A stretch of DNA of 64,000 nt from Minisyncoccota bacterium (lineage in GTDB: Bacteria > Patescibacteriota > Minisyncoccia > Minisyncoccales > Minisyncoccaceae). Under the pieces are notes generated by a model. That model was given only the letters and a program-made list of their open reading frames with translations, was not told the origin of the DNA and ran no database searches. Shown here piece by piece: positions 1 through 64,000 of the stretch; within the stretch, counting starts at the first letter, position 1, and each line of letters begins with the position of its first letter. The position numbers and the translations under genes were made by a program. The stretch covers positions 308,414 through 372,413 of the forward strand of contig JBAZIU010000001.1 in assembly GCA_041651685.1 (NCBI GenBank), given 5' to 3'.

Positions 1-1484
1 TCTTCTCCCTGGACATCGGTCAATATCAAATACTTTTTGTCTTCGGTGGTTTTAGAGTCGTTCATTTCCATCATCAAGCCCATGGCGATTCCGGATACGG
101 GCTTTTTAATCGGAACACCTCCGTCCATCAAAGCCAGACAAGCGGCACAGGTCGAGGCCATTGAGGAAGATCCGTTAGAACACAAAACTTCGGAAACAAC
201 CCTGACCGTGTACGGGAACTTTTCAGCTTCGGGCAACATGCTGCGCAAAGCTTTTTCTCCGAGCATGCCGTGGCCGATTTCCCTTCTGCCCGGGCCCCTC
301 ATCATTCCCGTCTCTCCGACGCAAGAAGGAGGAAAGTTGTAGTGGTGCATGAATCTCTTTTTTCCGTCCAATTCCATTTCTTCATATATTTTTTGGTCTC
401 CCGGAGAACCCAAGGTTAAAACAGAAAGAACTCTGGTTTCGCCTCGGCAGAACAATCCGCTTCCGTGGACTCTGGGAAGCATGCCAACCTCGCAGGAAAT
501 GTCTCTCAATTGGTCGGACTTTCTTCCGTCGAATCTGACTCCTTTTTCAATCACGCTTTCGTGGATAAGCTTTTCGGTTTCCCTTTCGAAATAAGCAAAT
601 CCGTATTTTGTCTTTGTCGGATTTTCGTGTTTTTTCAGAATCTCGGCCAATTCTTCCCTGATTTTGTGCAAATCTTCTTCACTGTCTTTCTTCAACAGTT
701 TTTCGATTTTTCCTTTTAACAGTCCGTCGACTTCTTTTTCCACTTCTTCGTCTTTTTCCATTGTTGACGGCACTATTTTCTCTTTGCCCATTTCTTTGAT
801 AATCTTTTCTTCGAAGTCAAGAAGGTCTTTGTGATACTGGGCAGACATTTCAACCGCCTTCACAACTTCTTCTTCGGTTATCTCTTTCATGCCCGCTTCA
901 ATCATATTGATTAAGACTTCTTTTTTTGATTCTGATTTCAATCCGGATAACAACAAATCGAGAGAACCTTTTTCTCTTTCTTCGAATGTCGGGAAAGCAA
1001 CCATTTTATCATCTCTCATTCCGATTCTAACCGGAGCAACCGGTCCGTCCCAGGGAATGTCCGAGGTGGAAAGGACGATGGAGGCGGCAAGCAAGCCCAA
1101 GCAGGCCAAATCGCTTTTCTTGTCCCAAGACAAGCAAGTGACGATTACCTGCACTTCCCTTCTGAAGTTCTGAGGGAACAACGGTCTGACCGCTCGGTCG
1201 ATTAACCTCGAAGTTAAAATTGATTGTTCGCTGGGCCTTCCTTCTCTTTTTAGAAATCTAGAACCAAGTATTCTTCCCACGGCGTAGAAGCGTTCTTCAT
1301 AGGCAACGGTTAAAGGAAAAAAATCGATTCCCTCGATTTCATTCTTGCTCATGACCGCTGTCGCCATGAGTACTGTTTCTCCCATTTTTATAAAAATAGA
1401 ACTGTTCGCTCTTTCGGCGAGATTTTTGAATTGGACTTCCAACTCCTGACCGTCAATGTTTAATTTAAAAGATTTATTCTCCAT
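1..1484 (-). CDS. pnp: Polynucleotide phosphorylase, N-terminal ~494 codons (3' end lies beyond the window start)
   Basis: Own minus-strand translation from ATG 1484: MENKSFKLNIDGQELEVQFKNLAERANSS...RLIDRAVRPLFPQNF...GRREIGHGMLGEKAL (RNase PH-like repeats). Starts 2 nt after the rpsO stop (conserved rpsO-pnp pair). Missing from the ORF track because it is open at the edge; + strand ORFs 37-1173 are shadows. Confidence 0.9.
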   Translation of the reverse strand, partial: MENKSFKLNIDGQELEVQFKNLAERANSSIFIKMGETVLMATAVMSKNEIEGIDFFPLTVAYEERFYAVGRILGSRFLKREGRPSEQSILTSRLIDRAVRPLFPQNFRREVQVIVTCLSWDKKSDLACLGLLAASIVLSTSDIPWDGPVAPVRIGMRDDKMVAFPTFEEREKGSLDLLLSGLKSESKKEVLINMIEAGMKEITEEEVVKAVEMSAQYHKDLLDFEEKIIKEMGKEKIVPSTMEKDEEVEKEVDGLLKGKIEKLLKKDSEEDLHKIREELAEILKKHENPTKTKYGFAYFERETEKLIHESVIEKGVRFDGRKSDQLRDISCEVGMLPRVHGSGLFCRGETRVLSVLTLGSPGDQKIYEEMELDGKKRFMHHYNFPPSCVGETGMMRGPGRREIGHGMLGEKALRSMLPEAEKFPYTVRVVSEVLCSNGSSSMASTCAACLALMDGGVPIKKPVSGIAMGLMMEMNDSKTTEDKKYLILTDVQGE

Positions 1485-1486
1485 GA

Positions 1487-1753
1487 CTATGCTTTTAATC
1501 CCGATTTCTTAACGGCTTCCTTGTATCCTTTCTCATCTGTTCTTTCAAGGAATTTCAAAAGCTTTCTTCTTTTGCTGACCATTTTCAAGAGTCCCCTCTT
1601 TGAGCTGACGTCCTTTTTATGCTTTTTCAAGTGGTTTAAAAGTTTTTCTATTTCTTCACTCAATAAAGATATCTGGACTGAAGCTGAGCCGGTATCTGTT
1701 TCGTGAATTTTATTCTTGCCGATTATTTCGGTCTTTTCTGCTGTTGTTAACAT
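1487..1753 (-). CDS. rpsO: 30S ribosomal protein S15
   Basis: 88 aa, TGSASVQISLLSEEIEKLLNHLKKHKKDVSSKRGLLKMVSKRRKLLKFL is the typical S15 core; upstream of pnp. Confidence 0.95.
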   Translation of the reverse strand: MLTTAEKTEIIGKNKIHETDTGSASVQISLLSEEIEKLLNHLKKHKKDVSSKRGLLKMVSKRRKLLKFLERTDEKGYKEAVKKSGLKA

Positions 1754-1784
1754 ATGTTTGTATTATTACTGTGTATATCTCGGG

Positions 1785-1857
1785 TGCCCCGTGAGGGATT
1801 CGAACCCACGACCTTGAAGTTAAGAGCTTCCTGCTCTACCAGCTGAGCTAACGGGGC
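1785..1857 (-). tRNA. tRNA-Lys (anticodon CTT)
   Basis: Hand fold of the reverse complement: acceptor GCCCCGT/ACGGGGC, anticodon loop CTCTTAA, T-loop TTCGAAT; one mismatch each in the anticodon and T stems; no encoded CCA. Confidence 0.8.
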
Positions 1858-1866
1858 AAGCGTCAA

Positions 1867-2256
1867 TTACTGGAAAAATTTTAACGTCCATGCTTGGCCT
1901 CCCAAAAACTGGATGAAGCTTTTGACAATGGCCCAGGAGAGATAGATTATTATCAGTCCTATGCCGATGGTCATAATGGCATCTCTTCCCTGTTTGAATT
2001 TCCCCGGGTCTCCGCCTGAGGTCATCATGGTGATCGCGGCCATAACTATTCCGAAGACGGCCAAAACCGGAACAATGTACTGAAGAACATAATTAATTAC
2101 ATTGCCTAATGTCGTGAAAATATCGTTAAAGGTGCAGGCCGGCTGTCCTTCGTTGCCGCATTGGACCAGTCCTTCAGCGGCTAAAACCGAGGAAAAACCC
2201 AAAAACAAAAAAAGCAGTGAAGCAAAGATTAGTCTTTTTGTCTTTGTTCTAAGCAT
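1867..2256 (-). CDS. TrbC/VirB2-like (T4SS-pilin-like) small membrane protein
   Basis: Signal peptide, short Cys-containing ectodomain, then a two-helix hairpin AVFGIVMAAITMMTSGGDPGKFKQGRDAIMTIGIGLIIIYLSWAI, as in the three genes at 39171-40832. Confidence 0.6.
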   Translation of the reverse strand: MLRTKTKRLIFASLLFLFLGFSSVLAAEGLVQCGNEGQPACTFNDIFTTLGNVINYVLQYIVPVLAVFGIVMAAITMMTSGGDPGKFKQGRDAIMTIGIGLIIIYLSWAIVKSFIQFLGGQAWTLKFFQ

Positions 2257-2317
2257 GTTAATTGACTTTGTTATGTGTTTGGAGTATATACTGTTTTTTA
2301 GAAAAAATCAAGTTGCC

Positions 2318-2392
2318 TGGTGCCCCCGGCAAGATTCGAACTCGCACCACTGGTTCCGAAGACCAGCACTCTATCCGTTGAGCTACGGGGGC
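2318..2392 (-). tRNA. tRNA-Arg (anticodon TCG), CCA encoded
   Basis: Acceptor GCCCCCG/CGGGGGC, anticodon stem CTGGT/ACCAG with loop CTTCGGA, T arm GCGAG-TTCGAAT-CTTGC, 3' ACCA. Confidence 0.9.
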
Positions 2393-2395
2393 TCT

Positions 2396-3043
2396 CTACT
2401 TCTTCCTTATCTTCAACCGTATCGGCGGAATGGTATCCTGGTCGAAAATGAGGCGATTTTCCATCAATTCCCTGTATTCGGGATTGTTTGACAGGTCTTT
2501 AATCGGGCTCAATCTTTTGATTAAGACCGGAATTAAGGAAATCAGCATCAATAACCCGGCCATTTCATATCCCTTAAAAGAGAAGGAGAATATGATTCCG
2601 GTCAGGAACGACAAAAGGGTCCCGATTGAAGCAGTCCAGATTATAGTAAATAATAGGCAAGGAATCAAGGAGATGATTAAAACCGTGGGAGAAATAACCA
2701 AGAGTGCTCCGATCAAAGCGGCTAATCCCCTGCCTCCTTTTAATCCCAAAAAGATGGACCAGTTGTGCCCGGCCACGGCCAAGACTCCGCAAAACACTTG
2801 GAACAATTCGGAAAAACCGAAATATCTGGCCAGATAGACGGCAAGAAACCCTTTGCCGACATCAAAGATGAAAGTGAAGATGCCTTGCCACAAACCGACA
2901 TTTTTGAAAACATTGGAACCAGAATTCTTTTTCCAGCCTATTTCCATCAGATTCTTTTTGGTCGTGTATTTGGTAATCAAATATCCGAAAGGAATGGAGC
3001 CTAAAAGATAGGCAAGGATTAAAAGAAGAATGGCTTTAATCAT
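2396..3043 (-). CDS. plsY: Glycerol-3-phosphate acyltransferase PlsY (acyl-phosphate dependent)
   Basis: 215 aa polytopic protein; LLGSIPFGYL, SGSNVFKNVG, AGHNWSIFLGLKGGRGLAA match the PlsY signature blocks. Confidence 0.85.
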   Translation of the reverse strand: MIKAILLLILAYLLGSIPFGYLITKYTTKKNLMEIGWKKNSGSNVFKNVGLWQGIFTFIFDVGKGFLAVYLARYFGFSELFQVFCGVLAVAGHNWSIFLGLKGGRGLAALIGALLVISPTVLIISLIPCLLFTIIWTASIGTLLSFLTGIIFSFSFKGYEMAGLLMLISLIPVLIKRLSPIKDLSNNPEYRELMENRLIFDQDTIPPIRLKIRKK

Positions 3044-3710
3044 TTAAGTATTTCTTATTTTTTATCTTTTCAATTTGATCTAAAACTCTATCCTTGTGAG
3101 CATAGATTATCAGAATAGTTGCAAAAACAGTCGGAAAGAAAAGAGATGGAGCAAAATAATAAATCCATAAAACCGCTACAGCTTCTCCGATCAGTCTTCC
3201 AATTATTTGGTCAGAAACAGCAGCTTTGAATAGTTTGCCAGAAAACTTTCTTCCCATCAAAGCTTCAACGATGATCATAAAGAAAAGAACGATTCCTAAC
3301 CAGCCTAAGAATACTTGCCAGTTTAAGTATAATAATATTCCTAAGAATGTTGCAGCTCCCCTTCCCCCCTTAAATTTAAGAAAGATAGAATAGTTATGTC
3401 CTAAGATTACAAAGAATGTGGCAAGAGTTGTTAGTAGAACGGCGTTTCCAGGAATTAAATTGTTTGCCAAAATTACAGCTAATACACCTTTAGAAGCATC
3501 AAGAAGAAAAACGATAAGAAAGGAAATTATACCCCAGGCTTTTCCTTTTTCATGAGAAACAATTCTTAAAGTATTGAGAGCTCCGGTGTTTTTAGAACCG
3601 AAAGTTCTCATATCTTTATTCAAGAATAATTTAACATATAAAAGAGCAAAAGGAATAGAACCTAAAAGATATGAGATTACAGAAACTAGAATGTGGTTAA
3701 TGTTTAACAT
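3036..3710 (-). CDS. plsY: PlsY paralog (second G3P acyltransferase)
   Basis: 224 aa; LLGSIPFALL, SKNTGALNTLR, LGHNYSIFLKFKGGRGAAT; overlaps the downstream plsY by 8 nt. Confidence 0.8.
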   Translation of the reverse strand: MLNINHILVSVISYLLGSIPFALLYVKLFLNKDMRTFGSKNTGALNTLRIVSHEKGKAWGIISFLIVFLLDASKGVLAVILANNLIPGNAVLLTTLATFFVILGHNYSIFLKFKGGRGAATFLGILLYLNWQVFLGWLGIVLFFMIIVEALMGRKFSGKLFKAAVSDQIIGRLIGEAVAVLWIYYFAPSLFFPTVFATILIIYAHKDRVLDQIEKIKNKKYLND

Positions 3711-3723
3711 AGTTTATTTATTA

Positions 3724-4302
3724 TTATGGACAACATATGCCGTATGTCGTAATAGGCCAAGTTCCCCAAGTAAGCGCTGATCCGACATATTCATGACAAT
3801 ACCACCCCTGTGCGCCTGAAGTTATAACAGAAAGAGGTACTGATGCAGCCATATAGACATTATTGGCTTGACTAGGAACTCCATAACAACCTCCCCCAAC
3901 AATATATGTTGAAGTTGGGCATATAGCTGATGCTGTGCAATGAGTGCCTCCAGCACAACTCGAACTAGCAGTTACTTGAGTACAATTAGCAGCAGAAAAA
4001 GTTCCAGCTTTAGTTGTTTGCACTGTTCCGTCGGGAAACAAGAATCCTCCAGAGGTGGATTGCACCGTTCCTGCAACGCTTAATTTTTGCTGGGGAGAAT
4101 CTGTTCCTATTCCCACCTTATTATCCGAGGTCACGCAAAGTCCCGTAGTGCATTCCATTTCAGACCAAGAGTGTCCATTAGCCGGCTTTATTGTGGAATA
4201 GGCATCGACTATTTCTGACTTTAAAACATTAACATATTGGAATGATGTTGCCAGTATGGTTAATACCAGTATTGAGCAAATGATTGTTAGGTTTTTGTTC
4301 AT
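3724..4302 (-). CDS. Membrane-anchored Cys-rich fibre-like surface protein (shares its N-terminal module with the S74 proteins)
   Basis: N-terminal TM, then NGHSWSEMECTTGLCVTSDNKVGIGTDSPQQKLSVAGTV, paralleling NPGHLWSSMECNSDTLCVDT.NNRLGIGTASP in 20162 and 58076; then FLFPDGTVQTT (tail-fibre-like) and a 10-Cys C-terminal domain. Confidence 0.6.
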   Translation of the reverse strand: MNKNLTIICSILVLTILATSFQYVNVLKSEIVDAYSTIKPANGHSWSEMECTTGLCVTSDNKVGIGTDSPQQKLSVAGTVQSTSGGFLFPDGTVQTTKAGTFSAANCTQVTASSSCAGGTHCTASAICPTSTYIVGGGCYGVPSQANNVYMAASVPLSVITSGAQGWYCHEYVGSALTWGTWPITTYGICCP

Positions 4303-4321
4303 ATGCTTTTATTATAATACA

Positions 4322-5200
4322 TTATGCCTCAGTTGAGCAACAGATAAGGGTTCCCGGACCGACATGGCAGCCGATGGCCATACTGGTGATACTGATAAAC
4401 TCTATTTTGATTTGCGGATACTTTTCTTCAATCAATCCTCTTAATCTCTGGGCCTGTTCCAGATTATCGGCATGCGATATGCCGACTCGGCATCTCTTTC
4501 CTTCGCTCAAGGGCTTCTTGACAACCTCCTCCATTTGCTTAAATAAAGCGTTGGCGGTATCTTGAGCCTGCATTTTAAGATTGGCCGGCTTTACCACGCC
4601 GTCCTTTACCGAAAGAATCGGCCTCATTCCTATTTTTTGCATTTGAGATAAGATTACGGATAAGGCATGATTGATTCTTCCTCCGGCTTCAAGCCATTTG
4701 GGGCTTTCAATCATTCCGAAAAGGAAAGTTTTGGGAAGAAGTGCTTCCACTTCTTTTTTTATTTCTTCCAATGATTTTCCTTCTTCGCTCATTTCGGCAG
4801 CCTTGAGAGCCAAAAGACTTTCACTGGCGTCGGCATTAAAGGAATCGATAACGAGGATTCTTTTTTGTTTTTCCTCGTCAAACATTTTTTGAGCTTGTAT
4901 TGCCGAATTGTATGTTCCCGAGATGGCCGAACTGATGGTTATGCAAATTACGTTTTCAGAATTATTCAGAGCTTCTTCGAAGGCTTTCTTGAACACTCCC
5001 ACTGAAGGTTGAGATGTTTTAGGAGTTGTTTTTATCATTATTCTCTCTGCCTCCCTCATTTTTTCAAAAACATTATTGCCGGAAAGTTTTTCTCCTTCCG
5101 GCCAATCGATTACAAACGGAACAACTACCATTCCGTACTTATCAATCAGTTCTCTTGTGATTGGAGCACTTTCCCCGATGACGATTGTTGATTTTTTCAT
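4322..5200 (-). CDS. DegV family fatty-acid-binding protein (FakB-like)
   Basis: 292 aa; TSQPSVGVFKKAFEE...ICITISSAISGTYNSAIQA is the DegV core motif. Confidence 0.85.
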   Translation of the reverse strand: MKKSTIVIGESAPITRELIDKYGMVVVPFVIDWPEGEKLSGNNVFEKMREAERIMIKTTPKTSQPSVGVFKKAFEEALNNSENVICITISSAISGTYNSAIQAQKMFDEEKQKRILVIDSFNADASESLLALKAAEMSEEGKSLEEIKKEVEALLPKTFLFGMIESPKWLEAGGRINHALSVILSQMQKIGMRPILSVKDGVVKPANLKMQAQDTANALFKQMEEVVKKPLSEGKRCRVGISHADNLEQAQRLRGLIEEKYPQIKIEFISITSMAIGCHVGPGTLICCSTEA

Positions 5201-5210
5201 ATGTTTTTTA

Positions 5211-6092
5211 TTACTCTTCTAATGTTGCACACATTAACGTTCCCGGACCGACATGGGCGCCGATAAACGGCCCGGTCATGCTTATAAAGTCGACTTTGAT
5301 TTTATCTCCGAACCTGTTTAATAAAAGAGACTTCAGTTCGTTCGCTTTTTCTATGTTGTCGGCGTGGGAAATGGCAACCCGGTATTTTTTTCCTTCCTGC
5401 ATAGCTTTTTTGGTAACTTCTTCGAAGTGTTTCAAAAGGGCTTCGGCAATATCCTTGGCATTTATGCTTAAGTTGGCCGGCTTCACTTTCCCGTCTTTCA
5501 TATGCAGTATCGGACGTAATCCGATTTTCTGCATTTGGGCCAAGATAACGGCCAGAGTGTGGCTGATTCTTCCCCCGGCTTCCATCTGATTGGGGTTTTC
5601 GGTCATTCCGAAAAAGTATGTTTTATTAACATAGTTATTAATCGTTTCGACTATTTTTTGTATGTCCTCTCCCCTTTCAGATAGCTCGCAGGCCTTAATC
5701 GCCAAAAGACTTTCCGCCGCATCAATATTGTTTGAATCAATGATGTGAATCCTTTTCTGCATTTCTTCGCTGAACATTTTTCTGGTTTGAATTGCCGCAT
5801 TATATGTTCCCGATATTTTTGAACTGATGGTAATCACAATTGTGTTTTCGCTTTTCGACAGCGCTTCATCGTATGCTTTTTTAAAAGCTCCCATCGGCGG
5901 TTGAGAAGTTTTAGGAGTTGAATTGACTCCTTTCTCAACGGCTTTTCTCATTTTTTGAAAGATATTGTCCCCTTTTAATCCTTCTCCTTCCGGCCAATTA
6001 AGGCTGGGAGTCAAAGCAATTATCCCGTACTTATCAAGAATATCTTTAGTTGTTGAAGCGAAGCTGCAAACGATTACGGTTGCTTTTTGCAT
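5211..6092 (-). CDS. DegV family fatty-acid-binding protein (FakB-like)
   Basis: TSQPPMGAFKKAYDE...ITISSKISGTYNAAIQ. Start trimmed from 6158 to ATG 6092 (MQKATVIV) because the longer ORF overlaps the upstream gene by 60 nt. Confidence 0.8.
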   Translation of the reverse strand: MQKATVIVCSFASTTKDILDKYGIIALTPSLNWPEGEGLKGDNIFQKMRKAVEKGVNSTPKTSQPPMGAFKKAYDEALSKSENTIVITISSKISGTYNAAIQTRKMFSEEMQKRIHIIDSNNIDAAESLLAIKACELSERGEDIQKIVETINNYVNKTYFFGMTENPNQMEAGGRISHTLAVILAQMQKIGLRPILHMKDGKVKPANLSINAKDIAEALLKHFEEVTKKAMQEGKKYRVAISHADNIEKANELKSLLLNRFGDKIKVDFISMTGPFIGAHVGPGTLMCATLEE

Positions 6093-6097
6093 ATATT

Positions 6098-6976
6098 TTA
6101 TTGATTCCAAGAAAGAATTAATGTATCGGGTCCGATATGTCCTCCGACCGGAAAGCAAACCAGATTGATAAAAGAGATCTCGGTGTTTTTTAAGCTCAAG
6201 ACCATTTCTTTAAGTTTGTCCGCCTGTCCGATGCTATCGGCATGGGTAATGGCAACACTTACTTTTTTACCGGCATCTCTAATCTTTTTAGTCATCTTTT
6301 CAAATTCTTCAAAGAGAGCAGTGGGAAGATCCTTAACCCCTCTTTTAATGCCGATAATGGTTAGTTTGCCGTCTTTTATTCCGAAGAGCGGTTTTATATT
6401 CATTTTTTCTGCCTGATTAATTACGGTTGGCATGAATCGCGGGACTCTCCCGCTGGCTTCAACCCATTTCGGACTTTTGTACATTGCAATCAGTTTGAAA
6501 TTAGGCAACTCTTTTTTTAATCTTTCGATTACTTCTTTGATACCAAGCTTTTCTTTGATTAGGGATATTGCCTTTAAGCAAATGAGTCCTTCCGATCCGC
6601 TTCCGTGAGTTGAATCAAAAACATGGACTTTGTTTTGCAGTTCTTGAGCCAGGAATTTTTTGGCCTGCATCGCCGAATTGTATGTTCCGGAGATTTTTGA
6701 AGAAAAAGTGATGCACAAAACCTCTTCAAATTCTTTGAGTTTCTCTTTAAAAGCGGAAAGGAAATCGTTGATTGAAGGCTGGGAGGTTTTGATCAAGCTT
6801 TTCATTCCTCTTCTTTCCCCTTCCCTTACCTTTTCATAGATGTTGCCGGGAATGTTGGCCAATTCCTGAAAATCAAGCTTGAATCTGACAATTCCGACCT
6901 TATTGCTTTCTATTATTTCTTGAGGCAAGTCACAGACTTCGTCGAACACCAATCCTATTTTGTTTTGGTTTTCCAT
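6098..6976 (-). CDS. DegV family fatty-acid-binding protein (FakB-like)
   Basis: TSQPSINDFLSAFKE...CITFSSKISGTYNSAMQA; third tandem paralog. Confidence 0.85.
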   Translation of the reverse strand: MENQNKIGLVFDEVCDLPQEIIESNKVGIVRFKLDFQELANIPGNIYEKVREGERRGMKSLIKTSQPSINDFLSAFKEKLKEFEEVLCITFSSKISGTYNSAMQAKKFLAQELQNKVHVFDSTHGSGSEGLICLKAISLIKEKLGIKEVIERLKKELPNFKLIAMYKSPKWVEASGRVPRFMPTVINQAEKMNIKPLFGIKDGKLTIIGIKRGVKDLPTALFEEFEKMTKKIRDAGKKVSVAITHADSIGQADKLKEMVLSLKNTEISFINLVCFPVGGHIGPDTLILSWNQ

Positions 6977-7007
6977 ATTTTAAAAAGTTATGACTTCTTT
7001 TTTTGAA

Positions 7008-8792
7008 CTATTTGACTATCCAGCCCACCAACAAGCTTTGCGGACAGGCATTGATGCTGGTGACCGGGTCGGTAACATTGATAAAGGAGATGTCGGTCTT
7101 CCTTATCGTCTTCAGTTTTTGCTTTAATCCCTCGGCCATTTCCAGATGGTCTCCGTGACAGATAACCACTCTGATTCTCTTCCCTTCTCGGATGTCTCTT
7201 CGCGACTCTCTTTCTATTTTATTAAACAGGGCCGTGGCGAAATCATTGGTTTTAAAGCTTTCGGTGGCAACTATTTTTCCATGCCTCATTTCGCCCAAAG
7301 CATATCGAACCTCTTCCTTTTTTCTAAACCAGAAAGGAGTATTTTTTTCCTTGTTCCACCAGTCTGATTTTTCGGCGATACAATACAGGTTAGTTTTAAG
7401 AACGGTCATTTCCATTCTTTTCAATATTTCTCTGACCTTTCTTTGTTCGGTTATCATTTCCAGGGCTTCAAGGACTACGATTGATTGGCCGGCACTGACG
7501 TTTTTCGAATCAATGATAAAGACGTGTTCCCTCTCGACATAGTTGAGCATTTCCCTCCCTTTAACAGCCGCTTCGTAGTTTTGGGAAAGCTTGGAAGAAG
7601 AAACGATGCAAAGAATGTCTTCGAATTTTTCCAATTGTTTTTTGAAAGATTCCATGAAAAATTCGGGATGAATCGGCTCTATTTTCGGCTGGGAAACCAC
7701 GCCTTGTTTTTTGGCTTCTTTAATTCTCTGGCAAATATTTTCTCCGACGATATTTTCACCTTCCGGCCAGCTGATTCTCAAAGGAATCACTTCTATTCCG
7801 TAGTGGGAAATTATCTTGGCCGACAGCCCGGCTCTTTCATCGACAACGATTCCGATAGAAACATTCTCAACCGATTTTTCTCCGGTAACTTCTTTGGCCA
7901 TATCCTCGATTCTTAAGCTTTCAATCGTTCCCATTTTTTTGACAATGTCTCTCACCTCATACGGGTCGTCGGTATGGATATGGATTTTAGTCCTATCCCC
8001 CACTTGGATGACATCAAGGCAGTTGCCCAGGTAGTGCAATTTTTCTTTGATTTGTTTTTCCGAATAATCTCCGTCTTCAAGCAAGGCCACTACTTCATAT
8101 CTGTTGGAAAGAATCTGAACGAATCTTCTCGGCCTGTTCATTTCTTCCTTTTCGTATGACTTAATGGTGAACGGCTCGGACTGTTCTTTCAGTGTATCCA
8201 GATATGTTTCCAATATCATTAAAAAGCCCAATCCTCCGGCATCGACTACCCCCGCTTTTTTCAGCACTTCCATTTTGTTGGGGGTATCCAATAACGCAGC
8301 ATTGGCTTTTTCTAAGGCGTGATAGAAGATTTTGACAATGTCTTTTTCTTCGTCCGATTTTTCTTGTATTCCCAAGGCGAAAGCTTGAATGACATCGAGC
8401 ATGGTTCCCTCTTTGGGGTTTTGGATAGAATCTTTGGCTCTTTCATATCCTTTGTTAAAAGCTTCGCCCAGCTTCTTTGCGTCAACCGTCGATTCTTTGC
8501 TGATAACGGGAAGGAAGCCGGCCAAAAATCCCGTATAGATTATGCCGGTATTGCCTTGGGCGAAAGTCAGAGCTCCGTCCAAAGCATCGTTGCCCAGTTC
8601 TTCAATTGAAGAATATTCTTTGTTTTCAACCGCGTCTTTAATTCCCTTAAGTGTTGCGGCCAAGTTGTTTCCCGTGTCCTGGTCAGGTACCGGAAAAACA
8701 TTGATTTTGTTTACCTGCTCTTTATCTCTCTCGATTCTTTCGTAGGAGAAAAGCAGCATTTTCTGTAATTCTTTTTGCGATAGTTGGTCCAT
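7008..8792 (-). CDS. Dak2 (DhaL-like) domain fused to a DegV-like C-terminal domain; FakA/YloV-like fatty acid kinase candidate
   Basis: 594 aa; N-terminal FPVPDQDTGNNLAATLKGI (Dak2 phosphate-binding motif); C-terminal ~270 aa resembles the neighbouring DegV genes (VSQPKIEPIHPEFFMESF...CIVSSSKLSQNYEAA). Confidence 0.7.
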   Translation of the reverse strand: MDQLSQKELQKMLLFSYERIERDKEQVNKINVFPVPDQDTGNNLAATLKGIKDAVENKEYSSIEELGNDALDGALTFAQGNTGIIYTGFLAGFLPVISKESTVDAKKLGEAFNKGYERAKDSIQNPKEGTMLDVIQAFALGIQEKSDEEKDIVKIFYHALEKANAALLDTPNKMEVLKKAGVVDAGGLGFLMILETYLDTLKEQSEPFTIKSYEKEEMNRPRRFVQILSNRYEVVALLEDGDYSEKQIKEKLHYLGNCLDVIQVGDRTKIHIHTDDPYEVRDIVKKMGTIESLRIEDMAKEVTGEKSVENVSIGIVVDERAGLSAKIISHYGIEVIPLRISWPEGENIVGENICQRIKEAKKQGVVSQPKIEPIHPEFFMESFKKQLEKFEDILCIVSSSKLSQNYEAAVKGREMLNYVEREHVFIIDSKNVSAGQSIVVLEALEMITEQRKVREILKRMEMTVLKTNLYCIAEKSDWWNKEKNTPFWFRKKEEVRYALGEMRHGKIVATESFKTNDFATALFNKIERESRRDIREGKRIRVVICHGDHLEMAEGLKQKLKTIRKTDISFINVTDPVTSINACPQSLLVGWIVK

Positions 8793-8828
8793 ATTAAAAA
8801 CAATCTACTGATAATGGTAAATTCTTTC

Positions 8829-9479
8829 TTATTTCACTCTCCTTTCCACGTCTTCTAGTATCTTTTTGGCCAGGTCTTTTCCGCCCAAACCGAAAGAGAT
8901 TCCCAAGGTGATGACTATTATTGCAACAAATCCGATAAAGATGGTTAAAATCAATGTCTGGACAATCTGCAATTGGTAAAGAATGGCCAAGATTGCCAAA
9001 ATCCAGGCGCCCGAAGAGATGATGTCGCCCAAGAAATTGGAATAGACCATTTTTTCTTTATCCAAGCTGCCGACAATGATTTTCTTGCTGAAGTCGGCAA
9101 TAAAAACGGTAAAAATGAAGATAACGATTGAAATGAAGATATTGGGATAGTACCCGATTATGTCCCCCACCAATCCGCTGATGGTTTTTAAGTTCAAGAC
9201 ATCGAGGGAGATGACCAAGAAAAGCAGGAAGAAATAGACTTCAACGATGATTCCGAAGAATTTGGGAACGTTCAATTTGGCATCAAATCTGTCAAAGAAA
9301 CTTTCCCAGCCCAAGGCCTTGAGCATCTGGTTTAGTCTCAGTCTGTTTAAAAAATTGATAACAACCGCCCTGATTCTTCCGGCAATAATCCAACCGAAGA
9401 AAAGAATGATCAGAGCCCAAAAAAGATCGGGAACGCGGACCAATATCTCTTGATAAAACGCTTCAAAAATGTTTTGCAT
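8829..9479 (-). CDS. Polytopic membrane protein (conserved-TM-helix repeat type, MscS-N-terminal-like)
   Basis: 216 aa, 4-5 predicted TM helices, repeated helix-loop pattern; family assignment is weak. Confidence 0.4.
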   Translation of the reverse strand: MQNIFEAFYQEILVRVPDLFWALIILFFGWIIAGRIRAVVINFLNRLRLNQMLKALGWESFFDRFDAKLNVPKFFGIIVEVYFFLLFLVISLDVLNLKTISGLVGDIIGYYPNIFISIVIFIFTVFIADFSKKIIVGSLDKEKMVYSNFLGDIISSGAWILAILAILYQLQIVQTLILTIFIGFVAIIVITLGISFGLGGKDLAKKILEDVERRVK

Positions 9480-9518
9480 AGTTATTATTGGTTATTTTTA
9501 AACCTTTTTAATCTTATA

Positions 9519-10082
9519 TTACCACTTGGCTTTGTGCAACCCTAAGTTATACCCAACTCTATTGCATAAAATATGTATCAAAAATGTCAAGACAAAGAGA
9601 GTTATCCAGAATTCCAAAGAAAGGCGAACTAACGGCTGGATAAAGATAAATGCTCCGATGACGTAATTGGTTTGGTCAAAAGGGATGAAAGCAACTCCGG
9701 GCCTTAATCGCAATCTTCTTTTAAGAAAGGCGAAACCGATATCCCCTGCTATTATTCCGATTGATAACAGTAACCCCAAGGCCCAGCCGTTTATGCTATT
9801 AATGTCCAGCTCGATGGTTTGGTAGAACGAAAGATTATAATAGTTATGAATAAAGATGAATAACGGAGTCAAAAAAGTGCAAAGGATGATTTCACAAATC
9901 ACCCCCCTCCAAGTTTTGTGGCTGCCGAAAACAGGCATTCCGTTTATTGTCCTTCCCCCGTCAATAGGCTTATTCAAACCATTCAAAATATTAAAAGTGT
10001 TGGCTAAAGGAGGAGAAGCGTTGGCTAACAGCGCTGGCATGAAGAAATATATAACCGATAGTATATATAGGTAGTTAATCAC
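9519..10082 (-). CDS. CarS/DUF46-like CTP-dependent CDP-alcohol (CDP-archaeol synthase family) membrane enzyme
   Basis: 187 aa, GTG start; NKPIDGGRTINGMPVFGSHKTWRG, GDIGFAFLKRRLRLRPG, PFDQTNY and the C-terminal YNLGLHKAKW follow the CarS block order as I recall it. Confidence 0.6.
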   Translation of the reverse strand: MINYLYILSVIYFFMPALLANASPPLANTFNILNGLNKPIDGGRTINGMPVFGSHKTWRGVICEIILCTFLTPLFIFIHNYYNLSFYQTIELDINSINGWALGLLLSIGIIAGDIGFAFLKRRLRLRPGVAFIPFDQTNYVIGAFIFIQPLVRLSLEFWITLFVLTFLIHILCNRVGYNLGLHKAKW

Positions 10083-10436
10083 AAAATTTATTGAATGATA
10101 TATTCATTAATTAAATTATATAATAAAAGCCGAATATGTTCAACCGTTTTTATGATTTCCACCCCCTTGGTTTTTAGGATGTCTTTAATATATTATAAGA
10201 ATATAAATAGGTCCGAGTGTCAAGTGGTGGTGTGAATACGATCAGCATCAATTGACCAGATGATATATAGATATAGTTGTTTCGAAAAATTCGGCCAAGG
10301 CGGCATTCTCGAAACACCACTTCCCTATCCATACCCCTTAGTCTTTTGCAATCAAAAGGAATAAGATTAAGAAGTAATCTAATAATAAAGATTGCTAACA
10401 AGATATGTTAGTTCTATGTATCTAGACTAATAATAG

Positions 10437-10507
10437 TCGGGATGCCGGGATTTGAACCCGGATTACAGACTCCCGAAGCCTGCATAATGCCATTATATGA
10501 CATCCCG
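10437..10507 (-). tRNA. tRNA-Pro (anticodon CGG), compact 71 nt
   Basis: Acceptor CGGGATG/CATCCCG, anticodon stem CAGGC/GTCTG with loop TTCGGGA, 4-nt variable loop, T arm CCGGG-TTCAAAT-CCCGG, AT-only D stem. Confidence 0.8.
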
Positions 10508-10512
10508 ATATG

Positions 10513-10528
10513 TGTTTCACGTGAAACA
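10513..10528. promoter_or_regulatory. parS-consensus palindrome TGTTTCACGTGAAACA (site 1)
   Basis: Perfect 16-bp palindrome identical to the ParB/Spo0J parS consensus; begins 5 nt from the tRNA-Pro 5' end. Confidence 0.75.
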
Positions 10529-10539
10529 TTTACTAAACG

Positions 10540-10555
10540 TGTTTCACGCGAAACA
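10540..10555. promoter_or_regulatory. parS-like palindrome, one central mismatch (TGTTTCACGCGAAACA, site 2)
   Basis: 15/16 match to site 1. Confidence 0.6.
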
Positions 10556-10570
10556 TTTTAGAGGTTTTGA

Positions 10571-10664
10571 TTCTGGACACGATTCTGGACATTCTGGACA
10601 CGATTCTGGACAAACTGTGGATATTCTGGACAAATTGGGGACAATCTGGACACGATTCTGGACA
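10571..10664 (+). repeat. Iteron-like array: 6 perfect TTCTGGACA direct repeats plus 2 variants and one TGTGGATAT box
   Basis: Perfect copies start at 10571, 10583, 10592, 10604, 10624, 10656; variants TTGGGGACA (10635) and ATCTGGACA (10644); TGTGGATAT at 10616-10624 (8/9 to the DnaA box TGTGGATAA). Spacing 9-20 nt, all in the same orientation. Confidence 0.8.
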
Positions 10665-10668
10665 CGTG

Positions 10669-10739
10669 TGGACCTGATAAGAATCGGACTTATATTACTA
10701 CCGTGTGAAGGTAGCGTTCTACCATTGAACTACAGGTCC
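10669..10739 (-). tRNA. tRNA-Val (anticodon CAC), compact 71 nt
   Basis: Acceptor GGACCTG/CAGGTCC, D arm GTTC-AATGGTA-GAAC, anticodon stem CTACC/GGTAG with loop TTCACAC, 4-nt variable loop, AT-rich T arm ATAAG-TCCGATT-CTTAT. Confidence 0.8.
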
Positions 10740-10744
10740 GGGAA

Positions 10745-10760
10745 TGTTTCACGTGAAACA
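10745..10760. promoter_or_regulatory. parS-consensus palindrome (site 3)
   Basis: Perfect TGTTTCACGTGAAACA; begins 5 nt from the tRNA-Val 5' end; a half-site (ATATTTCAC) follows near 10767. Confidence 0.75.
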
Positions 10761-10850
10761 TTTAAGATATTTCACAGCGCATACTCTTCCCTACCTTGCT
10801 TCAGACTATGCGATTATATCTCTTTTTAAAATAATAATCAATCGTATGTG

Positions 10851-10921
10851 TGGACCCGATGAGAATTGAACTCATATCTCTGCAATGCGAATGCAGTATT
10901 CTACCGTTGGACTACGGGCCC
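10851..10921 (-). tRNA. tRNA-Ala (anticodon CGC), compact 71 nt
   Basis: Acceptor GGGCCCG/CGGGTCC with the G3:U70 alanine identity pair, anticodon stem CTGCA/TGCAG with loop TTCGCAT, T arm ATGAG-TTCAATT-CTCAT. Confidence 0.8.
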
Positions 10922-10926
10922 GAAGA

Positions 10927-10942
10927 TGTTTCACGTGAAACA
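10927..10942. promoter_or_regulatory. parS-consensus palindrome (site 4)
   Basis: Perfect TGTTTCACGTGAAACA; begins 5 nt from the tRNA-Ala 5' end. Confidence 0.75.
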
Positions 10943-10961
10943 TCTGGTAGGACATCCAAAA

Positions 10962-10977
10962 TGTTTCACGTGAAACA
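10962..10977. promoter_or_regulatory. parS-consensus palindrome (site 5)
   Basis: Perfect TGTTTCACGTGAAACA. Confidence 0.75.
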
Positions 10978-10988
10978 TTTGGAAGGAG

Positions 10989-11004
10989 TGTTTCACGTGA
11001 AACA
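10989..11004. promoter_or_regulatory. parS-consensus palindrome (site 6)
   Basis: Perfect TGTTTCACGTGAAACA, ending 1 nt before the cca stop codon (11006-11008). Confidence 0.75.
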
Positions 11005-11005
11005 C

Positions 11006-12499
11006 TTAGCTGACCCAGTACTTTTCTTTAGTCATTTGATCTTCCTTAATAATAACATTATTTCTCTCTTTCTTGGCTTTTTCAGCTAAATCTTCTAATT
11101 CCGCTTCACTCAGGCCACCCAATTCTAATAGTTTCTTCTTTAAATAGGTTTTAGTGTTGTTTTTAGGGTCCCTTAAGACATCTTCAAATAATACATCTAA
11201 TATCATGCCTACCTTGCGAGAAGGTTTAATATCCAATGTTTTCATTACCTCTTCGCCATTGATTTTAAGCATTTTGACGGAAATAGGGTCTTTAGACACC
11301 TTTTCAATCATATATTTGAAGTGCCTTAGTTTGTATGGTTCGGCTTTGGGGCACCCAGAGCCGATCCTGTCAGCCATCCTTAATTCCAGCAAATCTTCCA
11401 TGTTTTCGGCTCCGACGTTTCTGACCAGTCTTCGAACCGAAGCTTCTCCAACTTCGTCAACATTGTAGTAGAAGAGGTGATATCTGACTAAATTGACTAT
11501 CTTGTCCACATCTTTTTTGGGAAATCTCAATCGATTGAGTATTTTTTCGGCCATTTGAGCCCCAACCACCTCATGGTTATAGAAAGTGGCATCATTGCCT
11601 TCGCCTCTTTTAGTCTTCGGTTTTCCTATATCATGGAGCAGGGCAGCCATGCGAACTTCGAATTTATAAGCTTTATGACTTGCGAAATTGAGGCATTCTA
11701 AATTATGCTTGTAGCAATCATAGATATGATGCTTATTTTGGCCGACCTCATACCCTTCTTCCAATTCCGGTATTATATAGGCTAATAGCCCTTTATTTCG
11801 CAATGATTCTATTCCGGCAGCCGCATTTTCGCTATTAATGATCTTAATCAATTCATCCCGGATTCTTTCTTGGGATATTTTTTTCAATAATGGGGCATTA
11901 TCCTTAATAGCTTGCTTGGTTTTCTCTTCAATTATCCAATCATTACCCAGAGTAGTCTTTAATCTGACCGCCCTCATCATTCGCAGAGCATCTTCTTTAA
12001 ATCTTTCGTTCGGATCGCCCACAGCCCTGAGGATATGGTTCTCAAGGTCGTTTTTTCCATCAAATAAATCGATAATCTGCATCTCCGAGCCGTTTTTTAA
12101 GGATATTGCTATCGAATTGACGGTAAAATCACGCCTTTTCAAGTCTTCTTCGATGGTTTTTGACCAGGAAACCTTGTCCGGATGGCGACTATCAGAGTAA
12201 GTTGCTTCGTTTCTATAGGTAGTTATCTCAATCACGTCGAACTCGTCTTTCTTGATAGGAAAAGCGACTCCGACCGTTCCGAAGTCATTTTCATAGAAAG
12301 TTTTGATTTTCATCTTTTCAAAAATCTTTTGGGTTTCTTCGGGCAGGGCATTGGTGGCCACATCCCAGTCGGCCGGGATGGCGTCCCTCAAGAAATCTCT
12401 GGTGCATCCTCCGACAATATATGCCTCAAATCCGCTTTTTTGCAAAGCGTCTATACAGAATAAGACATTCTTGGGAATTGATTTCAAATCAATTTTCAT
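11006..12499 (-). CDS. cca: CCA-adding tRNA nucleotidyltransferase with HD domain
   Basis: 497 aa; AYIVGGCTRDFLRDAIPADWDVAT (PolyA_pol head), RMMRAVRL, LLHDIGKP (HD). Consistent with most tRNAs here lacking an encoded CCA. Confidence 0.9.
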   Translation of the reverse strand: MKIDLKSIPKNVLFCIDALQKSGFEAYIVGGCTRDFLRDAIPADWDVATNALPEETQKIFEKMKIKTFYENDFGTVGVAFPIKKDEFDVIEITTYRNEATYSDSRHPDKVSWSKTIEEDLKRRDFTVNSIAISLKNGSEMQIIDLFDGKNDLENHILRAVGDPNERFKEDALRMMRAVRLKTTLGNDWIIEEKTKQAIKDNAPLLKKISQERIRDELIKIINSENAAAGIESLRNKGLLAYIIPELEEGYEVGQNKHHIYDCYKHNLECLNFASHKAYKFEVRMAALLHDIGKPKTKRGEGNDATFYNHEVVGAQMAEKILNRLRFPKKDVDKIVNLVRYHLFYYNVDEVGEASVRRLVRNVGAENMEDLLELRMADRIGSGCPKAEPYKLRHFKYMIEKVSKDPISVKMLKINGEEVMKTLDIKPSRKVGMILDVLFEDVLRDPKNNTKTYLKKKLLELGGLSEAELEDLAEKAKKERNNVIIKEDQMTKEKYWVS

Positions 12500-12527
12500 G
12501 TTTCTATAATATAATATATTTCCTGAC

Positions 12528-12555
12528 TTGACAACTGGTTTTCTTTTGCTAAAAT
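12528..12555 (+). promoter_or_regulatory. Sigma70-type promoter candidate for nusA (TTGACA-16-TGcTAAAAT)
   Basis: TTGACA at 12528-12533, extended -10 TGCTAAAAT ending at 12555. Confidence 0.5.
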
Positions 12556-12583
12556 GGAATTAAGAATAAGCAGTTTTTTGATT

Positions 12584-12606
12584 GGTCGGATTGGTCCGAC
12601 CTTTTT
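12584..12606 (+). terminator. Intrinsic-terminator-like hairpin in the nusA leader
   Basis: GGTCGGA-ttgg-TCCGACC followed by TTTTT, located between the promoter candidate and the nusA ATG (12644). Confidence 0.5.
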
Positions 12607-12643
12607 AATAACAATTAAAGATAAATAATAAATAAAAAATAAT

Positions 12644-13903
12644 ATGGATTTTCAATCATTTTTATCAGCCATGACTCAGATTTCCGACGAGAAAGGACTG
12701 TCTCCGGAAAGAGTTTTAGACACGGTTGAGCATGCTTTGGCTTCGGCATACAAGAAAGAATACGGCAAGAAAGGTCAGGTTATCAGAGCCAAGATAAATC
12801 CCAAGACCGGCAAGGTTGATTTTTGGAGAGTCAGAGGCGTTGTTGATGACACCATGGTCTATATCCCGGAAAAAGTTGAAGTAGAAGGCGAAGAGGGGAC
12901 AGAACCAACAGAAGAAATCAAGGTTAAGGTTAAAGACAGTTACCGACCGACTGAAGCCGAATTAAACACTGAAGAAATTGAAAAAGAAGGGGAGGCTGCC
13001 GAGAGAAGAGTCAGATACAACCCGGAAAAGCATATGTTGATAGAAGAGGTTGAAGAAGAGGGATTGAAATTGAAAGCAGGCGAAGAGGAAGTCGTTACTT
13101 TGGAAAGCAGGGATGATTTTGGCAGAATTGCCGCACAAACAGCCAAACAAGTGGTTCTTCAGAAGATCAGGGAGGCTGAAAAAGAAACCGTTTTGGCCGA
13201 ATACAAGTCAAAAGAAGGAGAAATCGTCTCGGGAATCGTTCAAAGAATCGAAGGTTCCAACATTTACTTCGATATCGGCAAATCATTGGGAGTTTTGCCC
13301 AAAGAAGAGCAAATCAGAGGGGAGTTTTATAAGGAAGGACAGAGATTAAAATTGTATGTTTTACGTGTTGATACAACACCCAAGGGACCGATTATTCTCT
13401 TGTCCAGAAGCTATCCCAAGCTTATCTCCAAGCTATTCGAATTGGAAGTTCCGGAAATATCCGGCGAACAGGTAGAAATCAAAGCCATTGCCAGAGAGGC
13501 CGGGTCAAGAACCAAGATTGCCGTTGAATCATCAGCCGAAGGGGTTGATCCGATTGGAGCCATGGTCGGGCAGAGAGGAGTTAGGGTGGCCGCGGTCATG
13601 TCCGAACTGGGAGGAGAAAAGATTGATATTATCGAATATCATCCCGAACCGACCAAGTTCATTGCCAATGCTTTGTCTCCGGCTAAAATCATCGATGTTC
13701 TACCTCAAACCAAAAATACCGCCATCGTTGTTGTTCCCAAGGACCAGCTGTCTTTAGCCATCGGCAAAGACGGACAGAACGTCAGATTGGCTGCTAAATT
13801 AACCGGCTGGAAGATTGATGTTAAGAGCGAAGACCAGATTAATGAAATCAAAAAAGAGGAAGAGGAGTTGCATGTCGACGAAGAAGAATCAACTGAAAAA
13901 TAA
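12644..13903 (+). CDS. nusA: Transcription termination/antitermination factor NusA (with an acidic insertion)
   Basis: 419 aa; [23 protein letters not shown]1 and two KH blocks ([47 protein letters not shown]). Confidence 0.95.
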
Positions 13904-13906
13904 TCT

Positions 13907-15154
13907 ATGAAATACGAAATAAAAGAAATATCGGAAATTAAAAGAAAAGCCGAGGTTGAGGTAACCGCCGAAGAGTTCGACAATTACTACAATCAGGCTC
14001 TTTCCGAAATAACCAAGGGTGTGGAATTGCCCGGTTTCCGCAAAGGCAAAGCACCGGAAAAAATGGTGGAGGAAAAGATGAATCCGGCTTCTGTTTTGTC
14101 CGAAGCGGCTGAAGCGGCCATCAGAGATAATTGGATTAAGATTCTCAAGGAAACCAAGGCGGAAGCCGTGTCTCAACCGGAAGTGGAAATAGTTAAAATC
14201 GCTAAAGGAAATCCTTTTACTTTCAATGCCAATTTCGAAGTTTTGCCTGTAATCAAATTGCCCGATTTGAAAGCAATCGCCAAGAGTATCAAAAAGGAAG
14301 AAATCAAGGTTACCGACAAAGAAGTTGAAGATACTTTAAACTGGCTTCAGCAATCAAGAGCCAAGTTTTCTAACAAAGAAAGCGCTGCTGAAAAAACAGA
14401 CTTGGTTGAGTTTTCTTTTAATTGTTCGACCATCAAAGACGACCCGATAAAGAAAGACAGAATTGTTTTGGGCAAAGGCCATTATATCAGCGGAATGGAA
14501 GACGCTTTAATCGGCATGAAGAGGGGAGAGGAAAAGGATTTTGAAACCGAGAATCCCCAAGACAAAAAAGAAAAGATGACCATCCACATTAAAATTGATT
14601 CGGTCCAGAAAATGGAGTTGCCGGAAATCAATGATGAGTGGGTTAAAACCCTTGGCAATATTACCAGTGTCGAAGGATTAAAAGCCGATATTAAAAAAGG
14701 AATAATTCAGGAAAAAGAAATTGCCGAAAAGCAGAAACAGAGAGAGCAAGCTATAAAAGAAATATTGAAAGATGTCAAGTTTGAGGTTCCTCATATTTTA
14801 GTTGAAAGAGAGGCTGAAATGATGGTTGATAATGTAAAATCAAGGGTACAAACAGAAATCAATATGTCCTTTGAAGAATACCTTAATCAAATCAAGAAAA
14901 CCGAGGAAGATGTGAAGAAGGAATTCGAGAAGATTGCCGAAGAAAAGGTGAGGGGATTCTTAGTCTTGCATCAAATAGAGAAAGATGAGAAAATAGAGAT
15001 AACAGACAAGGAAATTGATGATAAGATAGAAGAAATAATTAGTCAGTATCCGGACAAGGAAAGCGCCAGAAAGAATATGGATATCGAGCATGTGAAAATG
15101 CACATTGAAGACGATATGAAAAGAGAAAAAATATTCCAAGTCCTCGGATGTTAA
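13907..15154 (+). CDS. tig: Trigger factor
   Basis: 415 aa; N-terminal [10 protein letters not shown] ribosome-binding motif, FKBP-like middle region; upstream of clpP as usual. Confidence 0.9.
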
Positions 15155-15167
15155 ATAATATAAAAAT

Positions 15168-15752
15168 ATGCTGATTCCAACAGTTATTGAAAAAACACAA
15201 GCGGGGGAGAGGGCATACGATATTTATTCCCGCCTTTTGAAAGACAGAATTATTTTTTTGTCGGGCGTAGTTGATGATCATATCGCCAATACCATTGTCG
15301 CCCAGATGTTGTTCTTGGCTTCAAAGGACCCCAACAAGGATATCCAATTATATATCAACAGTCCCGGAGGTTCGGTTACCGCCGGTCTGGCTATCTACGA
15401 TACGATGCAATACATCAAACCCGATGTTTCCACGGTTTCAATCGGAATGTCGGCTTCGATGGGAGCAATGATTCTGGCGGCCGGAGCCAAAGGAAAAAGA
15501 TATGCTTTGCCCAACTCGGAAATCCTTCTCCATCAGGTGATGGGAGGAGCGAGAGGACAGGCTTCGGAAATAGAAATCACGGCCAAGCAGATATTAAGGA
15601 TAAAAGAAAACATCAACAAAATTTTATCCAAGCATACTAATCAGCCTTTAGCAAAAATAGCTAAAGACACAGATAGAGATTTCTATTTAACCGCCGACGA
15701 GGCAAAAGAATACGGAGTGATTGACGAAGTTATCTATCCTAAAAAAAACTAG
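15168..15752 (+). CDS. clpP: ATP-dependent Clp protease proteolytic subunit
   Basis: 194 aa; [41 protein letters not shown] (Ser-His-Asp triad context). Confidence 0.95.
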
Positions 15753-15756
15753 AAGA

Positions 15757-15785
15757 CAAGCAGGCGAACGCCTGTTTGTTTTTTA
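15757..15785 (+). terminator. Rho-independent terminator after clpP
   Basis: CAAGCAGGC-gaac-GCCTGTTTG followed by a T-run. Confidence 0.7.
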
Positions 15786-15794
15786 ATATTTTTC

Positions 15795-15823
15795 TTGACT
15801 ATAGCTTATAAAATTGAGATAAT
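15795..15823 (+). promoter_or_regulatory. Sigma70-type promoter candidate (TTGACT-17-GATAAT) for the surface-protein operon
   Basis: TTGACT 15795-15800, 17-nt spacer, GATAAT 15818-15823. The same TTGACT-17-TAT-type pattern recurs at 34562 and 43332. Confidence 0.55.
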
Positions 15824-15851
15824 AAATTCAATAAAATCAACAAACATATTC

Positions 15852-18800
15852 ATGCCTCAAATATTTAAAGATAAAAGGTTCGTTATATTATTTTCCGCAA
15901 TTTTGTTTTTAATTATCGGAGGTTTTTGTTTTTGGAATGTAAATTTCAACAATGATGTTTCTGCAGCAGGGGAGAGTTGGCTTACCGGATGGAGCTACAG
16001 AAAGCCGATAACTGTAACCTCTACATCCGCAGCAACTGATTATCAAGTAAAACTAACCGTTTCATATATTGCTTCAAAAATGAACGCTGATTTTAGCGAT
16101 TTAAGATTCACTTCGTCGAACGGTTCAACCGAACTTTCTTACTGGATTGAATCATACACCGCTTCAACTTCTGCCATCGTTTGGGTTAAGGTTCCTTCTC
16201 TTGCTTCAGGTGCAAATACAATATACATGTATTATGGAAAATCTTCGGTAGCCACTACTTCTAACGGAACCAATACTTTTATTTTCTTTGATGATTTTAA
16301 CGGGACTCTTAGTAAATGGATGTCTGTAGGCTCAAATAGCCAGTGTTCCCCATCGACAAATTCTATTGGTGGAGGAGTATTTACAACATCAAATAATTAT
16401 GGTTCTGCTAATACCGTTGGACTGACGAGTGCAAGTCCTCTTTCCGTCACAGACAATTTTATCGTTGGAACGAAATTTAAGATGATGCCAGCGTGTACCT
16501 ATGCAGACGTTCGCTTCTTTCTTAATGTTAAGGCTTCGACTCAAGCGGCCATTAATGGTTCGTGTATTTTTTATAGAGAAGGGTCAACAATGTATAATAG
16601 ACTTTATGTGGATTATAATACGTCGTCATATACTTCCGTAAGTTCTCTTGCTGATAATACGTATTATAAAACAGAAATTTCTTATTACGGTGGCAACGGT
16701 AAAATAAATCTATATACATCAGACGGGACCTTATTGGGAACCAATAGCGGGACTATTCCAAACGGCGGTAATTACATTTCCGTTGGGAACGGCGGTCATA
16801 ATTATGGATCAGTTGATTGGCTTTATGTCCGTAAATATGTTTCTTCTGAGCCGACAATATCTTTCGGAGCCGAAGGAGAGCCGCCCTACACTTTTTCCTA
16901 CCGCACACCGATAATGATTAACAACACTCCCAATTCAAGTACGCTGACCAATTATCAAATTTTAGTAACTGTCGACACCGCTTCTTTGGTTAGTGCCGGA
17001 AAACTTCAAAGCGATTGTGACGATATTAGTTTTACCGACAACTCAACTTCATATAATAGTGGAGACTGGACCAATAAATATCCCTACTGGATAGAATCAG
17101 GATGTAACACCCCCACAACTAAGATTTGGGTCAAAGTGGATTCTATCGCCGCTTTGTCGTACAAGTCTATTTATATGTATTACGGAAATTTATCGGCAAC
17201 CATTGCCTCAAGTGGAACTAACACTTTTGTTTTCTTTGATGATTTTACCGGAACAACCATTAATACCAGTAAATGGATTAAAACCGATTCGGGAGGATAT
17301 ATAAGCCAAAACGGAGTTTTAACCATTAGTAATGGAACTGCAACTTGGGGCCAAACAGAAATGCACACGGTCAGTGATTTCAACAGGGCTGATGGATTGG
17401 TGGTCCAAGGCAAATACAAATCAACAATGGTAAGAGGAGCATCCTATACAGATACTACTATGCTTTGGATCAAAGATTCGGGAACAGGAACCAATTATAC
17501 GGATTATATTTATGCTTTATATCCGTATGAATCCAGTGGGGCAGCTTTTGCTATGTATGAAGACGGTAACTCAAGAGGTACTGCAACTGGAACCTTTACC
17601 GCCAACACTCAATACAACATTAGACAGATAATAAAGAGTGCGGGGGCATTAACTCAAATAAGTACGGATGGAGGGGATACGTGGACAGATAGTTATAATT
17701 CAACTTATTCAACCGAAACACCATTTAAGGTTGGCTTTACGCATTATCAAGGCGGAGATGTTATCATCGACAATGTGATTGTTCGTAAATATACATCAAC
17801 TGAACCGACGGTGACTGTGATTAATGAATCCCTTGATGGTTGCTCTGCTACTGGAGGAGTGATAACCAAAATTAGCGGTTATTGTATTCATACGTTTATT
17901 TCCAGCGGAACTTTTTATCCCAATAGTATTGCTTCCGTCGAATACCTTGTAGTTGGAGGCGGAGGGGCGGGTGGAAGAGAGGCGTCTACAGCTGGTTCCG
18001 GTGGAGGCGCTGGTGGATTGTTAACGTCTACGGGACTTGCCATTACACCCGGGTCATCTATTACAGTTACCGTAGGTGCTGGAGGTGTAGACGGCGGTGG
18101 CGTGGCAGGCACCAACGGTGGCAATTCTGTATTTTCAACAATTACTGCAACTGGCGGAGGCGGCGGAAGTTATTATTCTGGTGCAGATGGTGGTAGCGGA
18201 GGAGGATCAGGTCCGGGCGGTACTGCCGGAGGGACTGGTACACAAAATAACAATCCTGCGGGAATTGGTTTTGGCCACGATGGAGGATTGGGGGCATCAA
18301 ATGGTGGCGGTGGAGGCGGCGGAGGCGGCGCAGCTGGTGGAAACGCTTCATCAGGAGTCGGAGGAAGTGGAGGGGCGGGCATTTCTTCATCTATTACAGG
18401 AACAGCTACTTATTATGCCGGTGGGGGAGGAGGATCAGGTTCTTCTACAGCTGGCTCCGGCGGAAGCGGCATAGGAGGAGCTGGTAATATTGGTAATGGA
18501 AACGGAGGTAATGGAGTCGCAAATACTGGCAGCGGCGGCGGCGGCGCAAGGATTGGGTACATTGTTGGCTCCGGTGGTTCCGGTATCGTTATTGTCAAAT
18601 ATTTGATTGACAGCACGAGTCCGGTGATTGCTCAAGTTACAGCCGTACCCAGCCCTACAAGCGACACTACTCCCGATTATACTTTCAGTTCCACCGAAGC
18701 GGGAACCATCACATACGGTGGCGATTGTTCCAGTTCCACAACTTCAGCTGTATCTGGAAATAATACAATTACATTTAATATTTTGGCCGAAGGAACTCAT

Positions 18801-19739
18801 AGTAATTGTACAATTAAAGTAGCCGATGCTTCAAATAATAACAGCAACACCTTAACCGTTAATTCTTTTACCATTGCTTCGCATGTATCCACAGTATATT
18901 CCAACGGTGTTTTTTCCTGTTTTGTTTCCGGTGATTGCGGTACCGGAACAACTATTTTGAAATTGTCTGATTATATGGGCGGCCATGCCGAACTGTCCAG
19001 CGGAAGTGTTTACGAATACAAAGTTTGTTGTAGCGGAACAGGAATATCTAATTCATGTTCTGGTGGTTCGACTGTTTTGAGATTATCCGCTTCTACCGAC
19101 GCTCACGTGGAACAAAACAACAGAAGCAACAGTGCATATAATTCAAATAGCGTCTGTATCTCCGGAACAACCGGAATGACTTGCAGCTATGCAAGCAGCT
19201 GTTCTTCTCTCGGTTCTAACTATGTTTGTTTGGCATCGATTTCCGGAGACACCAATGCCCATGTTGCCGAGTGCGGTGTTTATTCGACTCAAGTTTGCTG
19301 CCAGACATCTGTTCCCACCAATTCGTGTATTGCAAAAATATCCGCTGTTCCATCGGTGGATAAGGCGGGAAGCGTTCAACTATGTTCCGATGCTGATATT
19401 ACCAACTCTTCCGACCCTTGTTATTCCACCTGCTGGACGGGAACGGGAACACCTGTTGTGACTGATTCCGATTGGAAATGCAGTACCTGCAAAGATACAA
19501 GTAACAATACTATTCCTTGCTTTAATTCGGGAGCCACCTATAGCTGGACCTTATCGGGCGGTCATTCATCTTCTTCCGATTACACGATTACCTCGGGCGG
19601 CTTATCCAGTGCCAATCTAAATATTAATTTTATCGTTGCCGACAAGACGAGAAAAGCGACTTTAAGTATTAATAGCAATCTTTGCAATGCGACAACTGGT
19701 GCCTTGTCGCCGGTATGGAAGGAGGTATCGCCATTTTAA
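15852..19739 (+). CDS. Giant membrane-anchored surface protein: 2x DUF2341 + LamG-like modules, Gly-rich domain, Ig-like domain, Cys-rich repeats
   Basis: Start moved to ATG 15852 (MPQIFKDKRFVILFSAILFLIIGGF, signal anchor) downstream of the promoter. WSYRKPITV...LRFTSSNGSTELSYWIES...IVWVKVP...IYMYYG and FSYRTPIMI...ISFTD...YPYWIES...IWVKVD...IYMYYGN are DUF2341-type; FFDDFNG/FFDDFTG...VRKY are LamG-like; YLVVGGGGAGG...GGSGIVIVKY is the Gly-rich domain. Confidence 0.8.
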   Translation: MPQIFKDKRFVILFSAILFLIIGGFCFWNVNFNNDVSAAGESWLTGWSYRKPITVTSTSAATDYQVKLTVSYIASKMNADFSDLRFTSSNGSTELSYWIESYTASTSAIVWVKVPSLASGANTIYMYYGKSSVATTSNGTNTFIFFDDFNGTLSKWMSVGSNSQCSPSTNSIGGGVFTTSNNYGSANTVGLTSASPLSVTDNFIVGTKFKMMPACTYADVRFFLNVKASTQAAINGSCIFYREGSTMYNRLYVDYNTSSYTSVSSLADNTYYKTEISYYGGNGKINLYTSDGTLLGTNSGTIPNGGNYISVGNGGHNYGSVDWLYVRKYVSSEPTISFGAEGEPPYTFSYRTPIMINNTPNSSTLTNYQILVTVDTASLVSAGKLQSDCDDISFTDNSTSYNSGDWTNKYPYWIESGCNTPTTKIWVKVDSIAALSYKSIYMYYGNLSATIASSGTNTFVFFDDFTGTTINTSKWIKTDSGGYISQNGVLTISNGTATWGQTEMHTVSDFNRADGLVVQGKYKSTMVRGASYTDTTMLWIKDSGTGTNYTDYIYALYPYESSGAAFAMYEDGNSRGTATGTFTANTQYNIRQIIKSAGALTQISTDGGDTWTDSYNSTYSTETPFKVGFTHYQGGDVIIDNVIVRKYTSTEPTVTVINESLDGCSATGGVITKISGYCIHTFISSGTFYPNSIASVEYLVVGGGGAGGREASTAGSGGGAGGLLTSTGLAITPGSSITVTVGAGGVDGGGVAGTNGGNSVFSTITATGGGGGSYYSGADGGSGGGSGPGGTAGGTGTQNNNPAGIGFGHDGGLGASNGGGGGGGGGAAGGNASSGVGGSGGAGISSSITGTATYYAGGGGGSGSSTAGSGGSGIGGAGNIGNGNGGNGVANTGSGGGGARIGYIVGSGGSGIVIVKYLIDSTSPVIAQVTAVPSPTSDTTPDYTFSSTEAGTITYGGDCSSSTTSAVSGNNTITFNILAEGTHSNCTIKVADASNNNSNTLTVNSFTIASHVSTVYSNGVFSCFVSGDCGTGTTILKLSDYMGGHAELSSGSVYEYKVCCSGTGISNSCSGGSTVLRLSASTDAHVEQNNRSNSAYNSNSVCISGTTGMTCSYASSCSSLGSNYVCLASISGDTNAHVAECGVYSTQVCCQTSVPTNSCIAKISAVPSVDKAGSVQLCSDADITNSSDPCYSTCWTGTGTPVVTDSDWKCSTCKDTSNNTIPCFNSGATYSWTLSGGHSSSSDYTITSGGLSSANLNINFIVADKTRKATLSINSNLCNATTGALSPVWKEVSPF

Positions 19740-19770
19740 GAAAAGATGTGATTGAATAAAGAATAAAAAT

Positions 19771-20160
19771 ATGTCAAAAAATAACATTTTTATCTTAATC
19801 CTTTCGGTGATAATTCTTTTGACCTCCGCTTATTTTTTCTATCTCAGCAGAACGGTCGATTCATATTATGCGGTATATTTAAAGACCGGCGATTTGTATT
19901 TCGGACACCTTTCAACTTTTCCTTCATTCAAAATGACCGACGTCTATTACATCCAGAAGAACGAAACAGACAATAGTTTGGGATTGCAAAAGTTCACCGA
20001 TTCTGTTTTTGCTCCGGAAAATCAGATTACTTTAGTTAAAGACAACATCGTCTGGACGACCAAACTGAAAGAAGATTCTCAGATTATCAAGGCGATAAAA
20101 CAGGGAATTACCACTACAACTAACGATCAAACACAAACAAATAATAATCAATCTAAATAA
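19771..20160 (+). CDS. Small membrane-anchored protein of unknown function
   Basis: 129 aa, N-terminal TM, Thr/Asn/Gln-rich tail; sits between the giant protein and the S74 fibre gene (1-nt gap to the latter). Confidence 0.55.
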   Translation: MSKNNIFILILSVIILLTSAYFFYLSRTVDSYYAVYLKTGDLYFGHLSTFPSFKMTDVYYIQKNETDNSLGLQKFTDSVFAPENQITLVKDNIVWTTKLKEDSQIIKAIKQGITTTTNDQTQTNNNQSK

Positions 20161-20161
20161 T

Positions 20162-21325
20162 ATGAATAAACAAAAATATCTAATTATTTTTATAGTTTTA
20201 TTCCTCGGTTTAGGTTTTTGTATCTACCAATATTTGGAAACATTCAAAACAGAAGTTGCTTCTGCAACTTCAACCGTTCCCAATCCGGGACACCTTTGGA
20301 GTTCCATGGAATGCAATTCCGATACTTTGTGCGTTGATACGGTCAACAACAGATTGGGAATAGGGACGGCGAGTCCGGCGGCAAAGATAGACATAGTTGG
20401 TAGCTTACGACTGGCATCATCAAGTACATATAAGAGATTTATCAATGTAGCATCGTATGAAGCTCAGGGATTCACTAAAACTGGTACCATAGTTATTAAA
20501 GTTGGACGCACGTCTACGCATTTTATGTCAAAAATTAGAATTTCTGGTTGGTCATATACTAAATCTTGGGACGTAACGGTTTCTGGCTACGCCCAGCCGA
20601 CACAGTGGTATCATACGGGAAATGTTGTTATTACTGGTAATCCTCCGTTTAGTGCATCTGATGTTAGGTTAATAACAGACGCTTCAAGTAATCAATATAT
20701 TCTTCTGGGCAAGACGACAACTTCTCACAATTATTACACGATGATTGGTGTCGATGCCGAGGAAACATATAATAATGCTTTGAATTCCGCCGGATGGACT
20801 ATTGATATAACCACAACTGAGCCAGTTGCGGCCTCTACTGTTACCCCGGTCGTGTCTTTGTTCGGCGGAACCTCGGTGATTCCCGGATATCTCGGTATTG
20901 GTACAGCAACTCCCGGTTATGCCTTAACCGTCGCCGGAACCGCCTGGGTCACCTCCGGTTCTTGGTCCGGCTCTGATGCAAGATGGAAAAAGAACGTTTC
21001 TACTCTTTCAACAACATCCTCTCTTGATAAAATATTAGCTTTAAATCCGGTTAACTATGAATGGAAAACAGACGAATATCCGGAAATGAAGTTCTCAAAG
21101 GATGCCCAACTCGGCTTCATCGCTCAGGATGTGGAAAACATCATCCCCGAAGTCGTCACCACCGATAACAACGGATACAAGGGAATATCATACGAAAAGA
21201 TAGTTCCCGTCTTAACCAGTGCTGTTCAGGAGCAGCAAAAGGAGATAAAGAATCTTTCAGATGAGAACAAGTCGTTGAAAGAGCTTGTTTGTTTGGACCA
21301 TCCATTGGCCGATACTTGCAAATAA
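20162..21325 (+). CDS. Tail-fibre-like surface protein with a C-terminal Peptidase_S74 intramolecular chaperone domain (copy A)
   Basis: 387 aa; N-terminal TM; SDARWKKNVSTLSTTSSLDKILALNPVNYEWK...LGFIAQDVENIIPEVV...ISYEKIVPVLTSAVQEQQKEI matches the endosialidase-chaperone (S74) signature. Confidence 0.85.
   Translation: MNKQKYLIIFIVLFLGLGFCIYQYLETFKTEVASATSTVPNPGHLWSSMECNSDTLCVDTVNNRLGIGTASPAAKIDIVGSLRLASSSTYKRFINVASYEAQGFTKTGTIVIKVGRTSTHFMSKIRISGWSYTKSWDVTVSGYAQPTQWYHTGNVVITGNPPFSASDVRLITDASSNQYILLGKTTTSHNYYTMIGVDAEETYNNALNSAGWTIDITTTEPVAASTVTPVVSLFGGTSVIPGYLGIGTATPGYALTVAGTAWVTSGSWSGSDARWKKNVSTLSTTSSLDKILALNPVNYEWKTDEYPEMKFSKDAQLGFIAQDVENIIPEVVTTDNNGYKGISYEKIVPVLTSAVQEQQKEIKNLSDENKSLKELVCLDHPLADTCK
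20225..20378 (+). repeat. Dispersed repeat, N-terminal module of S74 copy A (pairs with 58139-58292)
   Basis: By-eye alignment: only a handful of substitutions over ~150 nt; the encoded YQYLETFKTEVASATSTVPNPGHLWSSMECNSDTLCVDT.NNRLGIGTASP is identical except for one residue. Confidence 0.85.
20924..21247 (+). repeat. Dispersed repeat, C-terminal S74 module of copy A (pairs with 58754-59077)
   Basis: By-eye alignment: mostly synonymous differences over ~320 nt; 108 aa with about 5 substitutions. Confidence 0.85.
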
Positions 21326-21342
21326 TACTAGAATTTAAGCGA

Positions 21343-21367
21343 CTCTTGCTCCGGCAAGAGTTTTTTG
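21343..21367 (+). terminator. Rho-independent terminator after the surface operon
   Basis: CTCTTGC-tccg-GCAAGAG followed by TTTTTT. Confidence 0.75.
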
Positions 21368-21502
21368 TTATACTGACAATGTAAGTATATTAACGTTAAT
21401 TTTGAATTTTTGGTAATTATTTAATAATCTTAAAGAATGGTAAAAAGCTTTAAAATTGAAAACTGATTATTTTTTGTGTGCCAAATTTTCATATATGAAA
21501 AT

Positions 21503-23029
21503 ATGGAAATACTATTGATTGTTGCAGCAATTGTTGCATTATTTGCTGGTGGCGTCGTCGGATATTTTATCCGTCAATCGATTGCCAGAAAAAGAGCCGG
21601 TTCAATTGAAGCAGAGTTGCAGAAAAAGATTACCCAGACCAGGCAGACGGCCGAAGAGTTGGTTAGTAAGGCCAAAGAGAAGGTTGAAGAGATAGAAAAG
21701 AAAAGCTACACCGATATTGAAGAAAGGCAAAAGGTGGTTATCAAGGCCGAAACTAGGATATTTAAGAAAGAAGAAGAGCTTGATTTAAGAGAAAAGGAGA
21801 CCAAAGACAAGGAAAAAGAAATCACAGACAAGGTTGAAAAGCTAAAAGAGATAAAGAACAACCTTGAAGAACTGAGACAGGAATCAATTAATAAACTGGA
21901 AAGAGTTGCCGGGCTTAGCAGGGAACAGGCTAAATCCGAGCTTTTGGATAAAGTTGAACAGGAATACAGCGTCGAGGTTTTGGAAAGAATGAGAAAGCTG
22001 GAAGCAAGAGGAGCGGAACAGTATGAAAAGAAAGCCAAGGAAATCATAGCTACGGCCGTCCAGTCATATGCTCTTCCTCAAGTTCAAGAAATTACAACCT
22101 CGTCGGTCGTCCTTCCTTCGGAGGAAATTAAAGGAAGGATTATCGGAAAAGAGGGAAGGAATATCCGGGCTTTTGAAAAAGCGGCCGGAGTTGAATTAAT
22201 CGTTGATGAAACGCCCGGCTTGGTTATTATTTCAAGCTTTAATCCGGTCAGAAGGGAAATTGCCAAGATTGCTCTGGAAAAGTTATTGAGAGATGGCAGA
22301 ATTCAGCCGGCCAGAGTTGAGCAGGAAATCGAAAAAGCTGAGGAGGAAGTTAACAAAAAGGTGAGGGAAGCCGGAGAGGCAGCGGTATACGAAACCGGAG
22401 TTCTTGATTTGCCGGAAAAGTTGGTTCAGGTTTTGGGAAGACTTCAGTACAGAACCAGTTACGGTCAAAACGTGCTTGCTCACTCGATAGAAGTGGCTCA
22501 TTTATCAGCCGCTTTGGCCGCAGAAATAGGCTTGAATGTCGCACTTTCCAAGAAAGCCGGATTATTGCATGATATAGGAAAGGCCCTTGACTATAAGATA
22601 GAAGGGTCTCATACTGATATTGGAGCGAAGATATTGGAGAAATTTAGCATTGACCCGGTCATTATTTCAGCCATGAGGTCGCACCACGAAGAGTATCCCT
22701 ATGAAAGTCCGGAGGCGATGATTGTCCAGGCCGCTGACCAGATTTCGGGAGCCAGACCGGGAGCGAGAAAGGATAGTTTGGAAAACTACTTGAAGAGATT
22801 GGAAGACTTGGAAGATATTGCCAATTCATTTAATGGAGTTGAGAAATCGTTTGCCATTCAGGGGGGCAGAGAATTGAGAGTGTTTGTTAAGCCTAAAGAG
22901 ATTGATGATTTGACGGCTCATAAATTGGCTAGGGAAATCGCCCAGAAGATACAGCAAGAATTGAAGTATCCGGGTGAAATAAAGGTAATGTTGATAAGAG
23001 AGTCGAGGACAATAGAGTACGCGAAATAA
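21503..23029 (+). CDS. rny: Ribonuclease Y
   Basis: N-terminal TM (MEILLIVAAIVALFAGG), coiled coil, KH (GRIIGKEGRNIRAFE), HD (LLHDIGKA). Start trimmed to ATG 21503. Confidence 0.9.
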   Translation: MEILLIVAAIVALFAGGVVGYFIRQSIARKRAGSIEAELQKKITQTRQTAEELVSKAKEKVEEIEKKSYTDIEERQKVVIKAETRIFKKEEELDLREKETKDKEKEITDKVEKLKEIKNNLEELRQESINKLERVAGLSREQAKSELLDKVEQEYSVEVLERMRKLEARGAEQYEKKAKEIIATAVQSYALPQVQEITTSSVVLPSEEIKGRIIGKEGRNIRAFEKAAGVELIVDETPGLVIISSFNPVRREIAKIALEKLLRDGRIQPARVEQEIEKAEEEVNKKVREAGEAAVYETGVLDLPEKLVQVLGRLQYRTSYGQNVLAHSIEVAHLSAALAAEIGLNVALSKKAGLLHDIGKALDYKIEGSHTDIGAKILEKFSIDPVIISAMRSHHEEYPYESPEAMIVQAADQISGARPGARKDSLENYLKRLEDLEDIANSFNGVEKSFAIQGGRELRVFVKPKEIDDLTAHKLAREIAQKIQQELKYPGEIKVMLIRESRTIEYAK

Positions 23030-23072
23030 GAAAAGGTCGACAATATATATAAAAAATAATATATACACTAAA

Positions 23073-23345
23073 ATGACAAAAGAAGATTTAATCGAAGCAA
23101 TCGTTAAGAAGACAGCCATGGCCAAGAAAGATGCTGCCGAGGCCTTAAGCACAGTTATCGAAGAAATAACAAAAACTCTATCAAAGGGTGGAGAGGTTAC
23201 ATTAACAGGATTTGGATCATTCAAGGTTGGACACAGAGCCGCCAGAGAGGGAAGAAATCCTAAAACAGGAGAAAAGATCAAGATTCCCGCAATGAAGACA
23301 CCCAAATTCAAGGCCGGAAAAGGATTGAAGGACGCTGTTAGATAA
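23073..23345 (+). CDS. hup: DNA-binding protein HU
   Basis: 90 aa; LTGFGSFKVGHRAAREGRNPKTGEKIKIPAMKTPKFKAGK. Confidence 0.95.
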   Translation: MTKEDLIEAIVKKTAMAKKDAAEALSTVIEEITKTLSKGGEVTLTGFGSFKVGHRAAREGRNPKTGEKIKIPAMKTPKFKAGKGLKDAVR

Positions 23346-23360
23346 ACTTAAAAACAAAAG

Positions 23361-23385
23361 CCACCCGTGAGGGTGGTTTTCTGTT
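23361..23385 (+). terminator. Rho-independent terminator after hup
   Basis: CCACCC-gtga-GGGTGG followed by TTTTCTGTTT. Confidence 0.7.
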
Positions 23386-23494
23386 TGACTAATTGTTGGA
23401 CCAATAATTATACTAATTGTTGTACTAATTATTGTACCAATTTTATACTGATTTTCTATTGAAATTATATAGATAAATTGTTATTATAGAAATA

Positions 23495-24184
23495 ATGTTA
23501 AGGAAAAAAGCTTTGTATGATAAGGCAATATCCTTGAGGAAGAAGGGGTTATCGTATAACGAGATTTTAGCTATTGTTCCTGCTGGACAGGGAACTATAT
23601 CTAGATGGTGTCATGACATAGAGTTGACAGAAAAACAAAAAAATAGGATAAAGGACAAGAAAAGAAGCACTTTTCTCATTAAGAATTCGATAGAGTCTTC
23701 GCTAAAGAATAAAGAAAAAGATAAAATTTGGGCAGAAACAGCAATAAGTAAAATAAAGATAGATGATAGTAAGTTGTTACTATCAGGAATTATGCTTTAT
23801 TGGGCGGAGGGGTTCAATAGTGATAAAAGCCAAAACGCAGTTTTTACAAATACCGATTCGGAAATGGTGAAAATAATGATGAGATTTTTTAGAAATATCC
23901 TTTTAGTCGATGATTTAAAAATGAAGGTTATGGTAAGAATAGGAGAAAGGGGAAATGTGAATAAAGCAGAAAAATACTGGTCTAAGATAACTGGCTTGCC
24001 AATGGGTAGTTTTCAAAAGCCAGAAATTTTAAAATTAAAAGAAAATAGTAGAAGTCTCGAAAGATTTCCTAATGGAATATGTAGACTTTCTATTTATGAT
24101 GTGACTGTGAGAAGGAAGATAAGTAATTGTATAAGATTAATAAAAGATACAACAAGTCCCCGTAGCTCAATGGACAGAGCCTAA
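23495..24184 (+). CDS. HTH + LAGLIDADG-like protein (putative free-standing homing-endonuclease-type gene)
   Basis: 229 aa; N-terminal HTH (GLSYNEILAIVPAGQGTISRWCHDI); LLLSGIMLYWAEGFNS resembles a LAGLIDADG helix; visibly more AT-rich than its neighbours. The last 29 nt including the stop lie inside tRNA-Arg(CCT). Confidence 0.4.
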   Translation: MLRKKALYDKAISLRKKGLSYNEILAIVPAGQGTISRWCHDIELTEKQKNRIKDKKRSTFLIKNSIESSLKNKEKDKIWAETAISKIKIDDSKLLLSGIMLYWAEGFNSDKSQNAVFTNTDSEMVKIMMRFFRNILLVDDLKMKVMVRIGERGNVNKAEKYWSKITGLPMGSFQKPEILKLKENSRSLERFPNGICRLSIYDVTVRRKISNCIRLIKDTTSPRSSMDRA

Positions 24185-24227
24185 GACTCCTAAGCTTAAG
24201 ATAGAGGTCCGATTCCTCTCGGGGACA
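24156..24227 (+). tRNA. tRNA-Arg (anticodon CCT)
   Basis: Acceptor GTCCCCG/CGGGGAC, loop CTCCTAA, T arm AGAGG-TCCGATT-CCTCT, 4-nt variable loop; one A-G mismatch at the base of the anticodon stem. Confidence 0.8.
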
Positions 24228-24237
24228 CAGGCGTTGA

Positions 24238-24310
24238 GGGCCCATGGCGAATTTGGTATCGCGCGCCCATGGCATGGGCGAGATGGCGGGTTCGAATCCC
24301 GCTGGGTCCA
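24238..24310 (+). tRNA. tRNA-Ala (anticodon GGC)
   Basis: Acceptor GGGCCCA/TGGGTCC with G3:U70, anticodon stem CGCCC/GGGCG with loop ATGGCAT, T arm GCGGG-TTCGAAT-CCCGC. Confidence 0.85.
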
Positions 24311-24319
24311 CATAATAAG

Positions 24320-24355
24320 CACCATTCTCTAAAAAAGAGAGTGGTGTTTTATTTT
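24320..24355 (+). terminator. Rho-independent terminator after the tRNA pair
   Basis: 11-bp stem CACCATTCTCT / AGAGAGTGGTG, followed by TTTTATTTT. Confidence 0.7.
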
Positions 24356-24370
24356 ACTTTGAGATATAAT

Positions 24371-25411
24371 ATGCTCATGAGCAAATCACCGATTGTAGAA
24401 ATTGCAAAAAGAGTTTGTCCGGCAGTAATCACTGTCGTAGCTTCTCGCGATTTGCCCCAGATAGAAGAATTTTATTTCCTTCCCTTCAAAGGGGAGAAAG
24501 TTGCTTTTCCCAAGAAGATGAACAGTGACAAGCAGAAGACGAAGATAGGGGGAGGCTCCGGCTTTATCGTTTCCAAAGATGGATATGTTTTAACCTGCAA
24601 TCATGTAGTCGAGGAGCAGGATGCCGATTACACTGTTATCTTGGAACCGGATAAGAGGTATCCGGCCAAGGTGTTGTCTCGCGATCCTTTGACCGACACG
24701 GCTATTTTAAAGATAGAAGACGGAGCATCTTTTCCATTTTTAAAATTAGGAGATTCGGATGCGGTTGAATTGGGAGAATCGGTCGTGGCTGTCGGCAATC
24801 CTTTGGGAGAATTTGAAGATACTCTCTCGGCCGGAATAGTTTCCGGCTTGAGCAGAAGGATAACCGCCTATTGCGGAAGCCAGACAACTTGCAAGGCAAC
24901 TAACCTGAGAGGTTTGATTCAAACCGATGCGGCCATCAATCCCGGAAACTCCGGTGGTCCTCTTGTAAATATGAAAGGGGAGGTGATTGCGATAAACACG
25001 GCAATGATTATGGGTGCGGAAAATATCGGTTTTGCCTTACCGGTCAATTATATTAAAGAAGATTTGAAAGAGGTTAAAAAAGATGGCAAGATTAAGAGGC
25101 CGTATTTAGGAGTGAAGTATATTATTTTGAATGAACAGATCGCCAAGGCGAATAAAATAGACTGTCATTACGGAGCATTGATTGTGAGGGAAATGTTCGG
25201 GGAGCCGGCTGTGGCCAAAAACTCCAGTGCCGAAGATGCCGGATTGAAAGAGTATGATATTATTTTAGAAATCAATGGAAAGAAAATAACTCAGGACAAT
25301 AGCGTCAACGATGTCCTTTCGGAATGTGCGGTAGGGGAGAAGGTATATCTTTTGGTTTTGAGAAATGGAGAAGAAATTGATTTGGAAACTGTTTTAAAAG
25401 AAAAAAAATAG
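24371..25411 (+). CDS. htrA: HtrA/DegP-family serine protease with PDZ domain
   Basis: Start trimmed to ATG 24371 (the longer ORF overlaps tRNA-Ala). GSGFIVSKDGYVLTCNHVV, DTAILKI, GNSGGPLVN catalytic blocks; C-terminal PDZ. Confidence 0.9.
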   Translation: MLMSKSPIVEIAKRVCPAVITVVASRDLPQIEEFYFLPFKGEKVAFPKKMNSDKQKTKIGGGSGFIVSKDGYVLTCNHVVEEQDADYTVILEPDKRYPAKVLSRDPLTDTAILKIEDGASFPFLKLGDSDAVELGESVVAVGNPLGEFEDTLSAGIVSGLSRRITAYCGSQTTCKATNLRGLIQTDAAINPGNSGGPLVNMKGEVIAINTAMIMGAENIGFALPVNYIKEDLKEVKKDGKIKRPYLGVKYIILNEQIAKANKIDCHYGALIVREMFGEPAVAKNSSAEDAGLKEYDIILEINGKKITQDNSVNDVLSECAVGEKVYLLVLRNGEEIDLETVLKEKK

Positions 25412-25443
25412 ACAGAAAAGATTCTTTAAGATAAGATACAGAT

Positions 25444-25956
25444 ATGTTTAATAAGAATAAAATTACATTGGCTTCAATCATTTCCTTTCTCGGGATTTTT
25501 TTCGCTCAGACCGCTTCGGCTGTATGTCCGGTTTGTGTTGTTGGAGTTTCGGCCGGACTGGGCTTGGCGAGATGGCTTAAAATAGACGACACTATTACTG
25601 GTCTCTGGATAGGAGGATTGACCATTGCCATGGTCATGTGGACTATCGAGTGGTTTAACAAGAAAAATATCAAGTTTTGGGGAAGGGATATTTTAACGGC
25701 TATTGTTTTTTATGCCACTGTAATCTGGCCGCTTCGCTCAATTGAAGTTATCGGCAATGAATACCACACCATTTGGGGAATGGACAAGCTTATCCTAACT
25801 ATCTTTATCGGCAGTATTGCTTTTTTCGGTTTTGAAAAATGGTACAGATTGATGAGATCTAAAAACGGGAAGTCACTTTTCCGTTATCAAAAAGTTGTTT
25901 GGGCCTGGCTACCATTAGTAATTCTTTCAATTATATTTTTCTTTTTAACAAGATAA
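25444..25956 (+). CDS. Polytopic membrane protein with an extracytoplasmic CPVC motif
   Basis: 170 aa; signal-like N-terminus, AVCPVCVVG, then ~4 TM helices; no family recognised. Confidence 0.55.
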   Translation: MFNKNKITLASIISFLGIFFAQTASAVCPVCVVGVSAGLGLARWLKIDDTITGLWIGGLTIAMVMWTIEWFNKKNIKFWGRDILTAIVFYATVIWPLRSIEVIGNEYHTIWGMDKLILTIFIGSIAFFGFEKWYRLMRSKNGKSLFRYQKVVWAWLPLVILSIIFFFLTR

Positions 25957-26133
25957 AAGAAAAGAAGGACTACACCTTCTTTTTCTTTTTGATGTTTTTT
26001 GTTTGCACATTTTTAGCTTTACCTTCCATCCGAGGAGGTCTGGTTAAGCGTTCTTCGTGCCTTATGTCGTATCCTGTTTTTTTGGCCATATGTTTAATTA
26101 TATTTTGGACTAAAATATAATTATCGTCAAATG

Positions 26134-26205
26134 GGTGACTAACGGGATTTGAACCCGTACAAACACCTCCACAGGGTGTTGTGCTACCATTACACCATAG
26201 CCACC
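26134..26205 (-). tRNA. tRNA-His (anticodon GTG) with encoded G-1
   Basis: G-1 opposite C73, acceptor GTGGCTA/TAGTCAC, loop CTGTGGA, T arm ACGGG-TTCAAAT-CCCGT. Confidence 0.85.
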
Positions 26206-26221
26206 ATGAAAACCAAACCTG

Positions 26222-26295
26222 TGTCCTCGGTGCGAATCGAACGCACAACCTACGGATTAGAAGTCCGTCGCTCTGTCCTATTGAGCTACGAGGAC
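26222..26295 (-). tRNA. tRNA-Arg (anticodon TCT)
   Basis: Acceptor GTCCTCG/CGAGGAC, anticodon stem ACGGA/TCCGT with loop CTTCTAA, T arm GTGCG-TTCGATT-CGCAC. Confidence 0.9.
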
Positions 26296-26386
26296 GTGAT
26301 ATATATTTCATACCAAAAATACAGCTAAAAAGCAAGGAATATTTTTGACTGGAAAAGAGAAAGATGATATAAAAAGTAGGTAAAGC

Positions 26387-26458
26387 CGGGGCATAGTGAA
26401 ACGGCTATCACGAGTCCTTTGGGAGGATTTATTCTGAGTTCGAATCTCAGTGCCCCGA
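26387..26458 (+). tRNA. tRNA-Pro (anticodon TGG)
   Basis: Acceptor CGGGGCA/TGCCCCG, loop TTTGGGA, T arm CTGAG-TTCGAAT-CTCAG. Confidence 0.9.
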
Positions 26459-26468
26459 AAGGATAATT

Positions 26469-26542
26469 GCGAGTGTAGCTCAATGGCAGAGCGATAGCCT
26501 TCCAAGCTATACATGAGGGTTCGATTCCCTTCACTCGCTCCA
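26469..26542 (+). tRNA. tRNA-Gly (anticodon TCC), CCA encoded
   Basis: Acceptor GCGAGTG/CACTCGC, loop CTTCCAA, T arm GAGGG-TTCGATT-CCCTT, 3' TCCA. Confidence 0.9.
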
Positions 26543-26546
26543 ATAT

Positions 26547-28052
26547 ATGCTTACTCCCGAACAAGAAAAATGGATATCTCATTTATCCGACAAGGATAGG
26601 ATAACTATTGTTCCTTGGGATAAGACATGTTCGGAAAAGTTCGAAAAAACAAAAAATAAGATTCAGGCCATATTAGGGAAAGATGTGGAAGTTTTTCATT
26701 CCGGGGCTTCTAGTTTTGGTATTTCTGGGCAAGACGAAATAGATATTCATGTTCCCGTATCTCCCGAAAATTACGATTTATATGTTTCCAAGCTTAAGAA
26801 TGTTTTCGGAGAGCCAAGAAGTAATTATCCCCTAAGAAGGACTAGATTTAAAATAAATAAAAATGGAAAGAAGATAGATATTATCATTGTTAATAAAGAA
26901 CATTTTGATTGGCTTAATGAGATTAAATTTAGTGAATATTTAAAGGCTCATCCGATTGCACTAGAAGCATACAGGATTTTAAAAGAACAGGGCAATGGTT
27001 TTTCAGTTAAAAAATACTATCGAAGAAAAACAGAATTTATTAACCAAATACTGTCTTCCAAATTAAAAGTCGCTGTCATCGGCGGGGGAGTGATGGGTTT
27101 ATATATTTCTTGGAAATTGGCGGAAGCGGGACACGAGGTCTCTCTTTTCGACAGGAAGAAAGAAGATACGATAGGAAAGAAATGTTGTTCAGCTTTGGTT
27201 TCGGAAAGAATCAAGCAATTTATCCCTTTGGAGGATAACTGCATAGAAAATGAAATATCTTCTTGTTTAATTAATTTTCCCAAAGGAAAAGTTAAACTTA
27301 ACTTCAATCCCAAGCATTCGGCTTTAAATAGAGAAATGTTGATTAGTACTCTTCTTGATTTGAATAAGAAGGTTGGAACGAGAATCGTTTTGGGGCAGGA
27401 GATTAAAAAAGTACCGCCGGGCTTTGACCGGGTTATCGGATGTGACGGCGCTTTTTCTATCATCAGGAGAAGCTTGGGTTTGCCTGACCCGAAGATTAAA
27501 AATGGGATTCAAGCATATTCTTTGATAAAAAACAATTCTCACATTACCGAAACATATACTGATTACAACATTTTTGGTTTTTGCTGGAAGATTCCGAAAG
27601 GGGACAAGACTGAATACGGAGCACTGGGAAACCAAGAAGAAATGAAAAAGAAAGTGGATAAGATAATGGGAATAAAAGATGTCGAGAAAGATTCTTTTTC
27701 GGCTGCGGCCGTCCCTGCTCCTCATTTTCCTTTCTTCAATGCCGGATTGATTTTTCCCAAAGAAAAGAATGTCACCCTTTGCGGAGATGCAATGGGATTA
27801 ACCAAGCCGTGGAGCGGGGGAGGTATAATCTGGGGTCTTCACGCCGCTGACATTTTAATCAAAACGTTCCCCGATTTCAGGAAATACAAAAAGGAAACAG
27901 TCAGATTTTTTAAATTCAAAATATTAAAAGGGCAGATATCCAATTTTTTGGTTCAAACTATCGGCAAAAGATTCACTAATCTTCTCCCTAAAGAGATGGA
28001 ATATGACAATGACTTTCCGTCTTTTTCAATTGCTTTTAAGCGGAAAAGGTGA
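26547..28052 (+). CDS. Fusion protein: GrpB-like nucleotidyltransferase-fold domain + FAD-dependent geranylgeranyl-reductase-family oxidoreductase
   Basis: 501 aa; N-terminal FHSGASSFGISGQDEIDIHVPV (GrpB-like); C-terminal KVAVIGGGVMGLYISWKLAEAGHEVSLFDRK (Rossmann GxGxxG), VIGCDGAFSIIRR, GDAMGLTKPWSGGGI (GGR/FixC-type). ATG is 4 nt after the tRNA-Gly CCA. Confidence 0.65.
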   Translation: MLTPEQEKWISHLSDKDRITIVPWDKTCSEKFEKTKNKIQAILGKDVEVFHSGASSFGISGQDEIDIHVPVSPENYDLYVSKLKNVFGEPRSNYPLRRTRFKINKNGKKIDIIIVNKEHFDWLNEIKFSEYLKAHPIALEAYRILKEQGNGFSVKKYYRRKTEFINQILSSKLKVAVIGGGVMGLYISWKLAEAGHEVSLFDRKKEDTIGKKCCSALVSERIKQFIPLEDNCIENEISSCLINFPKGKVKLNFNPKHSALNREMLISTLLDLNKKVGTRIVLGQEIKKVPPGFDRVIGCDGAFSIIRRSLGLPDPKIKNGIQAYSLIKNNSHITETYTDYNIFGFCWKIPKGDKTEYGALGNQEEMKKKVDKIMGIKDVEKDSFSAAAVPAPHFPFFNAGLIFPKEKNVTLCGDAMGLTKPWSGGGIIWGLHAADILIKTFPDFRKYKKETVRFFKFKILKGQISNFLVQTIGKRFTNLLPKEMEYDNDFPSFSIAFKRKR

Positions 28053-28070
28053 TAGTCTTTAAACATATTT

Positions 28071-28157
28071 GGAGAGATGCCTGAGCGGCTTAAGGGGATG
28101 GTTTCGAAAACCATTGTGGGATAACTCCTACCGTGAGTTCGAATCTCACTCTCTCCG
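28071..28157 (+). tRNA. tRNA-Ser (anticodon CGA), long variable arm
   Basis: Acceptor GGAGAGA/TCTCTCC, anticodon stem ATGGT/ACCAT with loop TTCGAAA, long extra arm, T arm GTGAG-TTCGAAT-CTCAC. Confidence 0.85.
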
Positions 28158-28176
28158 CTTTAATTTATAGAACTAT

Positions 28177-29667
28177 ATGGCAGAAAACATCAAACAATCT
28201 GATGTGGCAACACGTCCGCCGGTGGTGGTTGTTTTGGGGCATATCGACCACGGCAAAACTTCGCTTTTGATGGCCATCAGGGATTTCAAGGTTTTGGAAA
28301 AAGAATCGGGAGGAATAACCCAACATGTCGGTGCCTATCAGATTGAGCACAATAATAATAAAATTACCTTTATCGACACTCCCGGACATGAGTCATTTTC
28401 AGCAATTCGAAGCAGGGGGAGCAAATTAGCCGATATCGCGGTTTTGGTTATCGATGCGGCCGAGGGAATCAAGAAACAAACCAAGGAGGCCATAACTCAC
28501 ATTAAGAGTGCGGGAATTTTAACCATTGTCGCTTTTAATAAAATAGATAAGCCGGGGGCCAATCCGGAAATGGTCAAACAGCAATTGACCAAGGAAGACA
28601 TCTGGGTGGAATCATTCGGAGGCAAAGTTCCTTCAGTTGAAATATCGGCCAAGACCGGACAGGGCATTACCGATTTGTTGGATATGATTCAGTTGTTGGC
28701 CGAAGTTGAAGAATTGAAAGCCGAATTCGGAGTTAAGGCGGAAGGAACAATCATTGAATCATATCTTGACCCGAAGAAAGGGCCGACTTCAACCGTTTTG
28801 GTTGAAAACGGAACCTTAAGACAGTCCGATTTTGTCGGAACCGATTCCGCTGTTGGAAAAGTTAAGAATTTGGGAGACTTTCTGGGAAAAGAAATGAAAG
28901 AAGCTAATCCTTCCGACCCGGCAATCATTATCGGTTTTGAAAATGTTCCTGCCGTTGGAGAAAAGTTTCATGTTTATTCTTCATACGATGAAGCCAAGAG
29001 CAATATGAAGGTGAGGGAACTGAAAACCGAGATTCTTGAAGTTGACCCAACTAAGAAATGTTTGAATTTGATAATCAAAGGAGATGCCCAAGGTTCGCTT
29101 GAAGGAATCGGAGAGGTCTTGAAAACTTTGCCCCAGGAAAATGTTTGCGTTAGGGTTCTTAAATCGGAAGTGGGGGATATAACCGAAGCCGATGTGAAGA
29201 TGGCCAAGACCAGCGAAGCGGTTATCATTGCTTTTAGAGTCAAAAAAGACAAGGTGGCCGAGATTACCGCCGAAAACAACAAAGTCAAAGTATATGATTT
29301 CAGCATTATTTATGAACTGGCTCAAAAGGTGAGGGAACTGATGGAGAGAAAGCTGGTTAAAGCCAAAGAAAGAACCGATTTGGGCAAGATTGAAGTTCTG
29401 GCTATCTTCAGAACGGAAAAGAACAGGCAGATTGTCGGAGGCAATGTTATCGAGGGCGAAGTGCAAAAAGGAGCATCTTTGGAAATATTCAGGAATGGAG
29501 AAAAGGTTGGGCAAGGAAGGATTGTGGAGCTGCAATCCAATAAAAAGGATTTTGATGTAGTTAAAAAAGGGAGAGAGAGCGGTATTCTCTATCAAGGCAG
29601 CGAGAGGATAAAGGAAGGGGATGAGTTGGTGGTATACAAGGAAGAGTATATTCAAGAAGAATTGTAA
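28177..29667 (+). CDS. infB: Translation initiation factor IF-2 (short form lacking the N-terminal domains)
   Basis: 496 aa; starts almost directly at the G domain (RPPVVVVLGHIDHGKTSLL, DTPGHESF, NKID). Confidence 0.95.
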   Translation: MAENIKQSDVATRPPVVVVLGHIDHGKTSLLMAIRDFKVLEKESGGITQHVGAYQIEHNNNKITFIDTPGHESFSAIRSRGSKLADIAVLVIDAAEGIKKQTKEAITHIKSAGILTIVAFNKIDKPGANPEMVKQQLTKEDIWVESFGGKVPSVEISAKTGQGITDLLDMIQLLAEVEELKAEFGVKAEGTIIESYLDPKKGPTSTVLVENGTLRQSDFVGTDSAVGKVKNLGDFLGKEMKEANPSDPAIIIGFENVPAVGEKFHVYSSYDEAKSNMKVRELKTEILEVDPTKKCLNLIIKGDAQGSLEGIGEVLKTLPQENVCVRVLKSEVGDITEADVKMAKTSEAVIIAFRVKKDKVAEITAENNKVKVYDFSIIYELAQKVRELMERKLVKAKERTDLGKIEVLAIFRTEKNRQIVGGNVIEGEVQKGASLEIFRNGEKVGQGRIVELQSNKKDFDVVKKGRESGILYQGSERIKEGDELVVYKEEYIQEEL

Positions 29668-29668
29668 T

Positions 29669-30022
29669 ATGTTCAGAATAGAAAAAGTAAACAGCATAAT
29701 ACAGCAAGAGCTGGGAACGATAATATTAAGGGAAATAGATTTATTTCCCGGGACGCTTTTGACCATTACCAGAGTCGAGTGTTCGAACAATATGTTTCAA
29801 TGCAAAGTATACATATCTGTTATCCCCGAGGATAAGTTTGAAGAGGTTTTGGCCCTTCTCAACAGGCATATCTATGCCTTACAGCAGATGTTGAACAAGA
29901 AGATGCAGATGAGGCCGGTGCCGAAGATAGAGTTTTTCAAGGAAAAGAAGACAGCCGAGGCGGGAAGGATAGACGAGTTGTTGTTTAAGATAAAGAAGGA
30001 GGATATTGAAAAAAGCGAATAA
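29669..30022 (+). CDS. rbfA: Ribosome-binding factor A
   Basis: Start trimmed to ATG 29669, 1 nt after the infB stop; RIEKVNSIIQQELGTIILREI; conserved infB-rbfA order. Confidence 0.85.
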   Translation: MFRIEKVNSIIQQELGTIILREIDLFPGTLLTITRVECSNNMFQCKVYISVIPEDKFEEVLALLNRHIYALQQMLNKKMQMRPVPKIEFFKEKKTAEAGRIDELLFKIKKEDIEKSE

Positions 30023-30047
30023 TCTTGTTATTGTTTCTTTGTGACTG

Positions 30048-30119
30048 GGCGTGGTGGCCAAGCAGTAAGGCAAGAGTCTGCAAAACTCTCATACGCGGGT
30101 GCAATTCCCGCCCACGCCT
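30048..30119 (+). tRNA. tRNA-Cys (anticodon GCA)
   Basis: Acceptor GGCGTGG/CCACGCC, anticodon stem AGAGT/ACTCT with loop CTGCAAA, T arm GCGGG-TGCAATT-CCCGC. Confidence 0.85.
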
Positions 30120-30126
30120 CACACAT

Positions 30127-30209
30127 GCCTCGGTGATGAAATTGGCAAACATACAGCACTTAAAATGCTGCGGGTAACACCCTTGTGGGTTCAAGTCCCA
30201 CCCGAGGCA
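30127..30209 (+). tRNA. tRNA-Leu (anticodon TAA), long variable arm
   Basis: Acceptor GCCTCGG/CCGAGGC, anticodon stem CAGCA/TGCTG with loop CTTAAAA, long extra arm. Confidence 0.85.
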
Positions 30210-30289
30210 CAATTTAAATAATCGTCTTTTGAGTGCTTGACACATATGTATAGATATGTTATTTTTTGTTTGGTAAAGAGGAAAGGATT

Positions 30290-30436
30290 ATGGTTTGTCC
30301 AATTTGTGGTAGGTATTACTGCGATCACACCGCAGCTGAAAGGCACCAGACCGATGATCATGTGACGGCTGATGCACTAGGAATGTCAGTCGACGAATAT
30401 CGTCAGAGGAAAAACGCGCAGGAAAAGAAGGCATAA
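30290..30436 (+). CDS. 48-aa CxxC small protein (below the ORF-track length cutoff)
   Basis: Own translation MVCPICGRYYCDHTAAERHQTDDHVTADALGMSVDEYRQRKNAQEKKA. Strong RBS (GAGGAAAGG) 5 nt upstream, TTGACA at 30236, terminator directly downstream; visibly GC-richer than the surroundings. Confidence 0.55.
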   Translation: MVCPICGRYYCDHTAAERHQTDDHVTADALGMSVDEYRQRKNAQEKKA

Positions 30437-30454
30437 TTAATTTGCCAGCACGAA

Positions 30455-30496
30455 GCCTTGATAGAAGATTAATTTCTTTATCAAGGCGTATTTTTT
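30455..30496 (+). terminator. Rho-independent terminator
   Basis: ~11-bp stem GCCTTGATAGA / TCTTTATCAAGGC followed by GTATTTTTT. Confidence 0.65.
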
Positions 30497-30533
30497 AAAT
30501 AAAATAAAAACACACCGATTTCTCGGTGCGTCT

Positions 30534-31037
30534 TTATATCTCTAGAACTTCGATGTATGTTTCCTTGACCCCGAAGGCCTGGGCCTGTTCAAGAGTGGGG
30601 AACCATATGTCGATTTGGTATTTGCTTTTTCTTGAATGCATCCTGTCTTCTACCGTGAATACTTTGTTTCCGTATAATTCGGGCAATTTGATTGCTGTTC
30701 CGAAAGGCAACATGTTATTGGCTACGATGCCGTCCCTGACTTCAGAACCGTTTGCGGTAGTGAAGGGAGTATCGTCTGTCTGCCAAGGCGTAGAAGAGTA
30801 TGCTGTAACGATAACCTTGATTTTTCGATACGTCTTTTGATCACTGCCTCCGTCTCTGTCTTCCTTTTCTGAAAATAGCGCTAACGCGTTATTCTCCAAG
30901 GAATAACTCTTTTCTGACTCATAACCTTTAGCCAAGTTAGTATTATCCGCTTTGGCATCAATGGTTAGAACCAGGGCCGAGAAAGAGAAAACAATGGCCG
31001 CCAGAAGTACGATTGTCAAATTTTGCTTTTTAAGCAT
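30534..31037 (-). CDS. 3D-domain (RlpA/MltA-like double-psi barrel) secreted cell-wall protein
   Basis: Start trimmed to ATG 31037 (MLKKQNLTIVLLAAIVF signal). VTAYSSTPWQTDDTPFTTANGSEVRDGIVANNMLPFGTAIKLP...FTVEDRM...IDIW is a 3D-domain pattern. Confidence 0.75.
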   Translation of the reverse strand: MLKKQNLTIVLLAAIVFSFSALVLTIDAKADNTNLAKGYESEKSYSLENNALALFSEKEDRDGGSDQKTYRKIKVIVTAYSSTPWQTDDTPFTTANGSEVRDGIVANNMLPFGTAIKLPELYGNKVFTVEDRMHSRKSKYQIDIWFPTLEQAQAFGVKETYIEVLEI

Positions 31038-31189
31038 AAATAAAATCCCGCCTAACGGGATAGGCATATCCTAACCCATAAAGGCCTTTTTGTCAACGAG
31101 TTTGTCCACATCAAGTTTCTATTGTTTAAGGGTTGATTATTTGACTTTTGGGGATATTTTGAGGTAAATAATATATAGAGGGAGTCGCC

Positions 31190-31432
31190 TTGACAATCAA
31201 AGAATATACGGTTAAGGAAGTCCTTGCTATGAATCAAGCAATGATTTCGGTTGGTGCACTGCTGTTGATTGACCCCAAGAAGAAAAAGGGCGTTAACAGG
31301 CTCGACAACACCTGCAACGTCCTAGTTAAGGAGGTTTTCGAAAGAGGAGACAAGGTGTTTGTCAGGGGCAATCACATACCGTCGAACCGGTCGATGGTAT
31401 TAGACCAAGAGACCAGAGTCATCCTGGTCTAG
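31190..31432 (+). CDS. Hypothetical 80-aa protein (TTG start)
   Basis: RBS AGAGGGAG 5 nt upstream of TTG; terminator immediately downstream; no recognisable family. Confidence 0.4.
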   Translation: MTIKEYTVKEVLAMNQAMISVGALLLIDPKKKKGVNRLDNTCNVLVKEVFERGDKVFVRGNHIPSNRSMVLDQETRVILV

Positions 31433-31446
31433 TAATTTTTGTTTTC

Positions 31447-31472
31447 GACGCTCATTGGAGCGTCCTTTTTTT
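31447..31472 (+). terminator. Rho-independent terminator
   Basis: GACGCTC-attg-GAGCGTC followed by CTTTTTTT. Confidence 0.75.
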
Positions 31473-31510
31473 GACTTGATAATCTTAATTCTTTGTGATA
31501 TAAGGATGAT

Positions 31511-32602
31511 ATGCAAAACGAAACATTACAAAAACTAACCGATAACGTTCAGATTCCCAGAAATGGTGAAATCGTGGACGGAAAGATTCTCGCTATAGAG
31601 AATTCTGCCATGTATTTGGATATTGGCCCGAGAAAAACGGGAATTATCTATGGTGCGGAATATCAAAACGCTAAGAACGTTTTGAAAAACATTAAGGTAG
31701 GGGACACTATCTCTGTTAAGGTTGTCACTCCTGAAAACGAAGAAGGATTCGTTGAATTGTCTTTGAGAGAGGCTGAGAAAGAATTGGCTTGGTCTACAAT
31801 CAAAGAAAAGAAAGACCAGAATCTGGAATTTGCGGTAAAGATATCAAAGGTGAATAAGGGAGGACTTATTACCGAAGTTGCCGGCATTCCCGCTTTCTTG
31901 CCGACTTCTCAATTATCACCCGACAATTATCCCAGAGTGCCCGAAGGAGACAAATCAAAGATATTAAGGAAGCTGCAAGGCTTTATCGGACAAGAAATCA
32001 AAGTTAAGATTCTTGATTTTGACGAAAAGACCGGACAGGTTATCTTGACCGAAGAATCCAAAGAGAGTGAATCTTTGCAGAAAGCCATTAAAACTATTAA
32101 AGTGGGGGATATTGTTGAAGGCAAGGTTTCGGGAATTGTTAATTTCGGAGCTTTCATTAAATTCAATTTACCAGACTCAAAACCTGAAGATGCAGCCTTG
32201 GAAGGATTGGTTCACATTTCCGAATTGGATTGGCAGCTGATTGAAGACCCGGCCCAGGTGGTTGAGGTCGGCCAGGATGTCAAAGCCCAGGTTATCGATA
32301 TTTCCCAAGGCAGAGTCTCTTTGTCTCTCAAGAGTTTGAAGAAAGATCCTTGGCAGAACTTGAACTACAAAACCAGCGATACTATTAAAGGAGTCGTTGT
32401 TAGATTCAATCCTTTCGGAGCTTTTGTTCAGGTGGTTGATGGGAACAAGGACAACGATACTAAAATACAAGGACTTATTCACATTTCTGAATTCGGTTCC
32501 GAAGTCAAGATGAAAGAGAAGCTTGAATTGAACAAGGAGTACGAATTCCAGATATTGAGCTTCCAGCCTCAAAGACATTGGATGTCTTTAAGAATAAAAT
32601 AA
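31511..32602 (+). CDS. rpsA: S1 RNA-binding-domain protein (4 S1 repeats; ribosomal protein S1-like)
   Basis: 363 aa; four repeats of the G-x-V-x-G-x-V...GAFV/GLVHISE pattern. Confidence 0.8.
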   Translation: MQNETLQKLTDNVQIPRNGEIVDGKILAIENSAMYLDIGPRKTGIIYGAEYQNAKNVLKNIKVGDTISVKVVTPENEEGFVELSLREAEKELAWSTIKEKKDQNLEFAVKISKVNKGGLITEVAGIPAFLPTSQLSPDNYPRVPEGDKSKILRKLQGFIGQEIKVKILDFDEKTGQVILTEESKESESLQKAIKTIKVGDIVEGKVSGIVNFGAFIKFNLPDSKPEDAALEGLVHISELDWQLIEDPAQVVEVGQDVKAQVIDISQGRVSLSLKSLKKDPWQNLNYKTSDTIKGVVVRFNPFGAFVQVVDGNKDNDTKIQGLIHISEFGSEVKMKEKLELNKEYEFQILSFQPQRHWMSLRIK

Positions 32603-32609
32603 AACACAT

Positions 32610-34442
32610 ATGAAAAAGAGCCCTATCTCAGGTCTCCTTAAGAATATCTTTTTAGTTATTATCGTTTTTTTGGTCCTCGGACTGGCTTTCGGCATGTTCA
32701 ATGTTCCCAAAGAATCAATCAATAGCATTTCTATCACTCAATTGGCTCAGGATGTTAACGACGGAAAGGTCAAGGAGATTAAGATATTGAACAATGATAT
32801 TTCAATTGAGTATATTGATGGAGCCAAAGCCGAGAGCAAAAAGGAAACAGGGGATACCTTGGGTGCTGCCTTGCTTGATTATGGAGCCAACCAGGAAAGC
32901 ATTAAAAAAGTGTCTTTTGTTTTCAACGAGCCGGATACTTCTTGGGACTGGGTGGGAACCTTTTTATTGATGGTTATTTTCCCTTTGGTTTTAATGGGAG
33001 TGTTTTTCTTTATGATTTTCAGAAATGCCAAAGCCGGAGCAGCCCAAAGTTTTGATTTTACCAAAGCTAAAGCAACATTGTTCGGAGCCGAAGGCCATCC
33101 CAAAGAAAAGATTACTTTTAAAGATGTCGCCGGATTAAAGGAAGAAAAGCAGGAATTGGAAGAAATAGTTGATTTCTTGAAGAATCCTCAGAAGTATTTG
33201 AAAATGGGAGCGAGAATCCCCAAGGGAGTGTTATTGGTTGGTCCGGCCGGGTGCGGCAAGACATTATTGGCCAGAGCGGTGGCAGGGGAGAGCAATGTTC
33301 CTTTCTTTTCCGTGGCCGGATCTTCTTTCGTTGAAATGTTCGTTGGAGTCGGTTCGGGCAGAGTGAGAAGCTTATTCACCGCCGCCAAGAAACAGCAGCC
33401 CTGTTTGGTCTTTATCGATGAACTGGACAGTATTGGAAAAGCCAGGGGTCCGGCTATAACCGGAGGGCATGAAGAAAGGGAGCAGACCTTGAATCAATTG
33501 TTGACCGAAATGGATGGATTCGAGAAGAACGACAAAATAATTGTTTTGGCTGCCACCAACAGGCCCGATGTTTTAGACCCTGCTTTATTAAGGCCGGGCA
33601 GATTTGATCGAAAAGTTGTCATTAATCTTCCTGATATAAAAGAGAGAGAAGAGATATTGCAGATACACTCAAGAGGGAAGCCTTTGTCTGTAAATATTAA
33701 ATTAAGAGAAGTGGCGGAAAGAACCCCCGGATTTTCCGGAGCCGACTTGGAAAATGTTTTTAATGAAGCGGCGATATTGGCAGCCAAAAAGAATGTCAAA
33801 GAAGTGGTTCAGCAGGATTTGCTTGATTCAATCGAAAAGGTTTTATTGGGACCGGAAAGAAGAAGCCATATCATGACTGACAAAGAAAAAGAAATCACCG
33901 CCTATCACGAAGCTGGACATGCTTTGATTGCAGCCAAGATTTCTCACGCCGAACCGGTGAGGAAGATTTCCATTATTTCCAGAGGTATGGCTGCCGGGTA
34001 CACTTTAAAAGTTCAAAAGGAGGAAAGAATGCTCCGAACTAAGAAAGAATTCGAAGCCGAATTGGCCGTTCTTTTGGGCGGCTATTGTTCCGAGAAAATG
34101 ATATTCGGAGATATGACTACCGGAGCTTCCGACGATTTGAATAAATGTTCACAATTGGCCAGAAGTATTGTTAAGAAATACGGAATGTCTTCTTTGGGTC
34201 CGATTGTGTTCGGAGATAGGAGCAGAGAGATATTCTTGGATTCAGAAAGCGAGAGCAAGAATTATTCCGAGGGAGTGGCGGTAAAGATTGATAATGAGGT
34301 GGAGAAGATAATATTAGAAGCACAGAAAGAAGCTGAGAAAATATTGAAAGAGAATAAAGATTTGTTGGCCAAGATTGCGAAGACTCTGATTGAGAAGGAA
34401 ACAATCGAAAGAGAGGAATTTGAGGAGTTGATAGGGAAGTAA
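32610..34442 (+). CDS. ftsH: ATP-dependent zinc metalloprotease FtsH
   Basis: 610 aa; two TM helices, [29 protein letters not shown] zinc motif. Confidence 0.95.
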
Positions 34443-34447
34443 CTCCT

Positions 34448-34522
34448 GCGCGTGTAGCTCAGTTGGTTAGAGCGACCGACTTATAATCGGTAGGTTCGAT
34501 GGTTCGAGTCCATCCACGCGCA
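34448..34522 (+). tRNA. tRNA-Ile (anticodon TAT)
   Basis: Acceptor GCGCGTG/CACGCGC, anticodon stem ACCGA/TCGGT with loop CTTATAA, T arm GATGG-TTCGAGT-CCATC. My fold needs a 6-nt variable region (one extra nt). Confidence 0.75.
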
Positions 34523-34561
34523 CAATAGACAAATCAATCGTTTTCTGGTAGTTTATTTTTG

Positions 34562-34590
34562 TTGACTAAAAGCCCCAAATCACCTATTAT
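34562..34590 (+). promoter_or_regulatory. Sigma70-type promoter candidate (TTGACT-17-TATTAT) ahead of tRNA-Val/rplS
   Basis: TTGACT 34562-34567, 17-nt spacer, TATTAT 34585-34590. Confidence 0.55.
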
Positions 34591-34613
34591 AAAAAAGAGC
34601 TCTTCCACAAAAG

Positions 34614-34687
34614 GGGCGTATAGCTCAGTTGGTTAGAGCGTTACGTTGACATCGTAAAGGCCCCCTGTTCGAGTCAGGGTACGCCCA
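34614..34687 (+). tRNA. tRNA-Val (anticodon GAC)
   Basis: Acceptor GGGCGTA/TACGCCC, anticodon stem TTACG/CGTAA with loop TTGACAT, T arm CCCTG-TTCGAGT-CAGGG. Confidence 0.9.
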
Positions 34688-34715
34688 CAGTTTGAGTAAT
34701 AAAGATAATAAACAT

Positions 34716-35168
34716 ATGGCAGAAGAAATAAAAAAAGAAGAAAATGCCGCCGAAGTTGTTGAAACTGAAGTTGCAGAAGTAAAAGAACCCGTCGAAGAGA
34801 AGGGGATTATTGAAGCTAATTTGAAAGATGGCTTGCCTGATATCAAACCGGGAGATATGGTCAAAGTTCACCAGAAGGTTAAAGATATATCGGCTAAAGA
34901 TAAAAAAGTCAAAGAAAGAATTCAGATTTTTGAAGGGCAGGTTTTGGCCAGAAAGCACGGCAAAGGAGTTTCCGCTACAATTACCGTCAGAAAAGTTGTT
35001 GATGGAATCGGAGTGGAAAAGATTTTCCCGATTCATTCTCCTTCAATTGAAAAAATAGAAATTGTCAGAAGCGGAAAGACAAGAAGAAGTAAGCTGTATT
35101 ATTTGAGAACCGCCAAAGGAAGAAAGGCGAAGTTAAAAACAAGAGAAGGAAAAGAAGCGGCAGAGTAG
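34716..35168 (+). CDS. rplS: 50S ribosomal protein L19 (acidic N-terminal extension)
   Basis: IKPGDMVKVHQKVKD...RIQIFEGQVLARKHGKGVSATITVRKV.DGIGVEKIFPIHSPSIEKIEIV. ATG 34716 preferred over the TTG at 34692. Confidence 0.9.
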   Translation: MAEEIKKEENAAEVVETEVAEVKEPVEEKGIIEANLKDGLPDIKPGDMVKVHQKVKDISAKDKKVKERIQIFEGQVLARKHGKGVSATITVRKVVDGIGVEKIFPIHSPSIEKIEIVRSGKTRRSKLYYLRTAKGRKAKLKTREGKEAAE

Positions 35169-35251
35169 GGCGAGTGATGAAATTGGCAGACATCTATGCT
35201 TGAGGTGCATAGGGGATTATTCCCGTGCGGGTTCAAGTCCCGCCCCGCCCA
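35168..35251 (+). tRNA. tRNA-Leu (anticodon GAG), long variable arm
   Basis: Acceptor GGGCGAG/CCCGCCC (one A-C mismatch), anticodon stem TATGC/GCATA with loop TTGAGGT, T arm GCGGG-TTCAAGT-CCCGC. Confidence 0.8.
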
Positions 35252-35265
35252 CATAGATGCAGCAC

Positions 35266-35338
35266 GGGCGATTAGCTCAATTGGTAGAGCACTTCGTTTA
35301 CACCGAAGGGGTTAGAGGTTCGAGTCCTCTATCGCCCA
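35266..35338 (+). tRNA. tRNA-Val (anticodon TAC)
   Basis: Acceptor GGGCGAT/ATCGCCC, anticodon stem CTTCG/CGAAG with loop TTTACAC, T arm AGAGG-TTCGAGT-CCTCT. Confidence 0.9.
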
Positions 35339-35344
35339 CAGGAC

Positions 35345-35417
35345 GCCGAGGTAGCCAAGTCGGTCACGGCGAATGTCTGAAAAACATTAGATTCCGGTTC
35401 GATTCCGGACCTCGGCA
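35345..35417 (+). tRNA. tRNA-Phe (anticodon GAA)
   Basis: Acceptor GCCGAGG/CCTCGGC, anticodon stem AATGT/ACATT with loop CTGAAAA, T arm TCCGG-TTCGATT-CCGGA. Confidence 0.9.
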
Positions 35418-35431
35418 CAGATAAGAATCGC

Positions 35432-35505
35432 GCGGGTGTAGTACAATGGTAGTACGTATGCTTGCCAAGCATAATACGGCGGTTCGATTCCGCTCACCCG
35501 CTCCA
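35432..35505 (+). tRNA. tRNA-Gly (anticodon GCC), CCA encoded
   Basis: Acceptor GCGGGTG/CACCCGC, anticodon stem TATGC/GCATA with loop TTGCCAA, T arm GGCGG-TTCGATT-CCGCT, 3' TCCA. Confidence 0.9.
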
Positions 35506-35521
35506 TAATTATTTAAAAAGT

Positions 35522-36130
35522 ATGAAAATAACCTGGTGTGGAGATTCTTGTTTCGAAATAGCGAGTGTTTCCAAGGACAAAGATAATGTCTTGACTGTTG
35601 TCGACCCGATTGGAAAAAAGTCCAATAAAGCCGATATCATACTTGAAACTCATCCCGAGAAGAGCGGATTTGAGACGGACGAACAGTTCGTTATTTCTTC
35701 TTGCGGAGAATATGAAAGAAAGGGAGTTTTCATTCAGGGAATAGATTCTTTCCAGCCGGACAAGAAATCAAAAAATATTATCTATGCAATCGAAGTTGAA
35801 GATGTGAGAATTGTTCATTTGGGTTATTTCGGGGAAGGGGACATCTCGGAAAAGCAATTGGAAGAAATGGGCAATGTTGATATTTTGATTGTTCCGGTTG
35901 ACGGAGACAAAACCGTCAGCTATGCCGAAGCGGCCAAGATTGTCTCCCGCATTGAACCTGCAATAGTCATTCCGATGTGCTATGATGGTAAAAAGAAGGA
36001 CAAGGGATTGGCACCTTTCTTGAAAGCACTGGGACAGAAAGATGTTATTCCTCAGGATAAATTAAGCATACAAAAGAAAAACATTTCTGTGGGAGAAAAA
36101 GCGGAAATAGTAATATTAGAGGAAAAGTAA
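35522..36130 (+). CDS. MBL-fold (UPF0173-like) hydrolase-like protein
   Basis: Start trimmed to ATG 35522 (the longer ORF overlaps tRNA-Gly). [13 protein letters not shown]...VDP...[10 protein letters not shown] pattern; the metal-binding His motif looks degenerate. Confidence 0.5.
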
Positions 36131-36131
36131 A

Positions 36132-38615
36132 ATGGCAAAAAAAGAAGAAAAAGAAATTCAGGTCATCGGCAGCGTTGAAGAAAGAGAGATTTCTTCGGAG
36201 ATGAAGGAGAGCTATATCGACTACGCCATGTCGGTTATCGTCTCAAGAGCCCTTCCCGATGTGCGAGATGGATTAAAGCCGGTGCAGAGGAGGATTTTGT
36301 ATGCCATGTATGATATGGGCGTGAGAAGCGACGCCAAATTCAGAAAATCAGCAGCCGTTACCGGAGAAGTTTTGGGAAAATACCATCCGCACGGAGACAG
36401 TTCCGTCTACGGAGCTTTGGTCAGAATGGCTCAGGATTTTTCTTTGCGATACCCCTTGGTTAAAGGTCAAGGAAATTTTGGATCGATTGAGGGAGATCCG
36501 CCCGCCGCTCAAAGATATACCGAATGCAAATTGTCGAAGGCCGGAGAAGAGTTGTTGAAAGATATTGACCGGGATACGGTTTCATGGACCGACAACTATG
36601 ATGCGACCAGAAAAGAACCGGCCGTTTTGCCGTCTCCTTTGCCCAATTTATTATTAAACGGTTCTACCGGTATTGCCGTTGGTATGGCTACCAATATTCC
36701 TCCCCACAATTTAAAGGAGGTTTGCGAAGCCTTGATTCATTTGATTGACAATCCTAAGGCGGAAACAGAAGATTTGTTCCAATTCATCAAGGGACCGGAT
36801 TTTCCGACCAGCGGAATAATCTACAACAAAAAAGATATTTTATCGGCCTATTCCCAAGGCAAGGGATCATTTTTGACCAGAGGAAAAGTTGAGGTGGTTG
36901 AAAAAGAAAAAGGATATCAATTGATTGTTTCCGAAATTCCTTATCAGGTGGATAAATCGGCCTTGATTATTCAAATGGCCAATTTGGTTCAGACCAAGAG
37001 ATTGGAAGGGGTGAGAGATATCAGAGACGAATCGGACAAGGAGGGAATGAGGATTGCAGTTGATTTGCAGAGAGGAGTCGCCCCTAAGAAAGTATTGAAT
37101 ATCTTATACAAATACACCGATATCCAGAAGACATATCACTTGAATATGTTGGCTTTGGTTAACGGAATCGAGCCGAGAGTGTTGTCCTTGAAAGATGTTT
37201 TGGAATTATACTTGGTTCACAAGCAGGAAGTCGTTGTCAGAAGAACCAAGTTTGATTTGGAGAAAGCCAAAGAAAGAGCCCATATTTTGGAAGGTATTTC
37301 CAAGGCATTGGATAATGTTGATGCGGTGATTAAGACGATAAGAGCTTCGAAAGATAAAGAAGATGCCAAAGTCAATCTAGTCAAGAAATTCAAATTGACC
37401 ATAATTCAGGCCGAAGCGGTCGTCGAAATCAGATTGCACCAATTAGCCAAATTGGAAAAACAAAAGATTGAAGACGAACTGGCTGAAATAATGAAGCAGA
37501 TAAAATTCTTAACTAAGATTTTAGATAGCAAAGCTGAACAGAAGAAAGTGATGAAAGCGGAGATAGAGAAAGAAGTTGAACTGTACGGAGACGAGAGAAG
37601 GACCGTGGTCATGGCTCATTCACCGGAAACAATTTCCGAAGAAGATTTGGTTCCTTTGGAAGACACTATCGTTACCTTGACTTCCGGCGGATACATTAAG
37701 AGAATCAATCCTTCCGAATATAAGAAGCAGAACAGGGGAGGACAGGGCATGCTCGGAATGAAAACTATGGAAGATGACGAAGTCTATCATTTCTTCACCG
37801 CCAAGACCCACGATTCATTATTCTTCTTTACCGATTCCGGAAAAGTATTCCAGACCAAGGTCTACGAAGTTCCGGAAGGACAGAGAGCTAATCGAGGCAG
37901 GGGACTGATGAACTTCCTTGAGATTTCAACTTCGGATAAAGTTTTGTCGGTTTTGAACTTGGACAAAAAGGACAAAGAAGATAAGATAAACTCCTTGGTT
38001 ATGGTTACCAAAAAAGGAGTAATCAAAAAGACTCCCTTGAAAGATTTTGAAAATGTAAGAAAGGGAGGATTGATTGCCATCAAATTGAAACCCGATGATT
38101 CTTTGTGCAATGTCAGAAAGATTGGCGACGGGGATGAGGTGATTATTGCCACCAAGAACGGACAATCAATTCGTTTTTCCGAAAAAGAGGTCAGGCCGAT
38201 GGGCCGACCGGCTTCGGGCATCCGCGGAATCAAATTAAAGAAGGGAGACGAGGTTATCGGAATGGAAGTCATTAAAAAAGAAAGACTTAAAGAAAAAGAT
38301 TATTTATTGGTTTTGACCGATAACGGCTTCGGCAAGAGGACGTTATCTTCGGAATATAAGACTCAGGGTAGGGGTGGCTCAGGCGTCAGAATAGCCCATA
38401 TTACCTCTAAAACAGGCCAATTGGCGAAGATTGAGGTCATTACCGATAAAGAGGACCTGATTGTCATTTCTCAGAAAGGACAGGTTATCAGGACTAAGAT
38501 TTCCAGCATTCCCAAGCTGGGCAGAGACACCCAGGGAGTGAAGATTATGAAGATGAAGCCAGGAGACAAGGTGGCTTCGGCAACCTGTTTGACCGAGAAA
38601 GAAGAGGCCGAGTAA
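36132..38615 (+). CDS. gyrA: DNA gyrase subunit A
   Basis: 827 aa; [31 protein letters not shown] (active-site Tyr), [10 protein letters not shown]-terminal beta-pinwheel repeats. No gyrB adjacent. Confidence 0.95.
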
Positions 38616-38652
38616 TTTACATTTCTTAAATTATCTTATACAATATTCTTAT

Positions 38653-39174
38653 ATGAACGAAGGGTTCTTAAATCCCCAACAGATTCTTAAGAATATTCCG
38701 TTGAAGGAAGACATGATTGCCTGTGATTTCGGTTCGGGCTCGGGAGGATGGGCGATTCCCTTGGCCCACGAACTCAAGGCCGGAATGGTCTATGCCATCG
38801 ATGTTTTGGAAAGTGCAGTTTCCGCTTTAGATGGAAAGATTTCCGCCCAGCAGTTATTTAACATTAAAACGATATCGGGTGACATAGAAAAGGGAGTGAA
38901 GATAAAAGACGGGTATTTTGATTTAATATTAATGACCAACCTCTTGTTTCAAGTTGAGAACAGAGATTTTGTCATGCAGGAAGCGAAGAGAGTTTTAAAG
39001 CCGAACGGAATGGTTTTGATTATCGACTGGAAGAAAGATGCTCCGGTCGGTTCTAAAGAGGGAAGACTGTCCATTGAAGAGGCTGTTTTGTTGGGAGAGA
39101 AAAACGGATTCAAAAAAGAGAAAGAAATTGGTTCGGGTAATTTTCATTGGGGTTTATTATTAAGAAAAATATGA
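38653..39174 (+). CDS. Class I SAM-dependent methyltransferase
   Basis: 173 aa; ACDFGSGSGGWAIPLA motif I; ends in TGA overlapping the next ATG (ATGA). Confidence 0.75.
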   Translation: MNEGFLNPQQILKNIPLKEDMIACDFGSGSGGWAIPLAHELKAGMVYAIDVLESAVSALDGKISAQQLFNIKTISGDIEKGVKIKDGYFDLILMTNLLFQVENRDFVMQEAKRVLKPNGMVLIIDWKKDAPVGSKEGRLSIEEAVLLGEKNGFKKEKEIGSGNFHWGLLLRKI

Positions 39175-40004
39175 AAAAAATATTTATTCTATGTGCGTTA
39201 TCTATAATTTTTTCGGTCGTTTTGCCATTATCAGCAATGGCAGAATCATGTCCTGGTGGTAAATGGGAAGATAACATAACGTCAGATGGTCGTAATTTAG
39301 GAAAATGCGTTTGTTATGTTGCGAGTGAAACATACCCTAATTGTAGTGGTAGTTGTACTAATGGCAGAGTCCTTTCTGCAGGAGAATGTGTTTGTCCTCA
39401 AGCTAACCAATATTGGAATGGAAGTTCTTGTGTTGTTACAACCCATACTGATGCTACAACTAGGAATAATTGCAGTGCTATTGTTTGCGAAGCTCTTTCT
39501 TATTGTAGCGGAAGCAACTGTCAGGGCAGTACAGATAGAGAACAAGGATATTATAGCGATTCTTTAGGCAAGTGCGTTTGTCCTACAGGATACTATAGTA
39601 ACGAAGCTCCGACTGTAGGTGGATCTAGTAGTGGCTCCGGTGTTACTTCTGGTTCAACAGGGAGTGGCTCATCAACTATATCCAGTACTTATACCCCAGG
39701 AAATGTTGGGGGAGGTTCACTTAGCTTACCAACAGTGACCAGCACGGGAGTTTTAACCAATCCCATTACTTCGGGAAGCTTTGCCGATTTACTTAACAGG
39801 ATAATTGATTGGATTTTGAATATCGCTTTGGTCTTGGCTCCATTGGTTATTGTCTACGGAGGGTTCATTTATATGACTGCGGCAGGGGATACCGGTAAGG
39901 TTACCCAAGGAAAGAATATCGTCCTTTATGCCGTCATCGGATTCATTGTGGCGCTTCTGGCCAAGTCCCTTATTGGCATTTTTACAGATTTAGTGGTAAA
40001 ATAG
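39171..40004 (+). CDS. Secreted Cys-rich protein with a C-terminal TrbC/VirB2-like (T4SS-pilin-like) hairpin
   Basis: Start trimmed to ATG 39171 (MKKIFILCALSIIFSVVLPLSAMA). ~20 Cys in C-x-C / C-x3-C patterns, Ser/Gly linker, then LAPLVIVYGGFIYMTAAGDTGKVTQGKNIVLYAVIGFIVALLAKSLI. Confidence 0.65.
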   Translation: MKKIFILCALSIIFSVVLPLSAMAESCPGGKWEDNITSDGRNLGKCVCYVASETYPNCSGSCTNGRVLSAGECVCPQANQYWNGSSCVVTTHTDATTRNNCSAIVCEALSYCSGSNCQGSTDREQGYYSDSLGKCVCPTGYYSNEAPTVGGSSSGSGVTSGSTGSGSSTISSTYTPGNVGGGSLSLPTVTSTGVLTNPITSGSFADLLNRIIDWILNIALVLAPLVIVYGGFIYMTAAGDTGKVTQGKNIVLYAVIGFIVALLAKSLIGIFTDLVVK

Positions 40005-40027
40005 TTTTAAATTAAAATAACAAAAAT

Positions 40028-40360
40028 ATGAAAAAGCAAACACTAATTCTTATCTGTCTCTGGGTAGCCGTGTTGTTTGTCCCGTTTATGTCTTTGGCTG
40101 ATGTTGTTGATTACGATGAAGATAACGCCATTGCGCAGACGATAACCAACATTACCAAGTGGGTTACTAATATATGTCTGGGCATAGCCATTCTGATGTA
40201 TGTTATCGGAGGATATTTCTGGGTGATTGATAATGGTAACTTGGAAAGCGTTAAGATGGCCAAGAATATCATTCTGTCGGCAACAATCGGATTGGCCATC
40301 ATCTTAATCGCCAACAGCCTAGTCAGCGTAGTAAAGACATTAGTTGTAACAAATGATTAA
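40028..40360 (+). CDS. TrbC/VirB2-like (T4SS-pilin-like) protein
   Basis: 110 aa; signal peptide, then ILMYVIGGYFWVIDNGNLESVKMAKNIILSATIGLAIILIANSLV. Confidence 0.6.
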   Translation: MKKQTLILICLWVAVLFVPFMSLADVVDYDEDNAIAQTITNITKWVTNICLGIAILMYVIGGYFWVIDNGNLESVKMAKNIILSATIGLAIILIANSLVSVVKTLVVTND

Positions 40361-40394
40361 TAACCATATAAAGGTCGGATAATAATTAACAAAC

Positions 40395-40832
40395 ATGACT
40401 ATGAAGAAAAAAATATTAGCCTTGATTGCCTGCGCAATAGTATTATCGTTTATCGGAACAGGCTATGTTGCCGCTGCAGAAGACAATTTGGATGGTTGCA
40501 GAATTACAAGAACAAGCAGATTGCCCACCACATTGGACTGTGAGACAACGTCAAGCAATGGAACGCTTTACTGTTATTATGATGACGGAGATTGCGGAAT
40601 GTGCTGCTTATTGAACGGAATCTACAACATTACCGATTGGGTATTCGTTGTTTTGATGGCTATTTCATCACTAATGATTATTTGGGGTGCTGTATTATTC
40701 ACCACTTCTTCGGGAGACCCGAAAAAGACAGGCAACGCAAGACAGCTCATCATCTATGCCGCAGTTGGTATTGCCGTAGCTCTATTTTCAAGAGCGGTTC
40801 CTCCGGCAGTCAAGATGATCATCGGAGCTTAA
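40395..40832 (+). CDS. TrbC/VirB2-like (T4SS-pilin-like) protein with a Cys-rich ectodomain
   Basis: 145 aa; signal peptide, 7 Cys, then LMIIWGAVLFTTSSGDPKKTGNARQLIIYAAVGIAVALFSRAV. Confidence 0.65.
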   Translation: MTMKKKILALIACAIVLSFIGTGYVAAAEDNLDGCRITRTSRLPTTLDCETTSSNGTLYCYYDDGDCGMCCLLNGIYNITDWVFVVLMAISSLMIIWGAVLFTTSSGDPKKTGNARQLIIYAAVGIAVALFSRAVPPAVKMIIGA

Positions 40833-40848
40833 TATGTTTGAATATTGA

Positions 40849-40887
40849 CACCCACTTGTTTTTGTTATACAAAGTGGGTGTTTTATT
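40849..40887 (+). terminator. Rho-independent terminator after the pilin-like trio
   Basis: CACCCACTT / AAGTGGGTG 9-bp stem, 14-nt loop, TTTTATT. Confidence 0.6.
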
Positions 40888-40970
40888 GCCGAGGTGGCGG
40901 AACTGGCAGACGCGTATGCCTTAGGAGCATATGCCCTTGTGGTGTGAGGGTTCAAATCCCTCCCTCGGCA
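40888..40970 (+). tRNA. tRNA-Leu (anticodon TAG), long variable arm
   Basis: Acceptor GCCGAGG/CCTCGGC, anticodon stem TATGC/GCATA with loop CTTAGGA, T arm GAGGG-TTCAAAT-CCCTC. Confidence 0.9.
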
Positions 40971-40982
40971 CTCATTTAAAAA

Positions 40983-41004
40983 CTGCCCCTTGTGGGGCAG
41001 TTTT
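40983..41004. terminator. Bidirectional terminator between tRNA-Leu (+) and hsp20 (-)
   Basis: CTGCCCC-ttgt-GGGGCAG flanked by an A-run and a T-run. Confidence 0.7.
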
Positions 41005-41005
41005 G

Positions 41006-41386
41006 TTATTCAACTTCTATTTTTTTGTTTTTGGCTCTTTCTATCTTCGGCATCCTCACTGTCAGTATCCCGTCTTTGACTTTGGCATCTATTTTTGAGG
41101 TATCTATTTCTCGGGGAAGAATTATCTCTTTAGAAAACGGTCCCCAGTAGCACTCTTTGAGAAAGTATCTTTTGTCTTTTTCTTTGCTCGGGTCTTCTCT
41201 CTCTCCTTTGATAACCAAAATATCGTTATCAAGGGCAACGTCAATTTGTTCGCTTTTGATTCCGGCGATGGCTGATTGAACAATCAGTTCTTTGTCGGTT
41301 TCGTAGACGTCGACAACCAATTGGCCGTGCGGAGCGTCCCATCTTTTTTCTTCTTTTGGTTCGATATTTTCTTTTGCTTTTGCCAT
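41006..41386 (-). CDS. Small heat-shock protein (Hsp20/alpha-crystallin family)
   Basis: Start set to ATG 41386 (MAKAKENIEP), just after the prsW stop. LVIKGERE...FSKEIILPREID...DGILTVRMPK. Confidence 0.85.
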   Translation of the reverse strand: MAKAKENIEPKEEKRWDAPHGQLVVDVYETDKELIVQSAIAGIKSEQIDVALDNDILVIKGEREDPSKEKDKRYFLKECYWGPFSKEIILPREIDTSKIDAKVKDGILTVRMPKIERAKNKKIEVE

Positions 41387-41387
41387 A

Positions 41388-42113
41388 TTATATTTTAGAA
41401 ACACTTTTTAATTTTTTAATCTTTTTAAAGGCGAACGACAAACCGATGAAAAGAATGAAAATAATGAAGAATGAGTAGAGGACGGAAGATCCCTCAACTG
41501 TTTCTTTTATTATAGACGGTTCTAAGAAAAAGTTAAAGAGGGCATGGGTCATAATTCCCAGAACGAAGCCGATGAAGATTAAAACGCGTCGCCATTTCAT
41601 ATTGTAGATGGCCAAAGCGATGAAGAGCCCGATTGTTCCCGAAGATAAGGCGTGAAGAAGGGTAGACGAAACAAATCTTCCCAGACCCAAGATCAAAGGA
41701 TCGGATAAAGTTACAAATCCTTGCCCAAAAAAGGCTAAAATGTTTTCCGCGGTGGCGAATCCCAAAGCGGCGATTATCATATATAAAGGGATGTCTATCG
41801 GTTCGTCAATGTGAGAGCTTTTCATGATGGAATATCTGGCGGCTACGTATTTGAACATTTCTTCAACCAGAGCGATAACGAATACGGCTTTAATGATTAG
41901 GTAGGTTTTGGTGGGCAAATTAAGAGTTTGCAATTCTTGCCTGAGGCAGAATTCAAAAATAACAACAGGGATACAGACCAAGAAACCGCAAATGAACACT
42001 TTTATCACTTGTTTTTTTGGCTCGGGCAGAACATCTTTTTTTAAAAAGAAAAAAAGCCAAATCAGTCCGGGAAGAATCGCCAATATTAAATAAAGAAAAA
42101 TATAGTTATCCAT
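41388..42113 (-). CDS. PrsW-family intramembrane metalloprotease
   Basis: 241 aa polytopic protein; LVEEMFKYVAARY (EExxK), FATAENI, LHALSSG blocks. Confidence 0.7.
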   Translation of the reverse strand: MDNYIFLYLILAILPGLIWLFFFLKKDVLPEPKKQVIKVFICGFLVCIPVVIFEFCLRQELQTLNLPTKTYLIIKAVFVIALVEEMFKYVAARYSIMKSSHIDEPIDIPLYMIIAALGFATAENILAFFGQGFVTLSDPLILGLGRFVSSTLLHALSSGTIGLFIALAIYNMKWRRVLIFIGFVLGIMTHALFNFFLEPSIIKETVEGSSVLYSFFIIFILFIGLSFAFKKIKKLKSVSKI

Positions 42114-43269
42114 TGATTTTTAAATTAGAGTCCGGTTTTAATTTTTGCCAGGTTGTTTTTTTAACGTTGGGAGAAATCAAGGCGGTAAGACCGATCATTG
42201 AAGCATTGTCTCCGGTAAACTTGGTCTGGGGAACGATGCAGTTAATTTTTTCTTTTTTGCAGAGTTTTTTAAACTCTTTGATTATTTCTTTATTGGCCGA
42301 GACTCCGCCTCCGATGATTATCGATTTGGCTTTTAATTCTTTAGCCGCCTTCATTGTTTTGGAAGTCAGAACATCAATGATAGAGCTTTGTATTTGATAA
42401 GCCATTTCATTTATATATTCTTTGGAGGTTCTGTCTTTTTCCTTTCTCTTTTTGAAATCGTAAAGGACGGCAGTTTTCAATCCGGAAAAACTGAAGTCAT
42501 AATTTTTGTCATGAATCATGGGTCGGGGCAGAGAAATATTGTATACAGCTTTTTTAAAATCTTTGGCTCTTTTACTGATGGCCGGACCGCCGGGATAGGG
42601 GAGGCCCAATATTCTCGCAGTTTTGTCAAAGCATTCTCCGGCCGCATCATCTCTGGTTTGACCGATTAATTTGTATTTGCCGATATTTTGCATTTCGATT
42701 ATTTGGGTGTTTCCTCCGGAAACAACCAAGGCTATGGCCGGAAATTCTATTTTTTCAATCGGAGAAAGCCAGTTACTTAAAATATGACCTTCCAAGTGAT
42801 TAATTCCGAAAACGGGAACGTCCCAATAGAAAGAAAGGGCTTTGCTCAAATTGACTCCGGTGTACAGGCAGGGCTCCAATCCCGGTCCGATTGTCACGGC
42901 GATTTTGTTTATTTCCGGCGCCTGGTATTTTTTGAAGAATTCTTTCAGGTCTTTGAAGATATCGGGATTCCTTTCCAGTATTTTTTGCAATCGTAATATT
43001 TTTTTATTATCCACCCCTTTTTTGTTTTCCTTGAGCAGCCCGGAATTTTTCAATGATTTGATTAAGAGGGGGACGAGGGCTTTCTGGTGTTCTCTCTTGG
43101 CGATGGCCGGAAAAACTCCGCCGTAGGGGGAGTGAATCAACGATTGCGAAGAAACATTATCGGAAAGGAGTTCAAAATCGGAGAAAGAAATCTTCTTTTT
43201 TTTCAATCCCGATTTTATGACGCTCACTCCCGTATCGTCGCAGCTGGTTTCGATTGCAAGTATTATCAT
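42106..43269 (-). CDS. tsaD: tRNA N6-adenosine threonylcarbamoyltransferase TsaD (Kae1/Gcp)
   Basis: 387 aa; ILAIETSCDDTGVSV, GINHLEGH, IIGGGVSAN; carries a ~40-aa insertion near the N-terminus. Confidence 0.9.
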   Translation of the reverse strand: MIILAIETSCDDTGVSVIKSGLKKKKISFSDFELLSDNVSSQSLIHSPYGGVFPAIAKREHQKALVPLLIKSLKNSGLLKENKKGVDNKKILRLQKILERNPDIFKDLKEFFKKYQAPEINKIAVTIGPGLEPCLYTGVNLSKALSFYWDVPVFGINHLEGHILSNWLSPIEKIEFPAIALVVSGGNTQIIEMQNIGKYKLIGQTRDDAAGECFDKTARILGLPYPGGPAISKRAKDFKKAVYNISLPRPMIHDKNYDFSFSGLKTAVLYDFKKRKEKDRTSKEYINEMAYQIQSSIIDVLTSKTMKAAKELKAKSIIIGGGVSANKEIIKEFKKLCKKEKINCIVPQTKFTGDNASMIGLTALISPNVKKTTWQKLKPDSNLKING

Positions 43270-43331
43270 ATTGACATTAATTCAAGTATTGTCTAAATTG
43301 TAGACGAAAAAGAAAGTTTCCGCAAACCCCG

Positions 43332-43360
43332 TTGACTAAAACGATTTTTAAGTTTATATT
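43332..43360 (+). promoter_or_regulatory. Sigma70-type promoter candidate (TTGACT-17-TATATT) for secDF
   Basis: TTGACT 43332-43337, 17-nt spacer, TATATT 43355-43360. Confidence 0.55.
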
Positions 43361-43380
43361 ATAACTATACTTTAAACGAT

Positions 43381-44811
43381 ATGACTAATAAAAACACAGT
43401 ATTTTCGCTTATTCTAATTTTGATTCTGGCTGTTATTGCCGGAATCTTTTGCTATCCCAATCCATATAACCAGATGGTTGACAACATCAATTCAAAATAT
43501 AATTGGAAGATTTGGCATTTCCCCGAGACAGACTTTAAGTTGGGCCTTGACCTGAAAGGGGGAGTTCACTTGGAATATCAGGCTGATTTGAGTAATATTG
43601 GGGATCAGGACAAGGCAGATGTGATGAACGGATTAAGAGATGTTATCGAAAGGAGGGTAAATATTTTCGGAGTGACCGAGCCAGTGGTTCAGGTATACGG
43701 TTCTGACAGAATTGCCGTTGAATTGCCCGGAGTGGAAAGCATTGATTCGGCAATCAGCTGGATTGGAGCGACTCCTTTGCTCGAGTTTTGGGAACTGAGG
43801 CCTCAGGAAGAAATAGACAAAATTAATGCCAAGAGGGAAGAGCTTAAGGATATGACGACCATCGAAGAAATTCAAAAGGTGGCCGACTGGGAAGTAGCCT
43901 TCGAAAATCCCTATCAAAAAACCGATTTAACCGGAAGATATTTAAAGAAAGCTTCTTTGAGCTTCGACCAGACAACCCATGCCCCGATTATCGACCTTCA
44001 GTTTAATGACGAGGGAGCTAAGATATTTGAAACTATCACCGAAAAAAACGTCGGGAAGACATTAGCCATTTATTTGGACGGGAAATCAATTGTTGACACC
44101 AATGGAGATGGGAAAATCGACGATTCCGATTTATACGCTCCGAGAGTGGATGAAAAAATCAGCGGGGGAAAAGCAGTCATCAGCGGACAGACCGATGTCA
44201 AAGCAGCTAAATTATTAGTTCAGAGATTGAATCAGGGTGCTTTGCCTGTTCCGTTAGGTGATCCGATTGTCCAAAAGAAAGTCGGACCGACTTTGGGAGC
44301 CATTTCTTTAAACAATGCCGTTTGGGCCGGAGTCTACGGTTTGCTCGGAATTATTATTTTCTTGATTTTATTCTACAAGCTTCCCGGATTGTTGGCTTCT
44401 TTTGCTCTATTATCTTATTGTTTGATATTCTTATCGCTGGTTAAATTAATCCCGGTCACCTTGACTTTGGCCGGTATCGGCGGAGTCATTCTTTCAGTCG
44501 GCATGGCTGTTGATGCCAATGTCTTGATATTTTCCAGAATGAGGGAGGAATTAAAAGCCGGCAAGGATACTTTAACCAGTATTGTTGAAGGATGCGAACG
44601 TGCCTGGCCTTCAATCAGGGACGGAAATTTCACCACATTAATCGTTGCTTTCATTTTGTACTTCTTGGGCACCAGCTTTATTAAGGCCTTCGCCTTTGCC
44701 TTAATACTCGGTATTTTAATCAGTATGTTTTCGGCAATGGTTATTTCCAGAATATTCCTTGAATTCGTTGCCAAGAGCAGATTAGGAAGAATTAAGTGGC
44801 TATGGTCATAA
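43381..44811 (+). CDS. secD: Protein translocase subunit SecD
   Basis: 476 aa; LGLDLKGGVHL, large periplasmic domain, C-terminal 6-TM bundle (GIGGVILSVGMAVDANVLIFSRMREE). Confidence 0.9.
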   Translation: MTNKNTVFSLILILILAVIAGIFCYPNPYNQMVDNINSKYNWKIWHFPETDFKLGLDLKGGVHLEYQADLSNIGDQDKADVMNGLRDVIERRVNIFGVTEPVVQVYGSDRIAVELPGVESIDSAISWIGATPLLEFWELRPQEEIDKINAKREELKDMTTIEEIQKVADWEVAFENPYQKTDLTGRYLKKASLSFDQTTHAPIIDLQFNDEGAKIFETITEKNVGKTLAIYLDGKSIVDTNGDGKIDDSDLYAPRVDEKISGGKAVISGQTDVKAAKLLVQRLNQGALPVPLGDPIVQKKVGPTLGAISLNNAVWAGVYGLLGIIIFLILFYKLPGLLASFALLSYCLIFLSLVKLIPVTLTLAGIGGVILSVGMAVDANVLIFSRMREELKAGKDTLTSIVEGCERAWPSIRDGNFTTLIVAFILYFLGTSFIKAFAFALILGILISMFSAMVISRIFLEFVAKSRLGRIKWLWS

Positions 44812-44815
44812 ACAT

Positions 44816-45721
44816 ATGAATTTTCTAAAATACACAAAATTATATTTCGCTTTGGCGATAGTGATGGTCGGATTATCTCTTTATAGTATTTTTACTTACG
44901 GACTGAAGATGGGAATCGATTTTGAAGGAGGCAGTTCCATCAGTGCCACCTACAAAGCCGAGAACATAGATTTGGAAAAAGTGAAAGCAGCTTTATCCCA
45001 GATTCCGGAAATGGAAGGAGTGCAGATTCAGCCCTTGGACAACAATGAAATCGTTTTAAAGGTTAACAAGAAAGACATTTCCGCAGAAGCTTATCAGAAT
45101 GTTTTAACTCAGTTGAAGACAGTGGGAGAGATTGAAGAGAATTCAGTCAGCGTCGAAACCATCAGCCCCTTAATCGGAAAGGAATTGAAAGACAAAACAA
45201 TTATTGTGGTCATTGTTGCTTTGTTGGCCATGTTGATTTATATCGCCCTGGCTTTCAGGAATGTCGGAAAGCCGATCAGTTCTTTCCAGTACGGATTTTC
45301 TTCAACCTTGATGCTTTTCCACGACATTATTATTCCTTTGGGAGTTTTAGCCTATTTGGGAGCTCAGTTGAGTATTCCGGTAGTCACCGCTTTGCTGACC
45401 GTAGTCGGTTATTGTATCAATAATAATGTTGTTGTTTTCGACCGAATCAGAGAGAATTTGCAGAAAGACAGAAAATCTTCATATGCTGAAATCGTTAACA
45501 AGAGTTTGAACGAAACCATTGTCAGATGTATCAATACTTCTTTGACTGTAATCATTGCTTTGATACCTTTGTACTATTTTTTCCACAATGAAGAGAGCTT
45601 GAAGTACTTCACTTTGACCATGGGAATCGGAGTCATCGTCGGTATTTTTTCTTCAGTCTTTTTGGCCAGCCCCTTATTGGTCGCCTGGAACAATTACAGG
45701 CAAAATAAGGGGAAAAGGTAG
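44816..45721 (+). CDS. secF: Protein translocase subunit SecF
   Basis: 301 aa; GIDFEGGS, LFHDIIIPLG, VVFDRIREN. Confidence 0.9.
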   Translation: MNFLKYTKLYFALAIVMVGLSLYSIFTYGLKMGIDFEGGSSISATYKAENIDLEKVKAALSQIPEMEGVQIQPLDNNEIVLKVNKKDISAEAYQNVLTQLKTVGEIEENSVSVETISPLIGKELKDKTIIVVIVALLAMLIYIALAFRNVGKPISSFQYGFSSTLMLFHDIIIPLGVLAYLGAQLSIPVVTALLTVVGYCINNNVVVFDRIRENLQKDRKSSYAEIVNKSLNETIVRCINTSLTVIIALIPLYYFFHNEESLKYFTLTMGIGVIVGIFSSVFLASPLLVAWNNYRQNKGKR

Positions 45722-45763
45722 TTTTGTTGACAAACATCGTTTTAAATGTTATAAGTAACCAAT

Positions 45764-46813
45764 ATGGAATTTGATTACAAAAAAATAACGCAAAATATAT
45801 TGAAAAGCCTTCCGGACAGAACGAAAGCGGTCATCTCTCGCAGATTTTCGTTAAACAAATCCGGCAAGCCGGAAACTCTTGAAGCCATCGGCAAGAGCTA
45901 CAACATTACCAGAGAAAGAGTGAGACAGATTGAGAACGACGGAATGAAGAGAGCCAAGAAGATTTTGGAAAGCACCGAAGTCAAAGATGAGTTTAAGAAA
46001 ATTAAAACATATTTTGAAAAGAAGATTGATTCATGCGGGGGAGTGAGAGAAGAAAAGAAACTTTTGGAAGAAATTGCTTCAATTGAACAGAAAGACAATA
46101 TTTTATTTTTATTGAGCTTGTCCGACTCTTTGGTCAGAGAAAAAGAAGATGATAATTTTCACGCTTTTTGGGCGCTGAACAAAGATTTGGTTTCGGGAGC
46201 CAAGAAAGTTTCCAATGATTTTGTTAAGTCATTGAAAGAGAAGGGAGTTCCGGAAACTTTGGAAAGTTTGTATTCAGAATACAAGAAAAACGGAGGCAAG
46301 GTTTCTTTTGAAGCTTTCTCCTGCTATTTGGAAATCTCCAAAGATATTTTTAAGACTTTGGACGGCAGCAAGGTTGGATTGAAATCATGGCCGGAAGTAA
46401 ATCCGAGAACGGTTAAAGACAAAATCAAATTGATTTTGAAAGAAAAAGAAAAGCCGTTGCACTTTAAAGAAATCGCTGAAATGATTTTTGATTTGAATGA
46501 GACTTTGACTACTGGGAAGAATAAAAGATTGCACCCTCAGACGGTTCACAACGAATTAATCAGAAATACCGACTTCGTTTTGGTGGGCAGGGGATACTAC
46601 GCTTTGAAAGATTGGGGATACAACCCCGGACAGGTTAAGGATGTTATTTATCAGGTTTTGCAGGCTTCCGATAATTCTCTTAATAAAGAAGAAATCGTTA
46701 GCTCGGTTTTGAAGCAAAGGATGGTTAAGGAATCAACAATTCTTTTGAATTTACAGAACAAAAACTTCTTCCTAAAAGATGGAGAAGGAAAGTATAAAGT
46801 TCGAGAAGCATAA
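45764..46813 (+). CDS. Sigma-70 region-4-like HTH fused to a C-terminal HARE-HTH (RNAP delta-like) domain
   Basis: 349 aa; ETLEAIGKSYNITRERVRQIENDGMKRAKK (region 4.2-like); C-terminal LHFKEIAEMI...HPQTVHNELIRNTDFVLVGRGYYALKDWGY (HARE-HTH pattern). Confidence 0.6.
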   Translation: MEFDYKKITQNILKSLPDRTKAVISRRFSLNKSGKPETLEAIGKSYNITRERVRQIENDGMKRAKKILESTEVKDEFKKIKTYFEKKIDSCGGVREEKKLLEEIASIEQKDNILFLLSLSDSLVREKEDDNFHAFWALNKDLVSGAKKVSNDFVKSLKEKGVPETLESLYSEYKKNGGKVSFEAFSCYLEISKDIFKTLDGSKVGLKSWPEVNPRTVKDKIKLILKEKEKPLHFKEIAEMIFDLNETLTTGKNKRLHPQTVHNELIRNTDFVLVGRGYYALKDWGYNPGQVKDVIYQVLQASDNSLNKEEIVSSVLKQRMVKESTILLNLQNKNFFLKDGEGKYKVREA

Positions 46814-46828
46814 GTTTAAAATTAATCA

Positions 46829-48166
46829 ATGCCAGAAGAAATACTGTACGTAATTAAAGGGCTTTCCACTCTTTGGAAAATTAGCGTTCCCTATCTTTTG
46901 GTCTTGAAAACTATTATCGTTCAATTTTGGTGGCTTCCACTGCCTTTTTATTTGAAACATCACATCGATTTCATCTACAATCTTTTTATCGGCGATGATT
47001 GGGATTCTGATAAGATAAGAAAAAGGGTTGTGGTAGAGATAAAGATTCCTCAAGTCATTGTCAGGCCGTTAAGGGCCATGGAAGCGGTTTTCGCTTCTTT
47101 TTGGGGAACGTATGACCCGCCCAGTAGCTGGAAAGAAGGTCATTTCAAAGGGAAAAGAATATTGGGAGCTTCTTTTGAGATAGCCGGAATTGATGGCGTT
47201 CCTCATTTTTTTGTGAGATTGCCGGAAAGCAACAAGAAATTGCTTAAGGCGGTTATCTATTCGCAATACCCCGAAGTGGAAATTATCGATGTTCCCGATT
47301 ATACCAAGCAAGTGCCGCAGGATATTCCCAACAAAGAGTGGGATTTGTGGGGTTGTGATTTTGAGGTTATAAAGTCCGATGTTTATCCGATTAAAACTTA
47401 TGAATCTTTCTATGAAGAAAGACCGGATGTTTTGAGTGAGGAAAAAAGAATAGATCCACTTTCTCCGTTATTTGAAACTATTTCTTTGACAGTCCCTGGT
47501 GAGCAGTTGTGGTTTTCCATTTTTGTAACACCTCGAGGACCCAAGGAAACCGATTTTTTTGACCGAGCCAGAAAAGAAATCGATAAATTGGCGAAGAGAC
47601 CGGAAAAAGCCAAAAGCAATCCCTTGTGGTTAGATTTTTGGAATCTTTTGATACACGGCACAGATCCTTTGGGCGAAGAAGCCAAAGAAGATACATTTCT
47701 TCCTCCCGAAATGAAGTTGACCACCGGAGAAAGGGATGTTGTTGCAGCCATCGAAAGAAAGAAATCAAAAAATGTCTTCCTTTGCTACATCAAATATGTT
47801 TATGTGGCCAAAAGAAAGGTATTTTATAATAGTGCTAAAGGATTCGGAACCAGTTTCTTCTCCCAGTTTGGAACTCAGAATTTAAACAGCACCAAGCCTT
47901 GGAGCATGACCACCACCAAAGTCCATTCGCCGACTTTTTTCCAAGCCAGAAAGCTTTATTTGAGAAAAAGAGATTTGATAGAAAATTACAGAACCAGAGA
48001 CCCGGGATTCGATCCTTTTCCTGTTGAAGGAGCGTGCTATCATTTAAATACCGAAGAATTAGCCACTTTATATCACTTCCCGAGCTATGAAGGTGCTCCG
48101 TCAGCCGCTTTAAAGAGAATGGAAACCAAGAAGGGCGCTCCGCCTTCTCAATTACCAGTGGAATAA
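46829..48166 (+). CDS. Uncharacterised membrane-anchored protein, upstream partner of the VirD4/FtsK-like ATPase
   Basis: 445 aa; hydrophobic N-terminus (ISVPYLLVLKTIIVQFWWLPLPFYL), large soluble domain, C-terminal LNTEELATLYHFP motif; 5-nt gap to the next gene. Confidence 0.6.
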   Translation: MPEEILYVIKGLSTLWKISVPYLLVLKTIIVQFWWLPLPFYLKHHIDFIYNLFIGDDWDSDKIRKRVVVEIKIPQVIVRPLRAMEAVFASFWGTYDPPSSWKEGHFKGKRILGASFEIAGIDGVPHFFVRLPESNKKLLKAVIYSQYPEVEIIDVPDYTKQVPQDIPNKEWDLWGCDFEVIKSDVYPIKTYESFYEERPDVLSEEKRIDPLSPLFETISLTVPGEQLWFSIFVTPRGPKETDFFDRARKEIDKLAKRPEKAKSNPLWLDFWNLLIHGTDPLGEEAKEDTFLPPEMKLTTGERDVVAAIERKKSKNVFLCYIKYVYVAKRKVFYNSAKGFGTSFFSQFGTQNLNSTKPWSMTTTKVHSPTFFQARKLYLRKRDLIENYRTRDPGFDPFPVEGACYHLNTEELATLYHFPSYEGAPSAALKRMETKKGAPPSQLPVE

Positions 48167-48171
48167 TATAT

Positions 48172-49863
48172 ATGGATAAATCAGAAATCATATTTTTCGG
48201 ACAAACGACCTTTAGGGGAGAAATGAAAAGGTTCGGAATCAAAACAGACGACAGAAGGCGTCATATTTATGTCGTCGGTAAAACCGGTATGGGTAAAACC
48301 GAGCTTTTGAAGAATATGGTTATTCAGGATATCAGGAATGGCAACGGAGTCGGCTTTGTCGACCCGCACGGAGAAGCTTCCGAAGAAATATTAAGGTTCG
48401 TTCCCAAGGAAAGAATCAAAGACGTGGTCTATATCAATCCGGCCGATATTGAAAATCCGATTGCTTTTAATATCATGGAAGATGTTGACGCCGAATACAG
48501 GCATCTTATCGCCGGTGGACTGATGGGTGTTTTTAAGAAGATTTGGCCCGACGTCTGGTCTTCTCGAATGGAATACATTCTAAACAATGCCATTTTGGCT
48601 TTGCTCGATATTCCCGGTTCGACTTTATTGGGAGTCAATAGATTATTGTCCGATCCCGAATGGAGAGCGGAAGTGGTTGAAAAAGTTAAAGACCCGGTGG
48701 TCAAATCTTTTTGGTTAAAAGAATTCAGCCGATACAGCCAGAGATACGAAGTCGAAGCCACCGCCGCCATTCAGAATAAAATCGGACAGTTTATTTCTTC
48801 TCCTCTGGTCAGGAATATTATCGGACAGGAAAAGTCAACGATAGATATCAGGAAGATTATGGATGAAAAAAAGATTCTGATTATGAATCTTAGTAAAGGA
48901 AGAATAGGGGAGGACTCTTCGAGGTTGTTGGGAGCACTATTGGTTACCAAGCTGCAATTGGCCGCCATGTCGAGAGTTGATACGGCCGAAAAAGAAAGAA
49001 ATGATTTTATCTTGTATATTGATGAGTTCCAAAATTTTTCAACTGATTCTTTCGCCAATATTTTATCCGAAGCCAGAAAATACAGACTGTCTTTGGTCTT
49101 GGCCCATCAGTATATAAAGCAAATGGAGGAGAAGGTTATGGACGCGGTGTTCGGCAACGTGGGAACGATGATTGTTTTTAGGGTGGGAGCCGAAGACGGA
49201 GAGTTTTTGGAAAAAGAGTTTTCTCCCGAATTCTATACCCATGATTTGGTTAATCTTCCCAAACAGAATATCTATGTTAAATTGATGATTGACGGTTTGA
49301 CTTCCCGACCTTTTTCTGCGGAAACTCTTCCTCCGGCAATACCGACCGAAGATGACCACGAGAAAGAGATTATTGAATTCTCAAGGAAGACATACGGAAC
49401 CTTAAGGCCGATTGTTGAAGAAAAGATATCCAAATACGCAGGAGTTGAAGATCTTCCCAAGATGGAGGCAAGGGAAAACAGGCCGCAAAAAGATTTGTAT
49501 GATGCCGAGTGCGGCAAATGTGGAAAGAAGGTCAAAGTTCCTTTTAAGCCGGACGGAAAAAGGCCGGTCTATTGCAAGAGTTGTTTAGGCAAGAATGGGG
49601 GAGAGCAGTCCAAGAGTGCTTTTGAAAAGCTTCCTTTCATTTCTTTAGAAGAAACGGCCAAGGAGTTTACCCCGGTTCAGAAAGAAAGGAAGAAAGAAAA
49701 TATTGTTAAACCGGAAATAATTGATTCAAATAAATCCAAAAAGAAAATTGACTTTGAAGGATTGAGGAGTGTGATAAAAGAAGCAAAAAAGGAGAAAGAA
49801 GAAAAGGAGGAAGCTCCGAAAGATAAAGGAACCATCAATCCTGGAGAAGTGATTAAGTTTTAA
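48172..49863 (+). CDS. VirD4/TraD/FtsK-HerA-like P-loop ATPase with a C-terminal CxxC-x17-CxxC zinc ribbon and Lys/Glu-rich tail
   Basis: 563 aa; Walker A VVGKTGMGKTE, Walker B FILYIDEFQNF, LVLAHQY; CGKCGKKVKVPFKPDGKRPVYCKSC; no TM segment. Confidence 0.7.
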   Translation: MDKSEIIFFGQTTFRGEMKRFGIKTDDRRRHIYVVGKTGMGKTELLKNMVIQDIRNGNGVGFVDPHGEASEEILRFVPKERIKDVVYINPADIENPIAFNIMEDVDAEYRHLIAGGLMGVFKKIWPDVWSSRMEYILNNAILALLDIPGSTLLGVNRLLSDPEWRAEVVEKVKDPVVKSFWLKEFSRYSQRYEVEATAAIQNKIGQFISSPLVRNIIGQEKSTIDIRKIMDEKKILIMNLSKGRIGEDSSRLLGALLVTKLQLAAMSRVDTAEKERNDFILYIDEFQNFSTDSFANILSEARKYRLSLVLAHQYIKQMEEKVMDAVFGNVGTMIVFRVGAEDGEFLEKEFSPEFYTHDLVNLPKQNIYVKLMIDGLTSRPFSAETLPPAIPTEDDHEKEIIEFSRKTYGTLRPIVEEKISKYAGVEDLPKMEARENRPQKDLYDAECGKCGKKVKVPFKPDGKRPVYCKSCLGKNGGEQSKSAFEKLPFISLEETAKEFTPVQKERKKENIVKPEIIDSNKSKKKIDFEGLRSVIKEAKKEKEEKEEAPKDKGTINPGEVIKF

Positions 49864-49906
49864 GCTTGTCTTTTTGCCTTCTTTTTGCTATATATAATCT
49901 ATCTTT

Positions 49907-49978
49907 GGCCCCATCGTCTAACGGTTAGGACACCAGATTTTCAATCTGGTAATCAGGGTTCGATTCCCTGTGGGGTCA
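49907..49978 (+). tRNA. tRNA-Glu (anticodon TTC)
   Basis: Acceptor GGCCCCA/TGGGGTC (G2-U71), anticodon stem CCAGA/TCTGG with loop TTTTCAA, T arm CAGGG-TTCGATT-CCCTG. Confidence 0.9.
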
Positions 49979-49980
49979 CA

Positions 49981-51537
49981 ATGGAAGAAAAATACTACTT
50001 AAAAGTCGGAAGAGCGGCAGACTTGAAGGACAAAAAAGAAAGAAGGGTTTACCGTTTCTTGGAAATGTTAACCGGGCTCATCACTCTGACGATATTGGTT
50101 TTGTCGGTTGTTTTTTCATACAAGCTGCCCATTTTGGTTTCTTTCTTTATCATAGTTTATGATATTTATTGGTTTTTAAGAACAATTTATTTTTCTTTTT
50201 ATCTGAAGACCGGGTATGAACAGATGAAGAAAAATGAAAAGGAAGATTGGATTAAAAAATTGAACGAGTTGGGGCGTCCGAAGAACGGAATCAATATTGA
50301 TTCTTGGAAAGATATTTATCATCTGGTAATTTTTCCGATGTACAAAGAGCCCTTAGAAATAGTTGAATCAACGTTTGATTGTTTGATTAATACCGATTAT
50401 CCCAAAGACAAAATGATTGTGGTTTTGGCCTGCGAAGAGGCAGACAAAGAAAACGCCAGAGAGATTGCTTTAAAGATTAAAGAAAAATACGGAGATAAAT
50501 TTTTCAAGTTTTTGATTACCTGTCACCCCGAGGGATTACCCGGTGAATTGGCCGGACACGGAGCCAATGATGCCTGGGCTTCGCAAAAGGCAAAAGAATT
50601 AATCGACTCTTTAAATATTCCTTATGAAAACGTCATCATTTCTTCTTTTGATATTGATGCCTGCGTTTATCCCAAACATTTCAGCTGTTTGGCTTATTAT
50701 TATTTAACAGTTGAAAAACCATTAAGAACCAGCTATCAGCCGGTGCCTTTGTATTTGAATAACGTCTGGCAGTCGCCTCCGCTCTCAAGAGTGTTTTCCT
50801 TTTCTTCTACTTTTTGGCACACCATGAATCAGGAGAGGCCGGACAAGCTGATAACATTCTCTTCTCATTCAATGTCTTTCAGAGCCTTAGTCGATGTGGG
50901 GTTCAAGCAGAAGAATGTTGTTTCTGACGATTCGAGGATATTCTGGCAGTGTTTCTTTGAATACGACGGAGACTATAAGGTCCAGCCGATGTATTATCCT
51001 ATTTCCATGGATGCCAATTGTGCCGAAACATTTTTAAAGACAATGAAGAATGTTTATAAGCAGCAGAAGAGATGGGCCTATGGAGTAGGGGAGGTGCCTT
51101 TCTTTATTTTCGCTTCTTTGAGGAATAAAAAAGTTTCTCTCAAAAAGAAGCTTTCAATGGGTTTTGATTTGATTGAGGGACATGTTTCTTGGGCCGTTTC
51201 TTCCGTCCTTATTTTCTTGTTGGGCTGGCTTCCTTTATGGCTGGGAGGAGCTGCATTTTCTCAGTCTCTTGTTTCTTATAATCTGCCCAAAATCACCAGT
51301 CTCATTCTGACCGTAACCATGTCCAGCTTGATTATTAGCATCTGGGTCTCTATGTTGCTGTTACCGCCCAAACCGGTCAATTACGGCCGTTATAAGTACG
51401 TTTTAATGGCTTTGGAGTGGATTCTGATACCCTTTGTGATGATATTCTTTTCTTCTTTGCCGGCTTTCCATGCCCAGATGCACTGGCTGTTTGGTAGATA
51501 CATGGGATTTTGGGTGACGCCAAAGGTGAGAAAATAG
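49981..51537 (+). CDS. Membrane-embedded family-2 glycosyltransferase (processive, cellulose/PNAG-synthase-like)
   Basis: Start trimmed to ATG 49981 (the longer ORF overlaps tRNA-Glu). FPMYKEP, FDIDA, QQKRWAYG (QxxRW), TM helices at both ends. Confidence 0.75.
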   Translation: MEEKYYLKVGRAADLKDKKERRVYRFLEMLTGLITLTILVLSVVFSYKLPILVSFFIIVYDIYWFLRTIYFSFYLKTGYEQMKKNEKEDWIKKLNELGRPKNGINIDSWKDIYHLVIFPMYKEPLEIVESTFDCLINTDYPKDKMIVVLACEEADKENAREIALKIKEKYGDKFFKFLITCHPEGLPGELAGHGANDAWASQKAKELIDSLNIPYENVIISSFDIDACVYPKHFSCLAYYYLTVEKPLRTSYQPVPLYLNNVWQSPPLSRVFSFSSTFWHTMNQERPDKLITFSSHSMSFRALVDVGFKQKNVVSDDSRIFWQCFFEYDGDYKVQPMYYPISMDANCAETFLKTMKNVYKQQKRWAYGVGEVPFFIFASLRNKKVSLKKKLSMGFDLIEGHVSWAVSSVLIFLLGWLPLWLGGAAFSQSLVSYNLPKITSLILTVTMSSLIISIWVSMLLLPPKPVNYGRYKYVLMALEWILIPFVMIFFSSLPAFHAQMHWLFGRYMGFWVTPKVRK

Positions 51538-51598
51538 GGCGTATTGACAATTAATTTAAAATGCAATACAATACAATTGTAACTTAATATACAAAAAT

Positions 51599-51883
51599 AT
51601 GGCTTCTGCAAACAACGAACAAATTCAAGTTCGCATTGATTCTGAAACTAAAAATGAAGCAAAGAAGATTTTAGATAGTTTGGGCATGGATATGAGCTCG
51701 GCAATTAAAATTTTTTTTCGTCAGATAATAAATGCTAAAAATTTTCCTTGCGAATTAAGAGGGGAGAACGGATTTACCTTGCGAAATGCCGAAATTTTAC
51801 GTGAATCAATCGCGAGTGCAAAAAGTAGCAGCAAATTTTTTAAAAAGGGACACGATCTTATTAAAGATGCTCTAGAAGATTAA
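51599..51883 (+). CDS. RelB/DinJ-family antitoxin
   Basis: 94 aa; IQVRIDSETKNEAKKILDSLGMDMSSAIKIFFRQI (ribbon-helix-helix). Confidence 0.8.
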   Translation: MASANNEQIQVRIDSETKNEAKKILDSLGMDMSSAIKIFFRQIINAKNFPCELRGENGFTLRNAEILRESIASAKSSSKFFKKGHDLIKDALED

Positions 51884-51886
51884 ATT

Positions 51887-52159
51887 ATGTTTATTTTAAA
51901 ATATTCTAGCCGATTTAAGAAAGATTTAAAGAATTATAAACATAATAAGAGTGTCCTTATCGAATTGGAGAAAGTTTTAGATGTTTTAATTAAGGACAGT
52001 GAACTGCCGATTAAAAATGTTAATCATCGCTTGTCCGGAGAGTTTAGGGATTGTTTTGAATGTCACATAAGACCGGACATTCTTCTTGTTTATAAGATAG
52101 AAAAAACAGAAATAACCATTTTGTTATTAAGAATCGGCTCTCACTCGGATATTTTTTAA
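51887..52159 (+). CDS. YafQ/RelE-family mRNA interferase toxin
   Basis: 90 aa; HRLSGEFRDCFECHIRPDILLVYKIE...ILLLRIGSHSDIF. Confidence 0.8.
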   Translation: MFILKYSSRFKKDLKNYKHNKSVLIELEKVLDVLIKDSELPIKNVNHRLSGEFRDCFECHIRPDILLVYKIEKTEITILLLRIGSHSDIF

Positions 52160-54259
52160 TTATTCCAAATGAACCTTTTCTTCAAATGCTTCCAGCCTTC
52201 TTTTCAAAAGAGGGTATTTTTCTAATTGAGGGAATACTTCTTCAGCCGCCTCTCTGGCCAGTTTAGTTTTTTTGATATCCTTTAAGGCATTCATGGCAAA
52301 ATCGGGAAGTCCCCATTGGCGCACTCCGAAGAAGTCACCCGGGCCTCTTAATTTCAAATCCATTTCCGAAAGCTTGAAACCGCTATCGTATTTAATCATC
52401 GCTCCTAGTCGTTCCCTCGTTTTTTTACTTTTAGAATCGGTAAAGAGAAGACAATATGATTGTTGCTCTCCTCTGCCGACTCTTCCCCTGAATTGATGCA
52501 GTTGAGATAACCCAAACCTGTCGCTTCCTTCAATCATCATTACCGTTGCGTTGGGAACATCAATTCCGACTTCTATAACCGAGGTTGAAACAAGAATATT
52601 GTATTTTTTGCTTCTGAAATCTTTCATCGTTTTGTCTTTTTCTTTACTTGTCATTTTTCCATGAAGCATGGCTAATTTAAATTCCGGAAAAACTTCTTTA
52701 GAAAGATAGTCGTATTCTTTTTTGACGTTTTTCATTTCTTCATCTTTCTCATCTGATTCTATTCTGGGACAAACAACAAAAACTTGTCCTCCTTTAGTTA
52801 TTTCTTTTTTAATGAATTCATATTTTTTTTCTCTTTGGTTATCCGAAACTATTTCGGTGATGATTTTTTTTCTGTTTTTTGGCATCTCGTCGATGATTGA
52901 TAAATCAAGATCGCCCCAGACGGTTAAAGCCAGAGAGCGGGGGATAGGGGTGGCGGTCATGGAAAGGAGGTGGGGAACTTTGTCCCTGTTATTTTGAAGA
53001 GCGGCTCTTTGCTTAACTCCAAAGCGATGCTGTTCGTCAACAATTACCAGTCCCAAGTTTTTGAATTTTACCTTTTGTTCTTCCTTTTTCTTTTTATTGC
53101 TGACGATCAAAGCCTGGGTTCCGATTAAGATATCGATATCGCCATTTTCAACTTTTTCCAATAGTTTTTTTCTCGATATCTCGATAGTATCTGAATGGAG
53201 TTTCTTTGAGTAGTATTTATCTTCTTTTCCGGTCAAAAGACCCACGTTCAGATTGAAGGTTTTAAGCATTTGAAAAAATGTCTTGAAGTGTTGCTTGGTT
53301 AATATTTCTGTCGGAGCCATCAGAACGACTTGAGCTTTGGCTTTAACCGCATTAATTGAAGCCAATGCGGCAACAGCGGTCTTTCCCGAGCCGACGTCTC
53401 CTTGCAATAATCTGTTCATGGGATTAGGCCTTTCCATGTCTTTCAATATCTCATCCAAGGTTTTTTTCTGGGTTTTGGTTAATTCAAAAGGAAGAGAATT
53501 TTTAACTCTTTCTATCAGTTCTTTGTTTGTCGGAATCGACTGCGAATTTTCTTTTTTGATTTCCGATTTCTTTTTGAGATTGAAAAGAGAGATGAAGAAT
53601 ATCTGTTCAAAGGAAAATCTTTGTTCGGCTTTTTGGGCCAATTCAAGAGAAGAGGGGAAGTGAATTTGTTCCAAAGCTTCTTTTAAGGGAAGCAATTCAT
53701 ATTTATCAATTATTTCTTGAGGGAGTGTTTCCGGAATCTTGTCCTTAATTGCTTTTATAATCGGTTTGATTATCCACCTTAAGTATCTTGAAGAAACCCC
53801 TTGGGTTTCGGGATAAACAGCCATTATCCTGCCCAGGTGAGTCGTTTCTTTTAATGATGTTTTTTCAAAAATAGGTGATGAGATTTGAAGACTTCTGTTT
53901 TGAATGACAAGTTTTCCGGCCACTATTATTTCGTCTCCGATTTTTAAAATTTTATTTAAATATGGCTGATTAAACCAGACGAGTTCTATTGCTCCGGTAT
54001 CGTCTTGAATCAGAGCCGTTGTGACAATCATTTTTTTGACCCAGGTTCTTTGCTGCTCCAAAGAAATTATCTTTCCTTGGACGCAGGCCTTTTCATTGAT
54101 TTTTACATCAGCTATCTTTGATATCTTGGAAAAGTCTTTGTATTCGCGGGGAAAGTAGTATATTAAATCAGCCATGGTTTTTATCCCCATTCCTTTCAAT
54201 CTTTTGCCGTAAACTGGACCGATGCCGGGAATTTCTTCTATTTTGGTTGAGAAATTCAT
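52160..54259 (-). CDS. recG: ATP-dependent DNA helicase RecG
   Basis: 699 aa; wedge/OB N-terminus, LQGDVGSGKTAVA, VVDEQHRFGV, MTATPIPR, QLHQFRGRVGRG. Confidence 0.95.
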   Translation of the reverse strand: MNFSTKIEEIPGIGPVYGKRLKGMGIKTMADLIYYFPREYKDFSKISKIADVKINEKACVQGKIISLEQQRTWVKKMIVTTALIQDDTGAIELVWFNQPYLNKILKIGDEIIVAGKLVIQNRSLQISSPIFEKTSLKETTHLGRIMAVYPETQGVSSRYLRWIIKPIIKAIKDKIPETLPQEIIDKYELLPLKEALEQIHFPSSLELAQKAEQRFSFEQIFFISLFNLKKKSEIKKENSQSIPTNKELIERVKNSLPFELTKTQKKTLDEILKDMERPNPMNRLLQGDVGSGKTAVAALASINAVKAKAQVVLMAPTEILTKQHFKTFFQMLKTFNLNVGLLTGKEDKYYSKKLHSDTIEISRKKLLEKVENGDIDILIGTQALIVSNKKKKEEQKVKFKNLGLVIVDEQHRFGVKQRAALQNNRDKVPHLLSMTATPIPRSLALTVWGDLDLSIIDEMPKNRKKIITEIVSDNQREKKYEFIKKEITKGGQVFVVCPRIESDEKDEEMKNVKKEYDYLSKEVFPEFKLAMLHGKMTSKEKDKTMKDFRSKKYNILVSTSVIEVGIDVPNATVMMIEGSDRFGLSQLHQFRGRVGRGEQQSYCLLFTDSKSKKTRERLGAMIKYDSGFKLSEMDLKLRGPGDFFGVRQWGLPDFAMNALKDIKKTKLAREAAEEVFPQLEKYPLLKRRLEAFEEKVHLE

Positions 54260-54314
54260 AATTTTTATGGTATTGTTTTACCATGATTATGGTATAAATC
54301 ATGCCATATGATTG

Positions 54315-54386
54315 TGCCCTCGAGAGGATTCGAACCTCTATCGCAAGCTCCGCAAGCTGGTATTCTATCCATTGAACTACGAGGGC
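54315..54386 (-). tRNA. tRNA-Arg (anticodon GCG)
   Basis: Acceptor GCCCTCG/CGAGGGC, loop TTGCGGA, T arm AGAGG-TTCGAAT-CCTCT; one C-T mismatch in the anticodon stem. Confidence 0.75.
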
Positions 54387-54487
54387 GTTGTTTATATACT
54401 ATACAAAAAAACAATTAAAAACAATGCCTTATTGCCTGTTGTTTTTTTCTTTTGTATAATACACTAAAGATAATAATTATTAAAAAT

Positions 54488-54706
54488 ATGGATAAAAGAG
54501 CATTGGGTGTTATTATCGGAGCAGTCATAATTGCGATATGCGGTTTTGTTTATTACGGGCTGAGAAGCAATAGTGCTCCTAAAGCCAATGAAGAGGGAGG
54601 GTTTAACGGAGTAATTGAAAATCCGGTTGAAAGCATGCCGGAAACCAATCCTTTTGAAACAACGGTTAATCCGATGGACGGCTATACCAATCCCTTTGAA
54701 GAATAA
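54488..54706 (+). CDS. Small membrane-anchored protein
   Basis: 72 aa from ATG 54488 (MDKRALGVIIGAVIIAICGFVYYGL). Confidence 0.45.
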   Translation: MDKRALGVIIGAVIIAICGFVYYGLRSNSAPKANEEGGFNGVIENPVESMPETNPFETTVNPMDGYTNPFEE

Positions 54707-54723
54707 TCATTAAAAATAAAAAC

Positions 54724-55980
54724 ATGAAAAAGATAATTTTTCTTTCAATAGCTTCTTTCTTCTGTTTTTTGGGAACAGCTTTCGCCATTGACGCTCCGGC
54801 ATATCCCATAACTGAACTGGGTGATTGCGCCAATAAGGCCGAGTGTGCAAATTATTGCAATCAAGCGGAAAACATGACCGCCTGTATTTCCTATGCCGAA
54901 AATAATAATATGCTTTCCAAAGAAGAAATCAGTCTTTCCAAGAAGGTGGCGGAGAAGGTTAGGGAAGGGAAGATGCCGGGAGGATGCAAGGACAAAAACA
55001 GCTGTGAGACTTTTTGCCAGAACAATATTGCCAATCTTGATGAATGCTTGTCTTTTGCCGATGAAATCGGAATTTCCGGAACAAGCATTGAAGAAGGAAA
55101 GAAGATTGCCAAAGCCTTAAAAGAAGGGGCCAATCTTCCTGGCGGGTGTAGCGGTAAAGCCGAATGTGAGACTTATTGCGCCGAACCCAGCCACATTGAC
55201 GAATGTCTTGATTTTGGAGAAGCCTCGGGAATTATCGGGGCCGGAGAGATAGCCGAAGCCAGAAAGATTTCAGAATTTATTAAAAACGGGGAAACTCCCG
55301 GAGGATGCAAGAGAAAAGCCGAATGTGAGACTTATTGCCAAATTGAATCTAATTTTGATGAGTGCTTGGCTTTTGCCCAGAAGGCGGGCTTCTTGAGCGA
55401 GAAAGAAATGGAAATGGTTAAGAAGACGGGAGGGAAAGGGCCCGGCGGGTGCAAAAGCGAAGAAGCCTGTGCAACTTATTGCGCCAATCCGGCTCACTTG
55501 GACGAATGTGTGGAATTCGGAGTTAAAACGGGAATGATTAGCGAAGAAGAAAAAGAGAACATAGAGGGTGGAGTTGAAAAGTTGAAAAACGGACTGGAAG
55601 AGATTCCGGCAGAAGCGAGAGGCAATGCCGAAAGTTGTTTGAACGAAGTTTTTGAAGGGAAATTGCAGGAAGTTTTAAACGGAACCGTTACAATAACCAA
55701 AGAACAGGGAGAGAAAATCGCACCATGTATGGAAGGGGCTGTTAACAAATATATTGAGAGCCAGATGCCCCAGGGCGGCGGGTCTTCTGGCGGAGGCATG
55801 CCAAGTGGTACCCAAGGATCGCCTGAAGAAATTCCCACTATTCCCAGTGGAGTTCAGGGCCCGCCTGAGAATATTCCTACCGCTCCCGGCGGAATTCAAG
55901 GGCCTCCGGCCAATATACCGACTGGAGCACCTTGTTCCTCTCCTGAAGAATGTATGAAAATGTTCGGACCGCAGCAATAA
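54724..55980 (+). CDS. Secreted protein with five ~50-aa four-Cys repeats and a Pro-rich C-terminus
   Basis: Signal peptide; repeats of PGGC-x6-C-x3-C-x9/10-ECLxF (GGCKDKNSCETFCQNNIANLDECLSF, GGCSGKAECETYCAEPSHIDECLDF, GGCKRKAECETYCQIESNFDECLAF, GGCKSEEACATYCANPAHLDECVEF); tail IPTIPSGVQGPPENIPTAPGGIQGPPANIPTG. Confidence 0.7.
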   Translation: MKKIIFLSIASFFCFLGTAFAIDAPAYPITELGDCANKAECANYCNQAENMTACISYAENNNMLSKEEISLSKKVAEKVREGKMPGGCKDKNSCETFCQNNIANLDECLSFADEIGISGTSIEEGKKIAKALKEGANLPGGCSGKAECETYCAEPSHIDECLDFGEASGIIGAGEIAEARKISEFIKNGETPGGCKRKAECETYCQIESNFDECLAFAQKAGFLSEKEMEMVKKTGGKGPGGCKSEEACATYCANPAHLDECVEFGVKTGMISEEEKENIEGGVEKLKNGLEEIPAEARGNAESCLNEVFEGKLQEVLNGTVTITKEQGEKIAPCMEGAVNKYIESQMPQGGGSSGGGMPSGTQGSPEEIPTIPSGVQGPPENIPTAPGGIQGPPANIPTGAPCSSPEECMKMFGPQQ

Positions 55981-55987
55981 TACAAAA

Positions 55988-56009
55988 AGAGGCCGTTAAG
56001 GCCTCTTTA
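55988..56009. terminator. Bidirectional terminator between convergent genes
   Basis: AGAGGCC-gttaa-GGCCTCT flanked by A- and T-runs. Confidence 0.7.
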
Positions 56010-56011
56010 TC

Positions 56012-56275
56012 TTATGAGTATAATTTACTATGGCTTCCTATAGCAATGAAATAAATAATTTTTCCATTATTTATTTCTTCGAAAACAGCCCTCCAGTCGC
56101 CAGTTATATTTATGCTTCTGAAATTTTTTAATTTTCCGGAAAGCTGGTGGTTATTCAAAATAGGAGAGTGTGCATCATTGGTAAGTATTTCAAGGCGAGA
56201 CCTAAAAGAATTTTTAATATTTGGAGGGCATTTTTTAAATTCTTTTATGAATTTTTGAGAATATTCAATCAGCAT
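56012..56275 (-). CDS. RelE/ParE-superfamily toxin
   Basis: 87 aa; HQLSGKLKNFRSINITGDWRAVFEE...IYFIAIGSHSKLY. Confidence 0.75.
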   Translation of the reverse strand: MLIEYSQKFIKEFKKCPPNIKNSFRSRLEILTNDAHSPILNNHQLSGKLKNFRSINITGDWRAVFEEINNGKIIYFIAIGSHSKLYS

Positions 56276-56277
56276 GC

Positions 56278-56553
56278 TTATTTACCTTTAAGAAAATCAA
56301 TGGCTTCTTTGTTATTCTTAAAAGCATAATATGCTTTGCTTTTTCTTTCCTTCCTGGATTCGTTTATTGAGTCCAATAGGTACTTGCTGGGGGACCCTTC
56401 ATCCATAGTCAATAGAAATGTTTTATCTCTGACGAGCTGTTTTAGGAATCCATTAATAGCTCCGCTTAATGTCAGCCCCAAATCAGAGGCTACCTTTTGG
56501 GCCTCTTTTTTAACCCTTGAATCGGTCTTGATGTTTATAACAGCTGTTTCCAT
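56278..56553 (-). CDS. RelB/DinJ-family antitoxin
   Basis: 91 aa; INIKTDSRVKKEAQKVASDLGLTLSGAINGFLKQLV; 2-nt gap to the toxin. Confidence 0.75.
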   Translation of the reverse strand: METAVINIKTDSRVKKEAQKVASDLGLTLSGAINGFLKQLVRDKTFLLTMDEGSPSKYLLDSINESRKERKSKAYYAFKNNKEAIDFLKGK

Positions 56554-56626
56554 ATTTGTATATACTTAGTATATACATTAAATAAATTGCTGTCAATACA
56601 AAAACCCTTTAAAAGGGTTTTATATG

Positions 56627-56711
56627 AGGAGGGAGAGGGATTCGAACCCTCGGTGAGTTGCCCCACAATAGTTTTCAAGACTATCCCTTTCAACCGCTCA
56701 GGCATCCCTCC
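56627..56711 (-). tRNA. tRNA-Ser (anticodon TGA), long variable arm
   Basis: Acceptor GGAGGGA/TCCCTCC, anticodon stem ATAGT/ACTAT with loop CTTGAAA, T arm GAGGG-TTCGAAT-CCCTC. Confidence 0.85.
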
Positions 56712-56756
56712 GCGATAGGGAAATGATATATAAAAAGAGGGTGATTGTCAATTTGA

Positions 56757-57353
56757 TTATTTGTGGAATCCCAAATCGGCCGGATTGCTTCCCCCGGAGA
56801 TATGTTCCATTTCTCCACCTCCTTTTTCGAATTCGTATCTCAGCTTCTTAACTTCATTGCTTAAATCAAGAGTTTCTTTGGGCATTTCTTTTTTTATATA
56901 TCCCTTTGACCAATAATCAAGAATTAATTTACTGTCCCCAAATGCCTTTTTAATGTTTTCTTTCAAGGCAATCTGGAGGGCATATTTGCAGGCCAAGAGT
57001 TCGCCGAAATTATTGGTGACGTTTTTAATAATCAAATGCTTGCCTCGGTGATTGATATCTTTCTTTTTTAATATTTTATCCAAAAGGTCGTTTCCGTTTT
57101 CGTCGGTAACGCTGATTTCAACTCCAGTGCCCGCTCCGGTTCCAGCATCAAAATATATTCCTTTTTCAGCGGCGGTATTTTTCGAACCATATTCGGCTCC
57201 GGCGTCCAGCCATCTTTCGGCCTGGTCTTTGGTTTCAAATCCTTTGTATTTGGCACCGACCATTCCCGAAACAATTTTCTGGCATTGAGGCCAGCTGTCG
57301 GTTATTCCGTTTTTTCCATTGATTGAATAGGCGTAGTATTTTTTCTTGGTCAT
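56757..57353 (-). CDS. RNase H1 hybrid-binding-domain (viroplasmin-like) protein with an RNase H-like C-terminal domain
   Basis: 198 aa; YYAYSINGKNGITDSWPQCQKIVSGMVGAKYKGFETKDQAERWL (HBD pattern); GIYFDAGTG...NNFGELLACKYAL...GGSNPADLGFHK. Confidence 0.6.
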   Translation of the reverse strand: MTKKKYYAYSINGKNGITDSWPQCQKIVSGMVGAKYKGFETKDQAERWLDAGAEYGSKNTAAEKGIYFDAGTGAGTGVEISVTDENGNDLLDKILKKKDINHRGKHLIIKNVTNNFGELLACKYALQIALKENIKKAFGDSKLILDYWSKGYIKKEMPKETLDLSNEVKKLRYEFEKGGGEMEHISGGSNPADLGFHK

Positions 57354-57384
57354 ATCGGTATTTTAACATTTAAAATCCATCGAA

Positions 57385-58026
57385 TCAATTTTTCTTCTTA
57401 ATCAATCCTACCGCTACCGGGATGATTGATATTATGATTATGCCGATGACGATGAGAGAGAAGTTTTGTTTTATCAAAGGAATGTTTCCAAAGAAATATC
57501 CCAAGCCGACAAAGAGGGAAGTCCAGACAAACCCTCCGACGATGTTATAAACAAAGAATTTTTTGTATTCCATTTTCCCTAATCCGGCGACAAAAGGAGC
57601 GAAGGTTCTGATGATGGGAATAAAGCGGGCAAGGAAAATGGTCATACCTCCGTATTTTTTATAGAATTCTTGGGTTCTATCAAGGTACTCTTGATTAACC
57701 TTATTGGATAATTTTTTCCCAAAGAATTTTCCTATGAAGTAATTTGCCGTGTCTCCTGCGAAAGCGGCAAGCCAGAGAATTGCAATCAGGATATAGATAT
57801 TGAGAGAGTTGATTGCGGCAATGGCTCCGGCAGCAAAGAGTAGGGAATCGCCGGGCAGGAAGGGAACGAAGACCAGCCCGGTTTCGATAAAAATAACGGC
57901 GAACAGCAAAAGATAGGATAATGTTCCGTAGGCATTAACAATTTCGGCTAAATAGATGTCTATATGAAGAATTGTATTAATTAAATCCATGATAAAATTA
58001 TAATAGTTTACCGAAGCTTTGTCCAT
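57385..58026 (-). CDS. DedA-family membrane protein
   Basis: LPGDSLLFAAG, FLARFIPIIRTFAPFVAG. The true start may be the internal ATG at 57990. Confidence 0.85.
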   Translation of the reverse strand: MDKASVNYYNFIMDLINTILHIDIYLAEIVNAYGTLSYLLLFAVIFIETGLVFVPFLPGDSLLFAAGAIAAINSLNIYILIAILWLAAFAGDTANYFIGKFFGKKLSNKVNQEYLDRTQEFYKKYGGMTIFLARFIPIIRTFAPFVAGLGKMEYKKFFVYNIVGGFVWTSLFVGLGYFFGNIPLIKQNFSLIVIGIIIISIIPVAVGLIKKKN

Positions 58027-58075
58027 TGAATAATTGACACAATAACTGGTTAAGGTAAAATATAAATAAACAAAT

Positions 58076-59134
58076 ATGAAAAAACAAACAATATTTACAA
58101 TCTTCGCAGTGGTATTATTGGGATTAGCTTTCAGTCTCTATCAATATTTAGAAACCTTTAAAACAGAAGTTGCTTCTGCCACTTCAACCGTTCCTAATCC
58201 GGGACACCTCTGGAGTTCCATGGAATGCAATTCCGATACTTTGTGCGTTGATACGACCAACAATAGATTGGGGATAGGGACGGCGAGTCCGGGAACTAAG
58301 TTGGATGTTAACGGAGGCATAAGAGCAATTGGTTCAGGGTTTACGGGAGCCACAGGAAAAAGCGCCGAGATCCAATTATATAGCAATACAGCTTATTTCC
58401 AGGGATATGATAGAACGGGGGATGCCTTTATACCAACCTATTTCCGTGGCAATCCAATTATTTTAGAAGGTGGTAATGTCGGCATCGGGACGACAGTGCC
58501 AAAAACTCAATTACATTTAGGTACAGAGCTCCCAGTTTTATCTATTGGAGCTATTACCACTTACGGTGGTTCCAGCGGCAACGCTATGGCTGCTATTACA
58601 AGTACTCTTACTGCTGGAGGTCAAACTGGCGGTTCATTAAATTTCCAAACTAACCCCTGGGGAGTCATTGATAGTTCTTATGTCCCTGTTACTATGATGA
58701 CTATTCTTCCACGGGGCAATGTCGGCATCGGCACTACTTCTCCTGGCTATAATCTAACCGTTGCCGGCACCGCCTGGGTCACCTCCGGTTCTTGGTCCGG
58801 CTCTGATGCACGATGGAAGAAGAACATTTCAACTCTTTCAACAGCATCTTCTCTTGATAAAATATTAGCTTTAAATTCGGTTAACTATGAATGGAAAACA
58901 GACGAATACCCGGAAATGAAATTCTCGAAAGACGCCCAACTCGGCTTTATCGCTCAGGACGTGGAAAACATCATCCCCGAAGTGGTCACTACCGATAACA
59001 ACGGATATAAGGGAATATCATATGAAAAGATAGTTCCCGTTTTGACCAGTGCCATACAGGAGCAGCAAAAGGAGATAGAGCAATTAAAAACAATGGTCTG
59101 TTCGGACCATCCTTTAGCGGAGATTTGTAAATAG
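58076..59134 (+). CDS. Tail-fibre-like surface protein with a C-terminal Peptidase_S74 intramolecular chaperone domain (copy B)
   Basis: 352 aa; same N-terminal and S74 modules as 20162-21325, different central ~150-180 aa. Confidence 0.85.
   Translation: MKKQTIFTIFAVVLLGLAFSLYQYLETFKTEVASATSTVPNPGHLWSSMECNSDTLCVDTTNNRLGIGTASPGTKLDVNGGIRAIGSGFTGATGKSAEIQLYSNTAYFQGYDRTGDAFIPTYFRGNPIILEGGNVGIGTTVPKTQLHLGTELPVLSIGAITTYGGSSGNAMAAITSTLTAGGQTGGSLNFQTNPWGVIDSSYVPVTMMTILPRGNVGIGTTSPGYNLTVAGTAWVTSGSWSGSDARWKKNISTLSTASSLDKILALNSVNYEWKTDEYPEMKFSKDAQLGFIAQDVENIIPEVVTTDNNGYKGISYEKIVPVLTSAIQEQQKEIEQLKTMVCSDHPLAEICK
58139..58292 (+). repeat. Dispersed repeat, N-terminal module of S74 copy B (pairs with 20225-20378)
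   Basis: See the entry for 20225-20378. Confidence 0.85.
58754..59077 (+). repeat. Dispersed repeat, S74 module of copy B (pairs with 20924-21247)
   Basis: See the entry for 20924-21247. Confidence 0.85.
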
Positions 59135-59194
59135 GGCGGGCTACTCGGTTTAAGTACTCACGAGCGCAATGTTTATAAGGTCTAAAAATGATAG

Positions 59195-59500
59195 CTATTT
59201 CAGTTTTTTCTCTTTAAGAAACTCCGGATCATAGATTATTTTTACATCCTGATAGAAAGTATATTCGCATTTATTTCCAGTATTTTTCTCCCATTCTTCT
59301 ATGATACGAATTATAGATTGCATGGATAGCAACAGACATTGCAAATCATCTATACCGCAAGAATGGTCGTGCTTTTCAAAACCTGGGGCGCAGATTGACC
59401 ATGACACTCTTTTATTATTAGGAGGCAGGTCTTCAGGAGTATCTATGGTAACAGTGATAAATTCGGATGTATCTTTAATTGGATATTTTGCAATAAGCAT
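59195..59500 (-). CDS. Hypothetical 101-aa cytoplasmic protein
   Basis: ORF only; no family recognised. Confidence 0.4.
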   Translation of the reverse strand: MLIAKYPIKDTSEFITVTIDTPEDLPPNNKRVSWSICAPGFEKHDHSCGIDDLQCLLLSMQSIIRIIEEWEKNTGNKCEYTFYQDVKIIYDPEFLKEKKLK

Positions 59501-59519
59501 ATTTTAAACAAATGGGTTA

Positions 59520-59609
59520 TGGCGGAGAGGGAGGGATTCGAACCCTCGAGTCGCTTTCGCAACTAACACCTTAGCAGGGTGCCCCATTCGACCACTCTGG
59601 CACCTCTCC
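59520..59609 (-). tRNA. tRNA-Ser (anticodon GCT), long variable arm, CCA encoded
   Basis: Acceptor GGAGAGG/CCTCTCC, loop CTGCTAA, T arm GAGGG-TTCGAAT-CCCTC, 3' GCCA. Confidence 0.85.
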
Positions 59610-59624
59610 AATAATGAGGTCATT

Positions 59625-60332
59625 CTATACAAAATAATGCTGTTGGTCAACTTCTCTTGCGACGGTTAGCCCCCAGACTTCTTTGGCTCCGGACTGTTTT
59701 AATGCCTTGGCGCATTCTTCCATAGTCGATCCGGTGGTATAGACATCGTCCAGGAGAAGTATAATTTTGTCTTTAATTATTTCTCCTTTTTCGATTTTAA
59801 AACAATCTTTAATATTATTAATTCTTTCTTCTCTTTTCAGCTCCATCTGCGGAGCGGTTTCCCTTATTTTTATCAGCATATTGGATAAGAGGGGAATGCC
59901 GGTGGATTCGGAGATTGTTTTTCCCATCTCTTCCGATTGATTGAATCCTCTCCTCCTTTTCTTTTTGTCAGTCATGGGAATCGGGATGATGATAAAAGAC
60001 TTATTTATTTCCATTCCGATAGCTTGGAGGTGGGTTAAAATAAGTATTGATAACGGTTGGCAGAGGTCTTTGATGTATCCGTATTTGAATTTATGAATGG
60101 CTTCTTTTAGTATTTTGTTTTTAAAAGAAGCGGCCGAGAATATTTTATCCAGATATCTGTTTTTACATTTATCGCATTTGTCTCTTTTTTCCAGTTTTTC
60201 GCAAAGGCAGTATTGATAGGGGTTTATCTCTATCAAAGACAAACAATCTTCGCAGAGATAGGGCCCTTCTTTTTTGCAATTAATGCACTTTTTAGGAAAA
60301 ATCAAGTCCCAGATTTGTTTTAGATATTCCAT
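59625..60332 (-). CDS. comFC: ComF-family phosphoribosyltransferase-like competence protein (ComFC)
   Basis: 235 aa; N-terminal 4-Cys zinc finger (CINCKKEGPYLCEDC), PRT motif IILLLDDVYTTGST. Confidence 0.8.
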   Translation of the reverse strand: MEYLKQIWDLIFPKKCINCKKEGPYLCEDCLSLIEINPYQYCLCEKLEKRDKCDKCKNRYLDKIFSAASFKNKILKEAIHKFKYGYIKDLCQPLSILILTHLQAIGMEINKSFIIIPIPMTDKKKRRRGFNQSEEMGKTISESTGIPLLSNMLIKIRETAPQMELKREERINNIKDCFKIEKGEIIKDKIILLLDDVYTTGSTMEECAKALKQSGAKEVWGLTVAREVDQQHYFV

Positions 60333-60368
60333 TGCTTTTTAAAAGGTGTTATTATATCAGTATAGCAT

Positions 60369-60396
60369 TTGTCAATGCATTTAAAAATGCTATAAT
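60369..60396 (+). promoter_or_regulatory. Extended -10 promoter candidate for the pil operon (TTGTCA-16-TGcTATAAT)
   Basis: TTGTCA 60369-60374; TGCTATAAT ending at 60396; 10 nt before the pilM ATG. Confidence 0.5.
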
Positions 60397-60406
60397 ATTT
60401 TTAATT

Positions 60407-61483
60407 ATGATTTTCGCCAAAAGAAAAAGTCAAAAAAGCCTGGGCGTCGATATCGGAACCAAGGTTATCCGCGTGGTTGAGATTTCGGGAAAGAAAGGAA
60501 AATTGGCCTTGGAAAATTACGGGGAGGTGAATCTTGACGTGGCCTGCAAAGAATTCTTCAGGTCTTTTGACAAGAAGAATCTTAATCCGTCGGTTGATAA
60601 TATTTCAGCGGCCCTCAAGGCTATAATCGAAGAAACGGGGATTAAAACCAAGAAGGTTGTTTTTTCTCTTCCTGATTTTGCCACCTTTTTTACCACTTTT
60701 GAACTCCCTCCGATGAGCAGTAAAGAAATAGCCAATGCTGTCGGATTCGAAGCGAGGAAATATATTCCCTTGCCTCTATCGGAATTAGTTTTAGACTGGC
60801 AATTGATGAGCAAGGAACCTTCGCCGAAAGAAAACAGCAAGATTTTGGTTATGGCTGTTCCGAAGATTATCGTCGAACAATACAAGACCATTGCCGAGCA
60901 GGCCGGACTGGAACTGACCGCTCTTGAGGCCGAAGCCATGGCTTTAAAAAGAGCGGTGGTTAATGAAAACGATCCAACTTCTTGTTTATTGGAAATAGGA
61001 TTTCAATCGACGAATATAAATATCGTTGAAGACGGTTTTATGAAAATGAGTTTTAGTTTTGACATTGCCGGAAAAGATTTGACTTTTAGCATTTCCGAAA
61101 CATTGAATATCTCGACCGGCGACGCTGAAATAATAAAAAAGAAGCAGGGATTATTGGTTAACGAGGAGGGAAACATTTCTCATATTTTGACACCGATTCT
61201 TTCGGTTATCTCCGAGAGGACGAGAAAGGTCATTAAAGATTTTGAGTCAAAGGAAGGGAAGACAGTGGAAAAGGTAGTTATCGCCGGAGGGACTTCGCTT
61301 TTGCCGGGAATATTGGAATACTTTACCGAGAGTTTGAACCAAGACGAAGCACAGCCAAAGATAGTGGAAATTGCCAAGCCTTTCGTTAAAGTCGCTTATC
61401 CTCCTATTTTAGATAAAAAAATGGAAGAAATTAACCCGACCTATGCCATAGCGCTGGGCGAGGCCTTGAGAAAGTTTGAATAA
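60407..61483 (+). CDS. pilM: Type IV pilus assembly protein PilM (actin-like ATPase fold)
   Basis: Start trimmed to ATG 60407. SLGVDIGTKVIRVVEI, PDFATFFTTFELP, IAGGTSLLPGI. Confidence 0.85.
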   Translation: MIFAKRKSQKSLGVDIGTKVIRVVEISGKKGKLALENYGEVNLDVACKEFFRSFDKKNLNPSVDNISAALKAIIEETGIKTKKVVFSLPDFATFFTTFELPPMSSKEIANAVGFEARKYIPLPLSELVLDWQLMSKEPSPKENSKILVMAVPKIIVEQYKTIAEQAGLELTALEAEAMALKRAVVNENDPTSCLLEIGFQSTNINIVEDGFMKMSFSFDIAGKDLTFSISETLNISTGDAEIIKKKQGLLVNEEGNISHILTPILSVISERTRKVIKDFESKEGKTVEKVVIAGGTSLLPGILEYFTESLNQDEAQPKIVEIAKPFVKVAYPPILDKKMEEINPTYAIALGEALRKFE

Positions 61484-61518
61484 GAAAGTATAATAGACTT
61501 CAAGGATAAAAAACATTT

Positions 61519-62043
61519 ATGGCTATTGAAATAGCACCGGTTAAAAAAGAAACTTCAAATAAGGAAAATATCGCCTTGCTTTTTTCGATATTGATTTTAA
61601 TTGTTTGTTTTGGATTATACTTTTATTTTTCGCAAGTCCTTCTGGCCCAAAAAGAAACAGAAACGATTAATCTCAATACGCAGTTGTCGGCCCTGGGCCA
61701 AGAAGATATCAAAACCAAGGAAGCAGAATTGGCTTTGGCCGGAGTGTATATCAATGACTTTAAGATTCTTTTTGAAAATAATCCAAAGGCATCCAATTTT
61801 TTTGGAACCTTCCAGAAATGGGCCCACCCCAAGGTGGTTTATTCCGGATTCAGTTTTGACGTCTCCGGGAAGATTAGCATGGCCGGAAGAACCAGCGGAT
61901 TTCAAAATGTGATGCAGCAGCTGGCTCTTCTTAATCAAGAGGGTTCGATTCAAAGTTATCAGATTTCCAATGTCGGGATGACGGAGAATGGGGGAGTCAC
62001 CTTTAATTTAGATTTGGTTTTGAAACCGGAAGTTTTAAAATAA
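61519..62043 (+). CDS. pilN: PilN-like bitopic pilus assembly protein
   Basis: 174 aa; single TM, coiled coil, ferredoxin-like C-terminus; position after pilM. Confidence 0.55.
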   Translation: MAIEIAPVKKETSNKENIALLFSILILIVCFGLYFYFSQVLLAQKETETINLNTQLSALGQEDIKTKEAELALAGVYINDFKILFENNPKASNFFGTFQKWAHPKVVYSGFSFDVSGKISMAGRTSGFQNVMQQLALLNQEGSIQSYQISNVGMTENGGVTFNLDLVLKPEVLK

Positions 62044-62044
62044 T

Positions 62045-62710
62045 ATGGAAAAAAGAAATACAAAAATTTTAGCGATTGCCGGCCTTATTCTCTTACTTTC
62101 CATCGGAGTGGTTTATTTTCTGGTCTTGCCCGCGTATAAGCAGATGGGATTGCAGGACGACCAAATTAGGCAGATAAAGGAACAGATTGAAGCCAGAAAT
62201 AATTATTATTCCACCGTTGAAGCGAAAGTAAAGGCACTGGAAGATTCGGGATGGGCCGAGAAGAAGAAAACCATTGAGGTTAACTTCACATCTTCTCCTT
62301 TTTTCGTTCCCAAAATGAATGTTTTTTTCAGAACCATGGTTTCGGGCAGCGGAATGACCCTTTCGGGAATAACAGCATCTCCCGCCGTTTCGGTCAAAAC
62401 TGTTGCCCAGACACCTACCAAAAGCGAGGAAACGGTTCAGGTAAGCTCAGGTTCTTCGACAGCAGACTCTCAACAAACCGTATCGACTACTTATTTTGAT
62501 AGGTTGCAGGGCCCGGTTAAGAAGGTAACTTTCAATCTTTCCGTTTTAGGAACTTATAATTCTTTCAAAAAATTATTATCCGACTTGGAAACGCAGACAA
62601 GAATAGTTACGGTTAAGAGCGTTTCGGTTTCTTCTTCTCTGCAAGGAGCGGGAAAGAGCGCTTCCAATTTATCGACTTTTAATTTAGTAGTAGATACTTA
62701 TTCTTATTAA
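62045..62710 (+). CDS. pilO: PilO-like bitopic pilus assembly protein
   Basis: 221 aa; single TM, coiled coil (QIRQIKEQIEARNNYYSTVEAKVKALE); 1-nt gap after the pilN-like gene. Confidence 0.55.
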   Translation: MEKRNTKILAIAGLILLLSIGVVYFLVLPAYKQMGLQDDQIRQIKEQIEARNNYYSTVEAKVKALEDSGWAEKKKTIEVNFTSSPFFVPKMNVFFRTMVSGSGMTLSGITASPAVSVKTVAQTPTKSEETVQVSSGSSTADSQQTVSTTYFDRLQGPVKKVTFNLSVLGTYNSFKKLLSDLETQTRIVTVKSVSVSSSLQGAGKSASNLSTFNLVVDTYSY

Positions 62711-62711
62711 T

Positions 62712-63011
62712 ATGGAAGAACAAGAAATAAAAAAAGAAAAAAGTGTTCTTGAAAAAGCGGCTCCGTTTATTTTAATCGTTCTCGTTATTTTTATCGGCTA
62801 TTTCGGGTTAAGCAAGATTAATTTCGGCGGTAATGCTGGCACGATTTCCAATTCTTCTACGCAGAATAACGTGTCGGTTGAGGTCGATATAGATTTTTTG
62901 AACTCAGAAATCTTCAAGGCCTTGAAATTCATTCCTGACTCGTCGGTTTTTAGTCCGGCGACGGGAATCATTCCCGCAGGAAGGGAAGATCCGTTCGCTC
63001 CGGTCAACTAA
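62712..63011 (+). CDS. Small bitopic protein in the pilus operon
   Basis: 99 aa, one TM; translationally coupled to its neighbours. Confidence 0.45.
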   Translation: MEEQEIKKEKSVLEKAAPFILIVLVIFIGYFGLSKINFGGNAGTISNSSTQNNVSVEVDIDFLNSEIFKALKFIPDSSVFSPATGIIPAGREDPFAPVN

Positions 63012-63022
63012 TTTAAAACAAG

Positions 63023-64000
63023 ATGTTTATACAAAAGCTTTTAGAAAAAAAAATAATAACCGAAGAGCAAAGCAAGGTTCTTTCGGCCGAATTCAAGGAA
63101 TTCAAAGGGACGGAAGAGCAGTTTTTGCTGTCTAAAAAAGTAATCAAGGAAAACCAATTGAACGCCATCAAGGCCGAAATATACGGCATGCCCTTTTTTG
63201 AGAATGCCGAGATTTTGGAAGTGCCCAGCAATGTCCTTTCGATGATTCCCGAGGAGTCGGCCAGAGTGTATAAAATAATTCCTTTGGGTCTGCGGGGCAC
63301 TGTTTTGGAAGTTGGATTGGTTAATCCCGACGATATTAAAGCAAAGGAGGCTCTTAATTTTTTGTCCCGACAGAACAAGATAACATACAAGACTTATTTA
63401 ATCAGCGAGAATTCTTTTGAATTGTTTTTGAGGCAATACAGAAACGTCAGGGAAGAGGTGGGCAAAGCTCTTTCCGCTCTTGAAACCGAACTGGGGGGAG
63501 AAGAAAATATCGAACTTTACTCCACCGATTCAAAGCCCAAAGCTGAGCGTCTTTCCGAAGAGGCCCCGATTATCAAGATGGTGGCGGTTATCTTGCGTCA
63601 CGCCGTTGATGGAAATGCTTCCGATATTCACATTGAACCGGAAGAAGAACAATTGAGAATCCGTTTCCGAATGGATGGCAGCTTGTACTCTTCTTTGTTT
63701 TTGCCGATTCATACTCATCCTTCAATTGTTGCCAGAATTAAAATCGTTTCCAATTTAAGAATTGATGAGACGAGAATCCCTCAGGATGGAAGATTTTCAG
63801 CCAAGATAGACGGCAAAGATATTGACTTCAGAGTTTCAACTTTCCCGACTAAATTGGGAGAGAAGGTGGTAATCAGAGTCCTTGACCCGAATGAAGGGTT
63901 GAAGAGCTACGAAGAAATAGGTTTAACCGGGTATAATTACAAAACAATCAAAGATGCGGTGTCGAAGCCATTCGGTATGATTCTGGCCACCGGTCCGACC
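63023..64000 (+). CDS. pilB: Type IV pilus assembly ATPase PilB/GspE (5' part; runs off the window end)
   Basis: Own translation from ATG 63023: MFIQKLLEKKIITEEQ...APIIKMVAVILRHAVDGNASDIHIEPEEEQLRIRFRMDGSL...IVARIKIVSNLRIDETRIPQDGRF...FRVSTFPTKLGEKVVIRVLD...GMILATGPT (the Walker A motif starts at the edge). Confidence 0.9.
   Translation, partial: MFIQKLLEKKIITEEQSKVLSAEFKEFKGTEEQFLLSKKVIKENQLNAIKAEIYGMPFFENAEILEVPSNVLSMIPEESARVYKIIPLGLRGTVLEVGLVNPDDIKAKEALNFLSRQNKITYKTYLISENSFELFLRQYRNVREEVGKALSALETELGGEENIELYSTDSKPKAERLSEEAPIIKMVAVILRHAVDGNASDIHIEPEEEQLRIRFRMDGSLYSSLFLPIHTHPSIVARIKIVSNLRIDETRIPQDGRFSAKIDGKDIDFRVSTFPTKLGEKVVIRVLDPNEGLKSYEEIGLTGYNYKTIKDAVSKPFGMILATGPT

What the first reader, a model, noticed from the sequence alone, without database searches (positions are those of the whole stretch)
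10083..12643. Complete gene-strand switch next to the parS/iteron region: candidate origin or centromere neighbourhood
All 13 protein genes and 5 tRNAs from position 1 to 12499 are on the minus strand. All 11 protein genes and 2 tRNAs from 12644 to 25956 are on the plus strand. Divergent co-orientation of this kind is what flanks a replication origin. The switch point (12500-12643) lies about 1.5 kb from the parS array and iterons. A 355-bp gene-free, very AT-rich spacer (10083-10436) sits on the other side and could serve as an unwinding element. If this is oriC, it would be one without an adjacent dnaA/dnaN.
Basis: inference. Interest (0 to 1): 0.6.

Follow-up and report, generated by a model that had tools for sequence, protein, structure and literature searches.

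The report
Gene-strand switch at centromere, not origin
In this tiny CPR (Paceibacterota) bacterium the whole-chromosome flip in gene direction lies next to the chromosome's only parS centromere cluster, but the evidence places the replication origin about 44 kb away at dnaA, so plain GC skew and gene orientation would mislocate the origin in this lineage.

Summary
Window 12500-12643 is the global coding-strand switch of the 434-kb contig and also the raw cumulative GC-skew minimum. It lies 1.5 kb from the genome's only parS cluster.

It is most likely not oriC. dnaN-dnaA, flanked divergently by rnpA-yidC-jag and carrying about 40-fold enriched DnaA boxes in AT-rich spacers, lies 44 kb away. 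Raw skew here is half coding-strand effect, and the cumulative curve is a plateau between dnaA and parS. Third-codon-position composition separates the two effects. On that measure, fork direction flips at dnaA in five of five genomes (two genera). All 20 genome-by-quartile bins of the intervening zone read dnaA→parS, and both gene orientations agree.

The 13 minus-strand genes of window 1-12.5 kb are therefore head-on genes. They form the far end of an ancient, syntenic 30-50-kb head-on zone between oriC and parS. The switch spacer itself is an ordinary divergent promoter region (cca | nusA-tig-clpP).

One point is unresolved. Leading/lagging asymmetry inside the zone is only about a quarter to a third of normal. 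A minority initiation site near the parS/iteron locus is therefore not excluded (about 12%).

The parts
1..12499 (-). Block of 13 minus-strand protein genes and 5 minus-strand tRNAs. It is the parS-proximal end of a ~44-kb zone (C1:277-321 kb) whose genes are mostly head-on to forks leaving dnaA-oriC.
   Evidence: GC3/AT3 skew of these genes is +0.121/-0.135. Lagging genes of the right replichore give +0.175/-0.169 and leading genes of the left replichore give -0.065/+0.049. The fork-direction statistic is positive in the 310-320 kb bin.
10083..10436 (.). 354-bp spacer between the CarS-like gene and tRNA-Pro. It is moderately AT-rich, contains promoter-like sites and is not conserved.
   Evidence: 69.2% AT against an intergenic median of 64.5%. 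Promoter-like hexamers at 10095-10143. No Rfam family. Absent in G006, where plsY follows tRNA-Pro.
10436..10921 (-). tRNA-Pro(cgg), tRNA-Val(cac) and tRNA-Ala(cgc), interleaved with the parS sites.
   Evidence: ARAGORN and Rfam tRNA matches. Same order in G006.
10513..11004 (.). parS centromere cluster: five perfect TGTTTCACGTGAAACA sites and one with a single mismatch. These are the only parS sites in the genome.
   Evidence: Genome-wide scan. Clusters of 4-6 sites in all 9 congeners and in some other genera. ParB and ParA at C1:194.3-195.9 kb.
10571..10673 (+). Head-to-tail array of about 10 T(C/G)TGGACA units at alternating 12/9-bp spacing, embedded in the parS cluster.
   Evidence: Conserved almost base for base in G006. 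Lies inside the parS cluster in all congeners and G015, with a second array elsewhere and none at dnaA.
11006..12499 (-). CCA-adding enzyme / poly(A) polymerase-family gene with an HD domain. It is the last minus-strand gene.
   Evidence: Pfam PolyA_pol 4.8e-33, PolyA_pol_RNAbd and HD.
12500..12643 (.). 144-bp, 75.7% AT divergent promoter spacer, the strand-switch point. It includes a terminator-like hairpin in the nusA leader (12584-12601).
   Evidence: TTGACA-16-TAAAAT with extended -10 on the + strand (12528-12555). TTGTCA-17-TATTAT on the - strand (12534-12506). Hairpin followed by a T-run. No DnaA boxes.
12644..15752 (+). nusA, trigger factor and clpP, the first plus-strand genes of a 16-gene co-directional run.
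   Evidence: Pfam. Run length. nusA is adjacent to parS also in G012, G015 and G018.

Best explanation
The switch at window 12500-12643 is the point where the chromosome's coding-strand polarity flips. Physically it is an ordinary divergent promoter spacer between a CCA-adding-enzyme gene and nusA-tig-clpP. It sits 1.5 kb from the chromosome's single ParB-loading centromere (six parS sites interleaved with three tRNAs and an iteron array).

It is not the present replication origin. oriC lies about 44 kb to the left, at the dnaN-dnaA / rnpA-yidC-jag locus (C1:274.1-279.6 kb), in the AT-rich, DnaA-box-bearing spacers flanking dnaA. Forks leaving that origin cross the intervening ~44 kb, including window 1-12.5 kb, against the direction of about two thirds to three quarters of its genes.

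In this genome coding-strand bias and replication bias contribute about equally to raw GC skew. They cancel in this head-on zone, so the cumulative curve is flat from dnaA to parS and turns upward only where genes become co-directional. That places the raw minimum at the switch.

Shown: gene layout, parS uniqueness, dnaA locus features, third-position polarity flip at dnaA, and conservation across genomes.

Inferred: (1) DnaA really initiates at the dnaA flanks. (2) The head-on zone is a relic of an ancient rearrangement fixed before this order diversified, either inversion of the ori-proximal segment that carried parS or relocation of the dnaN-dnaA-oriC-rnpA-yidC-jag cassette away from the cca|nusA junction.
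For: (1) dnaA (Bac_DnaA 1.4e-67, plus DnaA_N and DnaA_C) and dnaN are adjacent at C1:274108-276825. rnpA-yidC-jag diverge from dnaA.

(2) There are three DnaA boxes (<=1 mismatch) in the 228-bp, 73% AT dnaA-dnaN spacer and one upstream of dnaA. The genome background is about 0.33 per kb. Window 9500-13000 has only three boxes in 3.5 kb, two of them in coding DNA. G006 has two perfect TTATCCACA boxes in its dnaA-dnaN spacer.

(3) Regression gives replication and coding-strand coefficients for GC skew of 0.088 and 0.090. The combined codon-class change point is at C1:274 kb, and 321 kb is worse by about 50 log-likelihood units. In closed G006 the change point is at 232 kb (dnaA), and parS is worse by 38 units.

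(4) Model-free check: the window's minus-strand genes have GC3/AT3 skew typical of lagging genes of the right replichore.

(5) In the pooled third-position fork-direction scan, the sign flips at dnaA in G000, G002, G006, G008 and G015. All 20 zone bins read dnaA->parS. Plus- and minus-strand genes give the same sign, which excludes a simple gene-class artefact.

(6) The layout is conserved. parS lies 22-52 kb from dnaA in 9 genomes and nusA lies 33-48 kb from dnaA in G011, G014 and G022. The zone is collinear, with the same relative gene orientations, between G000 and G006.

(7) The switch spacer carries back-to-back sigma-70-like promoters.
Against: The leading/lagging contrast inside the zone is only about 27% of that elsewhere. 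On a lagging(0)-to-leading(1) scale, co-directional genes score 0.38-0.82 and head-on genes 0.28-0.39. This persists with core-gene-only references. At four-fold sites, full dnaA polarity (f=1) is excluded in 3 of 5 genomes.

All 5 tRNAs in the zone are head-on under this model.

DnaA boxes beside dnaA could serve autoregulation alone, as in E. coli, where oriC lies ~42 kb from dnaA (established knowledge).

Replichore symmetry does not favour dnaA over parS (G006 305/350 kb against 347/308 kb; G000 about 306/403 kb against 351/358 kb, using the imprecise terminus estimates).

Confidence: 0.72

Rival explanations
1. Two initiation sites. dnaA-oriC is the major origin, but a minority of initiations (roughly a third, if the attenuation is read literally) start at or near the parS/iteron locus beside the strand switch. 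The 44-kb zone would then be replicated in both directions over evolutionary time.
For: Both orientation classes in the zone are attenuated about equally (co ~0.6, ho ~0.33) in five genomes. This fits a mixture with p~0.3-0.36. It is not removed by core-only references. Amplitude returns to full within ~10 kb beyond parS. The iteron array has helical phasing (12/9 bp) and includes DnaA-box-like units (TGTGGATAT, TGTGGAC, TGGGGACA), some of which recur in the dnaA flanks.
Against: The major iteron unit TCTGGACA departs from the DnaA box at a conserved position. The same array occurs a second time upstream of an ECF sigma gene, far from any skew switch. There is no conserved AT-rich unwinding element. 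An expression-level confound could produce the same attenuation and could not be tested: the highly expressed genes retained head-on in the zone would look more 'leading-like' than the reference lagging genes. No bacterium with two alternately used chromosomal origins is established (own knowledge).
Confidence: 0.12
2. One reading: the strand switch or adjacent parS/iteron region is the sole oriC, displaced from dnaA as in E. coli. The dnaA-flanking boxes would serve only autoregulation.
For: The raw cumulative GC-skew minimum and the global coding-strand minimum both fall here, and likewise in G002, G006, G008 and G015. tRNAs and most genes of the zone would then be co-directional. E. coli gives a precedent for oriC ~42 kb from dnaA (own knowledge). 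With the terminus at about C2:30 kb, G000's replichores would be 351/358 kb.
Against: The third-position polarity of the zone has the wrong sign in 20 of 20 genome-by-quartile bins and in both orientation classes. f=0 is excluded in all five genomes at four-fold sites, with lower CI bounds of 0.28-0.60. The change-point penalty is 38-50 log units. DnaA-box density is at background. The proposed unwinding spacer is not conserved.
Confidence: 0.04
3. The origin is at dnaA, but the position of the coding-strand switch at parS is maintained by selection and is not a frozen accident. Gene orientation would be organised around the ParB-loading site, for example so that transcription runs with ParB sliding or with a loop extruder loaded at parS.
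For: The coincidence of the coding-strand switch with parS/nusA is seen in at least two genera, and nusA-parS adjacency in two more families, despite saturated synonymous divergence. The head-on zone has persisted in genomes that otherwise keep roughly 85-90% of genes co-directional.
Against: No SMC hinge domain is detectable in G000, so the best-known parS-loaded motor may be missing. Shared ancestry alone explains the conservation. In model bacteria, highly expressed genes are reported to be oriented with replication (own knowledge).
Confidence: 0.1

Closest known systems
Classical dnaA-linked oriC of Gram-positive-type bacteria (B. subtilis, Mycobacterium, Streptomyces: rnpA-rpmH / dnaA / dnaN with DnaA boxes in the dnaA flanks)
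   Same: The dnaN-dnaA locus 44 kb from the finding has this layout: rnpA-yidC-jag divergent from dnaA, and AT-rich spacers with TTATCCACA-type boxes. The replication-specific skew flips there.
   Different: The coding-strand bias does not flip there. About 70% of the next 30-50 kb is transcribed towards the origin. The finding's own coordinates lack these features.
Chromosomal ParABS centromeres (parS TGTTNCACGTGAAACA, Spo0J/ParB) in the origin-proximal domain
   Same: An exact consensus 16-mer and multiple sites within ~6% of the genome length from oriC, with ParA and ParB encoded. Origin-proximal but not origin-adjacent parS is the norm (Livny et al. 2007, own knowledge; PMC4091711 states that parS sites lie 'in close proximity to ori').
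   Different: All sites are packed into 0.5 kb, interleaved with three tRNA genes and a phased iteron array. parAB is 124 kb away. The cluster marks the coding-strand switch.
E. coli-type oriC displaced ~42 kb from dnaA
   Same: The distance is similar (own knowledge).
   Different: In E. coli the skew switch coincides with oriC. Here the replication-specific skew stays with dnaA and only the coding-strand component moves.
Origin calling in metagenome-assembled genomes from the cumulative GC-skew inflection with 'a small repeat array' (Chen et al. 2020, PMC7111523)
   Same: Applied here, that rule selects exactly this locus: the raw skew minimum plus the parS/iteron repeats.
   Different: The codon-position analysis indicates that the rule is off by 30-50 kb in this lineage.

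Membership tests
DnaA-dependent chromosomal origin (oriC), tested at the finding's coordinates | Cluster of DnaA boxes (TTATCCACA-like) | tested here: not met
   There are three <=1-mismatch boxes in window 9500-13000, two of them inside genes, which is background density. The dnaA flanks have 4 in 393 bp. The iteron units (TCTGGACA) are only box-like.
DnaA-dependent chromosomal origin (oriC), tested at the finding's coordinates | AT-rich DNA-unwinding element next to the boxes, conserved in relatives | tested here: not met
   The spacer at 10083-10436 is 69% AT against an intergenic median of 64.5% and is absent in G006. The 144-bp switch spacer is 76% AT but is explained by two promoters.
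DnaA-dependent chromosomal origin (oriC), tested at the finding's coordinates | Switch of replication-associated strand composition | tested here: not met
   Raw GC skew switches here. The replication-specific component switches at dnaA instead. Only the amplitude steps up here, not the sign.
DnaA-dependent chromosomal origin (oriC), tested at the finding's coordinates | Marker-frequency (coverage) peak / demonstrated initiation | not testable with these tools
The organism is uncultured.
Chromosomal ParABS centromere | 16-bp palindrome matching TGTTNCACGTGAAACA, non-random in the genome | tested here: met
   Five perfect sites and one 1-mismatch site, all within 492 bp, and none elsewhere in 709 kb at <=1 mismatch. 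Reversed-pattern controls gave 0.
Chromosomal ParABS centromere | Cognate ParB (ParB_N) and ParA encoded | tested here: met
   ParB_N 2.2e-33 at C1:194.8 kb. The adjacent 253-aa gene begins with a deviant Walker-A motif (KGGVGKT), read from the sequence. It was not scanned against Pfam.
Chromosomal ParABS centromere | Origin-proximal location | tested here: met
   43 kb (6% of the genome) from dnaA. The distance is 22-52 kb in eight relatives.
Chromosomal ParABS centromere | ParB binding / CTP-dependent loading at these sites | not testable with these tools
   Needs ChIP or in-vitro assays.
Divergent promoter region (operon boundary) | Back-to-back promoter consensus sites upstream of divergently oriented genes | tested here: met
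   11/12 match with extended -10 for nusA and 10/12 for the cca gene. These are consensus matches only. No transcript data.

The most novel reading that the evidence does not exclude
In this order of Paceibacterota the chromosome has two distinct polarity axes. The replication axis runs from dnaA to a terminus about 55-70 kb beyond the coding-strand 'terminus'. The coding-strand axis is anchored at the parS centromere. The weak strand asymmetry of the 30-50-kb zone between dnaA and parS arises because the parS/iteron locus acts as a second, minority initiation site, or as one boundary of a broad initiation zone. That would make it a natural bacterial chromosome with alternative origins.
Probability: 0.12. 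Interest if true: 0.85.

Novelty: new variant of a known kind. Interest (0 to 1): 0.45.

Why it matters
(1) Practical. Origins of CPR genomes assembled from metagenomes are commonly set at the cumulative-GC-skew inflection 'with a small repeat array' (PMC7111523). In this lineage that rule selects the centromere and not oriC, an error of 30-50 kb. It would carry over into genome start coordinates and into replication-rate estimates that fit coverage from the origin.

(2) Conceptual. This is a long-lived block of mostly head-on genes, including tRNAs, directly beside the origin. It occurs in genomes that otherwise keep roughly 85-90% of genes co-directional. That is a natural test case for how strong selection against head-on transcription really is in slow-growing, ultra-small bacteria.

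(3) The unexplained attenuation of strand asymmetry between dnaA and parS, reproduced in five genomes, leaves open a testable possibility of alternative initiation sites.

Tried and rejected
(a) Raw cumulative GC skew as the arbiter: rejected. Coding-strand and replication terms are equal in size, and the curve is a plateau between dnaA and parS.

(b) All-codon-class regression with a free zone polarity. It gave f=0.53-0.66, but it is sensitive to mis-specification of the large coding-strand term at codon positions 1 and 2. It was superseded by third-position and four-fold-site analyses stratified by orientation.

(c) Mid-zone origin or converging forks from two simultaneously firing origins: rejected, because there is no sign change within the zone in the pooled profile.

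(d) Repeated local inversions as the cause of the attenuation: rejected. The zone backbone is collinear, with the same orientations, in G000 and G006.

(e) Core-versus-accessory composition confound: tested, and it does not remove the attenuation.

(f) Spacer 10083-10436 as a hidden RNA gene: no Rfam match. As a decayed plsY: tblastn found no remnant there.

(g) dif-site search to fix the terminus independently: no match to the E. coli or B. subtilis dif consensus at <=7 mismatches. One conserved 51-bp intergenic element with a GTAAT-N-ATTAC core was seen but is too weak to use.

(h) Outgroup synteny to polarise 'cassette jump' against 'zone inversion': uninformative, because nusA/parS and dnaA are 30-50 kb apart in every family where both lie on one contig.

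(j) rRNA orientation: my simple motif search found no rRNA markers, and this was not pursued.
Full report
CONTEXT. The window is C1:308414-372413 of a 709-kb, 15-contig, 40% GC genome that is 99.5% complete. Window coordinate = C1 coordinate minus 308413.

- Thirteen ORFs and five tRNAs lie on the minus strand up to window 12499. Eleven ORFs and two tRNAs lie on the plus strand from 12644 to 25956.
- Pfam confirms the flanking genes. To the left are a Dak2-DegV (FakA-like) gene, an MS-channel gene, a CarS-like gene and a CCA-adding/poly(A)-polymerase-HD enzyme. To the right are NusA, trigger factor, ClpP and a DUF2341 giant protein.
- I made simple codon-usage-scored gene calls for the whole genome (92% coding on C1). 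The strand bias is very strong, and C1 has 45 divergent boundaries.
- The cumulative coding-strand curve nevertheless reaches its global minimum exactly after the gene that ends at window 12499. Its maximum is at C1:42.5 kb.
- The raw cumulative GC skew is also lowest in the bin ending at C1:320 kb.
- The claim of a 'very AT-rich' spacer is overstated. It is 69% AT against an intergenic median of 64.5%.

2. WHAT SURROUNDS IT.
- All parS sites of the genome lie at window 10513-11004: five perfect TGTTTCACGTGAAACA and one with one mismatch. They are interleaved with tRNA-Pro, tRNA-Val and tRNA-Ala and with an array of about ten T(C/G)TGGACA units at alternating 12/9-bp spacing.
- ParB (ParB_N 2.2e-33) and an adjacent ParA-like gene lie at C1:194.3-195.9 kb.
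- The 144-bp switch spacer has back-to-back promoter-like sites: TTGACA-16-TAAAAT with extended -10 towards nusA, and TTGTCA-17-TATTAT towards the cca gene. It also has a terminator-like hairpin in the nusA leader.
- No Rfam family other than the tRNAs matches the region.

3. WHERE dnaA IS.
- The single dnaA (all three DnaA domains) and dnaN lie at C1:274108-276825 on the minus strand, 44 kb left of the switch.
- rnpA, yidC and jag diverge from dnaA. This is the classical origin synteny.
- The 228-bp dnaA-dnaN spacer is 73% AT and holds TGTGGATAA, TGTGGACAA and TTTTCCACA. The 165-bp spacer upstream of dnaA holds another TGTGGACAA next to TGTGGAAAG.
- That is about 40 times the genome-wide density of boxes with <=1 mismatch (234 in 709 kb). 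The switch region is at background.
- In congener G006 the dnaA-dnaN spacer carries two perfect TTATCCACA boxes. DnaA specificity is therefore canonical in this genus.

4. SEPARATING REPLICATION SKEW FROM CODING-STRAND SKEW.
- Per-gene skew was regressed on replichore side and gene strand, trained on unambiguous regions. The coefficients for GC skew are equal (0.088 replication, 0.090 coding strand).
- In a block of head-on genes the two terms cancel. This explains why the cumulative curve is flat from 270 to 320 kb.
- Combining four codon-position classes, the single change point is at C1:274 kb. A change point at 321 kb is worse by about 50 log units.
- Without any model, the 12 minus-strand genes of the window have GC3/AT3 skew of +0.121/-0.135. 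Lagging genes of the right replichore give +0.175/-0.169. Leading genes of the left replichore give -0.065/+0.049.

5. INDEPENDENT REPLICATES.
- parS clusters exist in all nine congeners and in some other genera. Where parS and dnaA share a contig they are 22-52 kb apart.
- I fetched the single-contig congener G006 (655,401 bp, 32.7% GC) in full.
- G006 has the same layout. The raw skew minimum and coding-strand switch are at parS (187 kb). A mixed zone follows, dnaA is at 230 kb, and the raw maximum is at 470 kb. Its change point is at 232 kb, and the parS position is worse by 38 units.
- Partial genomes G002, G008 (same genus), G015 (another genus) and G020 (another family) show the same arrangement.
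- A fork-direction statistic was built from coding-strand third-position composition, using leading and lagging references taken from the flanks.
- On this statistic the sign flips at dnaA in all five genomes analysed, and it is dnaA->parS in all 20 genome-by-quartile bins of the zone.
- In the whole-contig scans of G006 and G000, plus- and minus-strand genes of the zone give the same sign. A simple 'odd gene class' artefact would not do that.
- The zone is collinear, with identical relative orientations, between G000 and G006. The exception is a G000-specific island with IS30-like genes at C1:283-294 kb.
- nusA stays 33-48 kb from dnaA in three further genera or families, and is adjacent to parS in G012 and G018. 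The architecture therefore predates the diversification of the order.

6. THE TERMINUS SIDE.
- In closed G006 the fork signal stays rightward to about 525-550 kb. That is 55-80 kb past the coding-strand switch at 470 kb.
- Synteny shows that G000's C1 start continues into C2. In G000 the sign flips near C2:30 kb, about 70 kb beyond the coding switch at C1:42.5 kb, and C1:1-60 kb is near zero.
- The coding-strand axis and the replication axis are thus rotated relative to each other at both ends, in the same direction.
- A relocation of the origin cassette would produce this pattern, because the fork-meeting point follows the origin. An inversion at the origin side plus an independent one at the terminus side is an alternative.
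- Outgroups could not polarise this, and the terminus estimates are imprecise.

7. WHAT REMAINS UNEXPLAINED.
- Inside the zone the leading/lagging contrast is weak. On a scale from lagging (0) to leading (1), co-directional genes score 0.63, 0.66, 0.38, 0.54 and 0.82. Head-on genes score 0.33, 0.37, 0.30, 0.39 and 0.28.
- The order (co > ho) is right for a dnaA origin in all five genomes, but the contrast is only about 27% of the expected value.
- Four-fold sites give f(dnaA-like) of 0.49-0.89. f=0 is excluded in all five genomes and f=1 in three.
- Restricting the references to genes conserved between G000 and G006 does not remove the effect. Inversions do not explain it either, and there is no internal sign change.
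- Two candidates remain. One is an expression-linked confound: transcription-associated asymmetry is parallel to the leading-strand signature, and the zone may hold unusually well-expressed head-on genes. The other is a real minority of initiations on the parS/iteron side.
- The iterons weaken the second option somewhat. Their major unit departs from the DnaA box. An almost identical array sits upstream of an ECF sigma-factor gene on C8 and at 71 kb in G006. Arrays lie inside parS clusters in all congeners and G015 but never at dnaA.
- Units such as TGGGGACAA and TGTGGACAA do recur in the dnaA flanks, so DnaA binding to the arrays is not excluded.

8. COMPARISON WITH KNOWN SYSTEMS.
- The dnaA locus fits the classical dnaA-linked oriC.
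- The finding's coordinates fail three tested oriC criteria: box cluster, conserved unwinding element and replication-skew switch.
- The parS cluster meets the three sequence-level criteria of a chromosomal ParABS centromere that I could test.
- An offset of tens of kb between parS and oriC is ordinary (own knowledge; PMC4091711 describes parS sites as close to ori).
- Two features are unusual. The coding-strand switch, and hence the raw skew minimum, coincides with the centromere and not with the origin. A mostly head-on block, tRNAs included, has been stably retained next to oriC.
- No SMC hinge domain was detected. This weakens an SMC-loading rationale for a parS-centred gene orientation.
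- Chen et al. 2020 (PMC7111523) describe the common practice of placing the origin at the skew inflection with a small repeat array. Here that practice would select the centromere.

VERDICT. The 'centromere neighbourhood' reading is supported. The 'oriC here' reading is not supported as the sole or main origin (about 4%), and a minority initiation role is not excluded (about 12%). My confidence in the main explanation is 0.72. The decisive tests, read-depth profiling and polymorphism strand asymmetry, could not be run.

Noticed in passing
G000 contig C8:6655-7140 (locus L002); counterpart in G006 at 70.9-71.4 kb: A second array of about 10 T(C/G)TGGACA units, including three TGTGGACAA. It lies between a 256-aa gene with a weak bAvd-like/HTH-like match and an ECF-type sigma-70 gene, and further units lie inside the sigma gene's coding sequence. 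Most congeners have such a second array.
   Followed up: partly
window 10436-11004: The parS sites are interleaved with three tRNA genes in a fixed order (CCA gene, 2-3 parS, tRNA-Ala, parS, tRNA-Val, iterons, parS, tRNA-Pro). This order is conserved between genomes of 33% and 40% GC. ParB loading would therefore occur within a highly transcribed tRNA cluster.
   Followed up: partly
whole genome G000: No SMC hinge domain (PF06470) was detected in a 99.5% complete genome that keeps ParA, ParB and parS. MukB/MksB-type substitutes were not searched.
   Followed up: no
C1:283000-294000 (outside the window, left of it): A G000-specific island inside the dnaA-parS zone, absent from G006. It has two IS30-like transposase genes (C1:288813-289802 and 292270-293316) and duplicated ~180-aa genes (C1:285699-286253 and 293391-293930). 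T4SS-like genes flank it.
   Followed up: no
G006 505-565 kb; G000 C2:24050-24110, C2:30889-30968, C1:29510-29540, C1:428379-428454: A repeated ~60-bp element (TTTGCAGGGGCG.TGGGACG...GGAACCTTTTT...) occurs many times near the inferred terminus region. It resembles the 3' end of a tRNA, so it may be remnants of integration sites.
   Followed up: no
C1:64378-64427; G006 448493-448543: A 51-bp intergenic element, 96% conserved between the two genomes, with a GTAAT-GTAT-ATTAC palindromic core that loosely resembles a dif site. It lies where the strong fork-direction signal begins to fade in both genomes.
   Followed up: partly
window 10083-10436 compared with G006 187652-188251: In G006 a plsY gene directly follows tRNA-Pro, where G000 has the 354-bp spacer. 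G000's closest plsY (78% identity) is at C1:76244-76837, and more distant paralogues are at window ~2700-3700.
   Followed up: partly
window 24238-24311 and 24269-25411: tRNA-Ala(ggc) overlaps the first 43 bases of the longest ORF call 24269-25411. The true start codon of that gene is probably further downstream.
   Followed up: no
G006 whole genome; G000 C1: tRNA genes are not strictly co-oriented with replication in these genomes. All three tRNAs in G006's right replichore (318-448 kb) are head-on, and so are all 12 tRNAs in the two 'displaced' zones.
   Followed up: partly

Follow-up and report, generated by a model that had tools for sequence, protein, structure and literature searches.

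A compact parS array threaded between tRNA genes and iterons downstream of cca in a Minisyncoccota genome: a probable centromere in or beside a candidate replication origin

The palindromic 16-mer TGTTTCACGTGAAACA occurs as six perfect or near-perfect sites spanning 492 bp in a stretch of Minisyncoccota DNA whose full 64 kb was analysed (hereafter called the window). Comparative sequence analysis indicates that these sites form a genuine centromere array that is probably built into, or located beside, a replication origin. They belong to a composite element that follows the gene for the CCA-adding enzyme (cca) and is composed, in order, of two to three parS sites, tRNA-Ala, one parS site, tRNA-Val, ten short iterons, one to two parS sites, and tRNA-Pro. 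The reading that we favour, and hold to be probable, is that the six palindromes constitute a chromosomal parS centromere and that the iterons are the initiator-binding part of an origin, or lie beside it, with the centromere built in. The features of the locus are as follows.

10436..10507, minus strand: tRNA-Pro(CGG), found by ARAGORN and Rfam; no encoded CCA.
10513..10528, unstranded: parS 1, perfect; upstream of the tRNA-Pro(CGG) 5′ end, 5 nt away.
10540..10555, unstranded: parS 2, one central mismatch, TGTTTCACGCGAAACA.
10569..10674, plus strand: iteron array, ten 9-mers in a single orientation, defined by repeat analysis and kept box by box in relatives.
10668..10739, minus strand: tRNA-Val(CAC), found by ARAGORN and Rfam; no encoded CCA.
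10745..10760, unstranded: parS 3, perfect; 5 nt upstream of tRNA-Val(CAC).
10766..10774, unstranded: half-parS remnant, degenerate, ATTTCACAG.
10850..10921, minus strand: tRNA-Ala(CGC), found by ARAGORN and Rfam; no encoded CCA.
10927..10942, unstranded: parS 4, perfect; 5 nt upstream of tRNA-Ala(CGC).
10962..10977, unstranded: parS 5, perfect.
10989..11004, unstranded: parS 6, perfect; starts 1 nt past the stop codon of the CCA-adding enzyme gene.
11006..12499, minus strand: CCA-adding enzyme gene, with PolyA_pol head, RNA-binding and HD domains.
12500..12643, unstranded: divergent promoter region of cca (minus) and nusA (plus), AT-rich; gene orientation and GC skew change sign here.

All 16 positions of the palindrome agree with the ParB/Spo0J parS consensus TGTTNCACGTGAAACA. 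An earlier note on this DNA had claimed this letter-for-letter identity, along with five perfect copies (10513, 10745, 10927, 10962 and 10989) and one copy at 10540 carrying a central T>C change, and a scan of the window bears it out on every one of these points. The note also listed a half-site near 10767. A match is indeed present at ~10766, but it is a weak remnant that retains only six of the seven bases of GTTTCAC and is not conserved in the related loci L124 and L134. When up to three mismatches to TGTTTCACGTGAAACA are allowed, the window contains eight matches against 0.31 expected, a number reached by none of 100 shuffled sequences. The two matches outside the cluster (3546 and 39317) have three mismatches each and represent chance level. 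No copy with two or fewer mismatches is found beyond the cluster in the 64 kb, in keeping with the note's impression that the motif is absent elsewhere, and none with three or fewer mismatches is present in an extra 10 kb on either side (L203 and L209). Over the window and its 20 kb of flanking DNA (84 kb), the sites are therefore as few as is expected for chromosomal parS.

The six sites are all non-coding and lie between the cca stop codon (11006-11008) and tRNA-Pro. Their placement between tRNA genes, as originally described, is upheld by the three tRNAs predicted with both ARAGORN and Rfam. Three of the sites are located exactly 5 nt from the 5′ ends of tRNA-Ala, tRNA-Val and tRNA-Pro, on the upstream side in each case. 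The window has 25 tRNA genes in total, and the 22 outside the cluster lack parS. An open reading frame on the plus strand (10497-10829) crosses the tRNAs and iterons without support from any protein family and was rejected as a gene. Searches of Rfam with both gathering and E-value thresholds return the three tRNAs and no other RNA family. The surrounding DNA is cellular, encoding NusA, trigger factor, ClpP, RNase Y, IF-2, FtsH, GyrA and SecDF, as well as TsaD, RecG, FakA/DegV, PlsY, type IV pilus genes and T4SS pilins.

Relatives were collected as 80 metagenomic loci surrounding CCA-enzyme homologues (59-92% identity), supplemented with four loci obtained by exact look-up. The homologues bear the names Minisyncoccales or Candidatus Paceibacterota, which places the host, an ultra-small bacterium, in a Paceibacteria/Minisyncoccales-type lineage of the Patescibacteria. 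In about 15 relatives whose CCA-enzyme identity ranges from 63 to 92%, a parS array is found after the cca stop codon, which answers affirmatively whether related genomes keep the array at the syntenic position. Loci with counted sites are given here with their CCA-enzyme identity.

L123, 92%: six parS.
L218, 89%: four parS.
L124, 88%: five parS.
L134, 79%: five parS.
L125, 77%: four parS.
L126, 76%: three parS.
L127, 76%: five parS.
L216, 76%: four parS.
L128, 73%: three parS and no tRNA at all.
L130 and L132, 67-69%: two parS each.
L133, L135 and L155, 63-64%: four to five parS, ~200 bp apart, in an AT-rich spacer of 1.3-1.6 kb.

The 16-mer is invariant between relatives, and copy number and spacers vary. 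The junction between the cca stop codon and parS 6 is identical in all close relatives, and parS 1 is kept in L123, L124, L125, L127, L134, L216 and L218. The counterpart of the imperfect parS 2 is perfect in L123 and L134 and is missing from L125. Among relatives with 59-62% CCA-enzyme identity, parS is mostly missing after cca, and three of them (L162, L180 and L202) carry a degenerate palindrome 1-2 nt before tRNA-Pro. The gap between parS and a tRNA 5′ end is 3-6 nt, with variable sequence, in the window and in nine relatives (L123, L124, L125, L127, L130, L132, L134, L216 and L218). The best explanation for this arrangement is that the cca-tRNA operon is very compact and its spacers are the only places into which binding sites can be packed. 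Adjacency to tRNAs is not needed to maintain the sites, because those of L133, L135 and L155 are hundreds of nucleotides from any tRNA and L128 is tRNA-free.

By far the most likely function of the palindrome is ParB binding, and we regard this part of our reading with high confidence because the sites are identical to the universal parS sequence, are restricted to one locus, and retain the 16-mer while their flanks diverge.

Between tRNA-Val and the parS pair preceding tRNA-Pro is the iteron array, which the earlier note did not describe. The same is true of the 5-nt spacing between parS and tRNA genes and of a strand switch 1.5 kb away, and these three features are new findings. The array includes six copies of TTCTGGACA and one copy each of ATCTGGACA, CTGTGGATA, TTGGGGACA and GTGTGGACC. 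Exact TTCTGGACA is found just once elsewhere in the window. The boxes start at 10571, 10583, 10592, 10604, 10615, 10624, 10635, 10644, 10656 and 10666, giving successive spacings of 12, 9, 12, 11, 9, 11, 9, 12 and 10 bp and a mean of 10.6 bp, or one helical turn. The GTGTGGACC box coincides with the 3′ end of tRNA-Val, and this tRNA end (GGTCCACA) is in register with the array. With units of 9-12 nt that are nearly identical and have no spacers, the array does not fit a CRISPR or TIGR-type guide array.

In the tRNA-sense orientation, the boxes take the forms TTGTCCAGA, GTGTCCAGA, ATATCCACA and TTGTCCCCA. They agree with the DnaA box TTATCCACA at six to eight of nine positions, with a single box falling within one mismatch, and some are one change away from the actinobacterial form TTGTCCACA. 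The dominant box TTGTCCAGA has G, not C, at position 8 of the DnaA consensus, where C is normally critical. A canonical DnaA-box cluster is not evident in the window: matches to TTATCCACA with at most one mismatch number 25 against 16 expected and are dispersed.

The order of the boxes, including two odd ones, is common to L123, L124, L134, L125, L216 and L218, which differ only by deletions of whole units. Compared with the window, the relatives have identities of 0.89 in the iteron array, 0.96-0.99 in the tRNAs and 0.55 in the spacers. For the neighbouring cca gene, four-fold degenerate sites give 0.40-0.65, and synonymous sites are near saturation. The array is under strong constraint, with an identity far above that of the spacers and four-fold degenerate sites. 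In addition, the parS-iteron-parS arrangement is retained where tRNA-Val is gone (L126 and L127) or where all three tRNAs are gone (L128).

More distant lineages carry other iterons in or near the same place. Those of L133, L135 and L155 are 17-21 copies of TCTGGCCA interleaved with TGTGGATAA or TGTGGACAA. L129 has five copies of a 22-nt unit, L194 has 15 copies of [TC]G[TC]GGACAA, L171 has nine copies of TTGTCCCA, and L148 has 11 copies of TGTC[GA]CGA. The arrays of L148 and L171 have moved to the opposite side of cca. Turnover between lineages is evidently fast (TCTGGCCA, TGTCGCGA, TTGTCCCA and GCGGACAA), and DnaA boxes do not usually change so rapidly. The equivalent arrays of L135 and L194 do contain perfect TTATCCACA or TTGTCCACA boxes, in register.

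Gene orientation and base composition at the locus have the polarity of an origin. In the window, every gene left of 12.5 kb is encoded on the minus strand, and the plus strand carries nearly all genes between 12.6 and 41 kb. GC skew is approximately −0.07 left of 12 kb and +0.14 to the right, with a cumulative minimum at ~12.5 kb. The switch in strand and skew is 1.5 kb from the parS array, and cca, the anchor of the locus, is the first gene on its own side of it. In 14 of 16 relatives, represented by loci of ~21 kb, all long open reading frames upstream of cca are on the opposite strand and those downstream are on the same strand, with matching signs of skew. This divergent, minus-to-plus pattern fits an origin and not a terminus, on a scale of 21-84 kb only. 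On that scale, the GC-skew minimum and leading-strand gene switch of an oriC are both present. GC skew and gene strand are correlated and are therefore not independent evidence.

The parS/iteron region is the sole repeat-rich non-coding DNA near the switch. The intergenic region between cca and nusA was rejected as an origin candidate, as it is free of repeats and contains only two divergent promoters. Beside the boxes, neither a DnaA-trio nor a conserved AT-rich unwinding element was recognised. The stretch from the last box to the next parS is A-rich for 15-25 nt only, and neither of the AT-rich tracts (10050-10200 and 10810-10845) is conserved in L124, L134 or L125. Taken together, the parS sites, the phased and conserved array of DnaA-box-like repeats, and the conserved strand switch suggest that the centromere is built into or located beside an origin, a proposition to which we give somewhat better than even chances.

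Genes for the expected protein partners are not located nearby. The window was examined by Pfam scans of approximately 60 open reading frames, by motif searches, and with local HMMs built from 52 ParB and 59 ParA open reading frames. None of the searches identified parA, parB or dnaA in the 64 kb (the HMMs addressing ParA and ParB), so the earlier statement that these genes are absent from the window holds. ParB, ParA and DnaA are likewise missing from the 10-kb flanks of the window and from the DNA within 10 kb of the array in ~85 related loci (~1.1 Mb). Look-ups for ParB in relatives on contigs of 198 kb and 656 kb, in the literature, and in supplementary tables located none. Among the genes listed for a related Paceibacterales bin (estimated at ~780), DnaA, DnaN and Smc are present and no canonical ParB is found. 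The genes listed from dnaA onward for the first part of the complete Minisyncoccus archaeiphilus genome (an estimated few hundred) include none of the window's marker genes. An oriC is commonly, although not universally, located next to dnaA and dnaN, and no DnaA signature adjoins the array in the window, its flanks or the loci of relatives.

These observations bear on the strongest competing explanation, in which the parS sites are a real centromere and the iterons serve as a platform for another protein, with the true oriC located elsewhere, for example next to dnaA. Candidates for the binding protein are a winged-helix regulator of the OmpR/PhoB type, a second partition adaptor, or DnaA itself if the array is a titrating cluster resembling datA. 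Regulators of the OmpR/PhoB type bind TGTCA-like direct repeats ~11 bp apart, and OmpR-family two-component genes are present in the order. The quick turnover of iteron sequence between lineages, double units of 21-22 nt with two direct half-sites each, the lack of a nearby dnaA, and the failure to recognise an unwinding element all speak for this explanation. However, the arrays are always within ~2 kb of the conserved strand and skew switch, even when they have moved to the opposite side of cca (L148 and L171), the perfect DnaA boxes of L135 and L194 are interleaved in register, and no gene for a DNA-binding protein accompanies the array. We estimate that an alternative platform of this kind has perhaps one chance in four of being correct.

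A second explanation holds that the palindromes are RNA hairpins in the polycistronic cca-tRNA transcript, acting to direct or insulate RNase P or 3′ processing or to protect the 3′ end of the cca mRNA, and that their likeness to parS is incidental. The close approach of the sites to mature tRNA 5′ ends in the window and nine relatives gives this idea some appeal, as does the parS that nearly fills the 22-nt spacer between tRNA-Pro and tRNA-Val in L130 and L132. Against this, one hairpin by itself folds only weakly (−3.9 kcal/mol, z = −1.9), compensatory changes are absent and the exact 16-mer is retained, and the window's other tRNA genes have no such palindrome. Moreover, sites persist in AT-rich spacers far from tRNAs (L133, L135 and L155) and in the tRNA-free L128, and none of the 120 listed parS-pair loci from other phyla (described below) has a tRNA within 300 nt. 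We consider an exclusively RNA-based function to be quite improbable. It is possible that parS sites near tRNAs have a secondary role as a leader hairpin, as a transcription roadblock, or through an effect on processing. A role as terminators was rejected, since the palindromes have no T-run and a terminator scan found none at the sites.

Least probable of all, and hardly to be expected, is a third view, in which a transcription factor other than ParB uses the palindromes as operators to control the cca-tRNA operon, or the palindromes are REP-like repeats of a generic kind. In its favour, all sites are intergenic and near transcription units, and intergenic parS sites in Pseudomonas are able to repress neighbouring promoters (PMC7022226). 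Against it, letter-for-letter agreement with the pan-bacterial parS in >50 copies from >12 genomes is unexpected for an unrelated factor, and the dispersal expected of REP-like palindromes is contradicted by the absence of further copies in the 84 kb of window and flanks and in the remainder of the 21-kb loci from the closest relatives.

The earlier note had also called the density of sites exceptional. This was assessed by searching bacterial genomes, one for each species, for pairs of perfect parS separated by 5-35 nt and examining the resulting loci of 8 kb. Pairs within 35 nt are common, with at least 120 loci found in Streptomyces, Collinsella, Lachnospiraceae, Bradyrhizobium and many others. 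Among the 120 loci listed, ParA is encoded in 64 and ParB in 51. The maximum number of parS per 500 bp is two in 86 of these loci, three in 27, four in four, and five (L094), six (L103) and eight (L083) in one locus each. All seven listed loci with four to eight sites per 500 bp are directly upstream of parA-parB. A density of six sites per 0.5 kb therefore ranks high but is not unique. What is unusual is the setting, in that the array is far from par genes and is interleaved with tRNA genes.

The dense arrays upstream of parAB, found in Lachnospiraceae (L083), Eubacteriales (L103) and Clostridia (L094) as well as in L016, L060, L105 and L110, likewise have four to eight perfect or near-perfect parS per 500 bp. 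These arrays have a regular period of 34-47 bp and are located in the parAB promoter region, whereas the array in the window is irregular. Unlike the array in the window, they lack iterons, and no tRNA is found within 300 nt of their sites.

Among characterised systems, the closest parallel in sequence is the chromosomal ParABS of Bacillus subtilis, Caulobacter, Pseudomonas (parS1-4), Corynebacterium and Streptomyces, which shares with the window array the 16-bp palindrome in several copies and, probably, an origin-type location. The expected role, as a loading site for ParB-CTP and for SMC, would also be shared, and in studied bacteria the ori domain holds the par operons and most parS sites (PMC7022226). 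The parS sites of studied chromosomes are spread over 5-65 kb, in contrast to six in 492 bp here. Unlike them, the sites in the window are all intergenic, are interleaved with tRNA genes, bracket phased iterons, and lack parAB over at least 20 kb in one direction and 63 kb in the other.

Four of the Streptomyces loci (L013, L035, L069 and L120) have two perfect parS located 18 nt past the stop codon of a cca homologue, which we take to be in the origin-proximal region. This pair resembles the window array in being downstream of a cca/pcnA-like gene, and may reflect either an old linkage of cca and parS or convergence. It differs in the length of the gap (18 nt versus 1 nt), in the absence of tRNAs and iterons, and in being one of many parS sites on a large linear chromosome.

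Centromere sites inside iteron origins are found in Vibrio chromosome 2 and in plasmids. In Vibrio cholerae, parS2-B is located within ori2, and ParB2 influences the binding of RctB to iterons. As in the window, a centromere site is found among iterons in the same few hundred base pairs, where a partition protein and an initiator would be able to interact. However, the Vibrio replicon is a secondary one derived from a plasmid, and its own ParB2 and RctB are encoded adjacent, whereas the DNA examined here would be the main chromosome, has parS of the universal type, and has no adjacent initiator gene.

Arrays of low-affinity DnaA boxes in the same orientation, with a period of ~11 bp, are known from E. 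coli oriC, and TTGTCCACA boxes are known from Actinobacteria. The iterons in the window resemble such arrays in being 9-mers of one orientation repeated about once per helical turn, in matching TTATCCACA at most positions, and in their association with a skew and strand switch. The window array differs by its G at position 8, by having no recognisable unwinding element or adjacent dnaA, and by a box sequence that varies between related lineages.

If the favoured reading of a centromere in or beside an origin is correct, established ParB biology predicts that CTP-bound ParB dimers would load at each parS and slide outwards to form a single partition complex, which would also load SMC. The iteron array would be the initiator-binding part of the origin, or its immediate neighbour, with DnaA or another protein as the initiator. 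A centromere built into the origin in this manner would allow newly replicated origins to be captured at once. A bolder and more tentative proposal, which we think has somewhat less than one chance in three of being right, is that origins of the Minisyncoccales type might be composites of ~0.3-0.6 kb uncoupled from both dnaA and parAB. Such an origin would consist of variant initiator boxes bracketed by parS within the cca-tRNA operon, ParB would gate or mark initiation, and the junction of cca and parS would represent ancient synteny with Actinobacteria.

In the available literature, neither replication origins nor chromosome segregation was found to be described for Patescibacteria, and this locus offers a short, conserved and testable candidate for both processes together. 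If the iterons are the origin, that origin would contain centromere sites and be separate from both dnaA and parAB, an organisation otherwise known mainly from secondary replicons. The centromere, an initiator platform, and highly transcribed tRNA genes would then share a few hundred base pairs. The relatives, in which the iterons change between lineages and parS stays fixed, also provide a natural series of variants for the co-evolution of initiator and centromere sites. Even if the array is not an origin, it would still be a clean case of a conserved and very compact parS cluster located far from par genes.

The ParB/Spo0J-consensus parS sites of the cluster are separated in part by a second repeat, an iteron array, and a promoter lies farther along, among the tRNA genes.
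Window 10569-10674: ten 9-mers of the TTCTGGACA type, helically phased, between parS sites.
Window 10813-10841, minus strand: near-consensus promoter TTGATT-17-TATAAT, between tRNA-Ala and the parS site preceding tRNA-Val.

In sequence, the 9-mers are DnaA-box-like, and the individual boxes of the array are kept one by one across relatives. The 3ˊ ends of tRNA-Val (10668-10739) and tRNA-Ala (10850-10921) carry GGTCCACA, which is similar to the iteron/DnaA-box core, and the tRNA-Val 3ˊ end keeps to the register of the array, the next box being 10 nt away. The promoter is shared with the metagenomic relative L123 and is absent from the relatives L124 and L134.

The CCA-adding enzyme gene (cca) is followed by the three tRNA genes of the cluster, none of which encodes its CCA end. 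All three are C34 isoacceptors (Ala-CGC, Val-CAC and Pro-CGG). Across the 64 kb of the window there are 25 tRNA genes, compared to 44 in the 1.54 Mb of the cultured relative Minisyncoccus archaeiphilus. One of the 25 is a tRNA-Ile with anticodon TAT (UAU; 34448-34523), an uncommon means of reading AUA.

Other genes in the window include a tandem lipid-scavenging block (2396-8792) of two PlsY paralogues, three stand-alone DegV proteins and a FakA-DegV fusion, as well as two RelB/YafQ (ParE-like) toxin-antitoxin pairs (51599-52159 and 56012-56553). T4SS pilins are also encoded, in several paralogous copies, together with a VirD4/TrwB-like coupling protein that has a zinc finger and the first part of a type IV pilus operon (PilM, PilO-like); these genes lie at 1867-2256, 39147-40832, 48172-49863 and 60332-63011, and the operon runs on into L209, a 10-kb flank beyond one window end.

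Among relatives, variable insertions, some of which carry an ORF, occur between tRNA-Ala and the next parS site in three metagenomic loci.
L125 6390-6820: insertion.
L126 11620-12090: insertion.
L127 2950-3260: insertion.

The tRNA-Val gene is absent in L126 and L127, and L128 lacks all three cluster tRNAs. In five loci (L163, L168, L172, L184 and L185) the contig ends less than about 2 kb downstream of cca, and in L189 the cca locus lies at one extremity of a long contig. These ends may reflect assembly breaks at a repeat-rich or strain-variable region.

A scan for close pairs of perfect parS sites, using one genome per bacterial species, revealed two other arrangements. Among the loci listed, seven (L083, L103, L094, L016, L060, L105 and L110) carry regular arrays of four to eight consensus parS sites, with a period of 34-47 bp, directly upstream of parA-parB. 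They come from Lachnospiraceae, Eubacteriales, Clostridia and Acidimicrobiia, and from a contig that bears the label Nitrosopumilus. In four Streptomyces loci (L013, L035, L069 and L120), a cca/pcnA-like gene has two perfect parS sites 18 nt past its stop codon. A junction between the cca stop codon and parS is common to these Streptomyces loci and the window, and could represent either ancient synteny or convergence.

Follow-up and report, generated by a model that had tools for sequence, protein, structure and literature searches.

The window, a stretch of 64,000 nt (C1:308414-372413) from a Paceibacterota (CPR) assembly of 709 kb in 15 contigs with ~40% GC, carries an array of ten short direct repeats set in phase with the DNA helix. 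We think it somewhat more probable than not that the array serves as a cooperative platform on one helix face for a lineage-specific protein other than DnaA, the candidate being a regulator encoded on contig C8. What is new is that this copy of the array is unlinked to the regulator cassette, lies within a parS cluster at the strand-switch point of the chromosome, and has a repeat word that co-varies with that of the array in the cassette. A non-DnaA binding platform is the best reading because the array occupies two loci, its word co-varies between them, the DnaA motifs stay constant and the genome has a separate origin module. The features concerned are as follows, in window coordinates except for the last.

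10571..10674, plus strand: phased array of ten sites with a GGA(C/T)A core, period 10.5 bp
10614..10622, plus strand: TGTGGATAT, a DnaA-box-like unit at a fixed position within the array
10513..10555, no strand: a parS pair (10513 and 10540), the palindrome TGTTTCACGTGAAACA and its one-mismatch copy
10745..11004, no strand: four more parS sites (10745, 10927, 10962 and 10989), interleaved with tRNA-Val and tRNA-Ala
10436..10507, minus strand: tRNA-Pro(cgg), downstream of the array on the transcribed strand
10668..10739, minus strand: tRNA-Val(cac), whose 3' end abuts and overlaps the last array unit
10850..10921, minus strand: tRNA-Ala(cgc)
12500..12643, no strand: divergent gap between the CCA-enzyme gene (minus) and nusA (plus), where gene orientation switches and cumulative GC skew reaches its minimum (window 12535)
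Contig C8, 5982-6647: candidate regulator gene, 221 aa

Six perfect copies of TTCTGGACA start at 10571, 10583, 10592, 10604, 10624 and 10656, and two degenerate units, TTGGGGACA and ATCTGGACA, start at 10635 and 10644; with CTGTGGATA and TGTGGAC, the degenerate units make up the part of the array beyond TTCTGGACA. A first-pass annotation, which had noticed the repeats, gave this unit count with spacings of 12, 9, 12, 20, 11, 9 and 12, and our search reproduced both exactly. The DnaA-box-like interruption that it described is TGTGGATAT, which occupies the 20-nt gap at 10614-10622, where most relatives have TGTGGACAT, and the TGTGGAC ending was found at 10666-10672 as an in-phase last unit formed by the 3' end of tRNA-Val. 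Measured from one GGA core to the next across the ten sites, the spacings are 12, 9, 12, 11, 9, 11, 9, 12 and 10 (mean 10.56). The spacing of roughly one helical turn noticed at first thus resolves into a best-fit period of 10.5 bp with a phase coherence R of 0.90, indicating that all array sites lie on one helix face. A weak resemblance of the main unit TTCTGGACA to a DnaA box, also remarked on at first, holds as a 6/9 match. The array is not a product of chance, since exact 9-mers are rare away from both array loci (~10 in 709 kb), phased GGACA triples occur genome-wide solely at the window locus and the C8 locus, and a reversed-word control gave 0 matches at both, its sole matches being two near the C8 end (9891 and 9897).

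The array was placed from the start between parS and a tRNA gene, and indeed it is flanked by tRNA-Val(cac) and, at its other end, by the parS sites of 10513 and 10540. This parS pair (10513..10555) is 15 bp off the array and 5 nt upstream of the 5' end of tRNA-Pro. Near-consensus parS sites (at most one mismatch) are confined, genome-wide, to the six listed above, and a search with two mismatches allowed added one weak match, elsewhere on C1; the one ParB gene is 124 kb away. The neighbouring genes are bacterial and encode the CCA-adding enzyme, NusA, trigger factor and ClpP, together with a CarS-like gene. The same sequence occurs in contigs of public landfill and groundwater DNA metagenomes. 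A 75-aa ORF at 10174-10401, considered as a local binder, was set aside: it has no Pfam match and no tblastn match in 16 related loci, and is therefore probably not a gene. The candidate promoter before tRNA-Val lacks conservation, so that co-transcription of tRNA-Val, the array and tRNA-Pro is an assumption; the array might regulate a tRNA transcript that crosses the repeats.

The only other cluster of the 9-mer in the genome lies on contig C8 at 6655-6801, where it fills the gap between a gene for a four-helix-bundle and winged-helix protein and a gene for an ECF sigma factor, starting ~10 bp past the stop codon of the former and ending ~25 bp before the ATG of the latter. This array has 13-14 sites with a period of 10.5 bp (R = 0.88) and mixes TTCTGGACA with three TGTGGACAA units. 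A strong TTGACT-17-TATAAT promoter conserved in six genera ends 7-8 nt before the regulator ATG, implying a leaderless mRNA, and the stretch from the array to the sigma gene contains no promoter-like site apart from matches made by the repeats themselves. With a promoter before the regulator gene and none before the sigma gene, the C8 array appears to be situated within an operon, and the sigma gene, which lacks a recognisable promoter, probably depends on read-through from upstream for its expression. The gap before the sigma gene is without an array in G022 and has a long GC-rich hairpin instead, which would fit a requirement for some kind of barrier separating the regulator and sigma genes. 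The sigma gene itself holds 4-5 more copies of the word in the part coding for the linker between sigma regions 2 and 4. These in-gene copies are restricted to the clade of g1, g2, g7 and g3, plus two in G245 from another family; they follow the word variant of the lineage and use less common codons (CTG, GAC), a pattern that faintly suggests an internal operator, though phylogeny confounds it. The window array does not adjoin the regulator gene, and in G006 its homologue lies 116 kb away from the cassette, as a second, distal site.

The winged-helix regulator next to the C8 array is the best candidate for the array reader, an assignment made by gene adjacency only. Public annotation lists it as hypothetical or as DeoR/ArsR-like. 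The AF2 model (15 orthologues) contains a confident four-helix bundle at residues 3-112, a disordered Lys/Glu-rich linker at 112-149 and a winged helix at 159-217. In Foldseek searches, the N-terminal bundle matched Xcc0516 (2gsc), BT_0352 (2rld) and the DGR protein Avd (4dwl, 8ube), and the C-terminal winged helix matched DsrD, ArsR/SmtB, MecI/BlaI, Fur, TubR and AspA. Five chains are deposited in each of 2gsc and 2rld, Avd is pentameric, and the candidate regulator modeled here is possibly a pentamer as well. The recognition-helix residues (RTIRR vs RSIRR) do not cleanly track the word in a comparison that is confounded by phylogeny.

Conservation in relatives, proposed as a check when the repeats were first noticed, turned out to be strong, with both arrays present in 10/10 genomes of the genus and also in genera g2, g7 and g8. 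Among the 40 relatives searched, all nine further members of the genus and four genomes from g2, g7 and g8 have pairs of TCTGGACA, mostly at two loci per genome; the reversed-word control gave 0 matches. The two classes of locus each have a fixed context: in the first, the elements invariably follow one another as tRNA-Ala(cgc), parS, tRNA-Val(cac), array, parS, tRNA-Pro(cgg), and in the second, the sigma gene invariably follows the array. Within the parS-side array, one succession of units, namely a TTCTGGACA block, aaCTGTGGA(C/T)A, TTCTGGACA, aaTTGGGGACA and a further two that extend into tRNA-Val, is kept across four genera (g1, g2, g7 and g8), indicating purifying selection; the number of units varies among species from ~5 to 10. 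The complete 655-kb genome of the relative G006 has parS sites solely at 187.2-187.5 kb and phased GGACA triples only at 187.4 kb and at 71.3 kb, the sigma locus (reversed control, 0). Orthologues of the winged-helix gene are present in 8/9 genera of the family, and in most of these the array fills the gap to the sigma gene. Cassettes with GGACA-core arrays extend to other families of the order (G075, G245 and G035, as well as G118 and G226 with the array turned round). The orientation of the array to its flanking genes varies, being antisense to the tRNAs in g1, sense in G054 and inverted in G118 and G226. Genomes of g4 and some of g6 keep the winged-helix and sigma genes with no array between them, and most g3 genomes are without the parS-side array.

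The word differs by lineage (TCTGGACA, TGCGGACA, TCCGGCCA or AGTGGACA) around an invariant GG(A/C)CA core, and the spacing of 12/9 or 10/12 is unchanged while the word changes. The sigma-side words are TTCTGGACA/ATGTGGACA in g1, g2 and g7, with ACTTGGACA in some g2 genomes; ATCCGGCCA, ATGCGGACA and ATGTGGCCA in g3; and ATGCGGACA, ATCCGGACA and ACGCGGACA in g9. Comparison of the two loci gave the following correspondences. First, TTCTGGACA is common to both loci in g1. Second, in G022 the tRNA-Pro locus shares TAGTGGACA/TTGTGGACA with a large array located downstream of the sigma gene at a distance of 500 bp. Third, TGCGGACA/TGTGGCCA at the tRNA locus of G054 agrees with the arrays found upstream of sigma elsewhere in g3. 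Last, G017 has CGCGGACA/TGCGGACA before the sigma gene and beside parS, there immediately past the CCA-enzyme gene. A word that changes in step at two unlinked loci indicates a shared trans-acting reader. The arrays of G032, with the unit GGGACAGACCC, were set aside as dispersed repeats, two of which flank an IS200/Y1-transposase-like gene; a different phenomenon probably underlies them. In the literature, a search for the 9-mer gave primer matches only.

If the C8 regulator reads both arrays, several winged helices of one oligomer would take successive GGACA-core sites one helical turn apart, and arrays of 10 and of 13-15 sites would hold two or three pentamers. On C8, the protein-coated stretch would block or tune RNA polymerase running from the regulator gene into the sigma gene, and limited read-through into the sigma gene would give feedback control. 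The window array would then be a second, distal target of the same regulator in the spacer between tRNA-Val and the parS pair before tRNA-Pro, where it might act as a roadblock or insulator against transcription or sliding ParB; alternatively, it might be an origin-proximal decoy that titrates the regulator. DnaA may bind at the arrays too, since GGACA is the centre of a TTGTCCACA-type box and true boxes are mixed into some arrays.

A further-reaching version, which we regard as rather unlikely, starts from the position of the parS-embedded array in the origin/segregation region: the regulator would coat the ten sites there and make expression of the ECF sigma factor depend on the status of replication or segregation. 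Such a dependence might arise by dosage-dependent titration upon duplication of the origin-proximal array, as proposed for datA or crtS, or the regulator might control how ParB spreads or whether DnaA gains access. Taken to its limit, this version would have replication forks start at the array locus and not at dnaA-dnaN, with the repeats as chromosomal iterons.

The dnaA and dnaN genes are 43 kb from the array (C1:274108-276825). The gap between them contains TTATCCACA or TTGTCCACA boxes, two to four in number, together with a 40-mer of 95% AT and a trio run, TAATAGTAATAATAA, that adjoins a TTATCCACA box; a module of box, trio and AT-rich DNA is present in the dnaA-dnaN gap of every genus examined. 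A run of the TAATAGTAATAATAA type is reportedly a DnaA-trio-like element. The distance from dnaA to the tRNA/parS locus is 30-52 kb in 17/17 genomes checked, so the arrangement is stable. The window has no trio run between 10000 and 12700, and the AT-rich 40-mer nearest the array (92.5% AT) is ~480 bp off, beyond tRNA-Pro. The first-pass annotation had suggested looking for the same repeat upstream of dnaA, and TTCTGGACA was not found in the dnaA-dnaN gap. It had also named, as evidence against an origin at the array, a distant dnaA/dnaN pair with its own boxes and without the repeat, together with a distant skew minimum; the former is what we found, and the latter is not, as the skew minimum is close by. 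A literature search on oriC and DnaA boxes in CPR had no paper about them among those ranked at the top.

The cumulative GC-skew minimum lies close to the array both in G000 (1.9 kb) and in G006 (1.5 kb), and the gene orientation of C1 switches from minus to plus at the minimum. For this reason the locus may have some origin or segregation role. The 45-55 kb between the skew minimum and dnaA have flat skew in both G000 and G006. On the chromosome arms, the third-position skew is +0.03 to +0.23 for leading-strand genes and -0.14 to -0.25 for lagging-strand genes, and the genes in the dnaA-to-parS interval have intermediate values. Within this interval, GC3 has no direction in G000 and a slight dnaA-side lean in G006, AT3 gives a weak preference to forks that arrive from dnaA, and gene orientation (24 minus vs 10 plus in G000) favours the parS side. 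Canonical DnaA boxes in the homologous locus of g4 and g9 raise the residual chance of an origin, and altogether we allow a small chance that the locus has an origin-related function.

The DnaA-centred alternative would make the array a DnaA-assembly region, either as part of the origin or as a titrating cluster of the datA or B. subtilis DBC type, with low-affinity TCTGGACA sites nucleated by the TGTGGA(T/C)AT box. The skew minimum and strand switch close to the array in both genomes speak for it, as do the canonical TTATCCACA, TTGTCCACA or TGTGGATAA boxes that g4 and g9 carry at the homologous locus. E. coli oriC contains arrayed low-affinity DnaA sites in the same orientation with a layout of ~11 bp, which the same-orientation layout of the array resembles. 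Moreover, four units are within one mismatch of TTGTCCACA (namely TGTGGATAT and, depending on the flanks, TCTGGACAA twice and TGGGGACAA), and the box-like unit has a conserved position in the array. The main unit TTCTGGACA, however, is more than one mismatch away from either form of the DnaA-box consensus, TTATCCACA or TTGTCCACA, and the information in the 9-mer word is shifted one base 5' relative to the DnaA box, with the last position free. DnaA reads G2, T3 and A6 of TGTGGATAA most strictly. The word changes at these very positions though the contact motifs of DnaA domain IV (RKKEF..PRQ.AM and GGKDHTTVIHA) are identical in g1, g3, g4 and g6, which makes it unlikely, as judged from these motifs, that DnaA dictates the sites. 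Further points against DnaA are that no trio run lies beside the array and the complete module is found between dnaA and dnaN instead, that a larger array of the same word fronts the sigma-factor gene, and that the third-position skew from dnaA to parS is neutral or slightly dnaA-sided. We therefore hold a DnaA-assembly region to be unlikely. Of the options originally put forward for the repeats, operator sites for a regulator are favoured, and iterons and DnaA boxes are unlikely.

In another account, about which we are decidedly doubtful, the array is an accessory centromere, whose repeat-binding protein coats it and shapes or delimits the ParB-parS complex in the manner of the parC/ParR, tubC/TubR and omega-protein heptad arrays, which on plasmids double as centromere and operator. 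Every parS-side array examined is indeed ~15-120 bp from parS (13 loci in g1, g2, g7 and g8, and G017), and own-word repeats also flank parS in G022 and g4. With ten sites at a period of 11 bp, the array agrees in layout with parC and tubC, and TubR and AspA were among the Foldseek matches. Against this, no gene for a partition NTPase, such as a ParM- or TubZ-type motor, adjoins either array, the larger and more widely conserved array is far from parS, and the similarity to TubR and AspA is no better than that to many other winged-helix repressors.

The word might also be read by a different protein, either the ECF sigma factor, to which GGACA would be a -35-like box in several copies, or an unlinked regulator, for example an OmpR/PhoB-type response regulator. 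The sigma gene is linked to the array as tightly as the winged-helix gene is, TGGACA is a 5/6 match to TTGACA, and the word copies in the sigma linker region follow the lineage variant. Such a binder nevertheless seems quite improbable to us: no matching -10 element follows the boxes, the tRNA locus has no gene on the array strand to be driven, and no response-regulator gene adjoins either array. Free sigma factors rarely bind DNA in arrays, which also counts against the sigma factor.

That the array is a functionless, slippage-prone minisatellite or acts as RNA is very hard to credit: the unit number varies as described and assembly unitigs break at or inside the repeats, but the word and internal order are kept in four genera, the core is kept across the order and the helical phasing is maintained, while for an RNA element folding gave no structure signal (z-scores -1.4 and -0.1), there was no Rfam match, and the orientation relative to transcription differs between loci. 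A CsrA sponge was also dropped, as no CsrA gene was found.

The CPR/Patescibacteria have few regulators, and their control of transcription, replication and segregation is almost uncharted. The phased GGACA-core arrays and the four-helix-bundle/winged-helix protein would together constitute a cis-code with a candidate reader, conserved across the order, with two targets per genome: an apparently important alternative sigma-factor gene and the only parS cluster of the chromosome. The literature that we searched does not describe operator arrays of bundle and winged-helix regulators in Paceibacterota, and the interest of the system stems from its link to parS and from the undescribed architecture of the candidate reader. 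It raises the questions of whether this is a new oligomeric transcription-factor architecture, how the specificity of the regulator co-evolves with its sites, and whether sigma-factor expression is tied to the chromosome cycle in minimal cells. In practice, automated origin finders would probably mis-call the array locus as oriC.

Among known systems, parC/ParR of R1, tubC/TubR of pBtoxis and the omega heptads of pSM19035 likewise consist of at least 7-10 short direct repeats at helical-turn spacing; such arrays are coated cooperatively by a small DNA-binding protein, abut the operon of their binder and may occupy several loci. With 10 sites at 10.5 bp and R = 0.90, the window array belongs with them in having at least seven phased short direct repeats. 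It differs in being chromosomal, with no ParM, TubZ or ParA-type motor gene adjoining, and in that the gene downstream of the cassette array encodes an ECF sigma factor and the window copy lies among classical ParB parS sites. The candidate binder, moreover, would have an Avd-like four-helix bundle, as opposed to the ribbon-helix-helix fold or the TubR dimer of ParR and TubR. DnaA-box clusters (oriC, datA and the B. subtilis DBCs) share the same-orientation 9-mers at a spacing of ~10.5-11 bp, the GGACA centre of a TTGTCCACA-type box, one or two embedded box-like units and, apparently, the origin-proximal location at the skew minimum; the array departs from them in its varying word, the lack of an adjoining trio run, the canonical module 43 kb off and the operator-like array at the sigma gene.

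Plasmid iterons (RepA, RepE and pi) are also direct repeats, and the array has a 21-bp super-unit of 12 + 9, or two helical turns, with one array near the origin and the other beside the gene of the putative binder, recalling iterons and their autoregulatory operator. Unlike in those plasmids, there is no two-winged-helix (WH1-WH2) Rep protein, the candidate having a single winged helix and a four-helix bundle; the units are 9-mers and not 17-22-mers, no module of DnaA boxes and AT-rich DNA adjoins, and the neighbours of the window array are tRNAs, the CCA-enzyme gene and the CarS-like gene. The pho and tor boxes of OmpR/PhoB and the MraZ operator are tandem direct repeats on one DNA face with a period of 10-11 bp. 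They are similar to the present arrays in combining phased tandem repeats with a winged-helix or oligomeric reader, and different in that no receiver-domain regulator or mraZ gene is linked here, the arrays are much longer (10-15 units) and the one at the sigma locus is within an operon and not at a -35 position. The sigma-side operator array and the window array, for their part, carry the same word variant in g1, G022 and G017, and so does the array of G054 when set against those of other g3 genomes.

The parS/tRNA locus lies 30-52 kb from dnaA, measured to tRNA-Pro/parS, in all 17 of the genomes checked. GC skew across the 45-55 kb separating dnaA from this locus was flat in the two genomes analyzed, the Minisyncoccota assembly (G000) and a complete relative (G006), in the following intervals:
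G000 C1:265000-320000 (window 1-12500 plus the upstream sequence), flat GC skew
G006 186-240 kb, flat GC skew
Within the dnaA-parS interval, gene orientation suggests the parS side as the source of the replication fork, and the third-position AT skew suggests the dnaA side. Three canonical DnaA boxes, one TTGTCCACG and two TTATCCACA, cluster away from dnaA:
G000 C2:9548-9685, DnaA-box cluster

At the locus itself, the C34 tRNA genes for Pro-cgg, Val-cac and Ala-cgc are all three preceded by a perfect parS palindrome that ends 5 nt upstream of the gene's 5' end, and relatives keep the same layout. Fifteen parS sites adjoin the TTCTGGACA array of a relative from genus g2 (G024), the first 13 of which follow one another in tandem every 56-57 bp.
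Window 10508-10512, 10740-10744 and 10922-10926, 5-nt gaps between parS and tRNA gene
L022 (G024:C1) 6148-7035, the parS sites of G024

The homologous tRNA-Pro/Ala locus of genus g4 (L050/L061) carries many copies of a perfect palindrome, TCTGGCCAGA, which alternates with the canonical DnaA boxes TTGTCCACA and TTATCCACA over the stretch from tRNA-Pro to tRNA-Ala, with additional copies close to the g4 parS sites. The g4 genomes that have these palindromes lack an array before their sigma gene.

On contig C8 of G000 (locus L001), where a winged-helix regulator gene, a second array and an ECF sigma gene follow one another, the regulator gene has a TTGACT-17-TATAAT promoter that is kept in six genera. 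The distance of 7-8 nt from the end of this promoter to the ATG implies that the regulator is translated from a leaderless mRNA. Inside the sigma gene, the region coding for the linker NLDNLDTVLDK...AGQAVQN contains the repeat word four to five times, once in inverted orientation. The word variant of these in-gene copies matches that of the lineage, and the copies are missing from most lineages outside the clade of genera g1, g2, g7 and g3. In a relative without an array in the regulator-sigma gap (G022), a long GC-rich hairpin (GCTCCGCCATCCGCC...GGCGGATGGCGGAGGC) fills the gap instead.
L001 5946-5982 and orthologous loci, regulator promoter
L001 7076-7138, in-gene repeat copies
L095 (G022:C1) 1000-1050, hairpin

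Other tandem repeats were also observed, with TGGCTCTGG-like and TAGAAATAG-like units in G000 and, in several intergenic gaps of a genome from another family (G032), with the 11-bp unit GGGACAGACCC/GGGACAGTCCA:
G000 C5:351-551 and C5:15251-17050, tandem-repeat regions
L150 (G032:C12) 3017-3065, 5746-5794, 12697-12734 and 13438-13486, 11-bp-unit arrays
Two of the G032 arrays flank an IS200/Y1-transposase-like gene, and the 11-bp arrays may represent a REP/RAYT-like system unrelated to the GGACA-core arrays.
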